A stretch of DNA of 64,000 nt, taken from the NCBI GenBank assembly GCA_965224245.1, contig OZ245046.1:1568001-1632000 (forward strand). Reading direction: 5' to 3'. The DNA is from Candidatus Eiseniibacteriota bacterium (GTDB lineage Bacteria > Eisenbacteria > RBG-16-71-46 > CAZAMP01). The first letter of the stretch is position 1. Each line of letters starts with the position of its first letter. The notes below the pieces were generated by a model. It was not told where the DNA came from. It was given only the letters and a program-made list of their open reading frames with translations, and searched no databases. This document shows, piece by piece, positions 1-64,000 of this stretch. The position numbers and the translations under genes are program-made.

Positions 1-2
1 AC

Positions 3-497
3 GGCGAGGGCCGGGACATCGACTTCAAGAACACGGTGATCATCATCACGTCCAACCTCGGAACCGACACGATCGTCTCGATGTGCGAGGACCCCGAGAC
101 GACCCCGGATCCGGAAGGCCTGGCCAAGGCGATCCGGAACGACCTCCTCGGATACTTCAAGCCGGCATTCCTCGGACGCCTGTCGGTGGTTCCGTACTTC
201 CCGCTCAGCGACGAGGTGATGCGCAAGATCATCCGGCTCAAGCTCGGAAAGGTCGAGCGACGGGTCCGCGACAACTACAAGGCCACGTTCGGCTACACGC
301 CGGCCGTGGTCGAGGCGATCGCCGAGCGATGCCAGGAGGTGCACACGGGAGCCCGAAACGTCGACCACATCCTGTCCCGAACGCTGCTGCCCGAGCTGGC
401 GGCCGAGTTCCTGGGTCGGATGGCCGAGGGAGGCGTGATCGCCCAGGTGCAGGTGGACGTTGAGAGCGGAGGCGGCTTCGATTACGCGCTGAGCTGA
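3..497 (+). CDS. tssH: T6SS AAA+ ATPase ClpV/TssH, C-terminal part (5' truncated by window)
   Basis: Frame from nt 3 reads GEGRDIDFKNTVIIITSNLG...FKPAFLGRL..VPY.PL...GARNVD, a ClpB-family D2 C-terminus; lies directly upstream of hcp and vgrG. Confidence 0.9.
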   Translation, partial: GEGRDIDFKNTVIIITSNLGTDTIVSMCEDPETTPDPEGLAKAIRNDLLGYFKPAFLGRLSVVPYFPLSDEVMRKIIRLKLGKVERRVRDNYKATFGYTPAVVEAIAERCQEVHTGARNVDHILSRTLLPELAAEFLGRMAEGGVIAQVQVDVESGGGFDYALS

Positions 498-709
498 GTT
501 TTCTCGCTCTACCGGACAGAACTCCGCGTCGGGGCCGGTAGAGGCGACGTCGATGAGGACGGGGTCGGCACCGGAAGGAGCCGGCAACGCCTCGAAGGAT
601 CGAGTTAAACTGGTCTTCCGTAAGGAGTTAGGTCAAGGCGACCTCTCGGCGCGGGGGACAGCTTCCACGAGCGACACTGTCGCGAGCGGGCCAAAGGAGC
701 AAGGGAATC

Positions 710-1183
710 ATGGCGATCTATCTGAAGTACGAAGGCATGACCGGCGAGGTGACGGCGGCCGGGCACGAGGGCTGGATCGAGTGCAGCTCGCTCCAGTGGG
801 GCGTCGGACGCGGCATCATCATGCAGACCGGCGCCAGCAAGGACCGCGAGGCCTCCTCGCCCTCGATCAGCGAGGTCACCGTGACCAAGCTGATGGACGA
901 GACCACGCCGTATTTCTTCACCGAGGCCTGCGTGGGCAAGAGCAAGAAGGTGGAGATCCATCTCGTCAAGACCGGTGACACGCTCGAGAGCTACATGGAG
1001 TACACGCTGTCGGACTGCATGGTCTCGGGCTACTCGGTCTCGACCGGTGGCGATCGTCCGTCGGAGTCGATCTCGCTGAACTTCACCAAGGTCGAGATGA
1101 AGTACATCCCGTTCGACGACAAGCACGCGGCGATGGCTCCGATCCCGGCCGGCTACGACCTCAAGACGGCGAAGATGGTCTAG
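710..1183 (+). CDS. hcp: T6SS tube protein Hcp/TssD
   Basis: MAIYLKYEG..GEVT...HEGWIE..S.QWGVGR, 'PSISEVTVTK.MD', 'ESISLNFTKVE'; AAGGAG/AAGGGA RBS. Confidence 0.95.
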   Translation: MAIYLKYEGMTGEVTAAGHEGWIECSSLQWGVGRGIIMQTGASKDREASSPSISEVTVTKLMDETTPYFFTEACVGKSKKVEIHLVKTGDTLESYMEYTLSDCMVSGYSVSTGGDRPSESISLNFTKVEMKYIPFDDKHAAMAPIPAGYDLKTAKMV

Positions 1184-1185
1184 GT

Positions 1186-1251
1186 GTCGATCCCGGGGCG
1201 GCGCTCGCGCCGCCCCGGTCGACCCGGTCGCCCCCGGGCGCGCCGGCGACC
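1186..1251 (+). terminator. Tandem GC-rich hairpins right after hcp (3' stabiliser or attenuator, no U-tract)
   Basis: CCGGGGCGGCGC (1193-1204)/GCGCCGCCCCGG (1207-1218) inverted repeat flanked by GTCGA/TCGAC, then GGTCGCC...GGCGACC. Confidence 0.5.
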
Positions 1252-1283
1252 AACCGTCACTCTCTAACCCGGTAGTCACAATC

Positions 1284-3332
1284 ATGCCGACGTACACACA
1301 AGACAACCGATTCCTTCAGCTCGAGACGCCGCTCGGTCCCGATCTCCTGGTGACCGATCTCCACGGCGTGGAAGAGATGTCTCGGCTCTTCCGATACGAG
1401 ATGACGCTGATCTCCGACCGAGACGACGTCACCGCTTCGGATCTGGTCGGCTCGAACGTCAGCGTGTCGTGGCATCGGGACGGCGGTCCCAGCTGGGTCA
1501 ATGCGTACGTGAGCGAGTTCACGCGGACCACCGTCGGCGAGTCGCCCGGCTATCGGGCCGTGCTCGTGCCGTGGCTCTGGTTCCTGGGGCAGCGGTCCAG
1601 CTGCCGGATCTTCCAGCAGAAGAGCATCGTGGACATCGTCGAGGCGGTGTTCTCGGACGCGGGCTTCTCGGACTTCGAGATGCGTCTCGGCAGCTATCCG
1701 CCGCGCGAGTACGTGGTTCAGTACAACGAGACCGACCTCGAGTTCGTGTCGCGGCTGCTCGAAGAGGCCGGCATCTTCTACTTCTTCACGCACGCACAGG
1801 GCAAGCACACCCTCGTGCTCGCGGATGCGACGTCGGCGTATCTGGACGCGGACGAGTCCGAGGTCCCGTTTCACACCGAGCTGGCCGACACCGATCACAT
1901 CACGAGCTGGGAACGCTCGAGCCGCTTCCGCACCGGCAAGGTCGCCCTGTCCGACTACGACTTCCTGAAGCCGACGAACTCGCTGATGGCCAGCGTCAAC
2001 ACCGTCGTCGAGCTGCCCGACGTCGGCAAGCACGAGCGCTACGAGTACCCGGGCGCTTATCTGACCTCCAGCGCCGGCAAGGACGTGGCCAAGACGCGCA
2101 TCGAGGCGATCGAGGCCGCGGTCGAGGTGACCACGGGCGACAGCAGCTGCCGCTCGTTCGCCGTCGGACACAAGTTCACCCTCTCCCGGCACGATCAGAT
2201 GCCGCCGGAGGAGGGGCTGTCGTACGTGATCACGTCCATCCGCCACGCGGTGTCGGATCACTCGTACGCGGGCGGGGACCAGGACTATCGCAACAGCTTC
2301 ACCTGCATCCCGAGCACGACGGTCTTCCGCCCCGAGCGGATCACGCCCGCTCCGCGGGTGGCCGGCCTCCAGTCGGCCCGGGTCGTGGGACCGTCCGGGG
2401 AAGAGATCTACGTGGACGAGCACGGTCGCATCAAGGTGCAGTTCCACTGGGATCGCGAGGGCAAGAAGAACGAGGACAGCTCGTGCTGGATCCGCGTGGC
2501 GCAGACGAGCGCCGGCGGGGGGTTCGGGGCGGTGTTCATTCCCCGGATCGGCCACGAGGTCATCGTGGACTTCCTGGACGGGGACGTGGATCGCCCGATC
2601 GTCATCGGGACCCTCTACAACGGCGACAACAAGCCGCCGTACAAGCTCCCCGACAACAAGACCGTGTCCACGATCAAGACGAACTCGTCCAAGGGCGGTG
2701 GCGGCTTCAACGAGATCCGGTTCGAGGACAAGAAGGACTCCGAGGAGCTGTTCTTCCACGCGCAGAAGGACCAGACGATCGTCGTCGAGAACGACCGCAA
2801 CGAGTCCACCGGCCACGACCGCTCACTCGAGGTGGGCAACGACAAGTCCGAGTCCGTGGGCCGCAACAAGTCGATCGAGGTGGGGAAGAACCACCAGGAG
2901 ACCATCGGCGCCGACGCCAGCATCGAGGTGGGCGGATCGCGCACCGAGAGCATCGGCAAGGATCAGACCGAGACCATCGGCGGCGGCCTCACCGTCAGCG
3001 TGGGCAAGGGCGGCTCGCTGTCCATCGGCAAGGGCTACACGGTCAGCGTGTCCGATGCGCAGAGCGTGTCCGTCGGCAAGAACGCCTCGCTCTCGATCGG
3101 CAAGGACTCGAGCACGGACGTCGGCGGCAAGTCGTCCACGTCCGTGGGCAAGGAGTACACGCTGGAGGCCAAGGCCGTGGAGATCAAGGCCAGTGACTCG
3201 ATCACGCTCAAGGCGGGGAGCGCCGTCCTCGAGCTCAAGAAGAACGGCGACATCACGCTCAAGGGCAAGAACATCAACGTCAAGGGCTCGGGCAAGGTCG
3301 TCGTCAAGGGCCAGCAGATCGGAATGAACTGA
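1284..3332 (+). CDS. vgrG: T6SS spike protein VgrG/TssI (no C-terminal effector extension)
   Basis: QYNETDLEFVSRLLEEAGIFYFF, DEHGRIKVQFHWDR, PRIGHEVIVDFLDGD.DRP, FHAQKD, C-terminal 8-residue S/T-V/I-G-K beta-helix repeats. Confidence 0.97.
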   Translation: MPTYTQDNRFLQLETPLGPDLLVTDLHGVEEMSRLFRYEMTLISDRDDVTASDLVGSNVSVSWHRDGGPSWVNAYVSEFTRTTVGESPGYRAVLVPWLWFLGQRSSCRIFQQKSIVDIVEAVFSDAGFSDFEMRLGSYPPREYVVQYNETDLEFVSRLLEEAGIFYFFTHAQGKHTLVLADATSAYLDADESEVPFHTELADTDHITSWERSSRFRTGKVALSDYDFLKPTNSLMASVNTVVELPDVGKHERYEYPGAYLTSSAGKDVAKTRIEAIEAAVEVTTGDSSCRSFAVGHKFTLSRHDQMPPEEGLSYVITSIRHAVSDHSYAGGDQDYRNSFTCIPSTTVFRPERITPAPRVAGLQSARVVGPSGEEIYVDEHGRIKVQFHWDREGKKNEDSSCWIRVAQTSAGGGFGAVFIPRIGHEVIVDFLDGDVDRPIVIGTLYNGDNKPPYKLPDNKTVSTIKTNSSKGGGGFNEIRFEDKKDSEELFFHAQKDQTIVVENDRNESTGHDRSLEVGNDKSESVGRNKSIEVGKNHQETIGADASIEVGGSRTESIGKDQTETIGGGLTVSVGKGGSLSIGKGYTVSVSDAQSVSVGKNASLSIGKDSSTDVGGKSSTSVGKEYTLEAKAVEIKASDSITLKAGSAVLELKKNGDITLKGKNINVKGSGKVVVKGQQIGMN

Positions 3333-3352
3333 TGATCACCCGGGAGACTGTC

Positions 3353-3901
3353 ATGCCGACCGAACTCCAGAATGGCGCACGTCACGAGGCGCCGCCGCTC
3401 GACGCGGTGGAGCGCGACGGGTCGTCCGGGCTCGACGACGTGCTCGAAGCCACCGTGGACGACGCGTTGCCGGCGCCGGAGGCCCGCGTCGAGGGCGTCG
3501 TGATCGGACGTCTCGACGAGGTGTCCGACGGGGCCGTGGTCACGTTCGACTGGTGCCGCCGCGAGTGGCGCGAGCGCGCCCGGATCACCGGCACGCTCGG
3601 AGCCGCGGACGTCGGACGCGCGGTCGCGCTCGTGTTCGAGAGCGGGGATCCCCGCCGTCCCATCGTGGTGGGACCGATCGACGCCGCGTCCGAGCCGCGG
3701 CTCGACCGGGCGACGTCGAGCGCCGCCGGGACGTCCGGACGGCGCGTTCGCATCGAGGCCGACGAGGAGCTCGTGCTGGCCTGCGGAGACTCGAGCCTCA
3801 CGCTCACCCGGGCCGGCAAGGTGCTCCTGAAGGGGCGCTACGTCTCCAACCGTTCGACCGGGGTGATGCGCCTGAAGGGCGCATCGGTCCAGATCAACTA
3901 G
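3353..3901 (+). CDS. DUF6484-like T6SS accessory protein
   Basis: VALVFESGDPRRPIVVG and EADEELVLACGDSSLTLTRAGKVLLKG.YVS.RS.G..R.KGASVQIN; follows vgrG; alternative start at 3332. Confidence 0.75.
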   Translation: MPTELQNGARHEAPPLDAVERDGSSGLDDVLEATVDDALPAPEARVEGVVIGRLDEVSDGAVVTFDWCRREWRERARITGTLGAADVGRAVALVFESGDPRRPIVVGPIDAASEPRLDRATSSAAGTSGRRVRIEADEELVLACGDSSLTLTRAGKVLLKGRYVSNRSTGVMRLKGASVQIN

Positions 3902-3911
3902 GAGAGTCGTC

Positions 3912-5144
3912 GTGTGGCTGGAAACGCTGCCGTCGATCGTCGATGAACACGTCGAGGAGTGCGCGGTGCTGCATCTTGCCCGTCGCGGCGCGGTGGTCTC
4001 GCCGGCCTTCACGCTGCCCGAGCTGACCGAGCTGGATCTCCGACTCGACGCGCACGCCGACGGGCTGCGCCTGGCGGGACGGCCGGCGGTCGACGCGCTG
4101 ATCTCGGCCCTCGACGGCGGCGAGGTCTCCGAGGTGTTCGCCGCGGCCGTCATCGCGTTCACCGAGTCGCCCGACCTCGAGGCGGCCGTGCTCGACGCGG
4201 TCGCGGCGGATCCGACTCTGGCCTCGGGACTGGCCGACGCCCTCGTGTGGACCGAGCCGGTGCGCGCCCGTGAGCGCGTCGCCACATACGTCCGGCACGA
4301 GGCGGCGGGTGTCCGCGCCGCCGCGTTCGACGCCGCGTCGACACTCCTGACGGGGGATCTCGTCCGGGCGGGGCTCACCGACGCCGACCCCGTCGTGCGC
4401 CGGGCCGCGCTCCGCGCCGCGGTCGGCCTCGGCGACCGCGACCTGACTCGCGACGTCGACCGGTTGCGTGACGATGCCGCCTGCCGGACCTGGGCCCTCG
4501 TGGCGGCCTGCCGCTACGGGGATCGCCGGGCCGCCGACGCACTGGCGGACGGCGTCGATCCGGCCACTCCATCGGAGGCCGACCCGACGCCGGAGACGGT
4601 GCTGGCCGCGTGGGTACGCGCGTCGACTCCCGCGGCCGTCGATGCGCGCCTCGCCGAGCTGACCCGATCCTCGGCCGCTCGCCTCGCCGCCTGGGGGTAT
4701 GCGGTGTCCGGCCGGGCCGAGACCCTCGATCGTGTACTCGCGCTCCTGGACGACACGGACGCGGCACGCCGGGCCGGCTTCGCGTTCGCCACCATCACCG
4801 GGACCGACCTCGCGGCCGCCGGCCTCGAGGGGGCGGCCCCCGGCGACGCGCCCGAGGGGCCTACCGACGATCCCGACGACGACGACGTGGGCCTCGATCC
4901 CGACGACGACTTCCCGTGGCCCGACGCCGACCTCGTGCGCGCGTTCTGGCGCGGGTCGGACGCGTCACTGCCGAGCGGGGTCGTCCTGCGCCGAGGTCAC
5001 CCGAGCGCTCACGCCCTTCTCGCCGATCGCGATCTCAGTCAGCTCGAGCGATGCCTCGTGCGGGACGACCTCCTCTGGGGCGACCCGTCCGCGCGCCGGG
5101 CCGCCGTCGACGAGCCCGGTTTCCGACAGGCCATGGGAGGTTGA
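3912..5144 (+). CDS. TIGR02270-family HEAT-repeat-like T6SS-associated protein
   Basis: N-terminal 'IVDEHVEECA.L...R....LDLRLDAHADGL' and acidic 'GPTDDPDDDDVGLDPDDDFPWPD' motif. Confidence 0.75.
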   Translation: MWLETLPSIVDEHVEECAVLHLARRGAVVSPAFTLPELTELDLRLDAHADGLRLAGRPAVDALISALDGGEVSEVFAAAVIAFTESPDLEAAVLDAVAADPTLASGLADALVWTEPVRARERVATYVRHEAAGVRAAAFDAASTLLTGDLVRAGLTDADPVVRRAALRAAVGLGDRDLTRDVDRLRDDAACRTWALVAACRYGDRRAADALADGVDPATPSEADPTPETVLAAWVRASTPAAVDARLAELTRSSAARLAAWGYAVSGRAETLDRVLALLDDTDAARRAGFAFATITGTDLAAAGLEGAAPGDAPEGPTDDPDDDDVGLDPDDDFPWPDADLVRAFWRGSDASLPSGVVLRRGHPSAHALLADRDLSQLERCLVRDDLLWGDPSARRAAVDEPGFRQAMGG

Positions 5145-5145
5145 G

Positions 5146-5601
5146 ATGCCCGTCACCGTAGGTGTGAACTTCCTGAGCGTCGTGCACAAGGCGTCGAACG
5201 GGGTCACGATCGCGTTTCCCGACGTCTGCAAGACGCCGACCCCCGCGGGTCCCGTTCCGATCCCGTACCCGAACATCGCGATGTCCAGCGACACGTCCAA
5301 GGGCACCAAGAAGGTCAAGGCGGACGGACAGCCGTTCTGCGTCAAGGACTCGAACTTCATGATGAGCACCGGGGACGAGGCGGGCTCCGCCGGTGGCGTC
5401 GCGTCCAGCAAGATCAAGGGCAAAGCCGAGTTCGTGAACTTCTCGTTCGACGTGAAGGCGGAGGGCAAGAACGTGTCTCGCGCGTTCGACCTGATGCTGC
5501 ACAACGACAAGAACACGCCGCCGTTTCCGGTCTTGCAGCCGCCGATCATCGCCATTCTCGTGTCCAATCCGACCTGCATCGTCTGTTCGAAGCCGCTGTA
5601 G
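5146..5601 (+). CDS. DUF4150 PAAR-like spike tip protein
   Basis: ATG at 5146 after GGAGG; FPDVCKTP...PVPIPYPN, STGDEAG, SFDVKAEGKNV.R..D.MLHN. Confidence 0.9.
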   Translation: MPVTVGVNFLSVVHKASNGVTIAFPDVCKTPTPAGPVPIPYPNIAMSSDTSKGTKKVKADGQPFCVKDSNFMMSTGDEAGSAGGVASSKIKGKAEFVNFSFDVKAEGKNVSRAFDLMLHNDKNTPPFPVLQPPIIAILVSNPTCIVCSKPL

Positions 5602-5625
5602 CGTTCGCCGCCGAAGGAACCTCCG

Positions 5626-6669
5626 ATGATCGCGCCCGACATCACGACCGACACCGGCTTCGCCATCGCCCCGCTCTTCGTGGCGGACGAGGACGCGCGT
5701 CCGTGCTTCGTGCCGGTGCTCAAGGCGACGTACGACCTGTCGGGCGGTGCGCCGGTCCTCGCCGACGAGCAGGCGCCGGTCGACACGTCCGGGTCGTACT
5801 GGGGCGAGCCGGGCCAGTCCAGCGTCCGGATCGAGCCCGAGCACGCGCCGATCAAGCTGACGACCGACGTCGTGCTGATCGGGCACGCGGTCGCCCCCGG
5901 TGGGTCGGCGACCCACGTGGACGTCGGGCTTCGGGTGGGGCCGGTGCAACGGGTGGCGCGGGTGTTCGGGCCCCGGACCTGGTCCCGGGGGCGGTTTCGC
6001 ACCGGCATCAGCGATCCCGAGCCGTTCGACCGGATCGCACTCACCTACGAGAACGCGTTCGGCGGCTGGGATCGCCGTCACGACGACGAGTCGAAGCACG
6101 ACCGCGAGCCCCGCAACCCCATCGGACGGGGCTTCCTGGCCAAGGGATCCAAGGTCGAGGACGGCGAGCCGCTCCCCAGCGTGGAGGACCCGCGACAGCT
6201 CATCGGCAGCCCCGGCGATCGCCCGTCGCCGGTGGGCTTCGGCTTCGTCTACGGGGCCTGGGAGCCCAGAGCGAGCCTGGCCGGGACCTATGACGCCGCT
6301 TGGAATGACAGTCGCAAGCCACTGCTTCCAAAGGACTTCGACAGGCGATACTTCAATGCCGCGTTCCCGGACCTCGTGACCCCGTCGTTCCTGGAAGGGG
6401 GGGAGCCCGTGCGCGTCGTCGGCACGTCCACGCGCGGCGCGCTGGAGTTTCGCCTGCCCGCGCCGGGCCGGCCGGTGTGCCGCGTCGCGCGGCGGCGGGA
6501 CCGCGACGCCGCCCTGACGCTGGTGCTGGACACCATCGTCTTGGACACCGACGCCGAGCGCTTGTACATGACCTGGCGGGGGCACCTGCCGCTCCGAGAG
6601 GGCCCGCTCGACGTGCAGTCGGGCGAGGTCGTGCTCGCCGGCGACCGAGCGCCCGTGGAGGCCCGATGA
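5626..6669 (+). CDS. DUF2169 T6SS chaperone/adaptor
   Basis: VLKATY, K..TDVVLIGHA, YENAFGG, RNPIGRG, P.GFG.....W.PR...AGTYD..W, P.DFD.RYFNAA, LDT. Confidence 0.9.
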   Translation: MIAPDITTDTGFAIAPLFVADEDARPCFVPVLKATYDLSGGAPVLADEQAPVDTSGSYWGEPGQSSVRIEPEHAPIKLTTDVVLIGHAVAPGGSATHVDVGLRVGPVQRVARVFGPRTWSRGRFRTGISDPEPFDRIALTYENAFGGWDRRHDDESKHDREPRNPIGRGFLAKGSKVEDGEPLPSVEDPRQLIGSPGDRPSPVGFGFVYGAWEPRASLAGTYDAAWNDSRKPLLPKDFDRRYFNAAFPDLVTPSFLEGGEPVRVVGTSTRGALEFRLPAPGRPVCRVARRRDRDAALTLVLDTIVLDTDAERLYMTWRGHLPLREGPLDVQSGEVVLAGDRAPVEAR

Positions 6670-7760
6670 CGATCACTCTGACATCGCTGGCCGTGACCGG
6701 CATCGGGGTGGCTTCGAGCCTCGGCGTCGGCCATCGCGGGGCCTGCGCCGCCGCCCGCGCCGGTCTCAGCCGCGCGGTGGAGCTGGGCATCGTGGTCCGG
6801 AGCGAGGTGGACGGGGACGACGACGTCGTCGTGGGGAGCCCCGTGGGCTCCTTCACGGTGGGGTTCACGAGGAACGCGCGCCTGGTGCGACTGGCCACGC
6901 TGGCGCTCGAGGATCTCGGAGCCGGCGGGCTGGCCGAGCGCGTGCGCGATCGTCGCGTCGGCCTGTGCGTGGTCCTGCCGCACGACTGGACCCCGGGCCC
7001 GGATCCCGACGAGGACGCCGACGAGGAGCCCCCGGTACCGGTCACCTACGACCCCGGCTGGATCGCCGAGCGGGTGACCGGGGCGCTGGCGTCTCGGCCG
7101 GTCGCGACGACCCCGATCCGGGACGGGCGGGTCGGCCTCGCGTCCGCGCTCGATCTGGCGCATCGCGAGATCGCGGCCTCGCGCTGGGACGCGGCGATCG
7201 TGGTTGCCTCGGACAGCCTCGTCGAGGAAGAGGTGGTCGAGCACCTCCATGCGAGGGGACGTCTCAAGTGTGCGGGGTTTCCCACCGGACTCCAGCCGGG
7301 AGAGGCCGCGGTCGCGCTTCTCCTGGAGGCCGAGGGCGCCCCGACGGAGATGGGTCGTGTCTCCGCGATCGCGCGCGGCGACGCCCCGTACGCGTTCGGA
7401 AGCGGCGACGTGCCCGATGGCCGCGCGTGTGCCGAGCTCGTCGAGATGCTCGCGGGGTCGCTGGGGTCGGGTCTCGGCCGGCCGCAGCTGTATCCCGACC
7501 TGAACGGCGAGATCGGGCGCGCCACCGAGTGGGGGTACCTCCTGTGCCACCTGGCCCATCGACATCCCTGGCTGGGAGACGCGCTTCATCTTCCGATCGC
7601 GTCCTTCGGAGACGCCGGCGTGGCGGCCGGCGCGCTGGCCGTGGCGACGTGCCTCCGCGAGCTGGATCGCGCTCCCCGGTCACCGGAGACGGGACTGATC
7701 ATGCTGAACGACGACGAAGGACCGCGGGCGCTCGTTGCGGTCAGTCATACACGAAGGTAG
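6666..7760 (+). CDS. Beta-ketoacyl-synthase-like (thiolase fold) T6SS accessory protein
   Basis: ATGA overlap with DUF2169; GIGVASSLG...CAAARAG, DSL, PGEAA, DLNGE..RA.EW, SFGD.G.A. Confidence 0.8.
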   Translation: MTITLTSLAVTGIGVASSLGVGHRGACAAARAGLSRAVELGIVVRSEVDGDDDVVVGSPVGSFTVGFTRNARLVRLATLALEDLGAGGLAERVRDRRVGLCVVLPHDWTPGPDPDEDADEEPPVPVTYDPGWIAERVTGALASRPVATTPIRDGRVGLASALDLAHREIAASRWDAAIVVASDSLVEEEVVEHLHARGRLKCAGFPTGLQPGEAAVALLLEAEGAPTEMGRVSAIARGDAPYAFGSGDVPDGRACAELVEMLAGSLGSGLGRPQLYPDLNGEIGRATEWGYLLCHLAHRHPWLGDALHLPIASFGDAGVAAGALAVATCLRELDRAPRSPETGLIMLNDDEGPRALVAVSHTRR

Positions 7761-7767
7761 GTTCCGC

Positions 7768-8421
7768 ATGGGATGCACCAAGAAGAAGAAGAAGAAGAAG
7801 GGCTACTACCGGCGCGGTCAGAGCTACAAGACCAAGTGCAAGTCGGGCTGGCGCGGTGACGGCTGTCAGATTCACCACATACTGCCCTGCGCCTCGATGA
7901 ACGCGCTCGAGAACGGAACCGCGTGCCCGGACATCACGCCGGACGAGCTCCAGATCCTGCAGAACGCGCTGTGGAACAGCGACTGGAGCATCAACGACAA
8001 GCACAATCTGATCGGAATGCCCACGAACGCGGTCCACAAGAAGAAGGACGGAAAGGGCACCCAGAGTCTCCCGTCGCACAACCTGGACCACTGGGGCGGC
8101 GGCAGCTACAACGATGACGTGACCGAGTGGCTCAACAAGAACATCATCGGGAAGTACCGTGCGAACGAGGACAAGCACGCCATCACGGTCACGAGCATCG
8201 AGGGGAACCTGAAGACCGGCAGCGACACGTACCGGCAGCGAATCATCGATTTCGGCAAGCGGGGCGACGGGTACACGGGAACCGCCGACTGCTTCGAGCA
8301 CCGTCACGAGCAAGACGTGAAGCCGTACTGGTTCAAGCCGTTCTCGATGGCCGTGAAGCCGAGCCCGCGGAACCCGGGGATGCCCTCATCGGCGATGACG
8401 GGCATCTTCAAGAAGATCTGA
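7768..8421 (+). CDS. AHH/HNH-type nuclease toxin, putative T6SS effector
   Basis: QIHHILP, W.IND.HNLIGMP, LPSHNLDH...YN; very Lys-rich; sits after the loading cassette and before immunity-like genes. Confidence 0.7.
   Translation: MGCTKKKKKKKGYYRRGQSYKTKCKSGWRGDGCQIHHILPCASMNALENGTACPDITPDELQILQNALWNSDWSINDKHNLIGMPTNAVHKKKDGKGTQSLPSHNLDHWGGGSYNDDVTEWLNKNIIGKYRANEDKHAITVTSIEGNLKTGSDTYRQRIIDFGKRGDGYTGTADCFEHRHEQDVKPYWFKPFSMAVKPSPRNPGMPSSAMTGIFKKI
7780..7800 (+). repeat. (AAG)7 trinucleotide repeat encoding K7
   Basis: aagaagaagaagaagaagaag in frame near the toxin N-terminus. Confidence 0.9.
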
Positions 8422-8448
8422 GCCGTCGACAGTCATGGAGGATGGGCG

Positions 8449-9015
8449 ATGTTTGTGGTGTGGCAGGTCGTGGTGGCGCGCGGAGACTGCACGGTGACCA
8501 CGCTCCAGAACTTCCCCGAGGCCTTCGCGATCCGCGACGCGGTGTCGGTGGCCGATCGGTTCCCCGATGACGCGTTCTTCGCGATGAACCCACAGAACCC
8601 CAAGGACATCCGCCTGCCCGACCAGGTGCGCACCTACGAGGGGCTGGTGGTGGTGTCGTCGGCGATCCGGGACGTGGTTCTGGAGATCGGCGGTGACGTC
8701 GAGCTCTTGCCGGTGGCGATCCACGACCACCGCGGCCGGGTCGCCAGCTCGGACTACTGGATCGTCAACCCGCTCACCAGGATCGACTGTCTGGACGTGG
8801 CCAACAGCCGTCTGACCGTCAACGCGATCGACAACTCGTACTCGGGATGCGACTCCCTCGCGATCCTGCCCGATCGCGTTCCGGAGGACGCGACGTTCTT
8901 CCGTCCCTCGGTATTCCCGGAGCCGATCGTGTGCCGAAGGGACGTCGCCGACCGGATCGTGTCCGGGGGTTTCTCGGGCATCGACTTCGTGGGAGCTCGG
9001 GAATGCATCATCTGA
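8449..9015 (+). CDS. Imm11 (DUF1629)-like immunity protein
   Basis: LVVVSS.IRD.....VELLPV.I.DH.GR...DYWIVNPL..IDCLD...S; directly follows the toxin. Confidence 0.7.
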   Translation: MFVVWQVVVARGDCTVTTLQNFPEAFAIRDAVSVADRFPDDAFFAMNPQNPKDIRLPDQVRTYEGLVVVSSAIRDVVLEIGGDVELLPVAIHDHRGRVASSDYWIVNPLTRIDCLDVANSRLTVNAIDNSYSGCDSLAILPDRVPEDATFFRPSVFPEPIVCRRDVADRIVSGGFSGIDFVGARECII

Positions 9016-9040
9016 CCGACGACCGGCCCGGGGCGACGCG

Positions 9041-9832
9041 ATGCCGCTGAGCGCGCTCGAGGTCCGCGAGGCGGTCGAGGACGGGCTGGCCGTGCTGGCG
9101 GCCGGTCATCCGATCACCGACACGTGGTCCGACGTCCTGGAGCTGGAGTCGGCGTTCGCGGCGCTCGGCATCACCGTGCTGCTGGAGGATCTCGACGTCG
9201 CCCGCTTCCGGCGACACCTCTGTCAGGCGGCGCAGGCCCGATGCTTCTTTCTCGAGCGCGCGAACCGGGCGCCGGAGACGATTCTCGGCGAGGCGATCAG
9301 CCGGAGCGAGGCGGTCCTGGCCGCCCTGGCCGCCGGGAGCTGGACGCTGGCCCGGCGGATCGAGTCGCTGTCCCGGGCTGACTGGTTCCCGGACGCCGAG
9401 TACGAGGAGGACTTCGCGTTCACCGCGGCGGTGCACGCGCTCGTGGAAGCGCATGGCCGGGTGGACGCGGCCGTCCTGACCCCGGTCCTCGAGCGGATCG
9501 CGGCGGCCGTGGACGGAGCGGAGTATGCCCGGCTGGCCGTCCTGGAGAGCCTCGTGTCCGGCGATCCCGGTGCGTTCGAACGGGCCCTCGAAGATCGCAT
9601 CGAAGAGCGTCGTGCGACGTTCGACATCGCGTATCCTGAGGGCCGCAGCCGGATCTTCGACGCACACCGTTGCGTGTTCGTCGAGGGACTTGCGCTCATC
9701 GAGCTGGCAAGGGTGCGCGGATACGATCTCGAGCCCGAGCACGCGTTGTGTCCCTCGATGGGGCGCGCCTCCGGCGAGCCCGAGCCACCGGAAGACCTGT
9801 TCGAGGATCTCGCCAGACAGTTCGGCGTCTAG
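9041..9832 (+). CDS. Imm49-like immunity protein
   Basis: Helical protein with 'W.LARRI..LS...W....EYEEDF' and 'VFVEGLAL..LA..RG'. Confidence 0.6.
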   Translation: MPLSALEVREAVEDGLAVLAAGHPITDTWSDVLELESAFAALGITVLLEDLDVARFRRHLCQAAQARCFFLERANRAPETILGEAISRSEAVLAALAAGSWTLARRIESLSRADWFPDAEYEEDFAFTAAVHALVEAHGRVDAAVLTPVLERIAAAVDGAEYARLAVLESLVSGDPGAFERALEDRIEERRATFDIAYPEGRSRIFDAHRCVFVEGLALIELARVRGYDLEPEHALCPSMGRASGEPEPPEDLFEDLARQFGV

Positions 9833-9851
9833 CCTCAACCCGAGGACCTCC

Positions 9852-11390
9852 ATGAACGGCGGCAGCTGGATTCAGATCGGCGGTCACGACCGCCTGGCGC
9901 ACACGGCTCCGGCGGCGCGGGAGCGGACCGAGCGCTCGCGCTTCCGCGTGCTCGTGATCGGCGAGTTCGGGGGGGAGTCCAAAGACGCCGGCGCGCTCGG
10001 CGAGCGCCGCCCCGTGCGCGTGGATCGCGACACGCTCGACGAGTGCTTCGCCCGCATCGCACCGAGCGTCGTGGTCCCCGCGTCGGCCTCGGGGGAGTCG
10101 ACGTCACTCGCGCTCTCGGACCTGGACGACCTCGAGCCCGATGCATGGGTGGAGACGCTACCGCTCACGCGCGACCTTCTGGATCTGCGCCGCCGGGTCG
10201 GGTCCACCTCGGGGCCGGTGTCGTCGGCCGCGCTCGACGAGGCACGGGCGCTCCTGGGTCGGCGAGCTCCCGAGCCGCCGCGTTCGGGCGAAGCGGAGGG
10301 CTCCACCGGCGCCGCTCCGGTCACCGAGTCCTCCACCGGCGACGCCGGTGGAGAGTCGCTTCTGGACCAGGCCGTGCGCGCCACCGACGTCGACGCGGGC
10401 CGACCGGACGATCTCCTCCGACGGCTCGTGCGCGAGGTGACCGCGCCGTACGACACCGATGCGCCCGCGGCCGACGAGGCCGACATCCGCGCGGCACTCG
10501 ACCGGCTGATCGGCGAGGCGCTGGGGGCCGTCCTGCATCGGCCCGAGGTCCGGACGCTGGAGTCGAGCTGGCGGGCGCTCCGCTGGCTCGTGCTGGGCCT
10601 CGAGTCCGATCGCGACGTCGAGGTGCGCATGGTGGACGCGCGTGCCGAGGAGCTGCGCCGCGACGCGACGGACGCGGAGTCGCTGGAGACCATGGAATCC
10701 TATCGCGCGTGGCTGGACCCGGCCTCCGGCGGCGCCGACCCGTTCACGCTCCTCGTGACCACGTTCGAGCTCGGCCCGTCGGCGGAGGACGCGACGCTCG
10801 CGTTCGTCGTGGCCAGCCTCGCCCGATCGATCGGGGCGCTCGCGCTGGCCACGTGTACGCCCGGCTTCTTCGGCGCCGAGACCGCGCCCGGGCTGGCCTC
10901 ACCCGACGAGTGGACCGCCTCTCCCAGGGATCCCGCGTGGGATGCTCTCCGGTCGCATCCGGTGTCGGCCCATCTCGCACTGGTTGCGCCGCGCATTCTC
11001 TGGCGCGTGCCGTTCGGATCGGCGACACGCCCCGTCGAGGCATTCCCGTTCGAGGAGCTCGCCGAGGGAGCGGGCCTGGATCGGCTTCTCTGGGGGGCGT
11101 CGGCGTTTCTGCCGGCGCTCGTGATGGCGAACGCGCACGCCACCGGGGTCTCCGGCGCCGCATCCCGGCGCGCGACGCTCACGGGGCTTCCGTACTTCGT
11201 GCACACGTCCCCCGACGGGGAGCGCGAGGCCGTGCCCGTGACCGAGGTGGCGCTGCCGGTCTTCGCCGCGCGCCGGATGGAGGAGTCCGGCGTCACCCCG
11301 ATCCTGATCGTACGCAACACCGATGGGGTCGAGATCGGTCCGATCCGGTCGTTCTCGAAGAGCGGCGAGCTGGCAGCGGGGCTCTCGTGA
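9852..11390 (+). CDS. Sheath-related protein: TssB-like N-terminus fused to a TssC-like domain
   Basis: FRVLVIGEFGG...PVRVDRDTLDECFARIAP...DLDDLEPD (TssB-like), then LDRLIGE.L.AVLH.PE.RTLESSWRAL.WLV, W.ALR......HLAL.APR.L.R.PFG (TssC-like); GAGG RBS. Confidence 0.75.
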   Translation: MNGGSWIQIGGHDRLAHTAPAARERTERSRFRVLVIGEFGGESKDAGALGERRPVRVDRDTLDECFARIAPSVVVPASASGESTSLALSDLDDLEPDAWVETLPLTRDLLDLRRRVGSTSGPVSSAALDEARALLGRRAPEPPRSGEAEGSTGAAPVTESSTGDAGGESLLDQAVRATDVDAGRPDDLLRRLVREVTAPYDTDAPAADEADIRAALDRLIGEALGAVLHRPEVRTLESSWRALRWLVLGLESDRDVEVRMVDARAEELRRDATDAESLETMESYRAWLDPASGGADPFTLLVTTFELGPSAEDATLAFVVASLARSIGALALATCTPGFFGAETAPGLASPDEWTASPRDPAWDALRSHPVSAHLALVAPRILWRVPFGSATRPVEAFPFEELAEGAGLDRLLWGASAFLPALVMANAHATGVSGAASRRATLTGLPYFVHTSPDGEREAVPVTEVALPVFAARRMEESGVTPILIVRNTDGVEIGPIRSFSKSGELAAGLS

Positions 11391-13816
11391 GCGGCACCGA
11401 CGATCGCACGCCCGCCGGATTCCGCGGCGTCTCCCGCGCGCTGTTTCCGGGAACGGTGGTGTTCGATCGGTACCGGCTGGTGCGCCCGCTGGGCCGCGGC
11501 GGCTTCAGCATCGTCTGGCTCGCACACGACCTCCAGCTCGAGATGGACATCGCGCTGAAGTTCCTGTCGGACGACATCGTCGCCAACCCCGAGGCGCTCT
11601 TCGATCTGAAGCGCGAGACGAAGATGTGCCTGTCGCTGACCCATGCGAACATCGTGCGCATCCATGGCTTCTTCGAGTCGCCAGACCTGGCCGCCATCGC
11701 GATGGAGTACGTGGACGGCGGGACGATGTCGTCGTTGAAGATTCGCCAGCCCTCACGGTGCTTCGAGCCCGAGGTCCTCAGCCCGTATCTGCCGCCGGTC
11801 GCGAGCGCACTCACCTACGCGCACGAACGGGTGCGGGTGGTGCATCGCGATCTGAAGCCGGGGAACCTGATGGTGGACCGGCGCGGAGACATCCGGATCG
11901 CCGACTTCGGAATCTCGCGGAGCATCAGCGACACCCAGACCCGGCTCTCGCGGCAGGCCTCCAGCTCGGGAACGCCCGCGTACATGGGGCCGCAGCAGAT
12001 GATGGGACAGCCGGCCAGCGTGCTCGACGACGTCTACTCGCTCGGCGCCACGCTCTTCGATCTGGTGGCGGGGAAGCCCCCGTTCTACACCGGTGCGGTC
12101 TCCGAGCAGGTGCTGAACGTGCCGCCACCGACCCTGGCAGCGCGGCGCCGTGAGCTGGGGCTCGAGGGTGCGCCCATCCCGCCGGCCTGGGAGGAGACGG
12201 TCGCCGCCTGCCTGGCCAAGAAGCCCCAGGATCGACCGTCCTCGATCAACGCGGTCCTCATGGGGCTCGGGCTGGTACCGGCCGACCCGGACCTCGCGAG
12301 TGCACCGCCGGCGGACGCGACACGACTGGTCTCCACGCCGCGCCCCAGAACCCCGAGTGCCGACGTCCCGCCCGCCGAGGAGGACGCCACGCAGACCGGC
12401 TCGGGCCCGTCGGCGTCGGGGCGGGTCGACGCGGCGGGAGCGACCGCGCCGACCGACGTGCCGGGGTCGGCCGACCCCACAGACGATCCCGCGAGCGCCG
12501 ACCCCGGAGTCGTCACGGGGGAGGAGGACGCCGCCCCGACCGGCTCGCGACCGGCCCCGCCGGCCGCCTCACGGCCGGACGAGGCACCGGCCGCATCCTC
12601 GAGCACCGCTCCACCACCGGCGGCCTCGACGCGCCCGCGCTCCACCGGCGTCGGGGTCTCCGGGACGCGGGGAGGCCGTCCGCGCTGGCTGATACCCGTC
12701 GTACTGATCGTGGTCGTGGTCGGTGCGCTGGCCACCGCGGTCGCCCTTCGAGGGGGTGGCGACGCCCCGACGGCACGGGATGACGGGACGGACCCCGGCT
12801 CGGTGGCGAGCGGCGTGACCGGGGGCGGAGAGGCCCCATCCGGCTCGGAGCTCGCGTCGACCGAAACGGACGGAAACGCGGGCGTGGACGGTTCCGGCTT
12901 GACGCCCGAGGACACCGCGGAGCTCGATCGGCTTCTGAGAGCGGGCGCGTGGTGGGATGCGCGCAATCGACTCCAGGCGCTGGCCGGCGAGGCTCGAGAT
13001 CCCGATCAGGTCGCACAGTGGGAGCGGCGCGTCGACGAGGCGCGCGAGTCGGACCTGACCGACCGGCGGCGCGCCATCGAGTCGGCGATCGCCGCGGGCA
13101 ACCTGGACGACGCCATGGCGGACATCGCCGACGCCGAGCGGATCGTCCAGCCCGGAGACCTGCCGCTCGCGACGTGGCGCTCCCGGGTGGACTCGACGCG
13201 CACCGCGGACGCGGCCCGGCGTCGCCTCGAGGACGGCATACCCGGTCTCCTGGCCGCTCGCGAGTGGGAATCCGCCGAGCGTGACATCGATCGATACGTC
13301 GGCTCCGGAGGAGACGTCGCGCGCGCGGAGACCTGGCGACGCGCGATCCGCACCGGACGCGAAGCCGACCGCCGCGCCGAGGAGGCCGCGGCGAAGGCCG
13401 AGCGGGAGCGTGACTCGCTCCTGGCACACGAGGCCGCACCCCCGGGGCCTCCGCCGCCCGATGCGCAGGTCGTCGACGAGCCGTCGCCGACCGAACGGAT
13501 CGAGGCGCTCTTGTCGGCGTACGAGCGTGCCAAGGAGACGCTCGACGTCGAGAGCTTCGTCGCGCTGTGGCGAGCGCCACCGGCGTCGCTCGCCGATCAG
13601 CTGCGCCGGGCCTACCGGGAGTATCGCAGCCAGCGCGTGGAGCTGAACGTGAAGTCGATCGCCGTGGCGGCGGACGGTCAAAGTGCCCGGGTGCGATTCC
13701 ACGAGGTGGACGACATCTCGCTGGCCGCCGGCTCGGTCGATCCCGTCTCGCGCGATCTCGAGATGCACGTCGTCTTGACCCCCGAGGGCGACTGGAAGAT
13801 TTCGTCGATCGAGTAG
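11387..13816 (+). CDS. Membrane Ser/Thr protein kinase (PpkA-like position) with Pro/Ala linker, TM helix and extracytoplasmic C-terminal domain
   Basis: GTGA overlap; LGRGGF, ALK, HRDLKPGN, DFG, GTPAYM; TM WLIPVVLIVVVVGALATAVAL; C-terminus resembles NTF2/SnoaL (ends WKISSIE). Confidence 0.9.
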   Translation: MSGTDDRTPAGFRGVSRALFPGTVVFDRYRLVRPLGRGGFSIVWLAHDLQLEMDIALKFLSDDIVANPEALFDLKRETKMCLSLTHANIVRIHGFFESPDLAAIAMEYVDGGTMSSLKIRQPSRCFEPEVLSPYLPPVASALTYAHERVRVVHRDLKPGNLMVDRRGDIRIADFGISRSISDTQTRLSRQASSSGTPAYMGPQQMMGQPASVLDDVYSLGATLFDLVAGKPPFYTGAVSEQVLNVPPPTLAARRRELGLEGAPIPPAWEETVAACLAKKPQDRPSSINAVLMGLGLVPADPDLASAPPADATRLVSTPRPRTPSADVPPAEEDATQTGSGPSASGRVDAAGATAPTDVPGSADPTDDPASADPGVVTGEEDAAPTGSRPAPPAASRPDEAPAASSSTAPPPAASTRPRSTGVGVSGTRGGRPRWLIPVVLIVVVVGALATAVALRGGGDAPTARDDGTDPGSVASGVTGGGEAPSGSELASTETDGNAGVDGSGLTPEDTAELDRLLRAGAWWDARNRLQALAGEARDPDQVAQWERRVDEARESDLTDRRRAIESAIAAGNLDDAMADIADAERIVQPGDLPLATWRSRVDSTRTADAARRRLEDGIPGLLAAREWESAERDIDRYVGSGGDVARAETWRRAIRTGREADRRAEEAAAKAERERDSLLAHEAAPPGPPPPDAQVVDEPSPTERIEALLSAYERAKETLDVESFVALWRAPPASLADQLRRAYREYRSQRVELNVKSIAVAADGQSARVRFHEVDDISLAAGSVDPVSRDLEMHVVLTPEGDWKISSIE

Positions 13817-13853
13817 CACCGTAACCCGTCTCGAAAGAGGAGCCCGACCCAAC

Positions 13854-15185
13854 ATGACGTTCACTCGCCCATTCGTCAGCGGCGTGCTCGGATGCGTCGC
13901 CGGTCTCGCTGCGACCGGGATCGCAACCAGTGCGTCCGCGCAGAGCCTCAACCTGCGCGACCTGATGACCGACCTCCTGCGCGCGGGGATCACGCTCGCT
14001 CCGCCGGAGGCCGGCCAGGATCACTCCGCGCACTTCAACGGCGAGAGCACGCGGCAGTTCACGGCGATCCGCGAGCTGCAGAACGAGATCGCCCGGCAGA
14101 TCTCGTCGTTTCCGGTCAGCTCGTCGGCCGGCGGGTTCGCCTATCGGCTCGATCCGGTGGCGGGCGTCCTGACGCGGCCGACCCGGAGCTTCGGACCGGT
14201 CTACAGCGAGCGGCCGTACACCGTGGGCGAGGGCAAGTACAACGTCGGACTCAGCTACAGCCGCTTCACGTTCGATCGCTTCGACGGACTGAGCCTGCGC
14301 GACGGAGACATGCAGCTTCTGTTCACGCACGAGGACGTGAACGGGGACGGCTCGCCGCTCGAGTCGCCGGTGGAGGGCGACGTGGTCGCCGCCCGCATGT
14401 ACGTCGACATCGACACCGAGGTGACCACGTTCGTGGCCAACTACGGCGTCAACGACCGACTCGACGTCGGAATCGCCATTCCGCTGATCGACGTGAGCCT
14501 CCAGGTGCTGGTCGATGCCGAGGTCGTCCGGCTCTCGACCGCCGATCAGCCGGAGATCCACCAGTTCCCGAACGGGACGGGCGAGGCGGTGTTCTCGACG
14601 ACCGGCAGCGCGTCGGGTGTCGGCGACGTTCTCCTGCGCTCGAAGTACGTGCTGCCGAACACCCGGGGACTTCTCTGGGCCTTCACCGGCGACGTGCGTC
14701 TGCCGACCGGGGAGGAGCGCAATCTGCTCGGCCTCGGCGAGTACCAGGTGAAGGCCACGGTTCTCGCGTCGCTCGACGACGCCGTGTTCGCCCCGCACGG
14801 GTCGCTCGGCTACACGCTGTCGGGGGGGAGCGTGTCGGACGAGCTCCTGTACTCGGCCGGGGTCGACTGGGCGGTCGATCCCAAGCTCACGCTGGCGGCG
14901 GACGTGCTGGGCCGGTCGTTCACCGAGCTCGACGAGGTCACGGTCGGGACGTCGCTCTGGGAGTACAACTCGGCGCTCACCGGCCCGCCGGTCATCGAGA
15001 CGACCGAGGTCACGTCCATGAGCGTCGCGTCCGGCGAGCGCCGGAACACCGCGTCCCTCGCGGTGGGATTCAAGCTCAACGTACACAGTAACTTCCTCGT
15101 GACGGCGAACGGGCTGGTGCCGCTCGTCGAGACGGGCCTTCGAGACGACTTCGCGTCGCTCATCGGTCTCGACTACAGCTTCTAG
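13854..15185 (+). CDS. Putative outer-membrane beta-barrel ('transporter'/MetA-phenol-pathway-like)
   Basis: Signal peptide (..ASA-Q), SGVGDVLLRSKY, LPTGEERNLLG, C-terminal GLDYSF. Confidence 0.65.
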   Translation: MTFTRPFVSGVLGCVAGLAATGIATSASAQSLNLRDLMTDLLRAGITLAPPEAGQDHSAHFNGESTRQFTAIRELQNEIARQISSFPVSSSAGGFAYRLDPVAGVLTRPTRSFGPVYSERPYTVGEGKYNVGLSYSRFTFDRFDGLSLRDGDMQLLFTHEDVNGDGSPLESPVEGDVVAARMYVDIDTEVTTFVANYGVNDRLDVGIAIPLIDVSLQVLVDAEVVRLSTADQPEIHQFPNGTGEAVFSTTGSASGVGDVLLRSKYVLPNTRGLLWAFTGDVRLPTGEERNLLGLGEYQVKATVLASLDDAVFAPHGSLGYTLSGGSVSDELLYSAGVDWAVDPKLTLAADVLGRSFTELDEVTVGTSLWEYNSALTGPPVIETTEVTSMSVASGERRNTASLAVGFKLNVHSNFLVTANGLVPLVETGLRDDFASLIGLDYSF

Positions 15186-15197
15186 GCGGTCACGGCG

Positions 15198-16511
15198 ATG
15201 ACATGGCGACGACAGAGCCCGGGCCCTCTGATCGGTGGCCCGGGGCGCTCGGCCCTGGTGGCGGTCGCGCTCGTGACGGCCGCGCTGGGGTGCGAGAACG
15301 GTGTGCGCATCCAGCGGGGTGACGGGACCGACGGAACCCCGCTCTGCTCGGTGGGCGTCTCGCGTCTCGACTTCGGGACGGTCACGCTGGACGAAACCGA
15401 GACGCGCTCGTTCGCGCTCCGGAACCTCGGCGACGGCGATCTGGCCATGCGGGTGGTGCTCGAGGACTCCACCGGCACGTTCGCGCTGACGCGCGGGGGC
15501 GGAACGTACCTTCTCGGACCCGGGCAGCTGCGCCGGGTGGAGCTCGAGTTCCGGCCCTCCGATCAGACCGAGTACGGGGCGACGCTGGACCTGGGGCTGA
15601 GCTGTGACGACGTGGAGCTGGTCGGCGTCGGCGACTTCGCACCGGCGTGCTCGGTCACGCCGACCACGGTCGCGCTGGGCACGATCCCGGTGGGACGGGT
15701 GACCGAGCTCACGGTCACCCTGGGAAGCACCGGCGGCGGGTTCGTTTCGGGATCGGTGACCGAGTCCTGTGACGCGGTCGCGGTGCTCTCGGGCGGCGCC
15801 TATTCGGTGCCCAGCGGCGAGACCCACGAGGTGCGCGTCGGCGTGGGGCCGTCCGCCGCCGGCGTGATCTCCTGCGAGCTGGACTTCGCCGCCGGCTGCG
15901 CGACGACGACCGTCACCGCGACCGCCGCCGCCGTGGCGGGCTGCGTGGTGTCGGATCCGATCGTCGAGTTCGACGACGTTCTGGCCGGAAGCGGTGCCGG
16001 CGACGAGCGGACGCTGACGATCGAGAACACCGGGTCCACGACCTTCTCCGGGTCGATCTCGCTGGACTGCGTCGGGGGACCGTTCTCGCTCGTGGCCGGT
16101 GCGGGCGCGTTCACGCTGGGTCCGACCCAGTCGCACCCGGTCACCGTCCGCTTCGCGCCGACCGCGGCCGACTGCGGGAACCAGTCGTGTCGAATCCTGA
16201 CCGGCGTCGTCGCCTGCCCGGAGATCCCGATGACGGGCCTCGGACGAGTGACGTTCACCGAGCAGATCACGAGCATCTTCGCGGATCGCGGCTGCTTCAC
16301 CTGTCATGGGGCGGGAGCGCCCACGCGAAACTGGACCGACTACGACCAGGTGCGGGAAAAGCTGAACTTCGCCAATCCGCCGGACAGCCGGATGCTGCTC
16401 CGTGCCGCCGAAGAGAGTCACACCGGCGGTCGCGACGAGTGCTTCGCGCCCGGCGGCGACTGCCAGCGGACGTTCGTGTGCTGGATCCAGGACGACGCGC
16501 CCCGGAACTGA
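15198..16511 (+). CDS. Lipoprotein with three Ig-like (ASH/choice-of-anchor D-like) repeats and a C-terminal c-type heme domain
   Basis: Lipobox ALGC; repeats LDFG.V..(R)SF.L.N.G; C-terminal VTF..QI..IF..GCFTCHG ... WI. Confidence 0.7.
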   Translation: MTWRRQSPGPLIGGPGRSALVAVALVTAALGCENGVRIQRGDGTDGTPLCSVGVSRLDFGTVTLDETETRSFALRNLGDGDLAMRVVLEDSTGTFALTRGGGTYLLGPGQLRRVELEFRPSDQTEYGATLDLGLSCDDVELVGVGDFAPACSVTPTTVALGTIPVGRVTELTVTLGSTGGGFVSGSVTESCDAVAVLSGGAYSVPSGETHEVRVGVGPSAAGVISCELDFAAGCATTTVTATAAAVAGCVVSDPIVEFDDVLAGSGAGDERTLTIENTGSTTFSGSISLDCVGGPFSLVAGAGAFTLGPTQSHPVTVRFAPTAADCGNQSCRILTGVVACPEIPMTGLGRVTFTEQITSIFADRGCFTCHGAGAPTRNWTDYDQVREKLNFANPPDSRMLLRAAEESHTGGRDECFAPGGDCQRTFVCWIQDDAPRN

Positions 16512-16579
16512 TCGGGTCGGTCCTCTGCCGGGTCACGGTCCGGCGCGGGCCGTCCTGGGCCACGTGGGGTCGAGAACGG

Positions 16580-17917
16580 TCAGCGGGTTCGGGGCTCGGC
16601 CCGGCGCGGCAGCTCCAGTCGCTGGCCGGCGAAGATCTCGTGGGGGTTCGAGAGCGCGTTCAGGCGCAGGAGATCGCTCACGGTGATCGAGTACGCCGCG
16701 GCGATGCCCGAGAGCGTGTCGCCGCGCTGGATCCGGTGGTACGTGGGAAGCCGCTGCATGTCGTAGCAGGCCGCGGCCGGCAGGCCGGCCACGAGCGAGT
16801 CGGCGTCCGAGGGGGCGCATCCCGGCACGTGGACCACGAAGCCCTCGGGGATCCAGCGCTCCCCGGCCCAGACGTTGGCCGACAACGACGGATTCGCGGC
16901 CCGGAGCGCCTCCAGCGGCACGCCGGCGTGCTCGGCGAGGGCCTCCGCCTCGACGTAGGCCGGCATGCGGATCCCGGCGCTCACCAGGGCCACGGCGGGG
17001 GCCGCGTCGGGGTAGAATCGCTCCGGCTGGGACATGACCTCGACCACGGCCAGGAACGACGCGTAGAAGTTCCGCGTCGCGAAGCCCATCGGAGACGCGT
17101 CGTACTCGTCGAGCACGGTGGCGAGGTCGTGGCCGTGTCGCTCGACGGCCCGGCGCATGCCGTTGACGCCGTAGTTGTAGGCCGTGAGCGCGAGCGGCCA
17201 GGTCCCGAGGATCTCGTAGGCGGACACGAGATACCGGGCGGCGGCCCGGGTCGACACGATCGGATCGAGCCGCTCGTCGACGACGTCGTCGATCCGCAGG
17301 TACTGCCGGCCCGTCGCCCGGGTGAACTGCCAGAGCCCGCGCGCTCCGGCTCGACTTCCCGCCAGCGGGTCGAAGCCGGACTCGAGGTGGGGCAGCAGCA
17401 CGATCTGGTCGGGAATCCTGAATTCCGCGAACACCTCGCGAATGTGATCGATGTAGAGCGCCGATCGCGAGTGGCTGGCCGCGAAGACCTCCCGGAGGCC
17501 CTGCTGGAGCCGGACGTTCTCGCTCCAGGCGTCGAGCGCGTCAGCATCCAGGGGCGCTGCCGGGGAACGCTCCGCCAGACGGACGGGGAGACCGGCGCGA
17601 AGGCTGTCGGCGGCGGCCCGGCACCAGAGCCGAAAGTCGCGGGCCCGGTCGTCGATCCAGCGCCTGGCCCGCGGAGAGCGCGGCTCCAGCGCGTCGGGAA
17701 TCTGGACGACGGTGAGGATCCGCTCCGGATGGGCGCGATCGTGGACCAGGACGTCGCGCACGGTGTAAGACGTCAGCACGTCGCGCCAGAAGGCGACCCG
17801 GGGCGCGAGCGCCTCGGGGACGGGTAGAGCCTCTCGCTCGACCCACTCCGGCGGCTCGGAGGCCGGCGCGGCCGACACGAGCGCGGCGGCGGCGACCGCG
17901 ATCGCGACGTGACGCAC
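16580..17917 (-). CDS. Lytic transglycosylase (SLT) with C-terminal LysM, MltD-like
   Basis: LPHLESGF, GA.GLWQF, DERLDP, LALTAYNYG, LysM IQRGDTLSGIA...LN.L; GTG start chosen before the signal peptide. Confidence 0.9.
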   Translation of the reverse strand: MRHVAIAVAAAALVSAAPASEPPEWVEREALPVPEALAPRVAFWRDVLTSYTVRDVLVHDRAHPERILTVVQIPDALEPRSPRARRWIDDRARDFRLWCRAAADSLRAGLPVRLAERSPAAPLDADALDAWSENVRLQQGLREVFAASHSRSALYIDHIREVFAEFRIPDQIVLLPHLESGFDPLAGSRAGARGLWQFTRATGRQYLRIDDVVDERLDPIVSTRAAARYLVSAYEILGTWPLALTAYNYGVNGMRRAVERHGHDLATVLDEYDASPMGFATRNFYASFLAVVEVMSQPERFYPDAAPAVALVSAGIRMPAYVEAEALAEHAGVPLEALRAANPSLSANVWAGERWIPEGFVVHVPGCAPSDADSLVAGLPAAACYDMQRLPTYHRIQRGDTLSGIAAAYSITVSDLLRLNALSNPHEIFAGQRLELPRRAEPRTR

Positions 17918-17942
17918 GAGGGGCGGAGCCGCCCGCCCGAGA

Positions 17943-17971
17943 TTGAACTCCCGTCGAGGCCGGGGTATGCT
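17943..17971 (+). promoter_or_regulatory. Sigma70-like promoter of the PTPS-folE operon
   Basis: TTGAAC-N17-TATGCT, 40 nt upstream of the ATG at 18012, which has a GGAGG RBS. Confidence 0.55.
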
Positions 17972-18011
17972 CACTCGCTTCGTTTTCTCCGTTCCCGCAG
18001 GGGAGGTGTTC

Positions 18012-18416
18012 ATGATCACGGTGACACGCCGGATGACGTTCTCGGCCGCGCATCGCCTCTTCAATCCCGAGTTCAGCGACGCCGAGAACGAGCGCGTGTT
18101 CGGCCTGTGCAACAATCCGGCCGGCCACGGGCACAACTACACGCTCGAGGTGACCGTGGCGGGGGAGCCCGATCCGAAGACCGGCATGGTCATCAACCTG
18201 TCCGATCTGAAGGCGATCCTGCAGACCGAGGTCATTTCTAAGGTCGACCACAAGAACCTCAACGTTGACGTCGAATTCATGCAGGGCTGCGTTCCGACGG
18301 CCGAGATGCTCGCGATCCGGATCTGGGACCAGCTGACCGGGAAGCTCCCCTCGGTCGAGCTCCGGGAAGTGACGGTCTACGAGTCCCCTAACAACGTCGC
18401 CTCGCGCACGGCATGA
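18012..18416 (+). CDS. 6-pyruvoyl-tetrahydropterin synthase (PTPS-II, animal-like)
   Basis: FSAAHRL...[11 protein letters not shown]...DP.TGMV.NL..LK...DHKNLN.DV; CX5HGH motif. Confidence 0.9.
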
Positions 18417-19012
18417 CGGGGCGTCACGTGGACGATCGCACCCCCCGCGAGACGCGAATCGCGGAGCTGACCGCCGAGCTGCTCGAGTGCCTCGGCGAGG
18501 ATCCCGCCCGGGAGGGGCTCCGGGCCACCCCGACGCGGGTTGCCCGTGCATGGCGCGATCTCACAAAAGGTTACGATCAGAACCTCGAGGATGTCGTGAA
18601 CGGAGCCCTGTTCGAGGCCGTGGGCTCGGAGATGGTCATCGTGCGCGACATCGAGGTCATGAGCCTCTGCGAGCACCACCTCCTGCCGTTCTACGGCCGG
18701 GCGCACATCGCGTACCTTCCGAAGGAGCGCGTCATCGGGCTGTCCAAGACCGCCCGCGTCCTCGACATGTACGCGCGGCGGCTTCAGGTGCAGGAGCGAC
18801 TGACGACCCAGACGGCCGACGCGCTGGACCGCGTGCTCGAACCGCACGGGGTCGCGGTCGTGATCGAGGCTCGCCACATGTGCATGATGATGCGGGGCGT
18901 CGAGAAGGCCCACTCGCTGACGACCACGTCGTCGCTCGTCGGGAAGTTCAAGGACGACCCGGCCACGCGTGCCGAGTTCCTGTCGCTGATCTCGAATCGC
19001 GTGTCGTCCTGA
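18413..19012 (+). CDS. folE: GTP cyclohydrolase I
   Basis: [43 protein letters not shown]. Confidence 0.97.
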
Positions 19013-19040
19013 GCGGTCGGCACGAGAGGAGTTTGCGGAC

Positions 19041-19757
19041 GTGAGCGCAACCCTGACCGCGGCGACCGCCGTGGTGACCGGCGCCAGCTCGGGCATCGGC
19101 CGCGCGTTCTGCTTGGCGCTGGCCCGGGCCGGGGTCCGCCTGATCCTGGTCGGCCGCGACGTGGCTCGTCTGGACGCGGTCCGGGACGAGACGTCGCGGA
19201 TCGACACGTCGTCGGGGGCCACGATCCTCGCCTGCGACCTGACCGACAAGGTGGCGGTCGAACGCCTGACCGCGTCGCTCGGTCCGGTGGACGTGCTCGT
19301 GAACGCCGCCGGGACGATGGCGGCCGCCGGCGTGCACGAGCTCGATCTCACCCGCTTCGACGCCGTCCTCGACACGAACCTGCGCGGCGCCTTCCTGATG
19401 TCCAGAGCCGTACTTCCCGGCATGCGCGAGCGGCGCCGCGGCATCATCGTGAACGTGCTCAGCATCGCGGTTCGGCGGAGCTTTCCGGGCATGGGAGCGT
19501 ACGCGGCGTCGAAGGCGGGGCTGGCCGCGCTCAGCGGCGTCATCCGAGAGGAGAACCGCGGGTACGGCATCCGCGTTCTCGACGTCGTTCCCGGCGCCAC
19601 CCGAACCCCGATGTGGGACGACTTCTGGCCCGACGCGCCGCGCGAGCGCATGATGGCCGCCGAGGAGGTCGCCGACGCGGCGGTGGCCATGCTCTCGTTC
19701 GACGGAGACGCGATGGTCGAGGAGCTGGTCGTCCGGCCTCAGGAAGGTGATCTGTAG
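19041..19757 (+). CDS. SDR oxidoreductase (candidate sepiapterin reductase)
   Basis: TGASSGIG, VNAAG, YAASK, PGAT.TPMW. Confidence 0.85.
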   Translation: MSATLTAATAVVTGASSGIGRAFCLALARAGVRLILVGRDVARLDAVRDETSRIDTSSGATILACDLTDKVAVERLTASLGPVDVLVNAAGTMAAAGVHELDLTRFDAVLDTNLRGAFLMSRAVLPGMRERRRGIIVNVLSIAVRRSFPGMGAYAASKAGLAALSGVIREENRGYGIRVLDVVPGATRTPMWDDFWPDAPRERMMAAEEVADAAVAMLSFDGDAMVEELVVRPQEGDL

Positions 19758-19759
19758 CC

Positions 19760-20869
19760 GTGAGCCGCGGGACCGGCCGGCTGCGCGTGACCACCGTCGT
19801 CGGCGCGCGTCCGCAGTTCGTGAAGCTGGCGCCGGTGTCCCGAGCGCTCAGGAAGGTGGCCGACGAGCGGATCGTCCACACCGGCCAGCACTACGACGCC
19901 GACATGAGCCGCCGCTTCTTCGACGAGCTCGAGATCCCCGAGCCCGACGCCCACCTCGGGGTGGGATCGGGCACCCACGCCGAGCAGCTGGGACGGACCA
20001 TGACCGCGCTCGAGGCGGATCTCCGCGCGCGTCCGCCGGACGCGGTGCTCGTGTTCGGCGACACGAACTCCACGCTGGGGGCCGCGATCGCGGTCGCGAA
20101 GGCCGGCATCCCGCTCGCGCACGTCGAGGCGGGAGTGCGTGGCTACGATCCGCGCGAGCCCGAGGAGATCAACCGCGTCCTGACCGATCGGCTGGCCACG
20201 TGGCTCTTCGTCCCGACCCGGTCCGCGGTCGAGAACCTCGCCCGCGAAGGGATCGAGGCCGGTGTCCACGACGTGGGCGACGTCATGGTGGACGTGCTCC
20301 TCGAGACCCGATCCCGGGTCGCCGGCCGGGCCGACCGGGCGCTCGCCCCGCATGGGCTGGAGGGTGCAGCGTTCATCCTGGCCACGTTCCACCGCCCGTT
20401 CAACGTCGACGATCCCGGATCGTTGGAGGCGATCGGGGAGGCGCTGGGCCGGCTCGACCATCCGGTCGTGTGGCCGGTTCATCCACGGGCGCGGGCACGG
20501 CTCGAGGCGTTCGCGCTCTGGGACGCGCTCGCCGCTCACCCGCGCGTCCATCTCGTCGATCCCGCCGGGTACCCGGACATGGTGGCGCTGACGGACCGCG
20601 CGTCGCTGGTCGTGACCGACTCCGGTGGGCTCCAGAAGGAGGCGTTCGTCCTCGGCGTGCCCTGCGTGACCGTCTCGGCCCAGACCGCGTGGGTGGAGAC
20701 GGTGGACACCGGGTGGAACAGGCTGGTTGCCGCCGAGACGACGGCGATCGTGACGGCCGCGCACGACCACCAGGGTGGGAGCTCCCACCCCGACTGCTAC
20801 GGCACCGGCGACGCCGCACCCGAGATCGCCCGCATCCTCGCCGAGAGCGCCGGACGCCGCCCGTCATGA
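19760..20869 (+). CDS. wecB: UDP-GlcNAc 2-epimerase (non-hydrolysing)
   Basis: GARPQFVK, HTGQHYD, GDTNST, HVEAG, PEEINR, TDSGGLQKEA. Confidence 0.93.
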   Translation: MSRGTGRLRVTTVVGARPQFVKLAPVSRALRKVADERIVHTGQHYDADMSRRFFDELEIPEPDAHLGVGSGTHAEQLGRTMTALEADLRARPPDAVLVFGDTNSTLGAAIAVAKAGIPLAHVEAGVRGYDPREPEEINRVLTDRLATWLFVPTRSAVENLAREGIEAGVHDVGDVMVDVLLETRSRVAGRADRALAPHGLEGAAFILATFHRPFNVDDPGSLEAIGEALGRLDHPVVWPVHPRARARLEAFALWDALAAHPRVHLVDPAGYPDMVALTDRASLVVTDSGGLQKEAFVLGVPCVTVSAQTAWVETVDTGWNRLVAAETTAIVTAAHDHQGGSSHPDCYGTGDAAPEIARILAESAGRRPS

Positions 20870-21987
20870 CGACGCCACTTCGGATCGACCGCGTGCGACT
20901 GCACCACCTCGAGATTCCACTGCGGGCGCCGTTTCGTACCAGCGCCGGCGAGTGGACGCACAAGCGTGCGGTCATCGTCGAGCTCTCGGCCGGCGGACTG
21001 ACCGGATACGGGGAGCTGGTCGCGCCGGAAGCGCCGTTCTACACATACGAGACCCAGGAGATCTCGGCCGACGTGATCCGGCGCTACCTCGCCCCGGCGC
21101 TGATGGACACGAAGATCGGCGAGCCGGCCGACGTCTCGCGGGCGTGTTCCCGCGTCTCCGGGTACCCGATGGCCAAGGCCGCGCTGGAGACCGCCGTCTG
21201 GGATCTCGTGGGCAGACGCGACGGGCGATCGCTGGCCGAAATGATCGGGGGCACGCGCGATCGGGTGGCGGGCGGGGTCGCGCTGGGCATCGAGCCCGAC
21301 CTCGACGCCAGCCTCCGGCGCCTGGCCCCGTTCGTCGAGGCGGGGTACCGGCGGGTGAAGCTGAAGGTGAAGCCCGGCTGGGACGAGACGCTCGTGACCG
21401 CTGTGGCGGAGGCGTTTCCCGATCTCGTGATCACCGTGGACGGCAACGGCGCGTACCGGCGCGAGCACGCCGATCGCCTGGTGGCCCTGTCCGAGGGTGC
21501 GGCATCGATGATCGAGCAGCCGTACCCGGCGGACGATCTCGTCGGCCACGCCGAGCTGGCCGCGAGAGCGAGCGGGCTCGTGGCGCTGGACGAGTCCCTG
21601 ACCAGCGCGGCGGTGGGCGAGAGCGCCGCCCGTCTGAGCGAGCGACTCATGTTCAACGTGAAGGTGGGTCGCGTGGGCGGGCTCGACGAGGCCCTCCGCA
21701 TCTACCGGCGCGCGCACGCCGACGGACGGCCCCTCTGGGTGGGAGGCATGTTCGAGACGTGCATCGGCCGCCTGGTCAACCTCGCGCTCGGCAGCCTGGC
21801 CGGATTCACCCGGGGTGGGGACGTCTCGGGGAGCGATCGGTACCATGACGCGGATCTCGTGGATCCGCCCATTCGCCTCGAGCCCGACGGTCGGCTGAGG
21901 GTTCCCCGGGGGCCCGGTATCGGTGCTACAGTACGGGCCGACGAGATTCGACGGTTCACGATCCGCGACGAGGTTCTCGAGCCGTGA
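20866..21987 (+). CDS. menC: Enolase-superfamily OSBS / N-succinylamino acid racemase
   Basis: ATGA overlap; KLK, VDGN, IEQP, LDES, WVGGMFE, GDVSGS.RY. Confidence 0.8.
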   Translation: MTTPLRIDRVRLHHLEIPLRAPFRTSAGEWTHKRAVIVELSAGGLTGYGELVAPEAPFYTYETQEISADVIRRYLAPALMDTKIGEPADVSRACSRVSGYPMAKAALETAVWDLVGRRDGRSLAEMIGGTRDRVAGGVALGIEPDLDASLRRLAPFVEAGYRRVKLKVKPGWDETLVTAVAEAFPDLVITVDGNGAYRREHADRLVALSEGAASMIEQPYPADDLVGHAELAARASGLVALDESLTSAAVGESAARLSERLMFNVKVGRVGGLDEALRIYRRAHADGRPLWVGGMFETCIGRLVNLALGSLAGFTRGGDVSGSDRYHDADLVDPPIRLEPDGRLRVPRGPGIGATVRADEIRRFTIRDEVLEP

Positions 21988-22069
21988 GCGGTGGGGACGG
22001 CGCGCCGGCCGGCGGTCGCCACGAGCCGACGCCGCGTTCGGGCGGTGGGGTGGTGAAGGTGACGGGGAC

Positions 22070-23068
22070 ATGATTCGAGTCGAGAGCCTGACGAAACGCT
22101 TCGGCCACGTGGTCGCCGTCGACGATCTCAGCTTCGAGGTCAGTCGCGGCGAGGTGGTCGGCTTCCTCGGACCCAACGGGGCCGGGAAGACGACGACGAT
22201 GCGGATCCTCACCGGGTTCGTTCCCGCGACGTCGGGGAAGGTCTCGGTGGCCGGGTACGACATCCTCGACGAGCCGCTCGCCTGCAAGCGGCACATCGGC
22301 TATCTCCCCGAGAGCGTCCCCGTCTATCCCGACATGGACGTCGCACGATACCTCCACTTCGTCTGCGATCTGAAGGCGATCCCGCGCGCGCGACAGACCG
22401 ACGAGGTCGAGCGGGCGATGGCGCTGACCGACATCACCGATCGTCGCTCGCGCATCATCGGTCACCTGTCGAAGGGCCTCCGAAAGCGCGTGGGAATCGC
22501 CCAGGCGCTCCTCGGCGACGCGGATCTTCTCATCCTCGACGAGCCCACCGAGGGGCTGGATCCGAACCAGGTGCTCAGCATCCGCGAGCTCGTGGCCTCG
22601 CTGTCCCGAGAGCGCACCGTGATCCTGTCCACGCACGTCCTGACCGAGGTCGAGCAGACCTGTAGCCGCGTCCTGATCATCGACCGCGGGCGCCTGATCG
22701 CGTCGGACTCGGTCGAGCATCTCCGCGCCGACGCGCGCGGTGACGGTGTGGGGCTGACGCTCCGGATCGCGGGCGCGCGCTCGGTCCTCGACGAGGCGGT
22801 GGCCCGGGTGCCGGGCTCGACGCTCTTCGAGTGCCGTCGCGACGACGCGGACGACGACACGGTCCTCCGGGCGAGGCTCCGGGTTCCCACCGCCGGGGAC
22901 GCCGCGGAGGTCGCGCGGGCCGTGGTCGCGTCGGGGGCGGGACTGCTCGAGATGACCCGGGAGCGCCAGTCGCTCGAGGACGTGTTCGTGCGTCTGACGT
23001 CGGCCACCGGTGGGCGCCGGCCCGAGATCGCCGAGACGGACCCCGGCGGGGAAGGAGCGGCGCCGTGA
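22070..23068 (+). CDS. ABC transporter ATP-binding protein (GldA-like)
   Basis: GPNGAGKTT, LSKG, LDEPT.GLDP, STH. Confidence 0.92.
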   Translation: MIRVESLTKRFGHVVAVDDLSFEVSRGEVVGFLGPNGAGKTTTMRILTGFVPATSGKVSVAGYDILDEPLACKRHIGYLPESVPVYPDMDVARYLHFVCDLKAIPRARQTDEVERAMALTDITDRRSRIIGHLSKGLRKRVGIAQALLGDADLLILDEPTEGLDPNQVLSIRELVASLSRERTVILSTHVLTEVEQTCSRVLIIDRGRLIASDSVEHLRADARGDGVGLTLRIAGARSVLDEAVARVPGSTLFECRRDDADDDTVLRARLRVPTAGDAAEVARAVVASGAGLLEMTRERQSLEDVFVRLTSATGGRRPEIAETDPGGEGAAP

Positions 23069-23847
23069 CCGCCACCTTCGCCATCTTCAAGCGCGAGCTC
23101 CGGGCGTACTTCGCCTCGCCGATCGCCTACGCGGTGCTCGCGTTCTTCCTGCTCTTGACCGGCATCTACTTCGACAGCCTGGTCGGGCTGACGATCCGGC
23201 GCGAGTTCGAGGCCGTCGCGGCCGCACAGATGGGACGCCAGGCGCCGCCGGTGAACGTGAACCAGCTGGTCGTGCGCGAGTACTTCGGCTTCATCGGCTT
23301 CTTCCTGCCGCTGCTCCTGGCGCCGGCCCTGACGATGCGGCTGTTCTCGGAGGAGAAGAAGCAGGGGACGATCGAGCTTCTCCTGACCACGCCGATCACC
23401 GATCTCCAGATCGTTCTCGGCAAGTACCTGGCCGCGTTCGGCATGTACGCGATCATGTTGCTCGCCACGTTCCTGCACGTGATGTTCCTGTACATCTGGG
23501 GAGAGCCCGACACCGGGCCGATCCTGGCCGGATACCTGGGGCTGTTCCTCCTGGGCGGTGCCTACATGGCGCTGGGGATGTTCATCTCGTCGCTGACCGA
23601 GAACCAGATCGTCGCCGCGGTCACCACGCTGTCGGTGAGTCTGATCCTGTACATGATCAACGGGTCGACGCAGCTCGTGGGGGAGACGGCCGGGGCGGTG
23701 CTCGACTACCTCTCGGCCGCGAAGCACCTGGGCGCGTTCCAGAAGGGCGTCGTCGACTCGCGTGATGCCGTGTACTTCGCGAGCTTCGTGGTGCTCGGCG
23801 TGTTCCTGACGTTGCGCTCGGTCGAGTCCATGCGGTGGAGGGGCTGA
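23065..23847 (+). CDS. ABC-2 permease (GldF-like)
   Basis: RELRAYF.SPIAY, TMRLFSEEKKQGTIELLLT.P, SSLTENQIVAA. Confidence 0.9.
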   Translation: MTATFAIFKRELRAYFASPIAYAVLAFFLLLTGIYFDSLVGLTIRREFEAVAAAQMGRQAPPVNVNQLVVREYFGFIGFFLPLLLAPALTMRLFSEEKKQGTIELLLTTPITDLQIVLGKYLAAFGMYAIMLLATFLHVMFLYIWGEPDTGPILAGYLGLFLLGGAYMALGMFISSLTENQIVAAVTTLSVSLILYMINGSTQLVGETAGAVLDYLSAAKHLGAFQKGVVDSRDAVYFASFVVLGVFLTLRSVESMRWRG

Positions 23848-23849
23848 CG

Positions 23850-25463
23850 ATGGGAGGCGGCCAGATCCGGATCGTGTCGGCGCTGGGGGCGCTTCTGTTC
23901 GTGGTCGGGCTCCTGGTGACGTCGGTCCAGGGGACCGGCTTCACGACGGTCACCAAGATCGTCACCCTGTCGGGGCTCGGTCTGCTCCTCGTGTCGGGGA
24001 TCCTGGCCATCAGCTCGATCGTGGCCATGCTGCGCACGCGACAGGGACGCTACGGCGTGAACGTGCTGACGGGGACCCTGGCGCTGCTCGGCATCCTCGT
24101 CATCGTGAACTTCCTCGGGACCCGCTACTTCAAGCGTGCCGACGTGACCTCGAGCGCCCAGTTCAGCCTCGCGTCGCAGACCGAGCGCATCCTGGCCCGG
24201 GTCGATCGAGACGTGACGCTCTACAACCTCGTGCCGTCCGAGCAATCGGGGGTGATGGTCTACGTCGAGGACCTCGTGACCGAGTACGACGTCGCCTCGA
24301 CCAGAGTCCGCGTCAAGCGGGTCGACCCGTCGCGCGATCCGGGCGCGGTGGAGCGCCTGGGCGTTCGTCGCAACCAGTGGCTGGTCGTGGAGTGCGGCGA
24401 GCGGATGGAGCGTCTCGCCTACGACGACATCACCGAGGAGTCCATCACCAACGCGATCCTGCGCGCGCTGGACCCCGATCGCAAGACGCTCTACGTGCTC
24501 ACCGGCCACGGCGAGCGATCGATCACCGACGAGGAGAGCGCCGGGTACGCGCAGGCGGCGGCGCAGCTCACCGAGCAGAACTTCGCGCTCGCGACGTTGC
24601 GTCTGACCGAGGTGGCCGGCATTCCGGAGGACGCGACCGTGCTCCTGATGCTCTCGCCCCAGACGCCGTACTTCCCCGAAGAGGTCGCGATGCTCGCGGA
24701 CTATCTGGATCGGGGCCGAAACCTCCTCGTGTGCGTGGATCCGGTCGCCTCGGACGGTCGCGCGGTGGATCTGGGTCTCGACGAGCTCCTGGCCACGTAC
24801 GGGGTCCGGCTGGGGACGGGCGCGGTGTACGACGACACGCCGTTCGCCCGGCAGCGGGGCGTCGGCTACTACAAGCCCGTCGCGGTCTCGCCCAACACCG
24901 ACTCCCCGATCACCGAGGGATTCTCGACGCTGTTCACCGTGTTTCCGACGGTTCGTCCCGTCTGGCGAGAAGGCGGCCTCGGGGACGCGGTCGTCCTCGC
25001 CCACACGGCCAAGGGCACGTGGGAAGAGCGCGACTACCTCGTGGCCGAGGGCCCGCCCGTGTTCGACGAGGCGCGCGACCGCCACGGCCCCGTCCCGGTG
25101 GCGTACGCGATCGAGGCGGCCGCCCGCACGCGCGCGCCGCTGGATCCCCTCTCGGATCCCGATGCGAAGCTCGTCGTCCCCGATACGCGCCTGGTCGTGA
25201 TCGGCGACAGCGACTTCGCCGCCAACGCGAACATCGCGATCACCCAGGTCGCCAACCGCGACCTCTTCCTGAACACGATCGCCTGGCTCGCCGAGGAGGA
25301 CGACATCATCGCCGTGCGCCCACGCAGCGTCAAGGAACGGCGGCTGCGGCTGACCGCGGTCACGCGAAACGTCATCCGGATGACCTCGCTGGTGGGGCTG
25401 CCGGTGGGGGTCGTCATCGCGGGCGTGCTCGTCTGGATCGGCCGGCGGAAGCGAGACGTCTGA
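23850..25463 (+). CDS. GldG-like ABC auxiliary component
   Basis: D.T...FSL..QT, LTGHGE, LVVIGDSDF, N.DLFLN.I.WL, C-terminal TM. Confidence 0.85.
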   Translation: MGGGQIRIVSALGALLFVVGLLVTSVQGTGFTTVTKIVTLSGLGLLLVSGILAISSIVAMLRTRQGRYGVNVLTGTLALLGILVIVNFLGTRYFKRADVTSSAQFSLASQTERILARVDRDVTLYNLVPSEQSGVMVYVEDLVTEYDVASTRVRVKRVDPSRDPGAVERLGVRRNQWLVVECGERMERLAYDDITEESITNAILRALDPDRKTLYVLTGHGERSITDEESAGYAQAAAQLTEQNFALATLRLTEVAGIPEDATVLLMLSPQTPYFPEEVAMLADYLDRGRNLLVCVDPVASDGRAVDLGLDELLATYGVRLGTGAVYDDTPFARQRGVGYYKPVAVSPNTDSPITEGFSTLFTVFPTVRPVWREGGLGDAVVLAHTAKGTWEERDYLVAEGPPVFDEARDRHGPVPVAYAIEAAARTRAPLDPLSDPDAKLVVPDTRLVVIGDSDFAANANIAITQVANRDLFLNTIAWLAEEDDIIAVRPRSVKERRLRLTAVTRNVIRMTSLVGLPVGVVIAGVLVWIGRRKRDV

Positions 25464-26830
25464 TGCGGGGACGAAGCGCGCTCCTGTTGTGTGTCGTGCT
25501 GGCGGCGCTGGTGGTGTATGTGCTGCGATTCGAGCGCGGCAAGCCCTCCGACGCCGAGGAGGCGGCCCGCTCGCTCGAGCTCTTCCGACTCACGCCCGCG
25601 TTCATCACCCAGATCGCCATCGCGGCCGGCCCCGACTCGGTCCTGTTGCGACGAACCGACGAGGGGCAGTGGATGATGCTCCGGCCGGTCTCCGATCGGG
25701 CGGACAACGACCGGGTCCGGAGCTTCCTCGAGCTCTTCGCTCCTCTCAGCGCGACCGAGCGGGTGGCCGGCGGTCGGGGGCAGGCGATCAAGTACCGCCT
25801 GGACCGTCCCATCGCGGTCGTGTCGTTCACCGAGCCGAGGGGTCACGCTTTCGAGACGAGAACGCTCCGGGTCGGCCGCGAGAACCCCGCGCTCGACGGG
25901 TACTACTGCGAGGCCGCCGGTGACTCGTCCCGGATCGGGCTGGTCGACGCCCGTCTGGTCGAGACCTACCTGCTGCGCGGCATGGACGAGTTCCGCCAGC
26001 GTCACCTCCTGACCTTCCGGGCCGAGGACGTCGTGGAGCTGAGCGTTCAGCACGGCGGCGAGCCCATCGTGATCCGCCGGGACGCCCGGCGCGAGTGGGT
26101 CGTGGTCTCGCCCGAGTGGGCGTGGCCGCGCCAGGGCGTGGTCAACGTCCTCCTGACGCGGTTTCGCGAGCTTCGCAAGGACGCGTTCGTCGACGACCGG
26201 CCGGCGGCGCTGTCCGACTACGGGCTGGACCCGCCGGCGCTGCGCCTGACCGCCGTGCTCGAGGATCAGACCCGGCGCAACGTCCGGGTGGGCCGGCCCA
26301 CTCCCGACGGCGGCTACTTCGCCAACCGGGATCGAGATCCGCGCGTGTTCCAGGTCTCCGACGCCAGCGTCGACGCGCTCGACGTCACGCTCGCCGAGCT
26401 CCGGGCGCCGACCCTGATCGACGCCGCCGCCGATCACGTGACCGGGCTTCGCATCGAGGCGGCGGGCGAGGCCCTCGAGGCCGTCCGCGGACCGGACGGG
26501 GGCTGGACGACGGTGGACGGCGCGGCGCTCGAACGCGCGCCGATGGACGAGGTCCTGGTTGCCTGTCGCGCGCTGCCGATCGAGCGCTACGACGACTCGG
26601 CGGACGCCGCGACGGGCTGGGATCGCCCGGACGCCCGGCTGAACATCCGGCTCGTGGACGGCGACACCCACCAGCTCGTATTCCGGGCCGGACCGCCCGC
26701 CCGGGCGAGGGTCGTCCCGGTCGCGAACGTGGGACAGGCGAGAGCGCCGATGAGCGCCGTGGCCGTGGTGAACGGCGACGTCGTCGAGCGACTGGTCTCG
26801 GTCGCGTCGAGCCCGCCGGAGGCCCCGTGA
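25463..26830 (+). CDS. DUF4340 domain protein
   Basis: N-terminal TM; repeated 'Y.LD.P' / 'YGLDPP' / 'GWDRP' units; follows the GldG-like gene. Confidence 0.75.
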   Translation: MRGRSALLLCVVLAALVVYVLRFERGKPSDAEEAARSLELFRLTPAFITQIAIAAGPDSVLLRRTDEGQWMMLRPVSDRADNDRVRSFLELFAPLSATERVAGGRGQAIKYRLDRPIAVVSFTEPRGHAFETRTLRVGRENPALDGYYCEAAGDSSRIGLVDARLVETYLLRGMDEFRQRHLLTFRAEDVVELSVQHGGEPIVIRRDARREWVVVSPEWAWPRQGVVNVLLTRFRELRKDAFVDDRPAALSDYGLDPPALRLTAVLEDQTRRNVRVGRPTPDGGYFANRDRDPRVFQVSDASVDALDVTLAELRAPTLIDAAADHVTGLRIEAAGEALEAVRGPDGGWTTVDGAALERAPMDEVLVACRALPIERYDDSADAATGWDRPDARLNIRLVDGDTHQLVFRAGPPARARVVPVANVGQARAPMSAVAVVNGDVVERLVSVASSPPEAP

Positions 26831-27189
26831 GCGAGATCCGGGTGATTCTGGTGACCGCTCCCACGAGCGACGACGCGGCGGGACGGCTCGCCCGCGAGAT
26901 CGTCTCTCGACGGCTGGCCGCGTGCGTCAACGTGATTCCCGGAGTACGATCCATCTATCGCTGGCAGGGGGCGGTGTGCGACGACGCCGAGGATCTGCTC
27001 GTCATCAAGACCCGGGCCGAGAACGTCGCCGCCGTCAGCGCACTCATGGACGAGCACCATCCGTACGAGGTCCCGGAGGTGATCGCGTTGCCGGTCGCCG
27101 AAGGGGCGCGAACGTATCTCGACTGGGTGCTGGCGGAGACCGCCGGCGGGGACGACGGCGGAGAAGACGACGGCGTCGAGGACGGATAG
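26827..27189 (+). CDS. cutA: Divalent-cation tolerance protein CutA
   Basis: LAACVNVIPG..SIYRWQG, IKT, HPYEVPE, YLDW. Confidence 0.93.
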   Translation: MSEIRVILVTAPTSDDAAGRLAREIVSRRLAACVNVIPGVRSIYRWQGAVCDDAEDLLVIKTRAENVAAVSALMDEHHPYEVPEVIALPVAEGARTYLDWVLAETAGGDDGGEDDGVEDG

Positions 27190-27261
27190 GGCAACGGGCC
27201 GCGCACGCGCGCGCATCCAGCCGGCGCCGGACGGCGACCGGAACGCGACGGAGGCATCGCC

Positions 27262-28044
27262 ATGGCCGTGATCACGCTGACCACCGACTTCGGAACGCGT
27301 GACTACTACGTCGGTACGATGAAGGGCGTCATCTACTCGATCACCTCCGAGGCTCGCGTCGTGGACCTCACGCACGAGGTCGACAAGCACGACATCGCCG
27401 AGGCCGCCATCGTCGTCAAGAGCAGCCACAAGTTCTTCCCGGACGGCACCGTGCACGTGGCGGTGGTGGATCCGGGAGTGGGCGGACAGCGCCGACCGAT
27501 CCTGGCCCGGGCCCGGGGCCAGTACTTCATCGGCCCCGACAACGGCATCTTCTCGTACGTGCTCGGGAGCGACTACGAGGCGTGGCTGCTGGAGAACCCG
27601 GCGTACCGACTCGAGGTGGTCAGCGACACGTTCCACGGACGCGACATCTTCGCGCCGGCGGCGGCCCACCTGAGTCTCGGGGTGTCGCCCGATGCGTTCG
27701 GACCCCGGATCGACACGCTCATCGCGCACACGACGCGCCCGCCGTCGGTCTTCACCGACCACATCCACGGCGAGGTCATCCACGTCGACTCGTTCGGCAA
27801 CCTGATCACGAACGTCCCCCGGGAGATCGTCTCGAGCACCGCCGGAGACTACCCGTGCGAGGTGCACCTGAGCGGGCGCGTGATACGCGGCGTGTCCCGC
27901 TCGTACTCCTCGGTCGACCGGGGCACGCTCCTGGCGCTGATCGGAAGCACGGGGTTGCTGGAGATCGCGCTGCGGGACGGCAGCGCGCAGCGAAAGCTGG
28001 GCGTCGGTCGAGGCGATCCGGTCCTCGTGCGTTTCGGGGACTGA
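27262..28044 (+). CDS. SAM hydroxide adenosyltransferase (DUF62)
   Basis: TLTTDFG, VVDPGVG..RR, GPDNG, TFHGRDIF, DSFGNLITN. Confidence 0.9.
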   Translation: MAVITLTTDFGTRDYYVGTMKGVIYSITSEARVVDLTHEVDKHDIAEAAIVVKSSHKFFPDGTVHVAVVDPGVGGQRRPILARARGQYFIGPDNGIFSYVLGSDYEAWLLENPAYRLEVVSDTFHGRDIFAPAAAHLSLGVSPDAFGPRIDTLIAHTTRPPSVFTDHIHGEVIHVDSFGNLITNVPREIVSSTAGDYPCEVHLSGRVIRGVSRSYSSVDRGTLLALIGSTGLLEIALRDGSAQRKLGVGRGDPVLVRFGD

Positions 28045-28046
28045 CC

Positions 28047-28799
28047 ATGGAACTGACCATCCTCGGATCGGGTTCGGCCCATGCGAGAGCCGATCGCGGC
28101 CAGGCCGGGTACGTCATCCGTGAGGGGGACACCCAGCTCGTGGTCGACCTGGGCTCGGGAACGCTCGGACGTCTCTGTCGCGCCGGCCTGCGAGCCGCCG
28201 ACACCGACGCCATCTGCCTCACGCATGCGCATCCCGACCACGTCTCGGATCTGGTCGCGTTTCTGTTCGAGATGAAGCACACGTCGGATCGGCGGCGGGA
28301 GACGCTCGTCATCCATGCGCCGCCGACGTTCCGCTTCGTCTTCGATGCGCTGATGCAGGGGTTCGGGCAGTACTGCATCGGCGAACGATACGACGTGGAC
28401 GTGAACGAGATCGAGACCGACTCGTTCACGGTGGGAGCGCTCGCGTTGCGGGCGTTTCCGGTCCAGCACCCGGTGCCCGCGATCGGGCTCTCGGTGACGG
28501 GTCCGGACGGACGGACGCTGGCATTGACCGGGGACACGGGTCCTTTCCCCGAGCTCGCGGACGAGATCCGCGGGGCCGACGTCCTCGTCGCGGACTGCAC
28601 GCTCGGTGGGGACCGAGATGAGCTCGGACACCTGAACGCGTACCAGGCCGGTCGCCTGGCCGCCGGCGCGGAGGTCCGGACGCTCGTCCTCTCGCATCTC
28701 TCGCCCGAGGCCGATGCGTCGGATGTGACCTCCGCCGCCCGGAGCGTGTTCGGGGGACAGGTGGCCAAGGCCGCCGATCTCATGTCGCTGACGATCTGA
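28047..28799 (+). CDS. MBL-fold hydrolase (RNase Z-like)
   Basis: ILGSG, VDLGSG, THAHPDH, TGDT, GHL, LSHL. Confidence 0.85.
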   Translation: MELTILGSGSAHARADRGQAGYVIREGDTQLVVDLGSGTLGRLCRAGLRAADTDAICLTHAHPDHVSDLVAFLFEMKHTSDRRRETLVIHAPPTFRFVFDALMQGFGQYCIGERYDVDVNEIETDSFTVGALALRAFPVQHPVPAIGLSVTGPDGRTLALTGDTGPFPELADEIRGADVLVADCTLGGDRDELGHLNAYQAGRLAAGAEVRTLVLSHLSPEADASDVTSAARSVFGGQVAKAADLMSLTI

Positions 28800-28888
28800 G
28801 TCGGTGGTTGGCCCACATCAGGAGGCGGGTCTATGCTTCCGGTCCGGTCGCGGGCCGCGATCGGATCGACGAGACCTCAGGAGCCAAC

Positions 28889-29533
28889 GTGAACCGTTCG
28901 ACGTTCGTCCCGCTCGCGCCGGTCGCCTTGCTGGCCGCCGCGCTCTCGCTCGTGGCCCTGACCACGGCGGGTGCGGTGAGCTCCGCCGCGCGCGAGGTCG
29001 CCCTGGTCGACGGCGACGCGCGGTCGGTGCCGTTCGGCGAGCTGCTGGACTCGGCCGCGGACGGCGGAGCGCGGGTTCAGATCGTGCTGTTCTGGTCCCT
29101 GTACGAGCCCCTGTCGCGCCGATCACTCCGATCGCTCGACCTGTACCTGGAGGATGCCGACGACGGGGTCGTCGCGATCGGCGTGGCCATCCCCGAGTAC
29201 CGGGAAGGTCCCGACGCGATCGCGGAGTTCGCCCGGAAGGCCCGCGTGACGTTGCCGATCTACCTCGACCCCGACGGGCGCCTCCTCAGAGCCCTCACAC
29301 GCGAGGCGAGCCCGGAGGAGCGGCCCGCCCCGAGCCCGGCGACCCGATCCGCCGACGCGCGCCCGGAGCTTCCGACCACGGTCGTGCTCGGTCCGGACGG
29401 CGCCGTCGGCGCGCTCCTGACCGGCGAGCACGCGGCCACCCCCGAGGCGCTCGGGGCCGCGATATCGCGTGCGGCGTCACGCACGCGCTCTCACGGAGAC
29501 TCTCGCGTGCGAGAGGACGGAGATCGCCGGTGA
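28889..29533 (+). CDS. Exported TlpA/redoxin-fold protein lacking CxxC
   Basis: Signal peptide; VLFWSLYEPLS (cf. FWAxWCxxC), LP.YLDPDG, LPTTVVLGPDG. Confidence 0.6.
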   Translation: MNRSTFVPLAPVALLAAALSLVALTTAGAVSSAAREVALVDGDARSVPFGELLDSAADGGARVQIVLFWSLYEPLSRRSLRSLDLYLEDADDGVVAIGVAIPEYREGPDAIAEFARKARVTLPIYLDPDGRLLRALTREASPEERPAPSPATRSADARPELPTTVVLGPDGAVGALLTGEHAATPEALGAAISRAASRTRSHGDSRVREDGDRR

Positions 29534-30042
29534 GTCCTCTGGACGTCGCGCTCCTGGCGGTGATCGGCCTGTCCACGCTGATCGGTGCGTTCCGGGGGCT
29601 CTTGAAGGAGGTCATCGGGGTGGCGGGCATCGTCCTGGCCGCTGTCGCGGCGCGAACCCTGGCTCCTGCGATCGTGAGCGTGCTCGGATACGAGAACTCC
29701 CCCGGCGGTGACGTCGTGGTCATGGTCATCATCTTCGTCGCGGTGCTGGTGGCGGTGGCCGTTCTCGGGTGGGTGCTTCGCCGCGTCTTCGACGCCCTTC
29801 AGCTCGGACCCGTGGATCGCTTCTTCGGAGGGGTGCTGGGGCTCGTCCGGGGCGTCGCCATCACGACCGTCGGGCTCACGCTGCTCGTGCTCTCGGTCGA
29901 TCCCCGCAGCCGCGTGTTCGACGAGTCCGTCGGGCTGCGCTGGCACGCGCCGGGCGTGGAGTGGCTGGGCACGCACCTTCCGCTCGACGGCGCGCGCCGC
30001 TCGTTCGTGGATCGCTGGGAGGTCGTCTCTCCGCGTCGCTGA
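29530..30042 (+). CDS. cvpA: CvpA family membrane protein
   Basis: LD..LL......G.FRGLLKE, LG.VDRFFGGVLGLVRG. Confidence 0.85.
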   Translation: MSPLDVALLAVIGLSTLIGAFRGLLKEVIGVAGIVLAAVAARTLAPAIVSVLGYENSPGGDVVVMVIIFVAVLVAVAVLGWVLRRVFDALQLGPVDRFFGGVLGLVRGVAITTVGLTLLVLSVDPRSRVFDESVGLRWHAPGVEWLGTHLPLDGARRSFVDRWEVVSPRR

Positions 30043-30104
30043 ACCGGGCACGCCCGATCGCGCGAGGGACTCCGCCGTCTCACACGCACCGGAAGGTGCC
30101 CGGG

Positions 30105-31334
30105 TCACGCTCCATCCGAGTCCACGGCCGTGGGGGCGCGGTACAGGCGGCTCTCCCGGTAGCGGTCCGCGATCCGGGTCCACGCCATCTTCGAGATGGC
30201 GGTGAGCGGCACCGCCAGAAGAACGCCCACGAAGCCGAACAGGCTCCCGAACACGATCAGGCCCATCAGGATCGCCACCGGGTGCAGCCCGACCTCGCGC
30301 CCCACGACGCGCGGCGAGATCAGATGTCCCTCCAGCTGCTGGACGAGCACGTAGATCCCGGCGACCCAGCCCAGTGTCGGCCATGCGGGTGCACCGCTGA
30401 ACAGGGTGGTGGCGACGGCCAGGACGAGACTGATCCAGAACCCGATCACCGGGACGAGGTTCAGTGCACCGGTCGCGATGCCCAGCGCGATGGCGTGCGG
30501 GACGTGCGCCACGAACAGGAGCCCGCCGGTCAGGACGCCCGTCACCGCGGACACGGTCAGCTGTCCGCGCACGTAGGCGGCCGTCAGGCCGTCGAGCTCG
30601 GCCAGGAACTCCGAGACGCCGTCGCGCATCGCGATCGGGACGAGCCCGAGCGCGCCCGCGCGCACGCGATCGATGTCGATCAGGAGATACAGCAGCAGCA
30701 CCGGCGTGATGATCAGAAAGCTCACCACGTCGGCGACGGCGCTGACGCCGGTTCCGATCGACGAGGCCCCTTTCAGGAGCGTGTTGCCGAGCGACTCCAG
30801 CCAGCCGGCGAGCTCGGGGATGAAGCCCTCCAGTCGGGACTGGATCTCGCCCGACGGCAGGCGGTCGAGCCACGGCCGGAGCGCGTCGACGCCCTCGGTG
30901 GCCAGGCGTGAGGCGCTGGTGGCCAGCGCGCGGGCGCCATCGAGGGCCGGCCCCACGGCGGCGAGGATCCCCAGCGCGACGACCGCCAGCACCGCGCAGA
31001 GGAGGAGCGTGGCCGTCAGGGGGCGCGGGATCCGGGCGCGCTCGAACCGATCCACGACCGGATCCAGGACGTAGGCGAGGACCAGCGCGACCAGGAAGGG
31101 CCGGAGCACCAGGTAGAGACGGTCCAGCGCCCAGAACGCGACGAGGACGCAGGCCGCGGTCAAGAGCACGAACGCCCAGCGATGGTGGCGGACCGGATAG
31201 GCCACGATGAAGAGTCCCCCGAGCGCAGCGAGCGGTCCGAGGCCCGGGAGAACCGCCGTGACCAGGAACGCGAACAGCACGATCGCGGCGAGCGTCTCGG
31301 CGGGAAACGCGCGCGGCGGCGTCGGGTCGGTCAC
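30105..31334 (-). CDS. AI-2E family transporter
   Basis: PFLVALVLAYVLDP.V, YVRGQ, LNLVP.IG, QQLEG..ISPRVVG..VGLHP, LLAVP. Confidence 0.9.
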   Translation of the reverse strand: MTDPTPPRAFPAETLAAIVLFAFLVTAVLPGLGPLAALGGLFIVAYPVRHHRWAFVLLTAACVLVAFWALDRLYLVLRPFLVALVLAYVLDPVVDRFERARIPRPLTATLLLCAVLAVVALGILAAVGPALDGARALATSASRLATEGVDALRPWLDRLPSGEIQSRLEGFIPELAGWLESLGNTLLKGASSIGTGVSAVADVVSFLIITPVLLLYLLIDIDRVRAGALGLVPIAMRDGVSEFLAELDGLTAAYVRGQLTVSAVTGVLTGGLLFVAHVPHAIALGIATGALNLVPVIGFWISLVLAVATTLFSGAPAWPTLGWVAGIYVLVQQLEGHLISPRVVGREVGLHPVAILMGLIVFGSLFGFVGVLLAVPLTAISKMAWTRIADRYRESRLYRAPTAVDSDGA

Positions 31335-32052
31335 GGGCTGGCTCCTCTCTGGCTGAGCATCAGGACTTGAACGATGCGAAACACCAGCGATACACCCACC
31401 GGCACGAACAGCGCATCTCGAAACCGGCAGCGATAGAAGACCGAGCCACCGAGCGCCAGGACTCCCAGCCACCAGAAGTTGATCGGCGACACCCACGCCG
31501 CGAGGAGCCCGGCGGTGCCCGAGGGCGGCAGGTCGAGAAGCGTGGCCAGGCTGGGGCCCGCCTCGCCCCAGCCCATGAGGCCGCTGACCAGGAGACCCGC
31601 GACGTTCACCAGATCGCGTGCGCCACGAGGCTCATGTGATGCTCGAAGCGCACCGGCGGATCGGCGGCGCCGTGATGCTGCTGTGCGCTCACGTGGAGTA
31701 GCCCGGCCCACCCCACGAGGGCCACGATCCATCCGATCGAGACGATCCCGTGGATGGCCGCGCGGGTGAGCCCCGGATGGCGCTCGACCCACTCGGTGGC
31801 CGCCTGTCGCTCCCCGCCGACCCCGCGCGCCCCGTCGGAAAGCTCTTCCAGTGATGTCTGAAAGCGATCGCGGAACATGAAGACGGCAATCAGGTTCCAG
31901 GCCATAAGAGATGCCACGATCGGGACCCGGACGGTCGGACGCGCCCGAATCTCCCGCACGAGTGTGTGCGGGTGCAGGAACACCGCGATCAGGCGCGCGA
32001 GCGCACGTGACGTCGGCAACGGTGTTGCGTTCGGCCCACGGTCTGGCATCAT
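31331..32052 (-). pseudogene. Yip1-like membrane protein split by an apparent 1-nt deletion near 31610
   Basis: N-half (LIAVFLHP......IRARP...SLVAHAIW*) ends at 31606; C-half (LVNVAGLL...SPINFWW.GVLALG) continues in another frame to 31331 and overlaps the AI-2E start. Confidence 0.65.
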
Positions 32053-32379
32053 CGTTCTCCGGCAAAACGGGCGCCCGGATGCGGAACGCGCCGCCTCGCG
32101 CGACGGGAGCCGGCGCGGCGCGATTGTGACAAACATCCTGCGCGCTCAGTCGATAAACGAGACGAGTTGCCGAGTCAAACCCGGCCCGCGGCCGCGCGCT
32201 CGTTGCGGCGTTCGATCCCGAGCTCGGCGCGAGTTCGGCGTGGCGCTCGGTGAGCCGCATCGGTGGGCGCGCTCGCGCCGGCCCGAGTCGACGTGCCGCT
32301 TGACTCGCGGCCACGGATTACGTACACGCGTTGACCCTCGACGAGCCGGGGGACGACCGCCACGACCAATGAGGACCTC

Positions 32380-33147
32380 ATGATCGCGCGACGTTTGCTT
32401 CTGACCGTGCTGGGCGGGCTCGTTCTGGCCGCGACGGCCGAGGCCCAGCCCGCCGGTGACGACGGCGGCACGTTCGGCACCCGGCGCGGGTCGCTGACGA
32501 TCCTCTCGCAGCCGCGTGGAGCCGTGTTCCGGCTCGAGGGCACGCAGATCGAGCTGACCGGACGGACCCCGTGGTCGATCGCGCGCGGCCTGGAGGGAAT
32601 CTACACCCTCCGCGCCGAGAACTCCGGCTACGAGTCCTGGTCCCAGACGGTCTACCTGGATCCCACGAGCCAGGACACGCTCCGCATCCAGCTCACGCCG
32701 AAGACCCGTTTCCGGGCGCTGGCGCGCTCGATCGTCGTTCCCGGCTGGGGACAGACGTACACCGATCAGCGCGGAAAGGGCGTTGCGTTCTTCCTGACGA
32801 CGGCCGCGGCCGGGGTCACCGCGCTGGTCCTGGACGATCGGTACGACGACCAGGTGGACGATCTCGAGCTGGCCTTCGACGCCTACGAGGACGAGAACGA
32901 GGCCGCGGTGAAGGCGGAGCTGTGGAAGGTCGTCCAGCGCGAGCTGAAGACCGCCGAAGACTACGATCGAGACCGCGACATCGCCGTCGCGATCACCGGT
33001 GCGCTGTACGCCGCCAACCTCCTGGACGCGTTCTTCCTGTTCCCCAAGCGGGGCACCAGCCTCTTCGCCGCGACGCCGGACGGTCGCGGTCTGTATGCCG
33101 CGATGTCGCCGCGCCAGACCAACGTGGGTCTGCGATGGACCTTCTGA
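32380..33147 (+). CDS. Exported PEGA-domain / DUF5683-like protein
   Basis: Signal peptide, L.I.SQP.GA...GRTP...G.Y.L...GYE.W, RS.VVPGWGQ.Y, C-terminal WTF. Confidence 0.7.
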   Translation: MIARRLLLTVLGGLVLAATAEAQPAGDDGGTFGTRRGSLTILSQPRGAVFRLEGTQIELTGRTPWSIARGLEGIYTLRAENSGYESWSQTVYLDPTSQDTLRIQLTPKTRFRALARSIVVPGWGQTYTDQRGKGVAFFLTTAAAGVTALVLDDRYDDQVDDLELAFDAYEDENEAAVKAELWKVVQRELKTAEDYDRDRDIAVAITGALYAANLLDAFFLFPKRGTSLFAATPDGRGLYAAMSPRQTNVGLRWTF

Positions 33148-33161
33148 GAAAGGGACGTGTC

Positions 33162-35042
33162 ATGACCACCTCGACGATGAGCCGCGGCGGCCTCGGGCTG
33201 GCGCTGATCGCCCTTTCCGTGTCCGCGTTCACGTCCTGCGACAACACGCACGAGAACTTCGACCAGCTCGTGGGGAACGACCCCGGCGTCACCGGCCTGA
33301 CCCCGCCCGTCCCGCACGAGGTCCGCGTCGAGGTCGGCGATCTGGCGATCACGCTCACCTGGACCGTCGACGACGCCTCCGGCGTCGCGTCCTACGTCGT
33401 GTACCGCTCGGAAGGCGGGGGCCCCGAGGAGGAGATCGCCGACGGCATCGCGGACACGCGCTACGTGGACACGGGCGTCTCCAACGGCGTGACCTATGGC
33501 TACCGCGTGGCATCGGTGCTCACCAACGGTCTGATCGGGGATCGGTCCACGCGGGTGGCGGTCACCCCTGGCGTCTACGGCGTCGCGATCAACGGTGGCG
33601 CGGCGTACGCGAACTCGCGGAACGTCACGCTGAACCTGACGGCTCCAGCGGGCACGACGGGTCTGCGCGTCGGGGAGGACCCCGACCTCGGCGCCGAGCC
33701 GTGGCGCGCCTTCACGGTCACGACGGCGTTCCAGCTGGCCGCCGGCGACGGTGCCCGCACCGTGTACGCGCAGTTCCGCGACGCCGCGGGCAACGTCAGC
33801 ACGGTGTTCTCCGACGAGATCACGCTGGACACCATCGCCGAGATCCTGTCGGTCGATCACTCCGTGACCGACGGGATGGCCGACCCCGGCGAGGCCATCG
33901 ACTTCCGGCTGGAGACCCGCGAGACCGGGGGGCAGGCCACGATCAGCATCGGGACCGCGCGCACCGGCATCGCGCTCTTCGACGACGGGGCCCACGGGGA
34001 CGACGATCCCGACGACGGGGTGTACGCGACGCGGTTCGTGGTGCCGGTGGGGCTGGAGGCCGCGGACGCCGACGTCATCGGACGGTTCACCGATGCCGCC
34101 GGGAACCGTGCCGACGATGTCTCCGCACCGACCACGCTGACCATCAACGCGCCACCGGGTGCCGTCGTGCTCGCGTCGCCATTCAACGTGCGGGAGACCC
34201 GGCTGAACCTCAGCTGGACGCAGAGCCCGGCACGCGACTTCTCGCGCTACGCGGTCATCCGGGCCGAGGCGCCCGGGGCCGCGACCGACCCCGACCGCAT
34301 GGTCGTGGCCACGATCACCGACGTGGCCGAGACCACGTTCGAGGACTCGGGCCTCGAAGCGGATACGGCGTACTTCTACGTGGTCGAGGTCGTCGACGCG
34401 CTCGGCGCGGCCACGCCGAGCAACGAGGTCTCGGCTACCACCCGGGGCGCTCCGCCGGCGGTCACGCTGGTCTCGCCGACCGACATCACGGCCGCCGAGA
34501 TGACGCTGTCGTGGGCCCGGAGCGACGCGGCGGACTTCGCCGCCTACGTGCTCTACCGGTCCGAGGCGTCGAGCGTGGACGAGACCGACGATCGCGTGGC
34601 GCGCATCACCGACGTCGACGTCCTGACCGCCACGGCACGGGAGCTCCTGGACAACCAGCGGTACTACTTCCGCGTCTACGTGGAGGACGAGGGCGGCGCG
34701 ACCACCGGGAGCAACGTCGTGAACGGCACCACGGCCAACGCCCCGCCCGACCCCGTCGATCTGACCGACCAGAGCGCGACGTCGGTCAGCGTGAGCCTGG
34801 GCTGGACCCAGTCGGACGCGCACGACTTCGATCGGTACGACGTGCTCAAGGCCGGGGAGGCGTCACCAGGGACGTTCACGCTCCTGGGATCGCTCACCGA
34901 GCCCAACCAGCGCACCTACACCGACTTCTTCAGCGAGCCCGCGGACACGACGGTCTTCTTCTACAAGGTCACCACGTTCGATACCGCCGGCGGGTCGACC
35001 GACAGCAACGTGGTCACGGTCACCGTGGCGCCGAGTCCCTAG
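33162..35042 (+). CDS. Fibronectin type III repeat lipoprotein
   Basis: Lipobox FTSC; repeated L.W....F..Y..YR...D.GL....Y.Y.V; LFDDGAHGD...DGVY motif. Confidence 0.8.
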   Translation: MTTSTMSRGGLGLALIALSVSAFTSCDNTHENFDQLVGNDPGVTGLTPPVPHEVRVEVGDLAITLTWTVDDASGVASYVVYRSEGGGPEEEIADGIADTRYVDTGVSNGVTYGYRVASVLTNGLIGDRSTRVAVTPGVYGVAINGGAAYANSRNVTLNLTAPAGTTGLRVGEDPDLGAEPWRAFTVTTAFQLAAGDGARTVYAQFRDAAGNVSTVFSDEITLDTIAEILSVDHSVTDGMADPGEAIDFRLETRETGGQATISIGTARTGIALFDDGAHGDDDPDDGVYATRFVVPVGLEAADADVIGRFTDAAGNRADDVSAPTTLTINAPPGAVVLASPFNVRETRLNLSWTQSPARDFSRYAVIRAEAPGAATDPDRMVVATITDVAETTFEDSGLEADTAYFYVVEVVDALGAATPSNEVSATTRGAPPAVTLVSPTDITAAEMTLSWARSDAADFAAYVLYRSEASSVDETDDRVARITDVDVLTATARELLDNQRYYFRVYVEDEGGATTGSNVVNGTTANAPPDPVDLTDQSATSVSVSLGWTQSDAHDFDRYDVLKAGEASPGTFTLLGSLTEPNQRTYTDFFSEPADTTVFFYKVTTFDTAGGSTDSNVVTVTVAPSP

Positions 35043-35227
35043 TCGGCGCGCTCTCCCTCGGGAGGCCACCGGGCCTGCCGAGCGGGCCCCTGGCGGACTG
35101 TCGTCGCGCCGGTGGGGGCCGGCCTCGAGCCGGCCCGCGGGGCGCCGCATCCCTGGTGGCCGCGGACCAGGCCGGACACGCCACCAGGGGCTCCGAACCC
35201 CGCACGATGGTCGCTCCAAGCCACTGG

Positions 35228-35268
35228 TGATCAATGCCTTTACACGACCTGTCAGCTTATTTTACACT
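35228..35268 (+). promoter_or_regulatory. AT-rich regulatory patch upstream of the polysaccharide operon
   Basis: TTTACAC twice (35239, 35261); TGT-N11-ACA at 35250-35266; possible TTTACA-N18-TACACT promoter. Confidence 0.5.
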
Positions 35269-35473
35269 CATCGTTTCCAGGCCACGGCCGACAACTAGAA
35301 CTGGTGGAGTAGGCTGGCGCCTCACCGTGCGCCCAGCCGGCGCCGCCCGAACCAGGAGTCGGACCGACGACGCGGCGGACGGGACCGCTACCGCCGGCGG
35401 GCGTCTTCGGGGTGGGTGGAACGAATGTGCCCAAGGTCCGACATCTCGGGTTCGCGACAAGGAGCCGTCTTCC

Positions 35474-38122
35474 ATGCCTCGCCACCTCAGGGGATCCATC
35501 TACGCCACGCTCGACGCAATACTCGTGGCCGGCGCGCTGTGGATCGCTCTCGCTCTTCGATTCGACGGCCAGATCCCCCCCGCGGTCGTCCGCCACTACA
35601 TCCTGGTCGCTCCGTGGGTCGCGCTGGTCTCCACGGCGGCGCTCAACGTCGCCGGGGTCCATCGGGTCATATGGCGCTATGCGGGGCTCCATGCGCTGGT
35701 CGACATCACGCGCGCGCTCTCCATCACGAGCCTCGCGCTGGGCATCGTGAATCTGCTGCCGACGCCGCAGCTGTTTCCGCGCTCGGTACCGTTCATCTTC
35801 TGGATGCTGCAGCTCCTGCTCGTGGGGGGCGTCCGTCTGGCGGGCCGGCTCTCCAGCCGGCGTCGCCCGCTCCCGGCCGAGCGCAGCGAGCGCCGGGGCC
35901 GAAAGCGCGTGCTGGTGTTCGGTGCCGGTGACGTCGGAGAAGCGCTCGTTCGGGACCTGATGCGGGGACGGCGCGAGGACTGGGAGCCCGTCGGGTTCGT
36001 CGACGACGATCCCGGCAAGCAGGGGCGCACGATCCATGGGCTCAGGGTCCGCGGTGCCACGATGGACATCCCGAAGCTCGCCCGGCAGCTCGAGGTGGAC
36101 GACGTCATCATCGCCGCTCCGTCGGCCCCCTCGACGCTCGTGTCGTCGATCTTCCGCTGCTGCCAGGAGCACGGGATCGGCTGCAAGACCGTCCCGTCAC
36201 TCTCGGACTACGTCGTCGGCAAGAGTCCGCTGTCGCAGGTGCGCGAGGTTCGCATCGAGGATCTCCTCGGCCGCGAGCCCGTCGAGATCGACATGGACGA
36301 GGTCGGACAGTTTCTGCGTGGGCGCTCGGTGCTGGTCACCGGCGCGGGCGGGAGCATCGGGTCCGAGCTCTGCCGGCAGATCGCGAGGTTCCAGCCGGGG
36401 CGTCTGGTGGCCCTCGATCACGACGAGAACAAGCTCCTGTACATGAGCCTCGAGCTCCGACGCGATCATCCGGAGCTGGATCTCGTGGTGGTGGTCGGCG
36501 ACGTCAAGGAACGAAACGGCATCCGGCACGCGTTCGGCGAGCACCGCCCGCAGGTGATCTTCCACGCCGCCGCGCACAAGCACGTGAACTTCATGGAAAG
36601 CAACCCGCGGGCGGCCATTCTGAACAACGTCCTCGGTACGCGCATCGTGGCCGAGGAGGCCGTCGACTTCGGCGTGAGGCACTTCGTCCTGATCTCCACC
36701 GACAAGGCCGTGAACCCCACGAACGTGATGGGGGCCTCGAAGCGGCTGTGCGAGAAGATCGTCAAGGCGCTCTCGGAGACGCAGGACGTCACGACGTTCA
36801 ACGCCGTTCGGTTCGGGAACGTGCTGGGCTCGGCGGGCAGCGTGATCCCGATCTTCCGCAAGCAGATCGCGGGCGGCGGACCGGTCACCATCACGCACCC
36901 CGAAGCCCGCCGCTACTTCATGACCATTCCCGAGGCGTCGCAGCTGGTGATCCAGGCCGGCGCGTTCGGGCAGAAGGGAACGGTGTTCGTCCTCGACATG
37001 GGAGAGCAGGTGCGGGTCCTCGACGTGGCGCGCCAGCTCATCCGCCTCTCGGGCTTCGCGCCCGATCGCGACGTGCCGATCACCTTCATCGGTCTGCGTC
37101 CGGGGGAGAAGCTCTACGAAGAGCTCCTGACCGACTCGGAGCGAACGACCGCCAGCGTGCACCGGAAGATCCTCATCTGGGAGTCCGACCCCGAGGACTG
37201 GTCCACGCTCGCGGCCACATGCGCCGAGCTGGTGACGATGGCCGATTCCGGGGCGGTCGACGCCGTGAAGGCCAAGCTGGCCGAGATCGTTCCCGAGTAT
37301 CGGATCGACGAGCCGGTGGTGGCGCTGACCGACACGGAGAGCACGATCGAGGCGGCCGTCCCGACGCGGCGCTTCGACGACCGCTACGCGTTGCCGCACG
37401 ACCTGCGGCCGCTTCGCGAATCCCCGGTGACCCACGTGGGACGCGCGGTCGCGCGCGTCCTGATCGCGGTCCCCGCGCTGGTCGGCGTGAGCGTCCTGTC
37501 GCTGGCGCACCTGATCGCCGCTCCCGGAGCGTCGGTGTTCGCGTCGTCCGACCGCATCGGACGGAATCGGCGTTCCGGACCGCGCCGCATGTTCTCCTCG
37601 ACCGTTCCGATCGATCGCCGCGGCCGTGATCGGCGCCTGCGCAACCTCTACGGGCGGCCGTTTCGGCGCGTGCAGTTCAACGTGACGCCGAGGCCGACGG
37701 CCGGTCGCGTCGAGCGCGGGTTCTACGCGTTCCTCGTCCGGCACCGCCTGCACACGCTTCCCAGCGTCATCCACGTTCTGAAGGGTGAGATGGCGCTGAT
37801 CGGTCCCCGGGCGTTGTCGCCCGCGGAGATCGAGGCGGAGCACGCGGTGGATGAGGTCCGGCGTCGCTTCGTCGTGCATCCGGGCGTGACCGGCCTGACG
37901 CACGTGCTCGCGGCCTCCGGTCGGCTGTCGCCGACTCGAGCCGTCGAGATCGACAAGTTCTATGTCTCGCATCGATCGCTCGGGCTGGATCTCAGGATCC
38001 TGACGCGGACCTTCGGTGTGGTGTTGGCTGGTAACCAGAGCGAACCTTTGCGGCTTCGCGATCGGCTCGGCGTCGGCACGCCGTCCCCGACGCGGCTCGA
38101 TGCGGTGGGAGATCAATCGTGA
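35474..38122 (+). CDS. CapD/PglF-like UDP-sugar 4,6-dehydratase fused to a C-terminal degenerate bacterial sugar transferase domain
   Basis: 4 TM, GAG..G, TGAGGSIGSEL, HAAAHKHV, STDKAVNPTNVMGASK, VRFGNVLGS, GLRPGEKLYEEL; tail KGEMALIGPR, PGVTGL, DL.IL.RT. Confidence 0.9.
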   Translation: MPRHLRGSIYATLDAILVAGALWIALALRFDGQIPPAVVRHYILVAPWVALVSTAALNVAGVHRVIWRYAGLHALVDITRALSITSLALGIVNLLPTPQLFPRSVPFIFWMLQLLLVGGVRLAGRLSSRRRPLPAERSERRGRKRVLVFGAGDVGEALVRDLMRGRREDWEPVGFVDDDPGKQGRTIHGLRVRGATMDIPKLARQLEVDDVIIAAPSAPSTLVSSIFRCCQEHGIGCKTVPSLSDYVVGKSPLSQVREVRIEDLLGREPVEIDMDEVGQFLRGRSVLVTGAGGSIGSELCRQIARFQPGRLVALDHDENKLLYMSLELRRDHPELDLVVVVGDVKERNGIRHAFGEHRPQVIFHAAAHKHVNFMESNPRAAILNNVLGTRIVAEEAVDFGVRHFVLISTDKAVNPTNVMGASKRLCEKIVKALSETQDVTTFNAVRFGNVLGSAGSVIPIFRKQIAGGGPVTITHPEARRYFMTIPEASQLVIQAGAFGQKGTVFVLDMGEQVRVLDVARQLIRLSGFAPDRDVPITFIGLRPGEKLYEELLTDSERTTASVHRKILIWESDPEDWSTLAATCAELVTMADSGAVDAVKAKLAEIVPEYRIDEPVVALTDTESTIEAAVPTRRFDDRYALPHDLRPLRESPVTHVGRAVARVLIAVPALVGVSVLSLAHLIAAPGASVFASSDRIGRNRRSGPRRMFSSTVPIDRRGRDRRLRNLYGRPFRRVQFNVTPRPTAGRVERGFYAFLVRHRLHTLPSVIHVLKGEMALIGPRALSPAEIEAEHAVDEVRRRFVVHPGVTGLTHVLAASGRLSPTRAVEIDKFYVSHRSLGLDLRILTRTFGVVLAGNQSEPLRLRDRLGVGTPSPTRLDAVGDQS

Positions 38123-39102
38123 AAAAGCGTGCGTGGTGGATCTGGCTCCTCGTGAGCCTCGTTTGGGGGACGAGCGCGAGCGCGCAGTACGTGGTCGGCC
38201 CCGGTGACGTGCTCCAGGTGACCGTGTGGAAGGAGTCCTCACTGGATCGACAGGTTCGTGTGCGCGAGGACGGCTACTTCACGTTCCCGCCGGTCGGAGA
38301 CGTCGAGGCGGTCGGTCTGACCACCGAGAACCTGGCCAGCCGGCTGGAGGAGCAGCTGTTCACGTTCACGCGCTCGACGACGCGCGTCACGATCACCGTC
38401 GTGGAGTTCAACAGCAAGTACGTGATCCTGTCCGGGGCGGTGAACCAGCCCGGTCGCTACGCGTTCGAGATCATCCCGTCGCTCCCGCGCGTCATCGGTC
38501 TGGCCGGGGGCGCGACCCCGGGCGCCCGTCTCTCCGAGGTGAGCATCGTGCGCACGATCGGCGCGCGCGAGGAGGTGCTTCGCGTCAACCTGAGCCAGTT
38601 CCTGGAGAGCGGGAATCTGGAGCAGGTCCCCGAGCTGAAGCCCGGCGACGTGGTCAACGTCCCGGGATCGGTGGTCGGCGATCAGGCGCTGCAGCCCGGC
38701 GTGGCCGCGCCGGGACCGGGCACGATCTCCATTCTCGGCGCCGTGGGACGCCCGGGCACCTATCCGGTCGAGACGTCGTTCGCGCTTCCCGAGGTGCTGG
38801 GTCTCGCCGGGGGACTCCGTCCCGACGCCGACCTGCGCAAGATCAGCGTGCTCTCGCGCGAGCCGGACGGCTCGGAGTTCGTGGCCACGCTCGATCTCGA
38901 GGCCATCTTCTACGCCGGAGAGCCGGTCAGCTACCCGATCCGTCCCGGTGATGCGCTCTACATCCATGCGCGCGAGCCCAGCGTGCTCGGTCAGGTCGGG
39001 CGGGGCGTCCTCACCGCGATGTCGCTGTCGCGCGACATCCTGAACTTCGTACTGCTGTGGGACGTCCTGAAAGACGACAACTCCACGAACACGAGGAACT
39101 AG
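38119..39102 (+). CDS. Polysaccharide export protein (Wza/SLBB family)
   Basis: YVVGPGDVL.VTVW, V.EDG..TFP.VG.V.A.GLT, G.V..PG.Y, LKPGD. Confidence 0.88.
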   Translation: MKKRAWWIWLLVSLVWGTSASAQYVVGPGDVLQVTVWKESSLDRQVRVREDGYFTFPPVGDVEAVGLTTENLASRLEEQLFTFTRSTTRVTITVVEFNSKYVILSGAVNQPGRYAFEIIPSLPRVIGLAGGATPGARLSEVSIVRTIGAREEVLRVNLSQFLESGNLEQVPELKPGDVVNVPGSVVGDQALQPGVAAPGPGTISILGAVGRPGTYPVETSFALPEVLGLAGGLRPDADLRKISVLSREPDGSEFVATLDLEAIFYAGEPVSYPIRPGDALYIHAREPSVLGQVGRGVLTAMSLSRDILNFVLLWDVLKDDNSTNTRN

Positions 39103-39103
39103 C

Positions 39104-41380
39104 ATGTCGTTCTACGACCAGCGCAAGGTGGACCTTCGCGACTACCTGCGGATCGTCCTCAGGCGCGTCTGGCTGGTCATCATACCGATCGTCGTGGCCG
39201 TGTCGGCCGCGTTCGTGGCGACGATGCCGCGCTTCAAGAAGCCGGTCTACCGGGCCAGCGCGCGCCTCGAACTCGAGTTTCCGCAGCCGCTCTCGCGCGA
39301 GCTGCAGGGCATCGTCTCTCAGCCGGGGGCCCGCGAGCAGTTCGCGCGACTGACCAACCTGACCCAGAGCACGAGCTTCCTGGAGGACGTGATCCGGCAG
39401 ACGCGGCTGGCCGAGGATCCCGGAGCGCGCGAGTGGGCGCGCGAGCAACGGACGAAGTACCCGTCGCTCTCGGAGGAGGACCTGGTCGAGCTGTACCTGA
39501 TCCGCTATCTCAGGGACGCGATCTCGACGGGGTCGGGACGGCGTGACGACAACTCGTTCACGGTGACCGTGCTCGACTACTATCCCCGCCGTGCGCTCGA
39601 GCTGTGCAACGCCATCACCGACGGCGTGGTCAGCGCGTCGAAGAGCCAGCTGCTGGAGCAGATGAAGGCGACGCAGGACTTCGCCACCGAGCAGGTCGCC
39701 AACTACAAGCGCCAGCTCGAGGAGGCGGAGGCCGCCCTGCACGAGTACCAGAGCGGGGCCTATCTGGATGCGATCGAGGCCGGCCTGGTGAACGCCCGGA
39801 ATCACTCGCTGGCCGATCGCTTGCTGCGCAACGCCGGTGTTCAGGTGGACGAGGCGCGCGGGAAGCGGGACCGTCTGGCGTCCGAGGTCATCGATCTCGG
39901 AGAGGATGCCGAGCGGTGGCTCCGGCTCGCCCGGCCGTCCGACCTGGAGGCCGCCGTCCGGGAGCTCGCCGACCTCGTCACGTCGCTGACCCGGAGCGAG
40001 CTTCGGGATCTGGGGTCGGACGACATCGACGGGACCACGACCTCGCTCAGCGTCCAGCTGGCGAACAAGAACCGGGACGTGCGGGCGGCGTTTCAACGTC
40101 GCCTGGCCGGCGAGGGGCTGGCGCCCGACGCCGAGCGCCTCGTTCTCGATCTGATCATGGCCGACCTGGATCTCGAGAACGCACAGCAGCGGCGGAGCTT
40201 CATCGACCGCGAGATCCAGGACTATCGGCAGCGCGCGGCCCAGATCCCGTTGCTGGAGGCGAAGGCCCGACAGAAACAGCAAGAGGTCGACACGATTCGC
40301 GCGATGTTCGACACGTTCGTGCGCCAGGTCTACACGACGACCGTCTCGGTCGCGTTCGAGATGCAGAAGAGCGGCGGCAACCTTCAGGTCGCCGAGCCGG
40401 CCCAGCTGCCGCTGGATCCGGTGAACTCGAACCGACTGATCATGCTGATCGTCGCCGGCGTCGGTGGGCTCTGCATGGGCATCCTGCTCGTCTTCCTGGT
40501 CGAGCACCACGACACGACGGTTCGCGACGTGAGCGAGCTCCCCGAGCCGTTGCGCGAGCACATCATCGGAAGCATGCCGCTGATCAAGGATCGGCTGCGC
40601 AAGGAGCGCGAGTACAAGAAGGCGGGGCTCAAGGAGCGCGTCGTCCCGGTCTTCGACTACTACCGCGACGAGGCCGCCTCGTCCTTCGAGTTCCGCCGCC
40701 TGGTGCTGGAGCTGGCGGGATCCGAAGGGGTCGTGCCGAAGACGATCATGGTCACCAGCTCCGAGCGAGGCGAGGGGAAGACGACGACGACGTCGCTCCT
40801 GGCCCTCACGCTGGCCCGGCATCGCCGGCTGCGCACGGTGGTGGTGGACCTGGACTTCCGCCGGCCGACGCTGCACCGGCAGCTCGCGCTGGCGCAGCAT
40901 CAGCCGGGCTGTGCGGAGGCGCTGTCCGAACGCTCGCTGCCGTCGGAGTGGATCCTGGCCACCGCGGAGGGCAACCTGCACCTCCTGCCCGCGGGCAGCT
41001 TCAAGCGGATCTCCGCCGAGACGCTCACACCGGAGTCGGTGGGGTGGCTCGTCGACGAGCTGAAGGCGCGCTTCGACGTGGTCCTACTGGACACGCCGCC
41101 GAACCTGGCGGTCCCCGACCCGCTGGTGGTGGGCAAGGTGACCGACGCCGTCATCTTCGTGGTCAAGGCGGGGGCGACGTCCCAGCGCGTGGTCACGCGT
41201 GGCTTCGATCTCCAGCGTCGCGCCAACGACAACGTGGTGGGCGTGTTCCTGAACAACATCCGGAACATCATGCCGTACTACTACAGCTACGACTACTACG
41301 GCTACACGGCGGAGGACGACACACCCCAGGTGACCGGAGACGGACCGAAGGCCGTGCCGACGGGAACCAACGCGACATGA
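39104..41380 (+). CDS. Wzc-like polysaccharide co-polymerase / tyrosine autokinase
   Basis: DLRDYLRI, two TMs, TS...GEGKTT, DLDFRRP, LDTPP, C-terminal YYYSYDYYGY. Confidence 0.92.
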   Translation: MSFYDQRKVDLRDYLRIVLRRVWLVIIPIVVAVSAAFVATMPRFKKPVYRASARLELEFPQPLSRELQGIVSQPGAREQFARLTNLTQSTSFLEDVIRQTRLAEDPGAREWAREQRTKYPSLSEEDLVELYLIRYLRDAISTGSGRRDDNSFTVTVLDYYPRRALELCNAITDGVVSASKSQLLEQMKATQDFATEQVANYKRQLEEAEAALHEYQSGAYLDAIEAGLVNARNHSLADRLLRNAGVQVDEARGKRDRLASEVIDLGEDAERWLRLARPSDLEAAVRELADLVTSLTRSELRDLGSDDIDGTTTSLSVQLANKNRDVRAAFQRRLAGEGLAPDAERLVLDLIMADLDLENAQQRRSFIDREIQDYRQRAAQIPLLEAKARQKQQEVDTIRAMFDTFVRQVYTTTVSVAFEMQKSGGNLQVAEPAQLPLDPVNSNRLIMLIVAGVGGLCMGILLVFLVEHHDTTVRDVSELPEPLREHIIGSMPLIKDRLRKEREYKKAGLKERVVPVFDYYRDEAASSFEFRRLVLELAGSEGVVPKTIMVTSSERGEGKTTTTSLLALTLARHRRLRTVVVDLDFRRPTLHRQLALAQHQPGCAEALSERSLPSEWILATAEGNLHLLPAGSFKRISAETLTPESVGWLVDELKARFDVVLLDTPPNLAVPDPLVVGKVTDAVIFVVKAGATSQRVVTRGFDLQRRANDNVVGVFLNNIRNIMPYYYSYDYYGYTAEDDTPQVTGDGPKAVPTGTNAT

Positions 41381-42246
41381 CCGTCCACGACGCACCACGA
41401 CCCGTCGACGCGTCGTTCGCCCGGCCTGCGACACGAACCCTCGTTCAGGGGGCCGTGCTGCTGGTGCTGATGGTGGCGATCTACCGCACGACGTTCGTGA
41501 CGCTGTGGAACGTCTGGATGGACAACCCCAACTACTCGCACGGCGTCCTGATGCCGCTGGTGTCGGGGTTTCTGGTCTGGCTCCGACGCCACGAGCTCAT
41601 GCGCCTGCCGTCGTCGCCGTCGTCGTGGGGGCTCGTGGTCATCGTGGCCGCGCTCGGGCTGCAGCTCGCGGGTCTCCGGGGCGACGTGCTGATCTTCCAG
41701 GGCGACTCGTTCGTGCTTCTGCTCGGTGGGCTCGTCCTCCACTTCGGCGGGTGGGCGTGGGCGCGCGTGTTTGCCTTTCCCGTCGGGTATCTCCTGTTCA
41801 TGGTCCCGTTTCTCCCGATCTTCGAGACGCAGGTCAGCTTCCGCCTGAGGCAGCTCGCCGCGTCCGGCGCGATCCGGATCAGCGACGCGCTCGGGGTGCT
41901 TGTACACAAGCCGGGCGCCGGGACGATCCTCTACCTGCAGGACGGGGGACAGCTGGAGGTCGCCAACGCGTGCAGCGGCATGCAATCGCTGATCTCGCTC
42001 CTGGCCCTGGGAGCCCTCTTCGCGTACTTCGCCAGGGTGGGCCCGGTTCGCCGGATGCTCCTGTTCCTGGCGTCGGTCCCGATCGCGCTGGGTGTGAACG
42101 TCCTCCGGATCACGTCGCTGTGCGTGGTGGGGACGGCGGCCGGCGTCGAGACGGCGACCGGTCTCTTCCACGACGTGATCGGGTTCGTGCTGTTCGGAAT
42201 CGCGTTCGTCACGCTCCTCATGGTCAGGAGGGTGCTGCGATGCTGA
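41377..42246 (+). CDS. Exosortase (EpsH family)
   Basis: YSHG.LMP, LEVANACSG, NVLRI, FHD (Cys/Arg/His triad). Confidence 0.92.
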   Translation: MTVHDAPRPVDASFARPATRTLVQGAVLLVLMVAIYRTTFVTLWNVWMDNPNYSHGVLMPLVSGFLVWLRRHELMRLPSSPSSWGLVVIVAALGLQLAGLRGDVLIFQGDSFVLLLGGLVLHFGGWAWARVFAFPVGYLLFMVPFLPIFETQVSFRLRQLAASGAIRISDALGVLVHKPGAGTILYLQDGGQLEVANACSGMQSLISLLALGALFAYFARVGPVRRMLLFLASVPIALGVNVLRITSLCVVGTAAGVETATGLFHDVIGFVLFGIAFVTLLMVRRVLRC

Positions 42247-42908
42247 GGGGTAGCTTTCTCGCGGTGGCCGCGCTGTTCGTCCTGACCGCCGCCGCCGTGA
42301 ACCTCACGCGGCCACGCGCACTCGGCCGGAGCGACCTCGCGTCGTGCCCGACGTCCATCGCCGGCTTCACCGGTCGCGACACCGAGATACGCCAGGCCGT
42401 TCTGGAAGAGCTCGATCCCACCGAGATGATCGTTCGCGAGTACACCGGTGACCACCTATACGACACCGTGTGGCTGGTGATCGAGTACTTCGAGAACGCG
42501 CGCTACGGCGCGCACGATCCCGAGGTTTGCTACATCTCCCAGGGATGGGAGATTCTCGACGAGCCGTCGATGATGCTGTCGCGTCCCGACGGAATCGCCC
42601 CGCTGGAAGCCCGGGTCTTCCGGGTACGGCGGCCGGGCGGCGACCGTCTCGTGGCCTACTGGTGGTTCATCGACGGCGACCAGGCCATGACGGACCAGAG
42701 GCGTTTTCTCGACACCATGGCGATCCAGGGGATCCTGAAAGGATCCAGCTACGGCACCTTCGTGCGCGTGTCGACGCGCGCCTGGCCCGGTGACGACGAG
42801 GCCCGCTTGCGGCTCGGGACGTTCGCACAGGAGGTACTGGACGTGCTCCCGTCTCTGTACGACGACGTCGGCGCGCAGACGCCCGAAGGGGAGGATCCCA
42901 GAGGATGA
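42240..42908 (+). CDS. EpsI family exosortase-associated protein
   Basis: HDPEVCY.SQGW, VAYWW, FVRVS. Confidence 0.85.
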   Translation: MLRGSFLAVAALFVLTAAAVNLTRPRALGRSDLASCPTSIAGFTGRDTEIRQAVLEELDPTEMIVREYTGDHLYDTVWLVIEYFENARYGAHDPEVCYISQGWEILDEPSMMLSRPDGIAPLEARVFRVRRPGGDRLVAYWWFIDGDQAMTDQRRFLDTMAIQGILKGSSYGTFVRVSTRAWPGDDEARLRLGTFAQEVLDVLPSLYDDVGAQTPEGEDPRG

Positions 42909-43723
42909 TGAACCAGCTCAATCTCGCGTTGCTGGCGCTGCTGGAGGGCGTGAAGAGCTTCTTCGAGATGCGGCTGTGGGGCCCCCTGGTGCTCCTCGTG
43001 GCGGCCCAGCTGGTGCTGGTGCTCGCCCTGGTGAGCTGGCACCAGCCCGGGCTGGTGACCGTCATGGCGCCGTTGATCCGGGCGATGACGGGGGAGGTCG
43101 GCCTGCACTATCCGCAGTTCTATCTGGCGCTCTCGTCGATCTTCTCGCTGACCAGCCCGGTGGTGAACTTCTTCCTGGGCGCGTACCTGTGGGGCGTGGC
43201 GGTGGTGCTGGTGGCGAATCACTTCGAGAGCACCGGGCAACGGCCGTGGGGGCTGGCGCGGGCGCGCTACGGGCATCTCCTAGTGGCCGAGGTGCCCGCG
43301 ATCGTGCTCCTGACCGTGTTCTACGCCGCGTCGCGCAGCCTGTTGGGGATGGATCTCGGGGGGAACAAGCTCCGTGCGGTGCTGTACGGGCTGCCGATGG
43401 TGTTCGTGTTCTTCCAGTCGGCGTTCCTGATGGCGCCGATGTACGTGCTGTTCGACCGTCTGGACGGCGCGAGGGCCCTCGGACGGAGCATCGCGTTCTG
43501 GCGGCGCAACATCCCGGCGCTGTTCATCATCATGATCGTGCCGCAGGCGCTGCACTTCCCGTCGCAGTGGGTGTTTCGCCACAACGTCAGCGTGGTCTCG
43601 CGGTTCTCGCCCGAGACGCTCGGGTTCGTGCTGGCCGGTGACGTCGTCTTCTATCTGTTCACGTACTTCCTGCTCGTGGTGGCAGCCACGGTGACGTACT
43701 TCGCCAGACGGAGGGCCGTGTGA
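42905..43723 (+). CDS. Hypothetical polytopic membrane protein
   Basis: About 6 hydrophobic segments; overlaps both neighbours by 4 nt. Confidence 0.75.
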   Translation: MMNQLNLALLALLEGVKSFFEMRLWGPLVLLVAAQLVLVLALVSWHQPGLVTVMAPLIRAMTGEVGLHYPQFYLALSSIFSLTSPVVNFFLGAYLWGVAVVLVANHFESTGQRPWGLARARYGHLLVAEVPAIVLLTVFYAASRSLLGMDLGGNKLRAVLYGLPMVFVFFQSAFLMAPMYVLFDRLDGARALGRSIAFWRRNIPALFIIMIVPQALHFPSQWVFRHNVSVVSRFSPETLGFVLAGDVVFYLFTYFLLVVAATVTYFARRRAV

Positions 43724-45216
43724 ACGCCAGACCCACGCTCCTCGCGGCGCTCTCGATCCTCGTGCTCGGCTGTGGAGACGACGATCTGGGGCTTCGGTAT
43801 CGGGCCGAGCGCGACCTCTACGGAGCGCGACGCGAGATCCGCCGCCTCACGAGCAACCCCGACGCCGCCGGCGCGATGCAGCAGCTGGCGATCGCGGACA
43901 ACTTCGTCCGTGTCGGTAATCGGTATCGAGACGTCGGCAGGGACGATCCGAGCCCGAGCGAGGCCACGCGATCGACGCGACGCATCGCCGCCAACGCATT
44001 GCTCCTGGCCACCGAGCACTACGCGGCCGCCGGCGAGCTCGATCGGGCGATGGAGATCGTCCTGGACGTCAGGACGTCGTGGCAAGACGACCCGTCGATC
44101 GCGATGGCGGCCCAGACTCAGCTCGTCGAGTTCCTGCAGCGCAACGGGGATCCCGACGAGGTGCTGGCCGCGCTGTGGGATCTGGCCGCGTACCCGCCGG
44201 TGAGCCCGGAAGGCGCGGTTCGACATCCCGTCTTCAACGCCCCGATGGTCGCGGTGCGGGTGGCCGGCGCCGACGGATCCCGCGCACCGGTGGCCGAGGT
44301 GCGCGCGCGCGCGATCGGCTTCTACGAGGACATCCACGGGTCCTGGACCCGTCGTACGCCGGCGCTCCTGGCCGACCTCCATCGTTCGACGCTCCTGGAA
44401 GGGCGCGGCGAGTGGCGCGCGGCCGGACGGCTCCTGGAGAACGCGCTCGAAGCGTATCCGGACTCGGTGCTCGCGGCGCAGGACGCCGCGTCGATCGCGT
44501 TCCGGACCGCGCGCATCTATCTGCGGGATCGGCGCGATCCGGAGGCGGCCACGCGGATGTTGAACCGGACCCGTGCGATCGATCCCGAGAGCGGTGCGGC
44601 CGGAGATGCGACGATGGGACTGGCGGCGCTGGCCTACGAGACGGGCGATCCCGCCCGGGCCATCGCGCTCTATCGAGAGGTCGTGGAGTCACGACGCTTC
44701 GACAAGGAGCGGGCCCCGGTCGCGCAGTTCAGCCTGGCGCGCGTTCTCCAGGCCGAGGGGCGCTGGGAAGAGGCGCTGACGGCGTATCAGGCCTGCCGGG
44801 CGTCGTACCCGAAGACTCCCGAGGGGCTCGAGGTGCCGTTCGTGATCGCCGCGCACCACGTGACGCTCGGAGAGCCGGAGACCGCCCGCGCCGAGCTGGC
44901 CCGGGCGTCGATCGAGTTCCGCAACGTGATCGACACGTTTCCGGGCACCGTGGAGGCCTTCACGGCTTACCGCTACCTGACGCGGGCCTTGCTCGAGCAG
45001 GAGGACTGGTCGGGAGCCGTCCTGACGATGCGCGAGTTCGCCGAGGCGTTTCCGAACCGGGAGGAGGCGCCGGTCGCATTGCTGGAGGCGGCGTCGGTGA
45101 CCCGCTCGAACCTCGAGGACGCCACGGGGAGCGACGCGATCCTCGGCTTGATCGAGGAGCGCTATCCGAACACGCGGTTCGCCGCCGAGGCGCGACGACT
45201 TCGCGAGCAGGGCTGA
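43720..45216 (+). CDS. TPR lipoprotein (PrsT-like position)
   Basis: Lipobox VLGC; repeated TPR helices ending YP/FP. Confidence 0.8.
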   Translation: MNARPTLLAALSILVLGCGDDDLGLRYRAERDLYGARREIRRLTSNPDAAGAMQQLAIADNFVRVGNRYRDVGRDDPSPSEATRSTRRIAANALLLATEHYAAAGELDRAMEIVLDVRTSWQDDPSIAMAAQTQLVEFLQRNGDPDEVLAALWDLAAYPPVSPEGAVRHPVFNAPMVAVRVAGADGSRAPVAEVRARAIGFYEDIHGSWTRRTPALLADLHRSTLLEGRGEWRAAGRLLENALEAYPDSVLAAQDAASIAFRTARIYLRDRRDPEAATRMLNRTRAIDPESGAAGDATMGLAALAYETGDPARAIALYREVVESRRFDKERAPVAQFSLARVLQAEGRWEEALTAYQACRASYPKTPEGLEVPFVIAAHHVTLGEPETARAELARASIEFRNVIDTFPGTVEAFTAYRYLTRALLEQEDWSGAVLTMREFAEAFPNREEAPVALLEAASVTRSNLEDATGSDAILGLIEERYPNTRFAAEARRLREQG

Positions 45217-45291
45217 GCCGCCCGGTTGAACCCGCCGCCGCGCGGCGAGCGTCCTGCCGACGCTCGTGGCCGGTGGCACGGAGTGAGTGGG

Positions 45292-47430
45292 ATGGGTGAT
45301 CAGGCACCACAGCTGTTGATCAGCATCGGGGGCAGCGTCGTGGCCATGGGCGTCCTCGCCTGGAAGACACGACGGCGTCCCGAGCGTGCGCTGATCCTGG
45401 CCAGCATGGCGACGTACGTTCTGGTGCTCGTCACGCTGCTCCGGGTCGCGGTGGGAGGGCCGGACGAGACGCGCGACGCCACTCGCGGGCTGTTCCTCCT
45501 GTGCGCACTGGGAGCGATCCCCTGGATGGCGCTGGCGAGCGTGATCCAGTCCGGTCGCTCGTGGCCGGCGCTGCGCGGTCAGGGGGCGTTCGTGGCGGCG
45601 ATGTCGGCGGTGGGAATCGCGCTGGCCACCCTGTGGCGGTCGGATCTCGTGTTCACCGACATCGTGCGCGCCGACGGCCACACGTCGATCCTGCTGGGGA
45701 TCGGCGGCCGACTCGTGATCGTGTACCTGACCGCCGTGGCCGCATACGTTCTCACGCAGGTCGAGATGCTGCTCCGGGCGTCGCTACGAATCGACGACCG
45801 CGGGCCACGGCTTGGGGTGACGCTGGCTGGACTGACGATCATGGTCTACGTGTACGTCAGCACCGAGGCATTCCTGTTCGGTCGACTCTGGGTTCCGAGC
45901 CTGATCACCGCCACCGTACCTGCGACGGTCACCTGGATCGTGGGCGCCGCCATCGGACTGCGTCGCTCCCTGGACGACATGCGGGTGCCGCTGGGACGCG
46001 GGGTCGTGTACTCCTCGTTCACGCTGTTCGTGCTCGGGCTCATGATGATCTTCCTCGGTCTCTTCGCCCGTGCGGCCGAGGCGGCCGGGCTGGGGGTGGG
46101 ACGCACGTTCGCGGCGGTGGTGGCGACGATCGGCGTCGTCACCGCGATCGCGTTGTGGATCTCACCGGCCTGGAAGCGCCGCGTCGCGATGTTCATCGAT
46201 GAGAACTTCTACGCGAACCGACACGACTATCGCCGCGAGTGGCAACGTGTTGCCCGGTCGGTTCGTCCGACTCCGGATCGGCGATACATGGTCGAGGAGA
46301 TCGGCGGCACGGTCTCGGAGATCTTCGACACCGGTGGCGTCTACGTGGCCATCCTGAACCGGACCGTCCAGCGCCACCACGTCCACGACGCGTCGGGAGC
46401 GCTGGTCCCCGGGTTCACGATCGCGGCCGACGGGGAGCTGGCCGACCTCCTCTTGGAGCGGCGCGACGTCCTCGTCATCTCCGAGCGCACGAGCGACCTG
46501 GATCTCATCGCTCCCCTGATGGAGAACGACGCCGATCTGTCCCGGACCGGGATCGAGGTCATCGTCCCGATGATCTCGGGAGACACGCTGTGCGGCATGC
46601 TGCTCTTGACCGCGGCGAAGTCCGGCGCGCCGTACTCTCCGGAAGACCTGAGCCTGATGTCCGTGATCGGCGCCGAGCTGGCCAACACCGTCCACGGTCA
46701 CCTGCTGCTTCGCGAGGTCGAGGAGCGTCGCGACGGAGAGACGTTGATGAAGCTCTCGGCCTTCGTGCTCCACGACCTGAAGAACTGCGTCACCGCGATC
46801 CGCGGGCTGGGTGAGTCCGCCGAGGAACATCTGGACGATCCCGAGTTCCGGCGCGATCTGGTCGCATCCCTGGCGGCGACCGGAGACCGGATGGGCGCGC
46901 TGATGGACCGCCTGGGCCAGGTGCGGTCCGCGTCGCGACCGTGGCCGTCGCGGAAGACCGACTCGATCGTGCTCGACGACGTGGTCTCGCAGGCGATGGA
47001 GGAGGCCGCGGACGCGCTGGCCGAGACGAGCGTGGTGCACCACGTGGATCGCGCGTGGCGCGTGAACGGCGATCGCGAGCAGCTCGTCCAGGTGTTCGTG
47101 AACCTCGTGCGAAACGCCTCCGACGCGATGCGGGGCACGGATCGGCGCCTGCGACTCGTCTCGCGCGCCGTCGACGACGGCATGGTCGCCGTAGACGTCA
47201 TCGACACCGGATGCGGGATGACGGACGAGTTCATCGCCGAGTCGCTCTTCCGGCCCTTCGCCACCACGAAGTCCCGGGGGCTGGGGATCGGGCTCTACCA
47301 GTGCAAGAACATCGTGGACGATCACGGGGGACGCATTCAGGTCCGGAGCGAGGCGGGCTCGGGGACCTGCGTGTCGGTACACCTGCCGGCGGTGCGCGAA
47401 GGGAGGCTCGCGTGCGAAACCGTCTCCTAG
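45292..47430 (+). CDS. PrsK-like membrane sensor histidine kinase
   Basis: Multi-TM N-terminus, FY.NRHDYRREW, GAF-like region, AFVLHDLKN, NL.RNA, DTGCGM..EFI...LFRPF.TTK, GLGIGLYQ. Confidence 0.88.
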   Translation: MGDQAPQLLISIGGSVVAMGVLAWKTRRRPERALILASMATYVLVLVTLLRVAVGGPDETRDATRGLFLLCALGAIPWMALASVIQSGRSWPALRGQGAFVAAMSAVGIALATLWRSDLVFTDIVRADGHTSILLGIGGRLVIVYLTAVAAYVLTQVEMLLRASLRIDDRGPRLGVTLAGLTIMVYVYVSTEAFLFGRLWVPSLITATVPATVTWIVGAAIGLRRSLDDMRVPLGRGVVYSSFTLFVLGLMMIFLGLFARAAEAAGLGVGRTFAAVVATIGVVTAIALWISPAWKRRVAMFIDENFYANRHDYRREWQRVARSVRPTPDRRYMVEEIGGTVSEIFDTGGVYVAILNRTVQRHHVHDASGALVPGFTIAADGELADLLLERRDVLVISERTSDLDLIAPLMENDADLSRTGIEVIVPMISGDTLCGMLLLTAAKSGAPYSPEDLSLMSVIGAELANTVHGHLLLREVEERRDGETLMKLSAFVLHDLKNCVTAIRGLGESAEEHLDDPEFRRDLVASLAATGDRMGALMDRLGQVRSASRPWPSRKTDSIVLDDVVSQAMEEAADALAETSVVHHVDRAWRVNGDREQLVQVFVNLVRNASDAMRGTDRRLRLVSRAVDDGMVAVDVIDTGCGMTDEFIAESLFRPFATTKSRGLGIGLYQCKNIVDDHGGRIQVRSEAGSGTCVSVHLPAVREGRLACETVS

Positions 47431-48671
47431 TCGTCGACGACGACCTGGCCGTGCGCAAGCAGCTTCGCTGGGGGCTCGCCTCGGCATTCGACGTGACCGA
47501 GGCGGCGACGGCCGATGAAGCGATGACCGCGTTCCGGGAGGTCGGCCCGGCCGTGGTGACGCTGGACGTGTGCCTGGACGAGGCCCCGGGCACCCCCGAC
47601 GGCATGTCGCTCCTGCGCGAGATGCTGCGCCTCGATCCCTCGGTGAAGGTGGTCATGGTCACCGCCGACGGCGACGAGCACAACGCGACGCGCGCCCTCG
47701 AGATCGGGGCGTGGGACTACTACGTGAAGCCGATCGAGACGAAGGAGCTGTCGGTCATCGCGCTTCGCGCCGCACACATCCGGCGTCTCCAGGGCGTCCG
47801 CGGCCCCCGGACCGAGTACGCGATCGATCCCCTCGACTTTTCCACGTGGCTGGGCGACTCCACCGTGGCGCGGCGTGTCCAGGCACTCCTCACGTCGCTG
47901 GCGCCGCTCTCGACGCCGGTGATGCTCCTCGGGGAGCCGGGCACCGGTCGGGACCTGGCGGCGCAGGCGTTGGCCGCGCTGAGCGGCGACGCGAGCCCGA
48001 TGATGGTGGAGGGCCGATCGGCCACGCTCGAACGGCGCTCTCCGGATGCGACGCGGCCGCTGTACGTCGACGGCGTACACGAGCTCTCGGCCGCGGATCA
48101 GACGCGACTGGCCGAGTGGATGCAACGGGGCGAGATCGGGCGCCTGATCGTGTCGGCCTTCACCGACGTGGGACACCTGGCCGCACGGGGTCGGCTGGAC
48201 CGGGGTCTCTTCCACGAGCTGGCGACCGCGACCATCGTGTTGCCGCCGCTGAGGGAGCGACCGGACGACGTGGGCACGATCGCCGACCGGCTGGTCTCGA
48301 CCTATGCGCGCCGATTCCGGGACGGCACCGCCGAGCTGTCGCCCGAGGCGCGGGTGGCCCTGATCCGCCACCGCTGGCCCGGCAATCTCCGTGAGCTGGA
48401 GCGCCGCCTCCTGGGAGCGGTTCTGACATCCAGGTCCGATCTCATCCAGGAGGAGGATCTCTGGCCCTCCGAACGACCGACCTCGTCCGGATCGCTCAAG
48501 GCCAACATCTCCGAGCTCGAGCGAACCCTGGTCGAGCAGGCCCTGATCGACTCGAACGGAAACGTCTCGCAGGCCGCCCGGGAGCTGGACGTGAGTCGGC
48601 CGACCTTGCACGCGCTTCTGCGCAAGCACGGGATCGATCCCAAGCCGTACCGCGAAGCGGCGGGGGCCTGA
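47412..48671 (+). CDS. PrsR-like response regulator with degenerate AAA+ domain and Fis HTH
   Basis: LLVVDDD..VRKQLRW, VVTLD, GAWDYYVKP; GEPGTGR; PPLRER, WPGNLREL, GNVSQAAREL.VSRPTL. Confidence 0.88.
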   Translation: MRNRLLVVDDDLAVRKQLRWGLASAFDVTEAATADEAMTAFREVGPAVVTLDVCLDEAPGTPDGMSLLREMLRLDPSVKVVMVTADGDEHNATRALEIGAWDYYVKPIETKELSVIALRAAHIRRLQGVRGPRTEYAIDPLDFSTWLGDSTVARRVQALLTSLAPLSTPVMLLGEPGTGRDLAAQALAALSGDASPMMVEGRSATLERRSPDATRPLYVDGVHELSAADQTRLAEWMQRGEIGRLIVSAFTDVGHLAARGRLDRGLFHELATATIVLPPLRERPDDVGTIADRLVSTYARRFRDGTAELSPEARVALIRHRWPGNLRELERRLLGAVLTSRSDLIQEEDLWPSERPTSSGSLKANISELERTLVEQALIDSNGNVSQAARELDVSRPTLHALLRKHGIDPKPYREAAGA

Positions 48672-48679
48672 GGAGCAAC

Positions 48680-50095
48680 ATGGCCTCACACCTGGATCGC
48701 TATCACGACACGACGCTCGCCCAGAAGGCGCTGCTCGTCCTGGTCGCCGTGGTGCTGGGTCTCGTCGCGGCCACGCTGGCGCTGACCTTTCAGGTGAAGA
48801 TCGTCATCGGTCTCATCGCCGGGCTGTGTTTCGGTGCCCTAATCCTGTTGAAGCCCCTCGTCGGCATGGTGTTCCTCCTGATCACGATGCCGGTGCTCGA
48901 GATCTTCCCGTCCGACTTCTTCGGGTCGGGGCTCTTGAACCCGACGAACTTGATTCTGGCCACGATCACGGTCTCGGTCACGCTCTATCGGACGTTCGTG
49001 CTGAAGATCGGCATCTCCAGGCGAAGCTGGGTGGCTCCGATCCTCGTGTACGGGATCGTGCTCACGTTCTCGATTGGGTTGAACCTGATCAAGGGAGAGG
49101 CCTCGGTGGCGGCGGTGGCCGGGCTCACGCGAACCTATCTGAACGGGGCGTACCTGTACTTCCTGACCACCAACTGCATCGAGAGCGAGCGGGATGCCCG
49201 TTACATCTTCTACACCGTGCTGTTCACGGTCATCTTCGTGGCGCTGTGGGGGCTGTTCGAGTATCGAAACGACATCCTCGCCGGCATGGCTTCCTCGCGC
49301 GTCCGGATCAGTGGCCGCGTGGGTCAGCCGAACTCGTTCGGGGCGTTTCTGTGCTACTACCTGCCGTTCCTGATCGGCGCGCTCCGCGTCCGGAACGTGC
49401 CCAGGCTCTGGCGGCTCTACGCGCTGGGGGGGACGGTGGCCGTGCTCTTCGCCCTCATGTTCACCCAGTCGCGGGGCGCCTACCTGGGGCTCGTGTGTTC
49501 GCTCGTGTTTCTCGCGGTGGCGGTCAATCGGCGACTGCTCCTGGTGATGCTGGTGGCCGGGCTCCTGCATCCGCTGTGGCTCCCTTCGCAGGTGGTCGAG
49601 CGGATCCAGTACACGTTCGATGGCCAGGGTGCGTACGGCGTGGACAGCTCCTCGGAGTCGCGTATCAAGTTCTACAAGGCGGGCGTCCGGCTCTGGACCG
49701 AGAGTCCGGTCTGGGGTCACGGGTTCGGTGGCTTCTCACGCATGTCGGCCGAGAGAGGAATCACCGAGACGCGCCGCGCCGCACACAGCCTCTACATCCA
49801 GATGCTGGTGGACACGGGGCTGGTGGGGCTGACCGCCATCTTCTACATGTGGGGACATCTCTGGCGCCGGTCGTGGCGCCTGTGGAAGACGGCGACGGAT
49901 CCGTCTCGGAGAATCTTCGGCGAGTGCTTTCTCGCGTGCCTGGTGGCCATCGTGATGGTCAACATCTTCGGCATCCGTTTCTACAATTTCATGGAGATCG
50001 GGTACTTCTGGGCGCTGTGCGCGGTGCTGGTCTTCTACACCGAGCCGGCCCGCGACCGGATTCGTGCCGGGAGCGAGGCGAGGAGAGCCGCGTGA
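48680..50095 (+). CDS. O-antigen ligase / Wzy-like membrane protein
   Basis: More than 10 TM; QPN.FG, TQSRGAY, P.WGHG.G.F, AHSLYIQ.L.DTGLVG. Confidence 0.85.
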   Translation: MASHLDRYHDTTLAQKALLVLVAVVLGLVAATLALTFQVKIVIGLIAGLCFGALILLKPLVGMVFLLITMPVLEIFPSDFFGSGLLNPTNLILATITVSVTLYRTFVLKIGISRRSWVAPILVYGIVLTFSIGLNLIKGEASVAAVAGLTRTYLNGAYLYFLTTNCIESERDARYIFYTVLFTVIFVALWGLFEYRNDILAGMASSRVRISGRVGQPNSFGAFLCYYLPFLIGALRVRNVPRLWRLYALGGTVAVLFALMFTQSRGAYLGLVCSLVFLAVAVNRRLLLVMLVAGLLHPLWLPSQVVERIQYTFDGQGAYGVDSSSESRIKFYKAGVRLWTESPVWGHGFGGFSRMSAERGITETRRAAHSLYIQMLVDTGLVGLTAIFYMWGHLWRRSWRLWKTATDPSRRIFGECFLACLVAIVMVNIFGIRFYNFMEIGYFWALCAVLVFYTEPARDRIRAGSEARRAA

Positions 50096-51354
50096 GAATC
50101 CTCTACCTGGCTCAATTCTTCAATCGTCCCGACGAGGCCGGGGCCGGGCGACACTACGCGTTCGCCAGCGAATGGGTACGCCGGGGGCACGACGTCACCG
50201 TGATCACCGGGCAGCAGAACTACCGCACCGGCGCGACGCGACGCGCGAGCCTGCGCCCGTACGTCGAGACCGTGGACGGCGTCCGGGTCGTTCGGACCTA
50301 CGTGTACACCGGCTACCGGGGCAGCTTCCGCCGCCGGTACCTGAACTTCGCGTCGTTCACCGCCTCGTCGGTGGTGGCGGCGCTCTCGGAGCGCCGCCCC
50401 GACGTGGTCTTCGCATCGTCGCCGCCGTTGACGGTGGGCGTGGCCGGGGAGTGGGTTTCCCGGCTCAGGCGGGTGCCGCTCGTGGCCGACATCCGCGACC
50501 TGTGGCCGGAATCGGCGGTCGCCCTCGGCGTCGTCTCCGATGGTCGCTTCGTGCGCCTCGCGTCCGGGACGGCCCGCCGGGTCTACCGGCGGGCGTCGCG
50601 CGTGGTCGGGGTCACCGGTGGCATCGTCGAGGGCCTGGTGGCCGCGGGGGTGCCGGAGGGCAAGATCGTCAAGATCACCAACGGCGTGGACGTCGGCCTG
50701 TACGAGTCACCGGCGGCGCCGGATTCACTGCGCACGGAGCTGGGACTGGACGATCGCTTTCTATGCGTCTACGTGGGGGGAATGGGCATTCTCCACGACG
50801 TGGGGACGGTCGTCGAGGCTGCGGCGCGGCTCCGGGACGTCCCCGTTCATTTCCTCCTGATCGGACAGGGTGACGACCGCCCACGCCTCGAGGCCCGGCT
50901 GGATCGGGAGGGCATCACGAACGTGACGTTCCGCGATCCGATCCCCAAGGAGCGCGTGCCGGGGGTCATCGCGAGCGCCGATTGCGCGGTCTACTCGCTC
51001 AGGGACGATCCGTTCTTCCGGGGGACCTTTCCCAACAAGAACTTCGACTATCTGGCCGCGGCGTGCCCGGTGGTGCTGGCGGTCGAGGGGGAGTCGGCCG
51101 AGCTCGTCCGCGCCGCGGGGGCGGGATTCGTCACGCCGCCGGGATCGGGAGCGGGGCTCGCCGAGGGGATTCGCCGGATGCTGGCGCTGCGGCCCGCCGA
51201 GCGCCAGCAGATGGGTGAGCGTGGGCGGGCGCACGTTCTGGCCAACTACCGTCGCGTGGATCTGGCGGCGAGGCTCGAGACGATCCTCCAGGACGTCGTG
51301 GGCGATCGCACGGTCGATCCGGGACGCGAGGACGGAAGACGAGGGGTTGCATGA
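50092..51354 (+). CDS. GT4 glycosyltransferase (WbuB-like)
   Basis: RGHDVTVI, SSPPL, IRDLWPES, ITNGVD, PNK.FDYLA. Confidence 0.9.
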   Translation: MRILYLAQFFNRPDEAGAGRHYAFASEWVRRGHDVTVITGQQNYRTGATRRASLRPYVETVDGVRVVRTYVYTGYRGSFRRRYLNFASFTASSVVAALSERRPDVVFASSPPLTVGVAGEWVSRLRRVPLVADIRDLWPESAVALGVVSDGRFVRLASGTARRVYRRASRVVGVTGGIVEGLVAAGVPEGKIVKITNGVDVGLYESPAAPDSLRTELGLDDRFLCVYVGGMGILHDVGTVVEAAARLRDVPVHFLLIGQGDDRPRLEARLDREGITNVTFRDPIPKERVPGVIASADCAVYSLRDDPFFRGTFPNKNFDYLAAACPVVLAVEGESAELVRAAGAGFVTPPGSGAGLAEGIRRMLALRPAERQQMGERGRAHVLANYRRVDLAARLETILQDVVGDRTVDPGREDGRRGVA

Positions 51355-52490
51355 GCATCGATGACCGTACGTTCCAGATCAGCCGTCCGGTGTGTCCCGA
51401 CGTCGACGCCCTCGTGCCCGAGCTCCGCGAGATCCTGGAGTCGGGTCAGCTGACGAACGGTCGCCACGTGCGCCGGCTGGAAGAGGCCGTCTCGGCGTAC
51501 ACGGGGGCCGAGGTGGTCGCGCTGGCGTCGAACACATCGGGCATGATGCTGAGCTGGAGCGCGTTCGACCTGGCCGGCGAGGTGCTGGTCCCGGCGTTCA
51601 CGTTCCCCGCCACCGCGCACGCTCTTCGCTGGAACGGGCTCGAGCCGGTGCTCGTGGATTGCGACCGCGAGACGTTCAACATCGACCCGGACGACGTCGA
51701 GCGGAAGTGCACGTCGCGCACGGTCGGGATCGCGCCGGTGTACATCTTCGGGAATGCGCCGGACTGGGAGCGACTCGGTGCGATCGCGCGCCGCCACGAT
51801 CTTCGGGTGGTCTCGGATGCGGCCCATGCGTTCGGCACGACCATCCACGGTCGACACGCCGGTCACTTCGGGGACGTCGAGATCTTCTCCCTGGCCCCCA
51901 CGAAGATCCTGACCACGGCCGAGGGCGGGCTTGCGATCACGCGTGACGCCGAGCTGGCCGACGTCCTCAGGCGAACGCGGAACTACGGCAATCCCGGCGA
52001 TTACAACTGCCGCGAGCTGGGTCTGAACGCGCGGATGACCGAGGTGCACGCACTTCTCGGGCTGCACGGCCTGGCCGGTCACGAGGCGCAGCTCGAGCAC
52101 CGGCAGCGCCTGGCCGCCCGTTATCGCGAGCTCCTCGGCGACGTGCCGGGCATCGCGTTCCAGTCGATCGGGGCGGGCGTGCGCACAACCTACAACTACT
52201 TCGCGATCGTGGTCGAGCCGGGGGCGTTCGGTCTCACCAACCATGAGCTGAAGGCGTTTTTGGCCGGGCACGGCGTCGAGAGCAAGGTGTACTTCCATCC
52301 GCCCATTCACCGGCAGACGCTGTACGCGTCGCTGGCCGGCGCGGAGGTCCCCAATACCGAGTGGCTGTGCGAGCGGATCCTGTGCATCCCGCTGACCGGT
52401 CACCTCGACGAGGCCGACGTCGAGACCATCGCCGGACTCGTCGTCGATGCGCGGCGGACGGCGCGCTCCCGAGAGGACGCGGTGACGTGA
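51351..52490 (+). CDS. DegT/DnrJ/EryC1/StrS sugar aminotransferase
   Basis: PAFTF.AT, DAAHAFG, FSL.PTK...AEGG, RNYG. Confidence 0.92.
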   Translation: MSIDDRTFQISRPVCPDVDALVPELREILESGQLTNGRHVRRLEEAVSAYTGAEVVALASNTSGMMLSWSAFDLAGEVLVPAFTFPATAHALRWNGLEPVLVDCDRETFNIDPDDVERKCTSRTVGIAPVYIFGNAPDWERLGAIARRHDLRVVSDAAHAFGTTIHGRHAGHFGDVEIFSLAPTKILTTAEGGLAITRDAELADVLRRTRNYGNPGDYNCRELGLNARMTEVHALLGLHGLAGHEAQLEHRQRLAARYRELLGDVPGIAFQSIGAGVRTTYNYFAIVVEPGAFGLTNHELKAFLAGHGVESKVYFHPPIHRQTLYASLAGAEVPNTEWLCERILCIPLTGHLDEADVETIAGLVVDARRTARSREDAVT

Positions 52491-53140
52491 AGCACGAGGG
52501 CCTCTATGCGCGGGCGCTGAAGCCCGCCCTCGATCGTCTGGTCGCGCTCGCGATCGTCGTGATCGGTGCGTTGCCCGGTCTGGCGCTGGCGCTCGCGGTG
52601 CGCCTGGACTCGCGCGGACCGGTCTTCTATCGACAGGTACGTGTGGGGAAGAACGGTCGTGTGTTCCAGATGCTGAAGTTCCGGTCCATGGTGGTGGGAG
52701 CCGAGCACCAGGGGGCGGGCATCCGCGTCGAGAGGAACGACGCCCGGATCACCCGCGTCGGGAGGCTCCTCCGCCGGACGAGCCTCGACGAGCTGCCGCA
52801 GGTCTTCAACATCCTGCGGGGCGAGATGAGCGTCGTCGGACCCCGGCCGGGGCTCGAGTTTCAGGTGGCGAAGTACACGCCGGAGCAGCGCCGCCGCCTG
52901 CTGGTGGCACCGGGCATCACGGGATGGGCCCAGGTGAACGGCCGGAACGCGATTCCGTGGGACGAGCGCATCCGGCGCGACCTCGAGTACGTGGATCGGA
53001 TCTCGCCGGCGCTCGACCTCGAGATCCTCTGGCGGACGATCGGCACCGTCCTGAACCCGCGGGATCAGATCGCGGCCAAGGCGTTCTTCGGCGAGCGGCC
53101 GGGTGACGATCGCCCTACCGCGTCGGGGGACCGCGCATGA
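52487..53140 (+). CDS. PglC-like monotopic phosphoglycosyl transferase
   Basis: [48 protein letters not shown]. Confidence 0.93.
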
Positions 53141-54306
53141 GCCCGATCCGGACGATACGTCGGGCCGCGGCGCTCCTGGCCTCATCGGCCGCGCTCGTGG
53201 TGCCGGCCACCGCGGATCCGACCGTGGCCGAGCCGATGCCCGCGGCGCGAGACGTGCAAGTGGATCCGGACTTCGACCCCGGGCACCTGTCGCCGCTGGC
53301 CCGGACGTGGTACGACCGCGTGGTCGAGTCCATCGAGGCCAGCCGCGAGACGATCGAGACGCGCGCCGCGTCCGACGATCTCTACCTCCTGGGCCGGTTC
53401 GTCGGCGACTATCAGGCCGCGCTGGTGGCGGCGCTACGGGCCACCGGAGATCGGCGGTTCCTCGATCGAGTGTACGAGGTGGCCGAGATCGCGCGCGCGA
53501 GCCTCCGGGACGCCTGGGACGACGGCACGACCGACGGTCACCTGAACTGGCGGATGCGGACGGCGGACGCGCCGCCGTACCACGGCAACGACCGGCACCA
53601 GATGGACGAGGCGATGGTGCACGGCAACGTCGCGCTGTGGGCGGCCGTGCTCGACGCGAACCGGGACGTGGACGCCCGCTTCGCGGAGGCGGCCGACTTC
53701 TGGCGCGACTATCTCGAGAACCACTTCCTGGCCAAGTGGCGCGTGCGAGCCGGCGGTGACCGCGTCGCGAGCTGGGACGGACCGCGCGGGTTCTACAAGC
53801 GCTTCGTTCACCCCCGGATCAATCAGCTCCGGGCGGCCCACTACCTCTGGCGCCTCACGGGGGACGGGTTCTACCGGGAGCGGGAGCGGAGCGTCTCGGC
53901 GGACGTGCTGGGTGCGATCGTCGAGAACCCGACGCACCCGGGTGCCGTGCGCTGGAAGCACCAGGTATCCGGCAAGGACGAGGGCTGGCAGAAGCTGAAC
54001 TACGCGCAGTATGCGCTGCGCGTGATGATCGAGCTGTACGAGGAGCAGGTCGACGGCTTCGACGAGTGGCTGATGACGCGTCTCGCGACGACGGTTCGCG
54101 ACGTCGTGTTCGCCGAGGCGGATGAGCACCGGATGACCGCCCGCATCTCGGGCGAGGGCAGCACGGGACTTCGCGTGTTCGCGCTCAGCGCGTACGCGGC
54201 CTGGGATCCCACCGGACGCATCCTCAGGATCGCCGATGCGACCTACAAGCCCGGATCGTACGGCCTGTCCACGGCCGCGTACGCGTTGTGGGCCCTCTGC
54301 CCATGA
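53137..54306 (+). CDS. Exported hypothetical protein, likely helical (alpha/alpha-barrel-like)
   Basis: Signal peptide ..PATA-D; repeated ATGDRRFL / LTGDGFY helix-turn motifs; aromatic-rich. Confidence 0.6.
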   Translation: MSPIRTIRRAAALLASSAALVVPATADPTVAEPMPAARDVQVDPDFDPGHLSPLARTWYDRVVESIEASRETIETRAASDDLYLLGRFVGDYQAALVAALRATGDRRFLDRVYEVAEIARASLRDAWDDGTTDGHLNWRMRTADAPPYHGNDRHQMDEAMVHGNVALWAAVLDANRDVDARFAEAADFWRDYLENHFLAKWRVRAGGDRVASWDGPRGFYKRFVHPRINQLRAAHYLWRLTGDGFYRERERSVSADVLGAIVENPTHPGAVRWKHQVSGKDEGWQKLNYAQYALRVMIELYEEQVDGFDEWLMTRLATTVRDVVFAEADEHRMTARISGEGSTGLRVFALSAYAAWDPTGRILRIADATYKPGSYGLSTAAYALWALCP

Positions 54307-54435
54307 CGCCCACGGTCGCGAGGACGGGACGCGCCGCGCGGCGGCGCCGGAGACGGCGACGACACGCCCTCACGCCCCGTGCGTGGCGGCGATCACTCGA
54401 CGCGCCTCGGCGCGCGTGAAACGAGGAAGGACGAC

Positions 54436-56112
54436 GTGGCAAACCGACCTGACGGCACCGGCGCCCGATCGGCCGAGGTGACCGGCGTACGGCGCATCCA
54501 GATCTACGACACGACGCTGCGCGACGGAACGCAGGGGCTCGGCTTCAACCTCTCGGTCGGCCAGAAGCTCGAGGTGCTCAAGCAGCTCGATCGCATGGGT
54601 GTGGACTACGTCGAGGGAGGCTACCCGCTCTCCAACCCGAAGGACGCGGCGTTCTTCGCCGAGGCTCGCGACGTCCGGCTGAACCGGACGAAGCTCGCCG
54701 CGTTCGGCATGACGCGGCGAAAGGGCGTCTCCGCGGCCGAGGACACCGGAATGCGGGCGCTCGTGGCGGCCGAGACGCCGGTGGTCACCGTGGTCGGCAA
54801 GACCTGGGACTTCCACGTGCGGGAGGTCCTGCGGGTGAGCCTGGACGAGAACCTGGCCATGATCCGCGACTCTCTCGGGTTCCTGGCCGACGCGGGGCGC
54901 GAGGTCATCTACGACGCGGAGCACTTCTTCGACGGCTACCGGGAGAATCCCACCTATGCGCTCGAGACGCTCCGGGCGGCCCTCGACGGACGGGCCACCA
55001 CGCTCGTCCTCTGCGATACGAACGGCGGCACGATGCCGTCGGTGCTCGGGGACATCGTGGGCGAGGTCCGGCGCACGTTCCCCGACGTCGCGATCGGGAT
55101 CCACCCGCACAACGACTCGGCGCTGGCGGTGGCCAACGCGCTCGAGGCGGTGCTCCGGGGCGCCTCTCAGGTGCAGGGCACGATCAACGGCGTCGGCGAG
55201 CGCTGCGGCAACGTCGATCTGATCCCGGTCGTGGCGAACCTGAGCCTGAAGCTCGGGTTCGACGTCCTGGGGGGCGCGCCCGACGTCTCGCGTCTCACCG
55301 AGCTCAGCCGCTTCGTGAACCACATCGCCGATCGGGACCCCGAGCGCAACCAGGCCTACGTCGGCGAGTCCGCGTTCGCGCACAAGGGCGGCATGCACGT
55401 CCACGCCGTTCAGCGCAACGTCGCCACCTACGAGCACGTGCCGCCCGAGTCGGTGGGCAACGAGCGGCGCATTCTGGTCAGTGAGCTGAGTGGCGTCTCG
55501 AACATCCAGGACCGGATCGCGACGCTGATGGGGCGGCGGGAGCTCGATCGCGATACGCTACGGATGATCCTCGATGCGGTCAACCGCCTCGAGAAAGAGG
55601 GGTACGTGTTCGAGGAGGCCGAGGCCAGCTTCGAGCTGCTCGTGCGCCGCCTGATCGGCGAGGAACACCGTCACTTCCGGCTGGATCACTACCAGGCCAG
55701 CGTGTTCAAGATGGAGGGCGCTCACCCGGTCTCGACGGGGCTCGTCCGCGCACGTGTCGACGGCGAGGTCGTCCGGGGCACGTCCGAGGGCGAGGATCCG
55801 CTCTCGGCGCTGGACGGCGCGCTCCGGCGCGCGCTCGAGACGCACTTCCCCGAGCTGGACACGGTCGACTGCATCGATCGGAAGTTCCGCGCGATCGACA
55901 AGCCCGGCACGCGCTCGTGCCCGGTTCGTGTGCTGACCACGTTCGCCTGCGGGACGCGTCACTGGACCACGGTGGCCATCGGGGAGAACGTGATCGATGC
56001 CGGCCTCCAGTGTCTGGTAGAGGGCTTCGAGTGGCATCTCCTTCACGCGAACGAGATGCTGGACGGTGACCTGGCAGGCACGCCGGGCCGTGCGGAAGGG
56101 AGCACCCGGTGA
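54436..56112 (+). CDS. cimA: Citramalate synthase (DRE-TIM, CimA family)
   Basis: YDTTLRDG.QG, EGG.P.SNPKD, GK.WD.HV, DAEHFFDG, CDTNGG, H.HND, GERCGN, AHKGGMH. Confidence 0.88.
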   Translation: MANRPDGTGARSAEVTGVRRIQIYDTTLRDGTQGLGFNLSVGQKLEVLKQLDRMGVDYVEGGYPLSNPKDAAFFAEARDVRLNRTKLAAFGMTRRKGVSAAEDTGMRALVAAETPVVTVVGKTWDFHVREVLRVSLDENLAMIRDSLGFLADAGREVIYDAEHFFDGYRENPTYALETLRAALDGRATTLVLCDTNGGTMPSVLGDIVGEVRRTFPDVAIGIHPHNDSALAVANALEAVLRGASQVQGTINGVGERCGNVDLIPVVANLSLKLGFDVLGGAPDVSRLTELSRFVNHIADRDPERNQAYVGESAFAHKGGMHVHAVQRNVATYEHVPPESVGNERRILVSELSGVSNIQDRIATLMGRRELDRDTLRMILDAVNRLEKEGYVFEEAEASFELLVRRLIGEEHRHFRLDHYQASVFKMEGAHPVSTGLVRARVDGEVVRGTSEGEDPLSALDGALRRALETHFPELDTVDCIDRKFRAIDKPGTRSCPVRVLTTFACGTRHWTTVAIGENVIDAGLQCLVEGFEWHLLHANEMLDGDLAGTPGRAEGSTR

Positions 56113-56756
56113 AGTTCCTCATGATCGGGGCCGGACAGACCGGCCGGCTCCTGGCCGAGATCGTTCACCGGATCCCCGGGCTCGAGTGTGTCGGCATGCT
56201 CGACCGGGATCCGGCGCTGCACGGACAGTCGTTCTACGGCGTCTCCGTGCTGGGCGGGGAGGAGCTCCTGGAGGCGCACGTGGGCAAGGTGGAGGGGGCG
56301 CTGCCGGTCGTGGGCGACCTGACGGCCCGTCTTCGCCTGTTTAGACGGGTGCAGGCCATGGGGTATCGCGTGCCGACGATCATCGAGCCCTCGGTGGTGG
56401 CCGCCTCGGACGTGCAGTACGGCGCGGGCGTCTTCATCTCGATGAACACGGCGATCCTGACCAACGTCCGCATCGGCGACTACGGGTTCATCGGAACCGG
56501 TGTCAACGTGCTCCACGACACGACGATCGGCTCGAACTGCGTCGTCGGCGGCGGCACGGTCATCGGGGCGTCGGTCACGGTGGGCAACAACGTGGCATTC
56601 GGGACCGGCGTCACGGTGGCCTCGGGTCACAAGCGAATCGGCGACAACGCGAACGTCGCCGCCGGCTCGGTCATTCTGAAGGACGTGCCCGACAACGCGT
56701 TCGTGCTCGGCAACCCGGCGCGCGTGATCGGCTTCAACCCGTCCGTGGAGCTGTAG
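56109..56756 (+). CDS. PglD/NeuD-family sugar acyltransferase (left-handed beta-helix)
   Basis: IGAG..G Rossmann-like N-terminus, hexapeptide repeats with VLHD, GSV..KDVP....GNPAR. Confidence 0.88.
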   Translation: MKFLMIGAGQTGRLLAEIVHRIPGLECVGMLDRDPALHGQSFYGVSVLGGEELLEAHVGKVEGALPVVGDLTARLRLFRRVQAMGYRVPTIIEPSVVAASDVQYGAGVFISMNTAILTNVRIGDYGFIGTGVNVLHDTTIGSNCVVGGGTVIGASVTVGNNVAFGTGVTVASGHKRIGDNANVAAGSVILKDVPDNAFVLGNPARVIGFNPSVEL

Positions 56757-56765
56757 GAGGACGCC

Positions 56766-58256
56766 GTGAGCTCGATCTTTCAGGACATCCTCGGTCGCAC
56801 CGACGGGCTCGATCGCCCGGCGTTCCACGGCGACCGTGCGTTCACCCACGGGGCGTTCCTCGACCACGTGGCGCGCTTCGTCGGCGCGTTCGAGCGGGCC
56901 GCCATCACGCCGGGCGATCGCGTCGCGCTGTGCGTGGATCAAGGGGCCGACTACGCGGCCGCGCTGGTGGCGCTGCGCCGCGTGGGCGCGGTCGCGGTGC
57001 TGATGGCCCCCGACTGGACGGATGCCGAGAAGGACCGCGTGGCCGACGTGGCCGAGGTCCGCTTCGCGGTGGCCGACATGCCGCTTCTGGGCACACGCGC
57101 CGTCGCGTCGGCCGAGAACGTGAGCGGCGACGCGACGCTCCTCGCGTTCGACGTCGTGCCGACCGAGCCGAGCGGTCCCGACGACGCGGTGCTGATCTTC
57201 ACGTCCGGTACGACCGGGGCTCCGAAGGGCGTGATTCTGACCGAGTCGTGCATCTCGGCCAACGTGCGAGCCGTGTCGCGCTACCTGTCGCTGGGTCCCG
57301 CCGACGGCTCACCGGTGTTCACTCCGCCGTGCTACGCCTACTCGCTCTCGCTGAACCTGACCCATCTATGGTCGGGCGCGGCCATGCTGCCGGTGCCGGC
57401 GGGGCTGATGTTCCCGATCGAGATCCTTCAGGGCATCGCGCAGCATCGGTTGACCGGCGTCTCCGCCACGCCGACCGCGTTCCGGCTCCTGGCCCAGGTC
57501 GACCCGGACGCACCGGTGGATCTCACCTCGGTGCGCTACGTGATGACCGGCGGACAGTTCCTCGATCTCCGCCTCGTGCGGACACTGGGCGAGCTGTTCC
57601 CGAAGGCCGACGTCGTGAACATGTACGGGTGCTCGGAGAACTCGCCCCGCATCAGCTATCTCGTCGTGGACGGCCAGCACGGGCTGGACGACGCGGGCTA
57701 CTACGCGGTGGGCCGCGCCGTCGACGGCACGCGGATCGAGATCCTCGACGGCGAGGGCCGTCCGGTGGCGCCGGGCACGACCGGCGAGGTGGTGATCTCG
57801 GGGACGAGCCTGATGCGCGGGTACTGGCGGGATCCGGAGAGCACCGCCGAGCGCCTCGTGGACGGGCGGTTCCACACGCGTGACCTCGGATATCTGGACG
57901 CCGAGGGGCTGTTGCACCTGACCGGCCGCGCCACCAGCATCATCAACATCGGCAACGAGAAGGTGTCGCCCGAGGAGGTCGAGAAGGTGCTGGCCGGGGT
58001 CGAGGGTGTCCGCGAGGCGGCCGTCTACGGCGCGCCCGATCCGATGCTGGGCGAGAGCGTGCACGCCCTAGTGGTGCTGGAGCCCGGGGCACGGGTGCAG
58101 GTGACCGACCTCCAGCGTCACTGCCGTCGCGTGGTGTCCGGGTACAAGGTGCCCAGACGGATCGACATCGTGGCCACGCTTCCGCGCACGTTGTACGGCA
58201 AGATCGATCGCACGCGTCTGACCGAGATGGCTCGCGAGAACGCGACCATCGGCTGA
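56766..58256 (+). CDS. Class I adenylate-forming enzyme (acyl-CoA/acyl-ACP ligase)
   Basis: FTSGTTG.PKGV, YGCSE, FHTRDLG, KVSPEEVE, YKVP, LPRT.YGKI. Confidence 0.9.
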   Translation: MSSIFQDILGRTDGLDRPAFHGDRAFTHGAFLDHVARFVGAFERAAITPGDRVALCVDQGADYAAALVALRRVGAVAVLMAPDWTDAEKDRVADVAEVRFAVADMPLLGTRAVASAENVSGDATLLAFDVVPTEPSGPDDAVLIFTSGTTGAPKGVILTESCISANVRAVSRYLSLGPADGSPVFTPPCYAYSLSLNLTHLWSGAAMLPVPAGLMFPIEILQGIAQHRLTGVSATPTAFRLLAQVDPDAPVDLTSVRYVMTGGQFLDLRLVRTLGELFPKADVVNMYGCSENSPRISYLVVDGQHGLDDAGYYAVGRAVDGTRIEILDGEGRPVAPGTTGEVVISGTSLMRGYWRDPESTAERLVDGRFHTRDLGYLDAEGLLHLTGRATSIINIGNEKVSPEEVEKVLAGVEGVREAAVYGAPDPMLGESVHALVVLEPGARVQVTDLQRHCRRVVSGYKVPRRIDIVATLPRTLYGKIDRTRLTEMARENATIG

Positions 58257-58314
58257 CGTCGGGCTCGGGAAACGGCTCTCGGCGTCCCGCCGCCGGGCGG
58301 GAGGAGGTTCCACG

Positions 58315-58557
58315 GTGAGTGTTCGCGACGACGTCCTTGGGTATCTGAAGCGCATCAACCCGACCGTCATCGAGCGGATGCCCGAGCCCGAGGGCCTCAA
58401 GCTCCGGCGGGTGCTGGACTCGCTCGACATGATGGACTTCATCACGCATCTCGAGCAGAGCTACTCGATCAAGGTAACCGACGAGGACGTCCTGACGCGG
58501 AACTTCGAGACGGTGGGGTCCGTGATCCAGTTCGTGGAGTCGAAGACGACCTCGTGA
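58315..58557 (+). CDS. Acyl carrier protein
   Basis: 80 aa, LDSLDMM..I..LE..Y.I...DEDV...NF.TV; GGAGGAGG RBS. Confidence 0.88.
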   Translation: MSVRDDVLGYLKRINPTVIERMPEPEGLKLRRVLDSLDMMDFITHLEQSYSIKVTDEDVLTRNFETVGSVIQFVESKTTS

Positions 58558-58666
58558 TCGTTCGAGGCCCCGACCTCGACCCGCGGCTCCGAGGCGGGCT
58601 CCGTCCCGTAGCGGAACGCCCCTCCGCCGGATGACGAAGGGGCGTCTTGCGGACGGTGCGGTCGAG

Positions 58667-60334
58667 CTACTGATCCTGGACGGCCGGCTCCTGCGCGCTG
58701 CCCTCCTGCACCACGTCCAGGAACGCCTCGATCTCTCCGTTGGCGAGCAGCGTCGCCTCGTAGAAGTGCGTGAGCGCCTCGCGCACCCCCGGGTCGTTGT
58801 CGATGATCACCTGATAGCGCCGGTTGGGTCCCCAGACGTTGCTGGCGATCTCGACCCGGAGCCAGTGATCGACGAACGGTCGCTCTGCGGTGATGGTGTC
58901 CGCCGTGAGGTCCTCGTTCTCGGGGGCTCGCCCGAGCACGTAGCTCGTGAACTGGCCGAACATCTCGTCGCTGGTCTTCCAGGAGGCGAGGAAGTCCTCG
59001 AACGATCCCAGATCGGGATGCTCGTTGCCGATGGTCTCGTTGGCGAAGTTGAAGAAGTAGCGGTCCTGCGGGTTCAGGAGAGCGGCCTGCGTGTCGTTCA
59101 GCGAGTAGTCGGGATCGACGACCACGTCGGGCATGATGCCGCCGCCGCCGTAGACGGGGCGCCCGGCGGCCGTCATGTAGGTCGGACGCTCGTCGATCTC
59201 GTGGCCTTCCTCGACGAGCTCGGCCGCGCCGGCGTCGGTGCCGGCCTCGGTCAGGTACTCGTGACGGTCCTTGCCCTTGTACGGGCGCTGGATCAGCCGG
59301 CCGCTCGGGGTGTAGTACTTGGCCACGGTCAACAGGAGGGCGCCGCCGCCGCGGATGGGGAACTGGCGCTGAACGAGCCCCTTGCCGAACGACGTGGTGC
59401 CCACGACCAGCCCGCGATCCCAGTCCTGGACGGCGCCCGAGACGATCTCGGACGCGGACGCGCTGCCCTGATCGATCATCACGATCAGGGGATAGCGCGG
59501 GTGCGTGGAGCCCTCGGTCGAGAAGTACTCCTCGGACGAGCCGCGAATGCGACCCTTGGTGTAGACGACGAGCTTGCCGCCCGACACGAACTTGTCGGCC
59601 ACGGCGATGGCCTGGTTGAGGTAGCCGCCGGTGTTGCCGCGCAGGTCCAGGACGAGCCTCTCCATGCCCTGATCGGCCAGCTCGTTGATCGCCTCCTCGA
59701 GCTCGTCGGCGGTGTGCGCCGAGAACCGGTTGGCCCGGATGAAGCCCGTGTCCGCGCTCAGCATGAAGTAGTGAGAGACCGACTTGATGGCGATCTTGGA
59801 TCGCTTGATCTCGACGTGGATGAGCGCGTCCTCGCCCGGCCTCTCGATGCCGACCTCGACGACGGATCCCTCCGGTCCGCGCAGACGCTCCATGACCTCG
59901 GGATTGGTGATGCCGATGGCGCTCTCGCCCTCGATCTCGACGATGCGGTCGCCGGGCTTGATGCCGAGGTCCCACGACGGTGAGCCCTCGATCGGCGAGA
60001 TGACGGTCAGCACGTCGTCGACGATCTCGAACGAGATGCCGATGCCCGAGTACTCGCCGGTGTTGAGCTCCTGCATGCGGCGGTTGGCGTCGGGCCGGAG
60101 GTAGTTCGTATGGGGATCGAGGTCCTTCAGCATGCCCTCGATCGCGTCGTTGATCATGGCCTCGGTGTCGACCGTGTCGACGTAGTTGTGCTTGACCAGG
60201 GTCAGGATCTTGTTGAAGCGCTGGATCTGCTCGAGCAGGTCGGAGCTGTCCGCGCGGGCGATCGACGGCGGCACCAGAGCCAGCGTCGTGGTGATCAGCA
60301 GCAGTGCGAGCGATCGGGTCCGGGGCGTCGTCAT
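58667..60334 (-). CDS. S41 C-terminal processing protease (PDZ)
   Basis: LDPHT.Y, GIGI, LRGPEGS, LDLRGN.GG, SASASEIV.GA.QDWDR, SFGKG; alternative start at 60346. Confidence 0.93.
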   Translation of the reverse strand: MTTPRTRSLALLLITTTLALVPPSIARADSSDLLEQIQRFNKILTLVKHNYVDTVDTEAMINDAIEGMLKDLDPHTNYLRPDANRRMQELNTGEYSGIGISFEIVDDVLTVISPIEGSPSWDLGIKPGDRIVEIEGESAIGITNPEVMERLRGPEGSVVEVGIERPGEDALIHVEIKRSKIAIKSVSHYFMLSADTGFIRANRFSAHTADELEEAINELADQGMERLVLDLRGNTGGYLNQAIAVADKFVSGGKLVVYTKGRIRGSSEEYFSTEGSTHPRYPLIVMIDQGSASASEIVSGAVQDWDRGLVVGTTSFGKGLVQRQFPIRGGGALLLTVAKYYTPSGRLIQRPYKGKDRHEYLTEAGTDAGAAELVEEGHEIDERPTYMTAAGRPVYGGGGIMPDVVVDPDYSLNDTQAALLNPQDRYFFNFANETIGNEHPDLGSFEDFLASWKTSDEMFGQFTSYVLGRAPENEDLTADTITAERPFVDHWLRVEIASNVWGPNRRYQVIIDNDPGVREALTHFYEATLLANGEIEAFLDVVQEGSAQEPAVQDQ

Positions 60335-60614
60335 CGGCCGCTCCATCAGGTGGGAGTCTCGTCGTTTCGGGGGCTCGGTCGCGGCCCTCGTCGTGTCCGG
60401 AGGCTGGGCCGCCGAAGGTCGCGTGCGAGGGGTCGCCGACTCCGCGCCGACGGTCACCTCGGCGGGTGCGCGGCGCGTCGACCGTAACTACCGGCGGACT
60501 ATACCACAGGTTCCGTTAAACTCTATGTCGGCAGGCTCTTGCGCGCTCATGACGGTTTACCTACCCTCGGCGATCGGTTTCTGTGTTCGAACACGGCGAA
60601 GGGATGGGACGGGC

Positions 60615-61607
60615 GTGGAGATCTTCCTGACCGGCGGCACCGGATACCTCGGAGCGCGGCTGGCGCAAACCCTTGTGGCCAGAGGGCATCGGTTGCGCGC
60701 GCTGTACCGCTCCCCCGAGCGGGCGCCCCGCGCCGGTGCCTCGGTGCTGCCCGTTCGAGGGGATCTCGAGCGCCCGGACGCGTTGCGCGACGCGATCGAC
60801 GGTGTGGATGCAATCGTGCACACCGCCGCGATGGTCCAGAGCTACGTGCGCGATCCCGACCGGATGCGCCGGGTGAACGTGGACGCCGTCGAGCGCGTGG
60901 TTCAGCTCGGCCGCGAGCTCGGTGTTCCGCGTATCGTGTACACGTCGAGCTTCATGGCGCTGGGGCCCAGCTCGTCGCACCCGCGCACCGAGGACGATCC
61001 GTACGCGCGCGAGACCTTCCACAATCACTACGAACGCACGAAGTACCTCGGCGACCAGGTCGCGCGTCGCCTGCAGTCCGAGGGGGCACCGCTGACGATC
61101 CTGTACCCGACGGTCATCTTCGGACCGGGCGGGCTCACGCAGGGCAACTTCGTGGGCAAGATCGTGCGCGACTTCGTGAACCGGAAGCTCCCGGGACGGC
61201 TCGGACGCGGCGACGCGCTGTGGAACTACGCGTTCGTGACCGACGTGGTCGACGCGCATCTGCTGGCGCTGGAGCACGCACCACCGGGATCGCGATACAT
61301 CATCGGCGGTGACAACATCACGCTGGACGGGTTCATCGCCACGCTCGAGGAGGTCTCGGGCGTCCCCGCGCCCACGCGACGCGTGCCCCGGGCCGCCGCC
61401 AAGGTGATCGCCGCGCTGATGGAGGCCAAGTGCGCCGTCCTGGGCGGGCAGCCCGATCTGACGCGCGAGGTCGTCGACGTGTACTACCGGGACTGGGCGT
61501 TCTCCTCGGACCGGGCCATGCACGACCTGGGGTACCGGCCGCGCCCGTTCCGGGATGCGCTGTCCGACACCGTGGACTGGGCGCGCGCGAGCGGGGCGTC
61601 CGCGTGA
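60615..61607 (+). CDS. NAD-dependent epimerase/dehydratase (HpnA/DFR-like)
   Basis: TGGTGYLG, H.AA, YTSS, YERTK, VTDV..AH. Confidence 0.88.
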   Translation: MEIFLTGGTGYLGARLAQTLVARGHRLRALYRSPERAPRAGASVLPVRGDLERPDALRDAIDGVDAIVHTAAMVQSYVRDPDRMRRVNVDAVERVVQLGRELGVPRIVYTSSFMALGPSSSHPRTEDDPYARETFHNHYERTKYLGDQVARRLQSEGAPLTILYPTVIFGPGGLTQGNFVGKIVRDFVNRKLPGRLGRGDALWNYAFVTDVVDAHLLALEHAPPGSRYIIGGDNITLDGFIATLEEVSGVPAPTRRVPRAAAKVIAALMEAKCAVLGGQPDLTREVVDVYYRDWAFSSDRAMHDLGYRPRPFRDALSDTVDWARASGASA

Positions 61608-62332
61608 ACGCCTGGCTGGAGGCGACGTTCGTCACCGGCCTCGCGGCCGTGCTCGGCCTGGCCACGCGGGCCGTGCGGCCCAGCGCGGCATGGGGCGGCC
61701 TCGTGGTGGGCACCCTCATCTACCGGGGCGCGGGGCGCGGCGGCTTCGTCGTGCTCGTCACGTTCTTCGTCGTGGGCGTCGCACTGACGCGCCTCGGCTA
61801 CGCACGCAAGGCGGCGCAGGGACTGGCCGAGCCCCACGGGGGACGCCGCGGGAGCGCACACGCCGTGGCGAACGGTGGCGTGGCCACGCTGATCGCGATC
61901 GGGATGATGCTCGTGCCCGAGGCGCGAGATCTCCTGGCGCCGGCGTTCCTGGGGGCCTTTGCGGCCGCGCTCTCCGACACCGCCGGCAGCGAGGTGGGGC
62001 AGCTCTACGGCCGACGCGCGATGTCCCCGCTGACGTTTCGGCCCGTCCCTCCGGGGACCGACGGCGCCGTGTCGCTGGAGGGAACGCTCGGCGGCGCGGC
62101 CGCCGCACTCCTGATCGGAGGCGTGGCGCTGGCGACTCGCTTCGTGGGGCCGGCGGGGGCGCTGGCCGGTGTGGTCGGGGGGCTCGTGGGGTCGCTCCTG
62201 GAGAGCGTCGTCGGCAGCCTTCCGGGCCGACGGCGACCCGGACACATGGCGATGAACGCCGCCAACACCTTCGTGGGCGCGGCGGTCGCGGCCGCGATGG
62301 CGTGGCTCCTTCGGGGGATGACCCATGGGTGA
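61604..62332 (+). CDS. DUF92 membrane protein
   Basis: GRRG..HAVANG, AAALSDT.GSEVG, PGTDGAVSLEGT, ES.VG, N.ANT. Confidence 0.88.
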   Translation: MNAWLEATFVTGLAAVLGLATRAVRPSAAWGGLVVGTLIYRGAGRGGFVVLVTFFVVGVALTRLGYARKAAQGLAEPHGGRRGSAHAVANGGVATLIAIGMMLVPEARDLLAPAFLGAFAAALSDTAGSEVGQLYGRRAMSPLTFRPVPPGTDGAVSLEGTLGGAAAALLIGGVALATRFVGPAGALAGVVGGLVGSLLESVVGSLPGRRRPGHMAMNAANTFVGAAVAAAMAWLLRGMTHG

Positions 62333-64000
62333 TCGGCCCGATCGGGGGAACGTCCGCGCCGCGTCGGCGGCCGGCCGCCGGCGCGCCATCTGGCGGCGCA
62401 CGTGGCTGAACGGATCGATCTTCCTGTCCGCGTTGCTGGTCACCGCGGTGGTGGCCGGGGGGTTCATCGCGGACCGCACGGCCGCCGAGTCGGTGGCACG
62501 TGCCGCCCGATGGACGCTGGGCGGTCTCCTGGCCACCGTCTGGATCGGCGTCGTGGGCACGCTGCCCGTGCTCCTGTTCGGGCTTCGGTGGGTGGGGAGC
62601 CGGCGGCCCGGCCGCCTGCGCCAGATCGTGCGGGTGATGGCGATCTGGTCCGCCCTGGTGGCCACGATCGTTCTCGTGGCCTGGCTTCGCTCGTCACCGT
62701 TCGACGGGTCGCTGGCGTCCCGATCGCCGGCGGTCCGTCAGGCCGTCCCGGTCCTGCTGTTTGCCCTGATCGCCAACGGTCTCTGGTGGTGGTACCGCCT
62801 CGAGCTGCGCCACGCGATGCGCCGCCACCGGCACGGCGGGGCCCACCGGTGGCAGGTCGCCGCGATCGGGGTCCCGGCCGTGGTCCTGATGGCCGGCGTG
62901 CTCTCGCACGTGGGCATCGGACCTCGGATCGCGCTGCACGAGCCGTCGGTGGGGCTGGCCGAGCCGCCGGTCACCCGCGTGGTCTGGTGGACGGTGGACG
63001 GCGTGAATCAACGCACGCTGACGTACTGGACCGCTCTCCGCGAGCGCTCGGCGATCGCGCGCCTGGCGCTCCGAGGCTCCTCCGCCTACTTCGAGTGGGA
63101 CGCGAATCGACCCATGGCGGCCTGGCTCGATCTGACACGAGGTTTCGTCCCCAAGCGAAAGGATGGCCGTGTCGTACGCGATCGGTGGACGTTCGGCGCG
63201 GTGATCCGGCGACACCTCCGGTTCCTGCCGGGCGTCCGGCGAGTCGAGACGTCGGTTCTGGAGCGTCCGTCCCTGTGGGAGCTGGTGACGCGGACCGGCC
63301 GCGCGGTCGAGGTCGTCGGATGGACGCCCCCCATGCTGCCCGGCGACGCCATCGCGGGGCGGGTGGTCACCGGGGACGCGCTGAGCGGAATCCGCCAGCT
63401 CCTCGACGGGGCCGGCGGCCCCGTGGCGAGCGGCCGGTACGGCGATCCGGCGCTCCTGCGGACGCTCCGCGACGATGCCAGGAGCCCCTGGACGGACTGG
63501 CGACGCGGCTTTCCCGCCACCGAGGCCGACGACGCGCTGCTGGCGGCGGTGGCGGCGCTGGCGGTGCCGCCCGCCTCGATGATGTCCGACTACTTCCGGC
63601 TGAACGTGGCCGAGCGCTTCCTGGCCGAGGGCCGGGTCGCGTTGCACACGGCGCTGTTCGAGTTCCCGCGTGTGATCGCGGCCCAGGAGTCGGCGCTCGA
63701 CACCGAGTCGTTCGACCAGGTCCAGGACGCCATGCGCGCGTACCTCGACGTGCTGGACGCACGCGTGGAGCGCGTCCTCGCCACGCTGAAGGCCGGCGAT
63801 GCGTTCATCCTGACGTTCATGCCCCCGCCCATCGCCGACGGCCCGGCGGCGGGGCAGAGCGGTGCGGGAACCGCCTTCTTCATGGGCGAGAAGATCCGTC
63901 CCGAGAACGCCCGGGGCGAGGTCATCGCGACCGCCGACCTGGCCAAGACGCTCGTGTACCTCGCAGGGTGCCGGGTGTCTTCCTCGCTGGAAGGCCAGGT
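62325..64000 (+). CDS. Membrane protein with degenerate alkaline-phosphatase/phosphodiesterase-superfamily domain (3' truncated; absent from the ORF track)
   Basis: Open from ATG 62325 (MGDRPDRG..) to the window end; several TMs, then RVVWWTVDG, SLWE, ADLAKTL..LAG....LEG. Confidence 0.7.
   Translation, partial: MGDRPDRGNVRAASAAGRRRAIWRRTWLNGSIFLSALLVTAVVAGGFIADRTAAESVARAARWTLGGLLATVWIGVVGTLPVLLFGLRWVGSRRPGRLRQIVRVMAIWSALVATIVLVAWLRSSPFDGSLASRSPAVRQAVPVLLFALIANGLWWWYRLELRHAMRRHRHGGAHRWQVAAIGVPAVVLMAGVLSHVGIGPRIALHEPSVGLAEPPVTRVVWWTVDGVNQRTLTYWTALRERSAIARLALRGSSAYFEWDANRPMAAWLDLTRGFVPKRKDGRVVRDRWTFGAVIRRHLRFLPGVRRVETSVLERPSLWELVTRTGRAVEVVGWTPPMLPGDAIAGRVVTGDALSGIRQLLDGAGGPVASGRYGDPALLRTLRDDARSPWTDWRRGFPATEADDALLAAVAALAVPPASMMSDYFRLNVAERFLAEGRVALHTALFEFPRVIAAQESALDTESFDQVQDAMRAYLDVLDARVERVLATLKAGDAFILTFMPPPIADGPAAGQSGAGTAFFMGEKIRPENARGEVIATADLAKTLVYLAGCRVSSSLEGQ

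Follow-up and report, generated by a model that had tools for sequence, protein, structure and literature searches.

The four genes described here, which we refer to as CimA, AcT, Lig and ACP, occupy positions 54436-58557 of a 64,000-nt stretch of DNA (the window), corresponding to positions 1,568,001-1,632,000 of contig OZ245046.1 in assembly GCA_965224245.1 from Candidatus Eiseniibacteriota bacterium (GTDB Eisenbacteria). All four are on the + strand and close a Wza/Wzc/Wzy polysaccharide locus, after genes for a DegT aminotransferase and a PglC-like transferase. The features of the locus are as follows.

35231-38122, + strand: PglF-type NDP-sugar 4,6-dehydratase, with a Bac_transf domain at the C-terminal end of the same open frame
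38035-41380, + strand: Wza-type exporter (Poly_export, SLBB) and Wzc-type chain-length/tyrosine-kinase protein (Wzz, AAA_31)
41505-42908, + strand: EpsI-domain protein, a possible divergent exosortase fusion (DUF3485, 88 bits; TIGR02914, 56 bits with the cut-off at 42.8)
48680-50095, + strand: Wzy_C membrane protein, O-antigen polymerase/ligase-like (Wzy_C, 68.6 bits; 9 hydrophobic segments)
51351-52490, + strand: DegT/PglE-type sugar aminotransferase (DegT_DnrJ_EryC1, 309.6 bits)
52361-53140 (ORF limits), + strand: PglC-like small polyprenyl-phosphate sugar-phosphate transferase (Bac_transf, 210.7 bits)
53137-54306, + strand: 389-aa secreted protein with a signal-peptide-like N-terminus, between PglC and CimA
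54436-56112, + strand: CimA, citramalate synthase type, with a TIM-barrel catalytic domain and a diverged LeuA_dimer regulatory domain
56109-56756, + strand: AcT, PglD/PerB/VioB-like left-handed beta-helix N-acyltransferase
56766-58256, + strand: Lig, adenylate-forming (ANL) ligase, predicted acid--ACP ligase
58315-58557, + strand: ACP, stand-alone acyl carrier protein

The CimA open reading frame extends from 54379 to 56112, and its start is probably the GTG at 54436, which is preceded by AGGAAGGA. The CimA stop and the AcT start share the overlap GTGA, as read from the sequence. A 9-nt spacer that includes GAGGA precedes the GTG of Lig and a 58-nt spacer that includes GGGAGGAGG precedes the GTG of ACP, both bearing Shine-Dalgarno-like motifs. 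GC at third positions of the four frames is 0.86-0.92, and a convergent S41 protease gene (58667-60457, - strand) bounds the cluster after ACP. An earlier sequence-only reading of this DNA had described four tightly linked genes closing a glycan cluster, and the frames, the overlap, the 9-nt spacer and the convergent gene bear this out.

Upstream, the gene order is PglF-type dehydratase, Wza, Wzc, EpsI-domain protein, TPR protein, histidine kinase, sigma-54 regulator, Wzy_C protein, DegT and PglC-like transferase, the true start of the last probably lying past the DegT stop. The PglF-type frame matched Polysacc_synt_2 at 373.7 bits (residues 367-649) and Bac_transf at 82.5 bits (residues 744-932); the PglF- and PglE-type enzymes that had been proposed upstream of the cassette are both present. 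The label “exosortase locus” held in part: the EpsI-type C-terminal domain is there (DUF3485, TIGR02914), but no exosortase core domain was detected at the locus, even with matches at E≤1 allowed, and the N-terminal 252 amino acids of the EpsI-domain protein gave no family match at that threshold. The 389-aa protein had no Pfam or NCBIfam match at E≤1 and no homolog was found in other cassette loci; it lies outside the conserved cassette.

AcT scored 155.5 bits against the NeuD/PglB/VioB family TIGR03570, slightly below the cut-off of 160.8, and 50.7 bits against the Hexapep domain. Among solved relatives it is closest to PerB, PglB and VioB, the best being the perosamine N-acetyltransferase PerB, with which the catalytic histidine aligns; this residue (H136) is unchanged in 7/7 cassette copies. 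Lig matched AMP-binding at 200 bits and AMP-binding_C at 62.6 bits, and its P-loop (TSGTTGxPKG) and C-terminal YGK lysine were invariant in 9/9 sequences. The solved proteins closest to it belong to several enzyme types, namely feruloyl-, oxalyl- and malonyl-CoA ligases, NRPS A domains and beta-aminoacyl-ACP synthetases, and do not reveal which acid is loaded. The exosortase-A-associated acyl-CoA ligases of TIGR03098, which are likewise AMP-forming, are associated with exosortase/PEP-CTERM polysaccharide loci; Lig falls outside this family, with a score of 212.5 bits where 592.35 is required. ACP matched PP-binding at 24 bits (cut-off 20.8), and the serine of its DS motif was invariant in 11/11 aligned carrier proteins.

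Lig orthologs (E≤1e-80) were found in 8 of the 206 genomes of the phylum and this type of CimA (E≤1e-60) in 7, all of them among the 8 with Lig. The order CimA-AcT-Lig-ACP was contiguous in five (G013, G050, G052, G041 and G042), with 4-nt overlaps at 3/3 junctions in G013, and in G054 the contig end falls within AcT. The eighth Lig genome, G006, has the arrangement PglC-ACP-[synthase]-AcT-Lig, where the synthase is a 406-aa NifV-like member of the LeuA family only 28% identical to CimA. From this non-orthologous replacement it follows that an alkylmalate synthase belongs to the module even when another gene supplies it. A natural AcT-Lig fusion (P0008, 725 aa) occurs in a metagenome-assembled genome (MAG) labelled Acidobacteriota; it is 67% identical to AcT in its N-terminal domain and 57% to Lig, and its accession number comes straight after that of P0128, a citramalate synthase 64% identical to CimA. 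Altogether the linkage spans four or more families within the phylum, one metagenome contig and the Acidobacteriota-labelled MAG. Among the best 80 CimA loci in 185,579 species genomes, partner genes were present at 1, the other 79 being Planctomycetota without them. The neighbourhood is thus conserved, as the sequence-only reading had asked to be checked, and the linkage of CimA to its partners is not due to chance.

CimA scored 598.4 bits against the citramalate synthase family TIGR00977 (cut-off 450) and contains HMGL-like (159 bits), LeuA_dimer (34.8 bits) and HCS_D2 domains. It passes the equivalog cut-off of this family, to which the housekeeping enzymes of isoleucine synthesis belong, and is 48-56% identical to the planctomycete CimAs; in a tree with 74 of these, 7 cassette CimAs form one clade (SH-aLRT 99), into which that of the window falls. 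Among columns at least 93% conserved, 0/143 in the catalytic and linker parts were changed in 16 cassette-type CimAs, against 11/31 in the regulatory (feedback) domain; these 16 take in 3 proteins on short contigs where linkage is not visible, and the same comparison with the 7 cassette CimAs gave 1/143 and 12/31, respectively. The LeuA_dimer domain is not recognisable in some cassette copies.

Is cimA then a primary-metabolism gene, of the isoleucine or a fused-homoaconitase pathway, that travels with an AcT-Lig-ACP trio loading an unrelated acid? Its catalytic domain is that of housekeeping CimAs, it is the sole LeuA-family gene of the source genome (no second cimA or leuA was found there), most cassette genomes lack a short LeuA-like gene that most relatives carry, and an ilvC match above cut-off is present. 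However, the source genome (97% complete) gave zero matches to ilvD, ilvA was not found, and neither leuC nor leuB had a match above cut-off. The only leuC-like, leuB-like and ilvC matches lie at 2.37-5.17 Mb of the contig, the window being at 1.568-1.632 Mb, in agreement with the earlier remark that no leu/ilv genes are nearby. Moreover, this CimA type is missing from 199/206 genomes of the phylum and found only with Lig, its gene overlaps that of AcT translationally, its regulatory domain is remodelled, a different synthase takes its place within the G006 cassette, and G052 holds an extra short LeuA-like gene besides its cassette. Given the conserved linkage, and a genome without the Ile/Leu pathway in which a housekeeping cimA would work, we do not count the lack of a second cimA against a dedicated role. 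The cassette cimA is not a housekeeping gene, and we regard the primary-metabolism explanation as very unlikely.

Of 8 distinct contexts, 5 have genes of the DegT and/or PglC type adjoining the cassette (the window, metagenome contig L143, G041, G042 and G006), G013 being counted as not adjacent because its upstream side is cut by the contig end. As in the window, a DegT gene lies beside the cassette in G041, G042 and L143, and PglC-like homologs of 57-59% identity are its neighbours in G041, G042, G006 and L143. The closest relative is L143, with the array PglF, EpsI-like, DegT, GT4, ACP, PglC, CimA, AcT, Lig; its PglF-type gene is 43% identical to that of the window. In family f13 (G013, G050 and G052) the cassette is instead a stand-alone operon among genes for a GTPase, a formyltransferase, M16 peptidases, a phosphate transporter and glycoside hydrolases, so the linkage to sugar genes is not universal. 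These isolated copies would suit a different acceptor for the acyl-ACP made from the CimA product, an amine or hydroxyl (NeuD-like O-acylation, a lipid, polyamine or peptide), with a small molecule or some other modification of the envelope as the outcome. The slightly low TIGR03570 score of AcT points the same way, as does the top NCBIfam match of ACP, the petrobactin carrier AsbD (37.5 bits, far under the cut-off of 100). Against this, the best solved relatives of AcT N-acetylate 4-amino sugars and its catalytic histidine is kept, PglC and/or DegT adjoin the cassette in the five contexts named, and AcT-Lig-ACP trios without CimA occur inside nonulosonic-acid loci (NeuB, cytidylyltransferase, DegT) of metagenome contigs L146 and L152. 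We therefore consider another acceptor unlikely.

The reading we favour, at slightly better than even confidence, is that the four genes are a self-contained operon through which citramalate is made, loaded on ACP and then amide-linked to a 4-amino-6-deoxy sugar. CimA, descended from a planctomycete-type housekeeping enzyme with its catalytic domain unchanged and its feedback domain remodelled, would condense acetyl-CoA and pyruvate to citramalate, which Lig would adenylate and transfer to the phosphopantetheine arm of its dedicated ACP. AcT would take the acyl group from ACP and N-acylate a nucleotide-linked 4-amino-4,6-dideoxy-hexose at its 4-amino group, this sugar being supplied by the PglF-type dehydratase and DegT aminotransferase of the locus. 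The PglC-like transferase would then start the repeat unit by attaching the sugar to the lipid carrier, and the unit would be polymerised and exported via the Wzy_C, Wzc and Wza proteins. The conserved linkage, the absent Ile/Leu pathway and the PerB-type histidine support the earlier proposal of a candidate glycan-acylation system, and all computational checks that had been suggested with it turned out favourably; we infer its chemistry, that is, citramalate as the loaded acid, the choice of carboxyl for activation, acyl-ACP rather than acyl-CoA as donor, and a nucleotide-linked 4-amino sugar as acceptor.

Co-folding of the AcT trimer with ACP scored 0.50 (runs 0.49, 0.53 and 0.50; best control 0.00), the runs sharing at least 91% of contacts with a partner pLDDT of at least 84. 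The benchmark mark was reached by 58/80 solved complexes and 2/110 mismatched pairs, but passes at ≤0.60 comprised only 7 of the 80 solved complexes and both passing mismatches. The model lends weak support to the favoured reading, and its pass may reflect the solved acyltransferase-ACP complexes of LpxA and LpxD, which have the same fold as AcT.

CimA-type enzymes hydrolyse the CoA thioester to release free citramalate, and re-activation of this with ATP is wasteful, which counts against the favoured reading. The cost would be avoided in the reversed order, Lig loading a small acid (e.g. acetate) on ACP and CimA condensing the acyl-ACP with pyruvate to citramalyl-ACP without hydrolysis; ACP-dependent branching by other condensing enzymes is known in polyketide pathways. 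However, we know of no LeuA-family enzyme that uses an ACP-bound donor, and the highly conserved catalytic and linker columns do not differ from those of CoA-dependent housekeeping CimAs (0/143). We find this order highly improbable.

Alternatively, the loaded acid could be a derivative of citramalate made by unlinked enzymes, e.g. citraconate or 3-methylmalate via a fused homoaconitase-type dehydratase and an isocitrate/isopropylmalate-dehydrogenase-like enzyme. The source genome has a fused dehydratase of the TIGR00139 type (765.9 bits, cut-off 529.9) and two IDH/IPMDH-like genes, and the dehydratase is present, unlinked, in 7/8 cassette genomes. In 5/6 cassette genomes examined, no LeuA-family gene other than the cassette synthase is clear (other matches <55 bits); the synthase may therefore have a second role, or its product may be processed further. 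Yet the dehydratase occurs in 26/206 genomes of the phylum, 19 of these without the cassette, in no case is it linked to the cassette, and the conserved module has only four genes. A derivative acid accordingly seems quite unlikely to us.

Loading of citramalate itself and its transfer to a 4-amino sugar would have partial parallels. The PglF-PglE-PglD-PglC enzymes of Campylobacter and Neisseria yield di-N-acetylbacillosamine, and the window has the same types as these and as PerB and VioB (4,6-dehydratase, DegT, beta-helix N-acyltransferase with catalytic histidine, PglC-type transferase). PglD, PerB and VioB, however, use acetyl-CoA with no ligase, ACP or acid synthase alongside, whereas AcT is accompanied by all three. 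The L146/L152 trios share the order AcT-Lig-ACP, the ligase motifs TSGT..PKG, YG..ENSPR.S, G.EK..P.E.E and YGK.DR and the DS motif of the carrier, but are only 25-36% identical, have no synthase gene and neighbour NeuB, cytidylyltransferase and 2-epimerase genes; we found no publication on them. In O-antigen synthesis of Vibrio cholerae O1, tetronate is thought to become the N-acyl group of the 4-amino-6-deoxy sugar perosamine. As far as the cited account describes this branch, the adenylate-forming ligase RfbL and the carrier RfbK, encoded in the polysaccharide locus, activate a short hydroxy acid, 2,4-dihydroxybutanoate (PMC12208996, citing Morona et al. 1995). By that description, as distinct from sequence, they resemble Lig and ACP in gene type and role, but the system as presented there has no alkylmalate synthase. 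Housekeeping CimAs serve isoleucine synthesis, whereas the gene for the window CimA is part of an acylation operon and its genome lacks ilvD, ilvA and leuA.

Our search found no published report of such a sugar modification. If the favoured reading is true, the surface polysaccharide of this bacterium would carry an unusual branched hydroxy-diacid, and the operon would pair an organic-acid synthase recruited from amino-acid metabolism with ligase/carrier-dependent N-acylation of a sugar.

The window has a G+C content of about 70%, and we called genes from frames of high third-position GC combined with family searches, which yielded a long series of genes on the + strand. A polysaccharide cluster is followed by four genes, here called the cassette, for a citramalate synthase (CimA), a PglD/PerB-like N-acyltransferase (AcT), an adenylate-forming ligase (Lig) and an ACP.

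Genes of the polysaccharide cluster and the cassette (window coordinates)
35231-38122, +, PglF-type 4,6-dehydratase and Bac_transf domain sharing one frame
38035-39102, +, Wza
39104-41380, +, Wzc
41505-42908, +, EpsI-domain protein, followed by a 272-aa membrane protein
between the 272-aa membrane protein and Wzy_C, +, TPR protein, histidine kinase and sigma-54 response regulator
48680-50095, +, Wzy_C protein
51351-52490, +, DegT aminotransferase
52361-53140, +, PglC-like phosphoglycosyl transferase
53137-54306, +, 389-aa secreted protein of no family
54436-56112, +, CimA, citramalate synthase equivalog TIGR00977
56109-56756, +, AcT, NeuD/PglB/VioB family, just under the cut-off
56766-58256, +, Lig, ANL adenylate-forming enzyme
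58315-58557, +, ACP, PP-binding domain

A sequence-only reading of this DNA had placed four linked genes at the end of a polysaccharide cluster, and the frames, family matches and junctions bear this out: cimA and the AcT gene overlap by GTGA, a 9-nt spacer containing GAGGA separates AcT from Lig, a 58-nt spacer containing GGGAGGAGG separates Lig from ACP, and a convergent S41 protease gene closes the cluster. A scan of 51000-59000 detected 0 promoters and 0 terminators; at 70% GC this outcome is uninformative. The ORF at 50064-50873 was rejected as a gene, being an Arg/Gly-rich wrong-frame artefact. The description of the locus as an exosortase locus holds in part: the EpsI domain is recognised (TIGR02914, 56 bits vs a cut-off of 42.8), but the exosortase core domain had no match at E<=1 in residues 1-252 of the EpsI protein or in the adjacent 272-aa membrane protein, and the exosortase of the locus may be highly divergent or absent. 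Within 41505-43723 (+), the 252-aa N-terminus of the EpsI protein matches no family, and the 272-aa protein has about five hydrophobic segments and likewise no family match.

Several other features of the window were recorded. The single 963-aa frame at 35231-38122 (+) combines CoA_binding_3 and the PglF-type dehydratase (373.7 bits) with Bac_transf at the C-terminus (82.5 bits), and is possibly a dehydratase-phosphoglycosyltransferase fusion, in a locus that also has a separate PglC-like gene. The 389-aa protein between PglC and cimA (53137-54306) has a signal-peptide-like start, no Pfam or NCBIfam match and no homolog in the other cassette loci. An HpnA-like SDR frame (60186-61607, +; TIGR03466 230.9 bits, under the cut-off of 367.65) overlaps the convergent S41 protease gene; its true start probably lies well downstream of 60186, since the matching domain starts only at residue 146. 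The window opens with type VI secretion genes (1101-3332 and 9480-11390, +), among them a VgrG-like spike (Phage_GPD 312.8 bits) and a 636-aa frame in which the sheath domains VipA (38.3 bits) and VipB (130.9 bits) occur together, possibly as a fused sheath protein.

The assignment of CimA is clear. The whole protein scores 598.4 bits against TIGR00977 (cut-off 450), and the second-best model, 2-isopropylmalate synthase, reaches 247 bits vs a cut-off of 517. The DRE-TIM motifs TTLRDGTQG, with the metal-binding Asp, and HPHND (HxH) are invariant between the window's genome (G000) and G013, another genome of the phylum and the only one of 40 relatives with a CimA of this type.

The linkage of cimA, AcT, Lig and ACP exceeds chance, as four lines of evidence show. 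The neighbourhood search proposed in the sequence-only reading found it conserved in four or more families of the phylum, in a metagenome and in a MAG. Among 206 genomes of the phylum, Lig orthologs (E<=1e-80) occur in 8, the window's own included, and CimA of this type (E<=1e-60) in 7, all of them among the 8 with Lig. When the window proteins were mapped, the order CimA-AcT-Lig-ACP was the same in G013, G050, G052, G041 and G042, at 49-55% identity, and in G013 neighbouring cassette genes overlap by 4 nt at each of the three junctions. In G054 the contig stops inside AcT, and CimA lies at the end of a different contig. The remaining genome with Lig, G006, has the order PglC-ACP-synthase-AcT-Lig, in which the synthase is a different, 406-aa LeuA-family protein, 28% identical to CimA and without the regulatory domain; it matches NifV-type homocitrate synthase best, at 338.5 bits, short of the cut-off (462.9). 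The module thus retains a synthase of this superfamily even in G006, where another gene has taken the place of cimA. Short LeuA-like genes were found in the loci of 28 relatives, with cassette partners beside them only in G006.

Searches beyond the phylum gave a consistent picture. A scan for CimA relatives in one genome per species (185,579 species) was followed for the best 80 loci of a larger number; by title, 79 of these are from Planctomycetota and 1 from Candidatus Eisenbacteria, and AcT, Lig and ACP together lie only beside the latter, whose values match the G041 stretch exactly and which was counted once. The metagenome scan with the AcT alignment yielded one close relative, the 9.3 kb contig L143, with an array of PglF, EpsI-like, DegT, GT4 glycosyltransferase, ACP, PglC, CimA (62% identity), AcT (69% identity) and Lig. 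In the protein collection the best CimA matches are 60-76% identical, and the CimA, Lig and AcT matches share the longest-contig values 41875, 43371, 8528, 5280, 17549 and 112540, as lower-identity matches share 16082, 28079 and 6544; these repeated values, taken by themselves, imply co-location. The AcT search returned at least 41 proteins, a lower bound because known copies of 51% identity, such as that of G013, were missed. Homologs of Lig include proteins named from Phaeospirillum tilakii and other Alphaproteobacteria. Two proteins bear consecutive accession numbers: P0128, a citramalate synthase by source name from a MAG labelled Acidobacteriota, and P0008, a natural AcT-Lig fusion of 725 aa, 67% identical to AcT over all 215 residues and 57% to Lig. 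The fusion shows that AcT and Lig act in concert.

The sequence-only reading had taken a sole cimA with unconserved linkage as evidence against itself. This cimA is indeed the only one in the genome, but the linkage is conserved. It is also the only LeuA-family gene of the genome, which is 97% complete, and a TBLASTN search using CimA plus four short LeuA-like proteins matched this locus alone. We searched G000 with models for leuA (two), leuC, leuB, ilvC, ilvA (two), ilvD, lysA and LysX. No leuA was found, and leuC and leuB gave nothing above cut-off; ilvD had no match whatsoever, although every one of 14 control genomes scores above the cut-off; threonine dehydratase of neither type was found (best 51 and 47 bits). 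The sole passing model was ilvC (289 bits, C1:3635500-3636432), which may serve another role. A housekeeping role of cimA in isoleucine synthesis is unlikely, because neither ilvD nor ilvA was found, and branched-chain amino-acid auxotrophy is probable for this organism. A lysA-like gene falls just under cut-off (278.8 vs 297.9 bits). LysX scores 137 bits vs a cut-off of 275.6, so that a canonical alpha-aminoadipate lysine pathway using the synthase is not supported.

A fused large and small subunit homoaconitase-type dehydratase is encoded at G000:C1:5164721-5166724 (L004:436-2442, -; TIGR00139 765.9 bits vs a cut-off of 529.9). This fused enzyme occurs in 26 of the 206 phylum genomes and in 7 of the 8 with a cassette. 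In 5 of the 6 cassette genomes examined, no clear LeuA-family gene stands beside the one in the cassette (others below 55 bits). On these counts the synthase may have a second role, or its product may be processed further.

Where CimA has diverged bears on its recruitment. In a maximum likelihood tree for 81 CimAs, with its root placed on 4 short proteins of the LeuA family, the 7 cassette CimAs form one clade (SH-aLRT 99), nested in planctomycete sequences as sister to L072, a locus from the best-80 list (support 96), with long stem branches; as the tree sample is that list, the donor lineage is a suggestion. We defined conserved columns as those at least 93% conserved in 74 planctomycete CimAs and, for the count on 7 sequences, changed columns as those replaced in at least 6 of the 7. 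Changed columns then number 1 of 106 in the TIM barrel, 0 of 37 in the linker and 12 of 31 in the regulatory domain. With 16 cassette-type CimAs, of which the 9 added were picked by identity and 3 lie on short contigs where linkage is not visible, the counts are 0 of 143 for catalytic domain plus linker vs 11 of 31 for the regulatory domain (Fisher p about 1e-9, columns taken as independent). The LeuA_dimer domain is detected in the window's CimA (34.8 bits vs a cut-off of 24.9) and undetected in four close homologs (P0125, P0128, P0130 and P0135). The simplest reading of these patterns is that the chemistry, acetyl-CoA plus pyruvate, would be unchanged and end-product control altered or lost. 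Conserved catalysis with diverged control matches the expectation for a biosynthetic enzyme that a different pathway has taken over.

The remaining cassette proteins keep their key conserved residues. AcT is a near miss to TIGR03570 (155.5 bits, cut-off 160.8) spanning residues 3-205 of 215, with PglD_N at 22.6 bits vs a cut-off of 23.4 and Hexapep at 50.7 bits. Its closest solved relative is the perosamine N-acetyltransferase PerB; the His of its LHD motif aligns with the PerB His replaced in mutant entry 4eaa, and this PerB/PglD catalytic His is kept in 7/7 cassette AcT copies. From the DegT, PglF and PglC neighbours we infer that AcT acts on a nucleotide-linked 4-amino sugar. Lig matches AMP-binding (200.2 bits) and AMP-binding_C (62.6 bits), and its P-loop TSGTTGxPKG and C-terminal catalytic Lys (YGK) are invariant in 9/9 sequences. 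Its solved relatives form a mixed list that permits no substrate assignment, and the Arg of the invariant ENSPR motif is no argument for a dicarboxylate since it also occurs in trios without CimA. Lig was rejected as the exosortase-A-associated ligase TIGR03098 (212.5 bits vs a cut-off of 592.35). The ACP scores 24 bits for PP-binding (cut-off 20.8), and the Ser of its DS motif is invariant in 11/11 sequences.

A co-fold of the AcT trimer with ACP scored 0.50 (runs 0.49, 0.53 and 0.50; best control 0.00), with at least 91% of contacts in agreement, partner pLDDT of at least 84 and small custom alignments. Of 80 solved complexes, 58 pass the mark used, as do 2 of 110 mismatched pairs; scores at or below 0.60, however, take in only 7 of the 80 solved complexes and both passing mismatches. 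Solved complexes of beta-helix acyltransferases with ACP exist and could yield such a pass through memorisation. The model thus lends weak support to an interaction of the AcT trimer with ACP.

Taken together, the genes suggest a pathway in which CimA would make citramalate, Lig would adenylate it and load it on the ACP, and AcT would pass the acyl group on to a UDP- or NDP-4-amino-4,6-dideoxyhexose, at the 4-amino position; the PglF-type and DegT enzymes would supply this sugar. The PglC-like transferase would then begin the repeat unit with the acylated sugar, and Wzy_C, Wzc and Wza would polymerise and export the glycan. Gene identity, synteny, co-occurrence and fusion support the CimA, Lig and AcT steps; the identity of the acid, the carboxyl activated, the form of the donor and the acceptor are what we infer. 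Besides the possible second role of the synthase or further processing of its product, two points weigh against the scheme. Hydrolysing citramalyl-CoA and then re-activating the acid with ATP would be wasteful, and in family f13 (G013, G050 and G052) the cassette stands apart from sugar genes, as a stand-alone operon amid unrelated genes; PglC-like genes lie elsewhere in these genomes, and also in G001, a genome without the cassette. As far as sequence data reach, the proposed transfer of citramalate to an amino sugar is supported, and we give the full mechanism slightly better than even chances.

The AcT-Lig-ACP trio extends beyond the synthase. Two marine metagenome contigs, L146 (904-4222) and L152 (1268-5179), repeat the gene order AcT-Lig-ACP (25-36% identity), and their ligases share signature motifs with the window's Lig. 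Their small ORFs score 16.5 and 19.6 bits for PP-binding, under the cut-off of 20.8, yet align on the DS motif. There is no synthase gene; the trio lies between a UDP-GlcNAc 2-epimerase-type gene and NeuB, cytidylyltransferase and DegT, directly upstream of NeuB and cytidylyltransferase, and these neighbours make up the set of genes found in nonulosonic-acid loci. The arrangement is suggestive of a larger family of ligase- and carrier-dependent N-acylation of 4-amino sugars that includes nonulosonic-acid pathways, of which the CimA cassette would be a branch with its own acid supply.

The nearest precedent is RfbL/RfbK of Vibrio cholerae O1, whose likeness to Lig/ACP is one of architecture only. 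According to PMC12208996, which cites Morona et al. 1995, RfbL of the O1 O-antigen locus is believed to activate 2,4-dihydroxybutanoate and to join it to CoA or the carrier RfbK. The PglFEDC bacillosamine pathway is a template for the sugar steps, and petrobactin AsbC/D/E is a more distant analogue, AsbD being a weak best match of the ACP. Among the open-access papers searched, we found none that connects a bacterial glycan with citramalate synthase, citramalate or citramalyl groups, and no account of a bacillosamine or nonulosonic N-acyltransferase that depends on an ACP, or of trios like those of L146 and L152; among the matches listed for 'Eisenbacteria', judged by titles and abstract starts, none concerned glycans. 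Ligase- and carrier-dependent N-acylation of amino sugars is a known kind of system, and what would be new here is a dedicated citramalate synthase with remodelled feedback control.

Our overall proposal, offered tentatively and at slightly less than even confidence, is that a planctomycete-like CimA of primary metabolism was captured, freed from amino-acid feedback and dedicated to supplying a branched hydroxy-dicarboxylic acid, that this acid is loaded on the ACP and joined by an amide bond to the sugar, that an N-citramalyl bacillosamine-type sugar starts the exopolysaccharide repeat, that G006 makes an N-homocitryl-like counterpart, and that both belong to one branch of a wider, undescribed system for non-acetyl N-acylation of amino sugars, nonulosonic acids among them. 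The immediate biological reach is modest because the hosts are uncultured; with the acid supply encoded in the cassette itself, E. coli can serve to reconstitute all four steps. The cassette would show clearly how a biosynthetic enzyme under feedback regulation can be drawn into a secondary pathway with divergence in the regulatory domain only, and metabolic engineers may take an interest in a citramalate synthase that is insensitive to feedback. The N-acyl groups on amino sugars influence how a bacterial surface glycan is charged, how antigenic it is and how phages or lectins recognise it, and for most non-acetyl groups no installing enzyme is known; the cassette offers a concrete, testable route, and the broader AcT-Lig-ACP family could explain other exotic N-acyl groups. 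If the proposal is true, the N-citramalyl sugar would be 130 Da heavier and would carry one extra negative charge per repeat.
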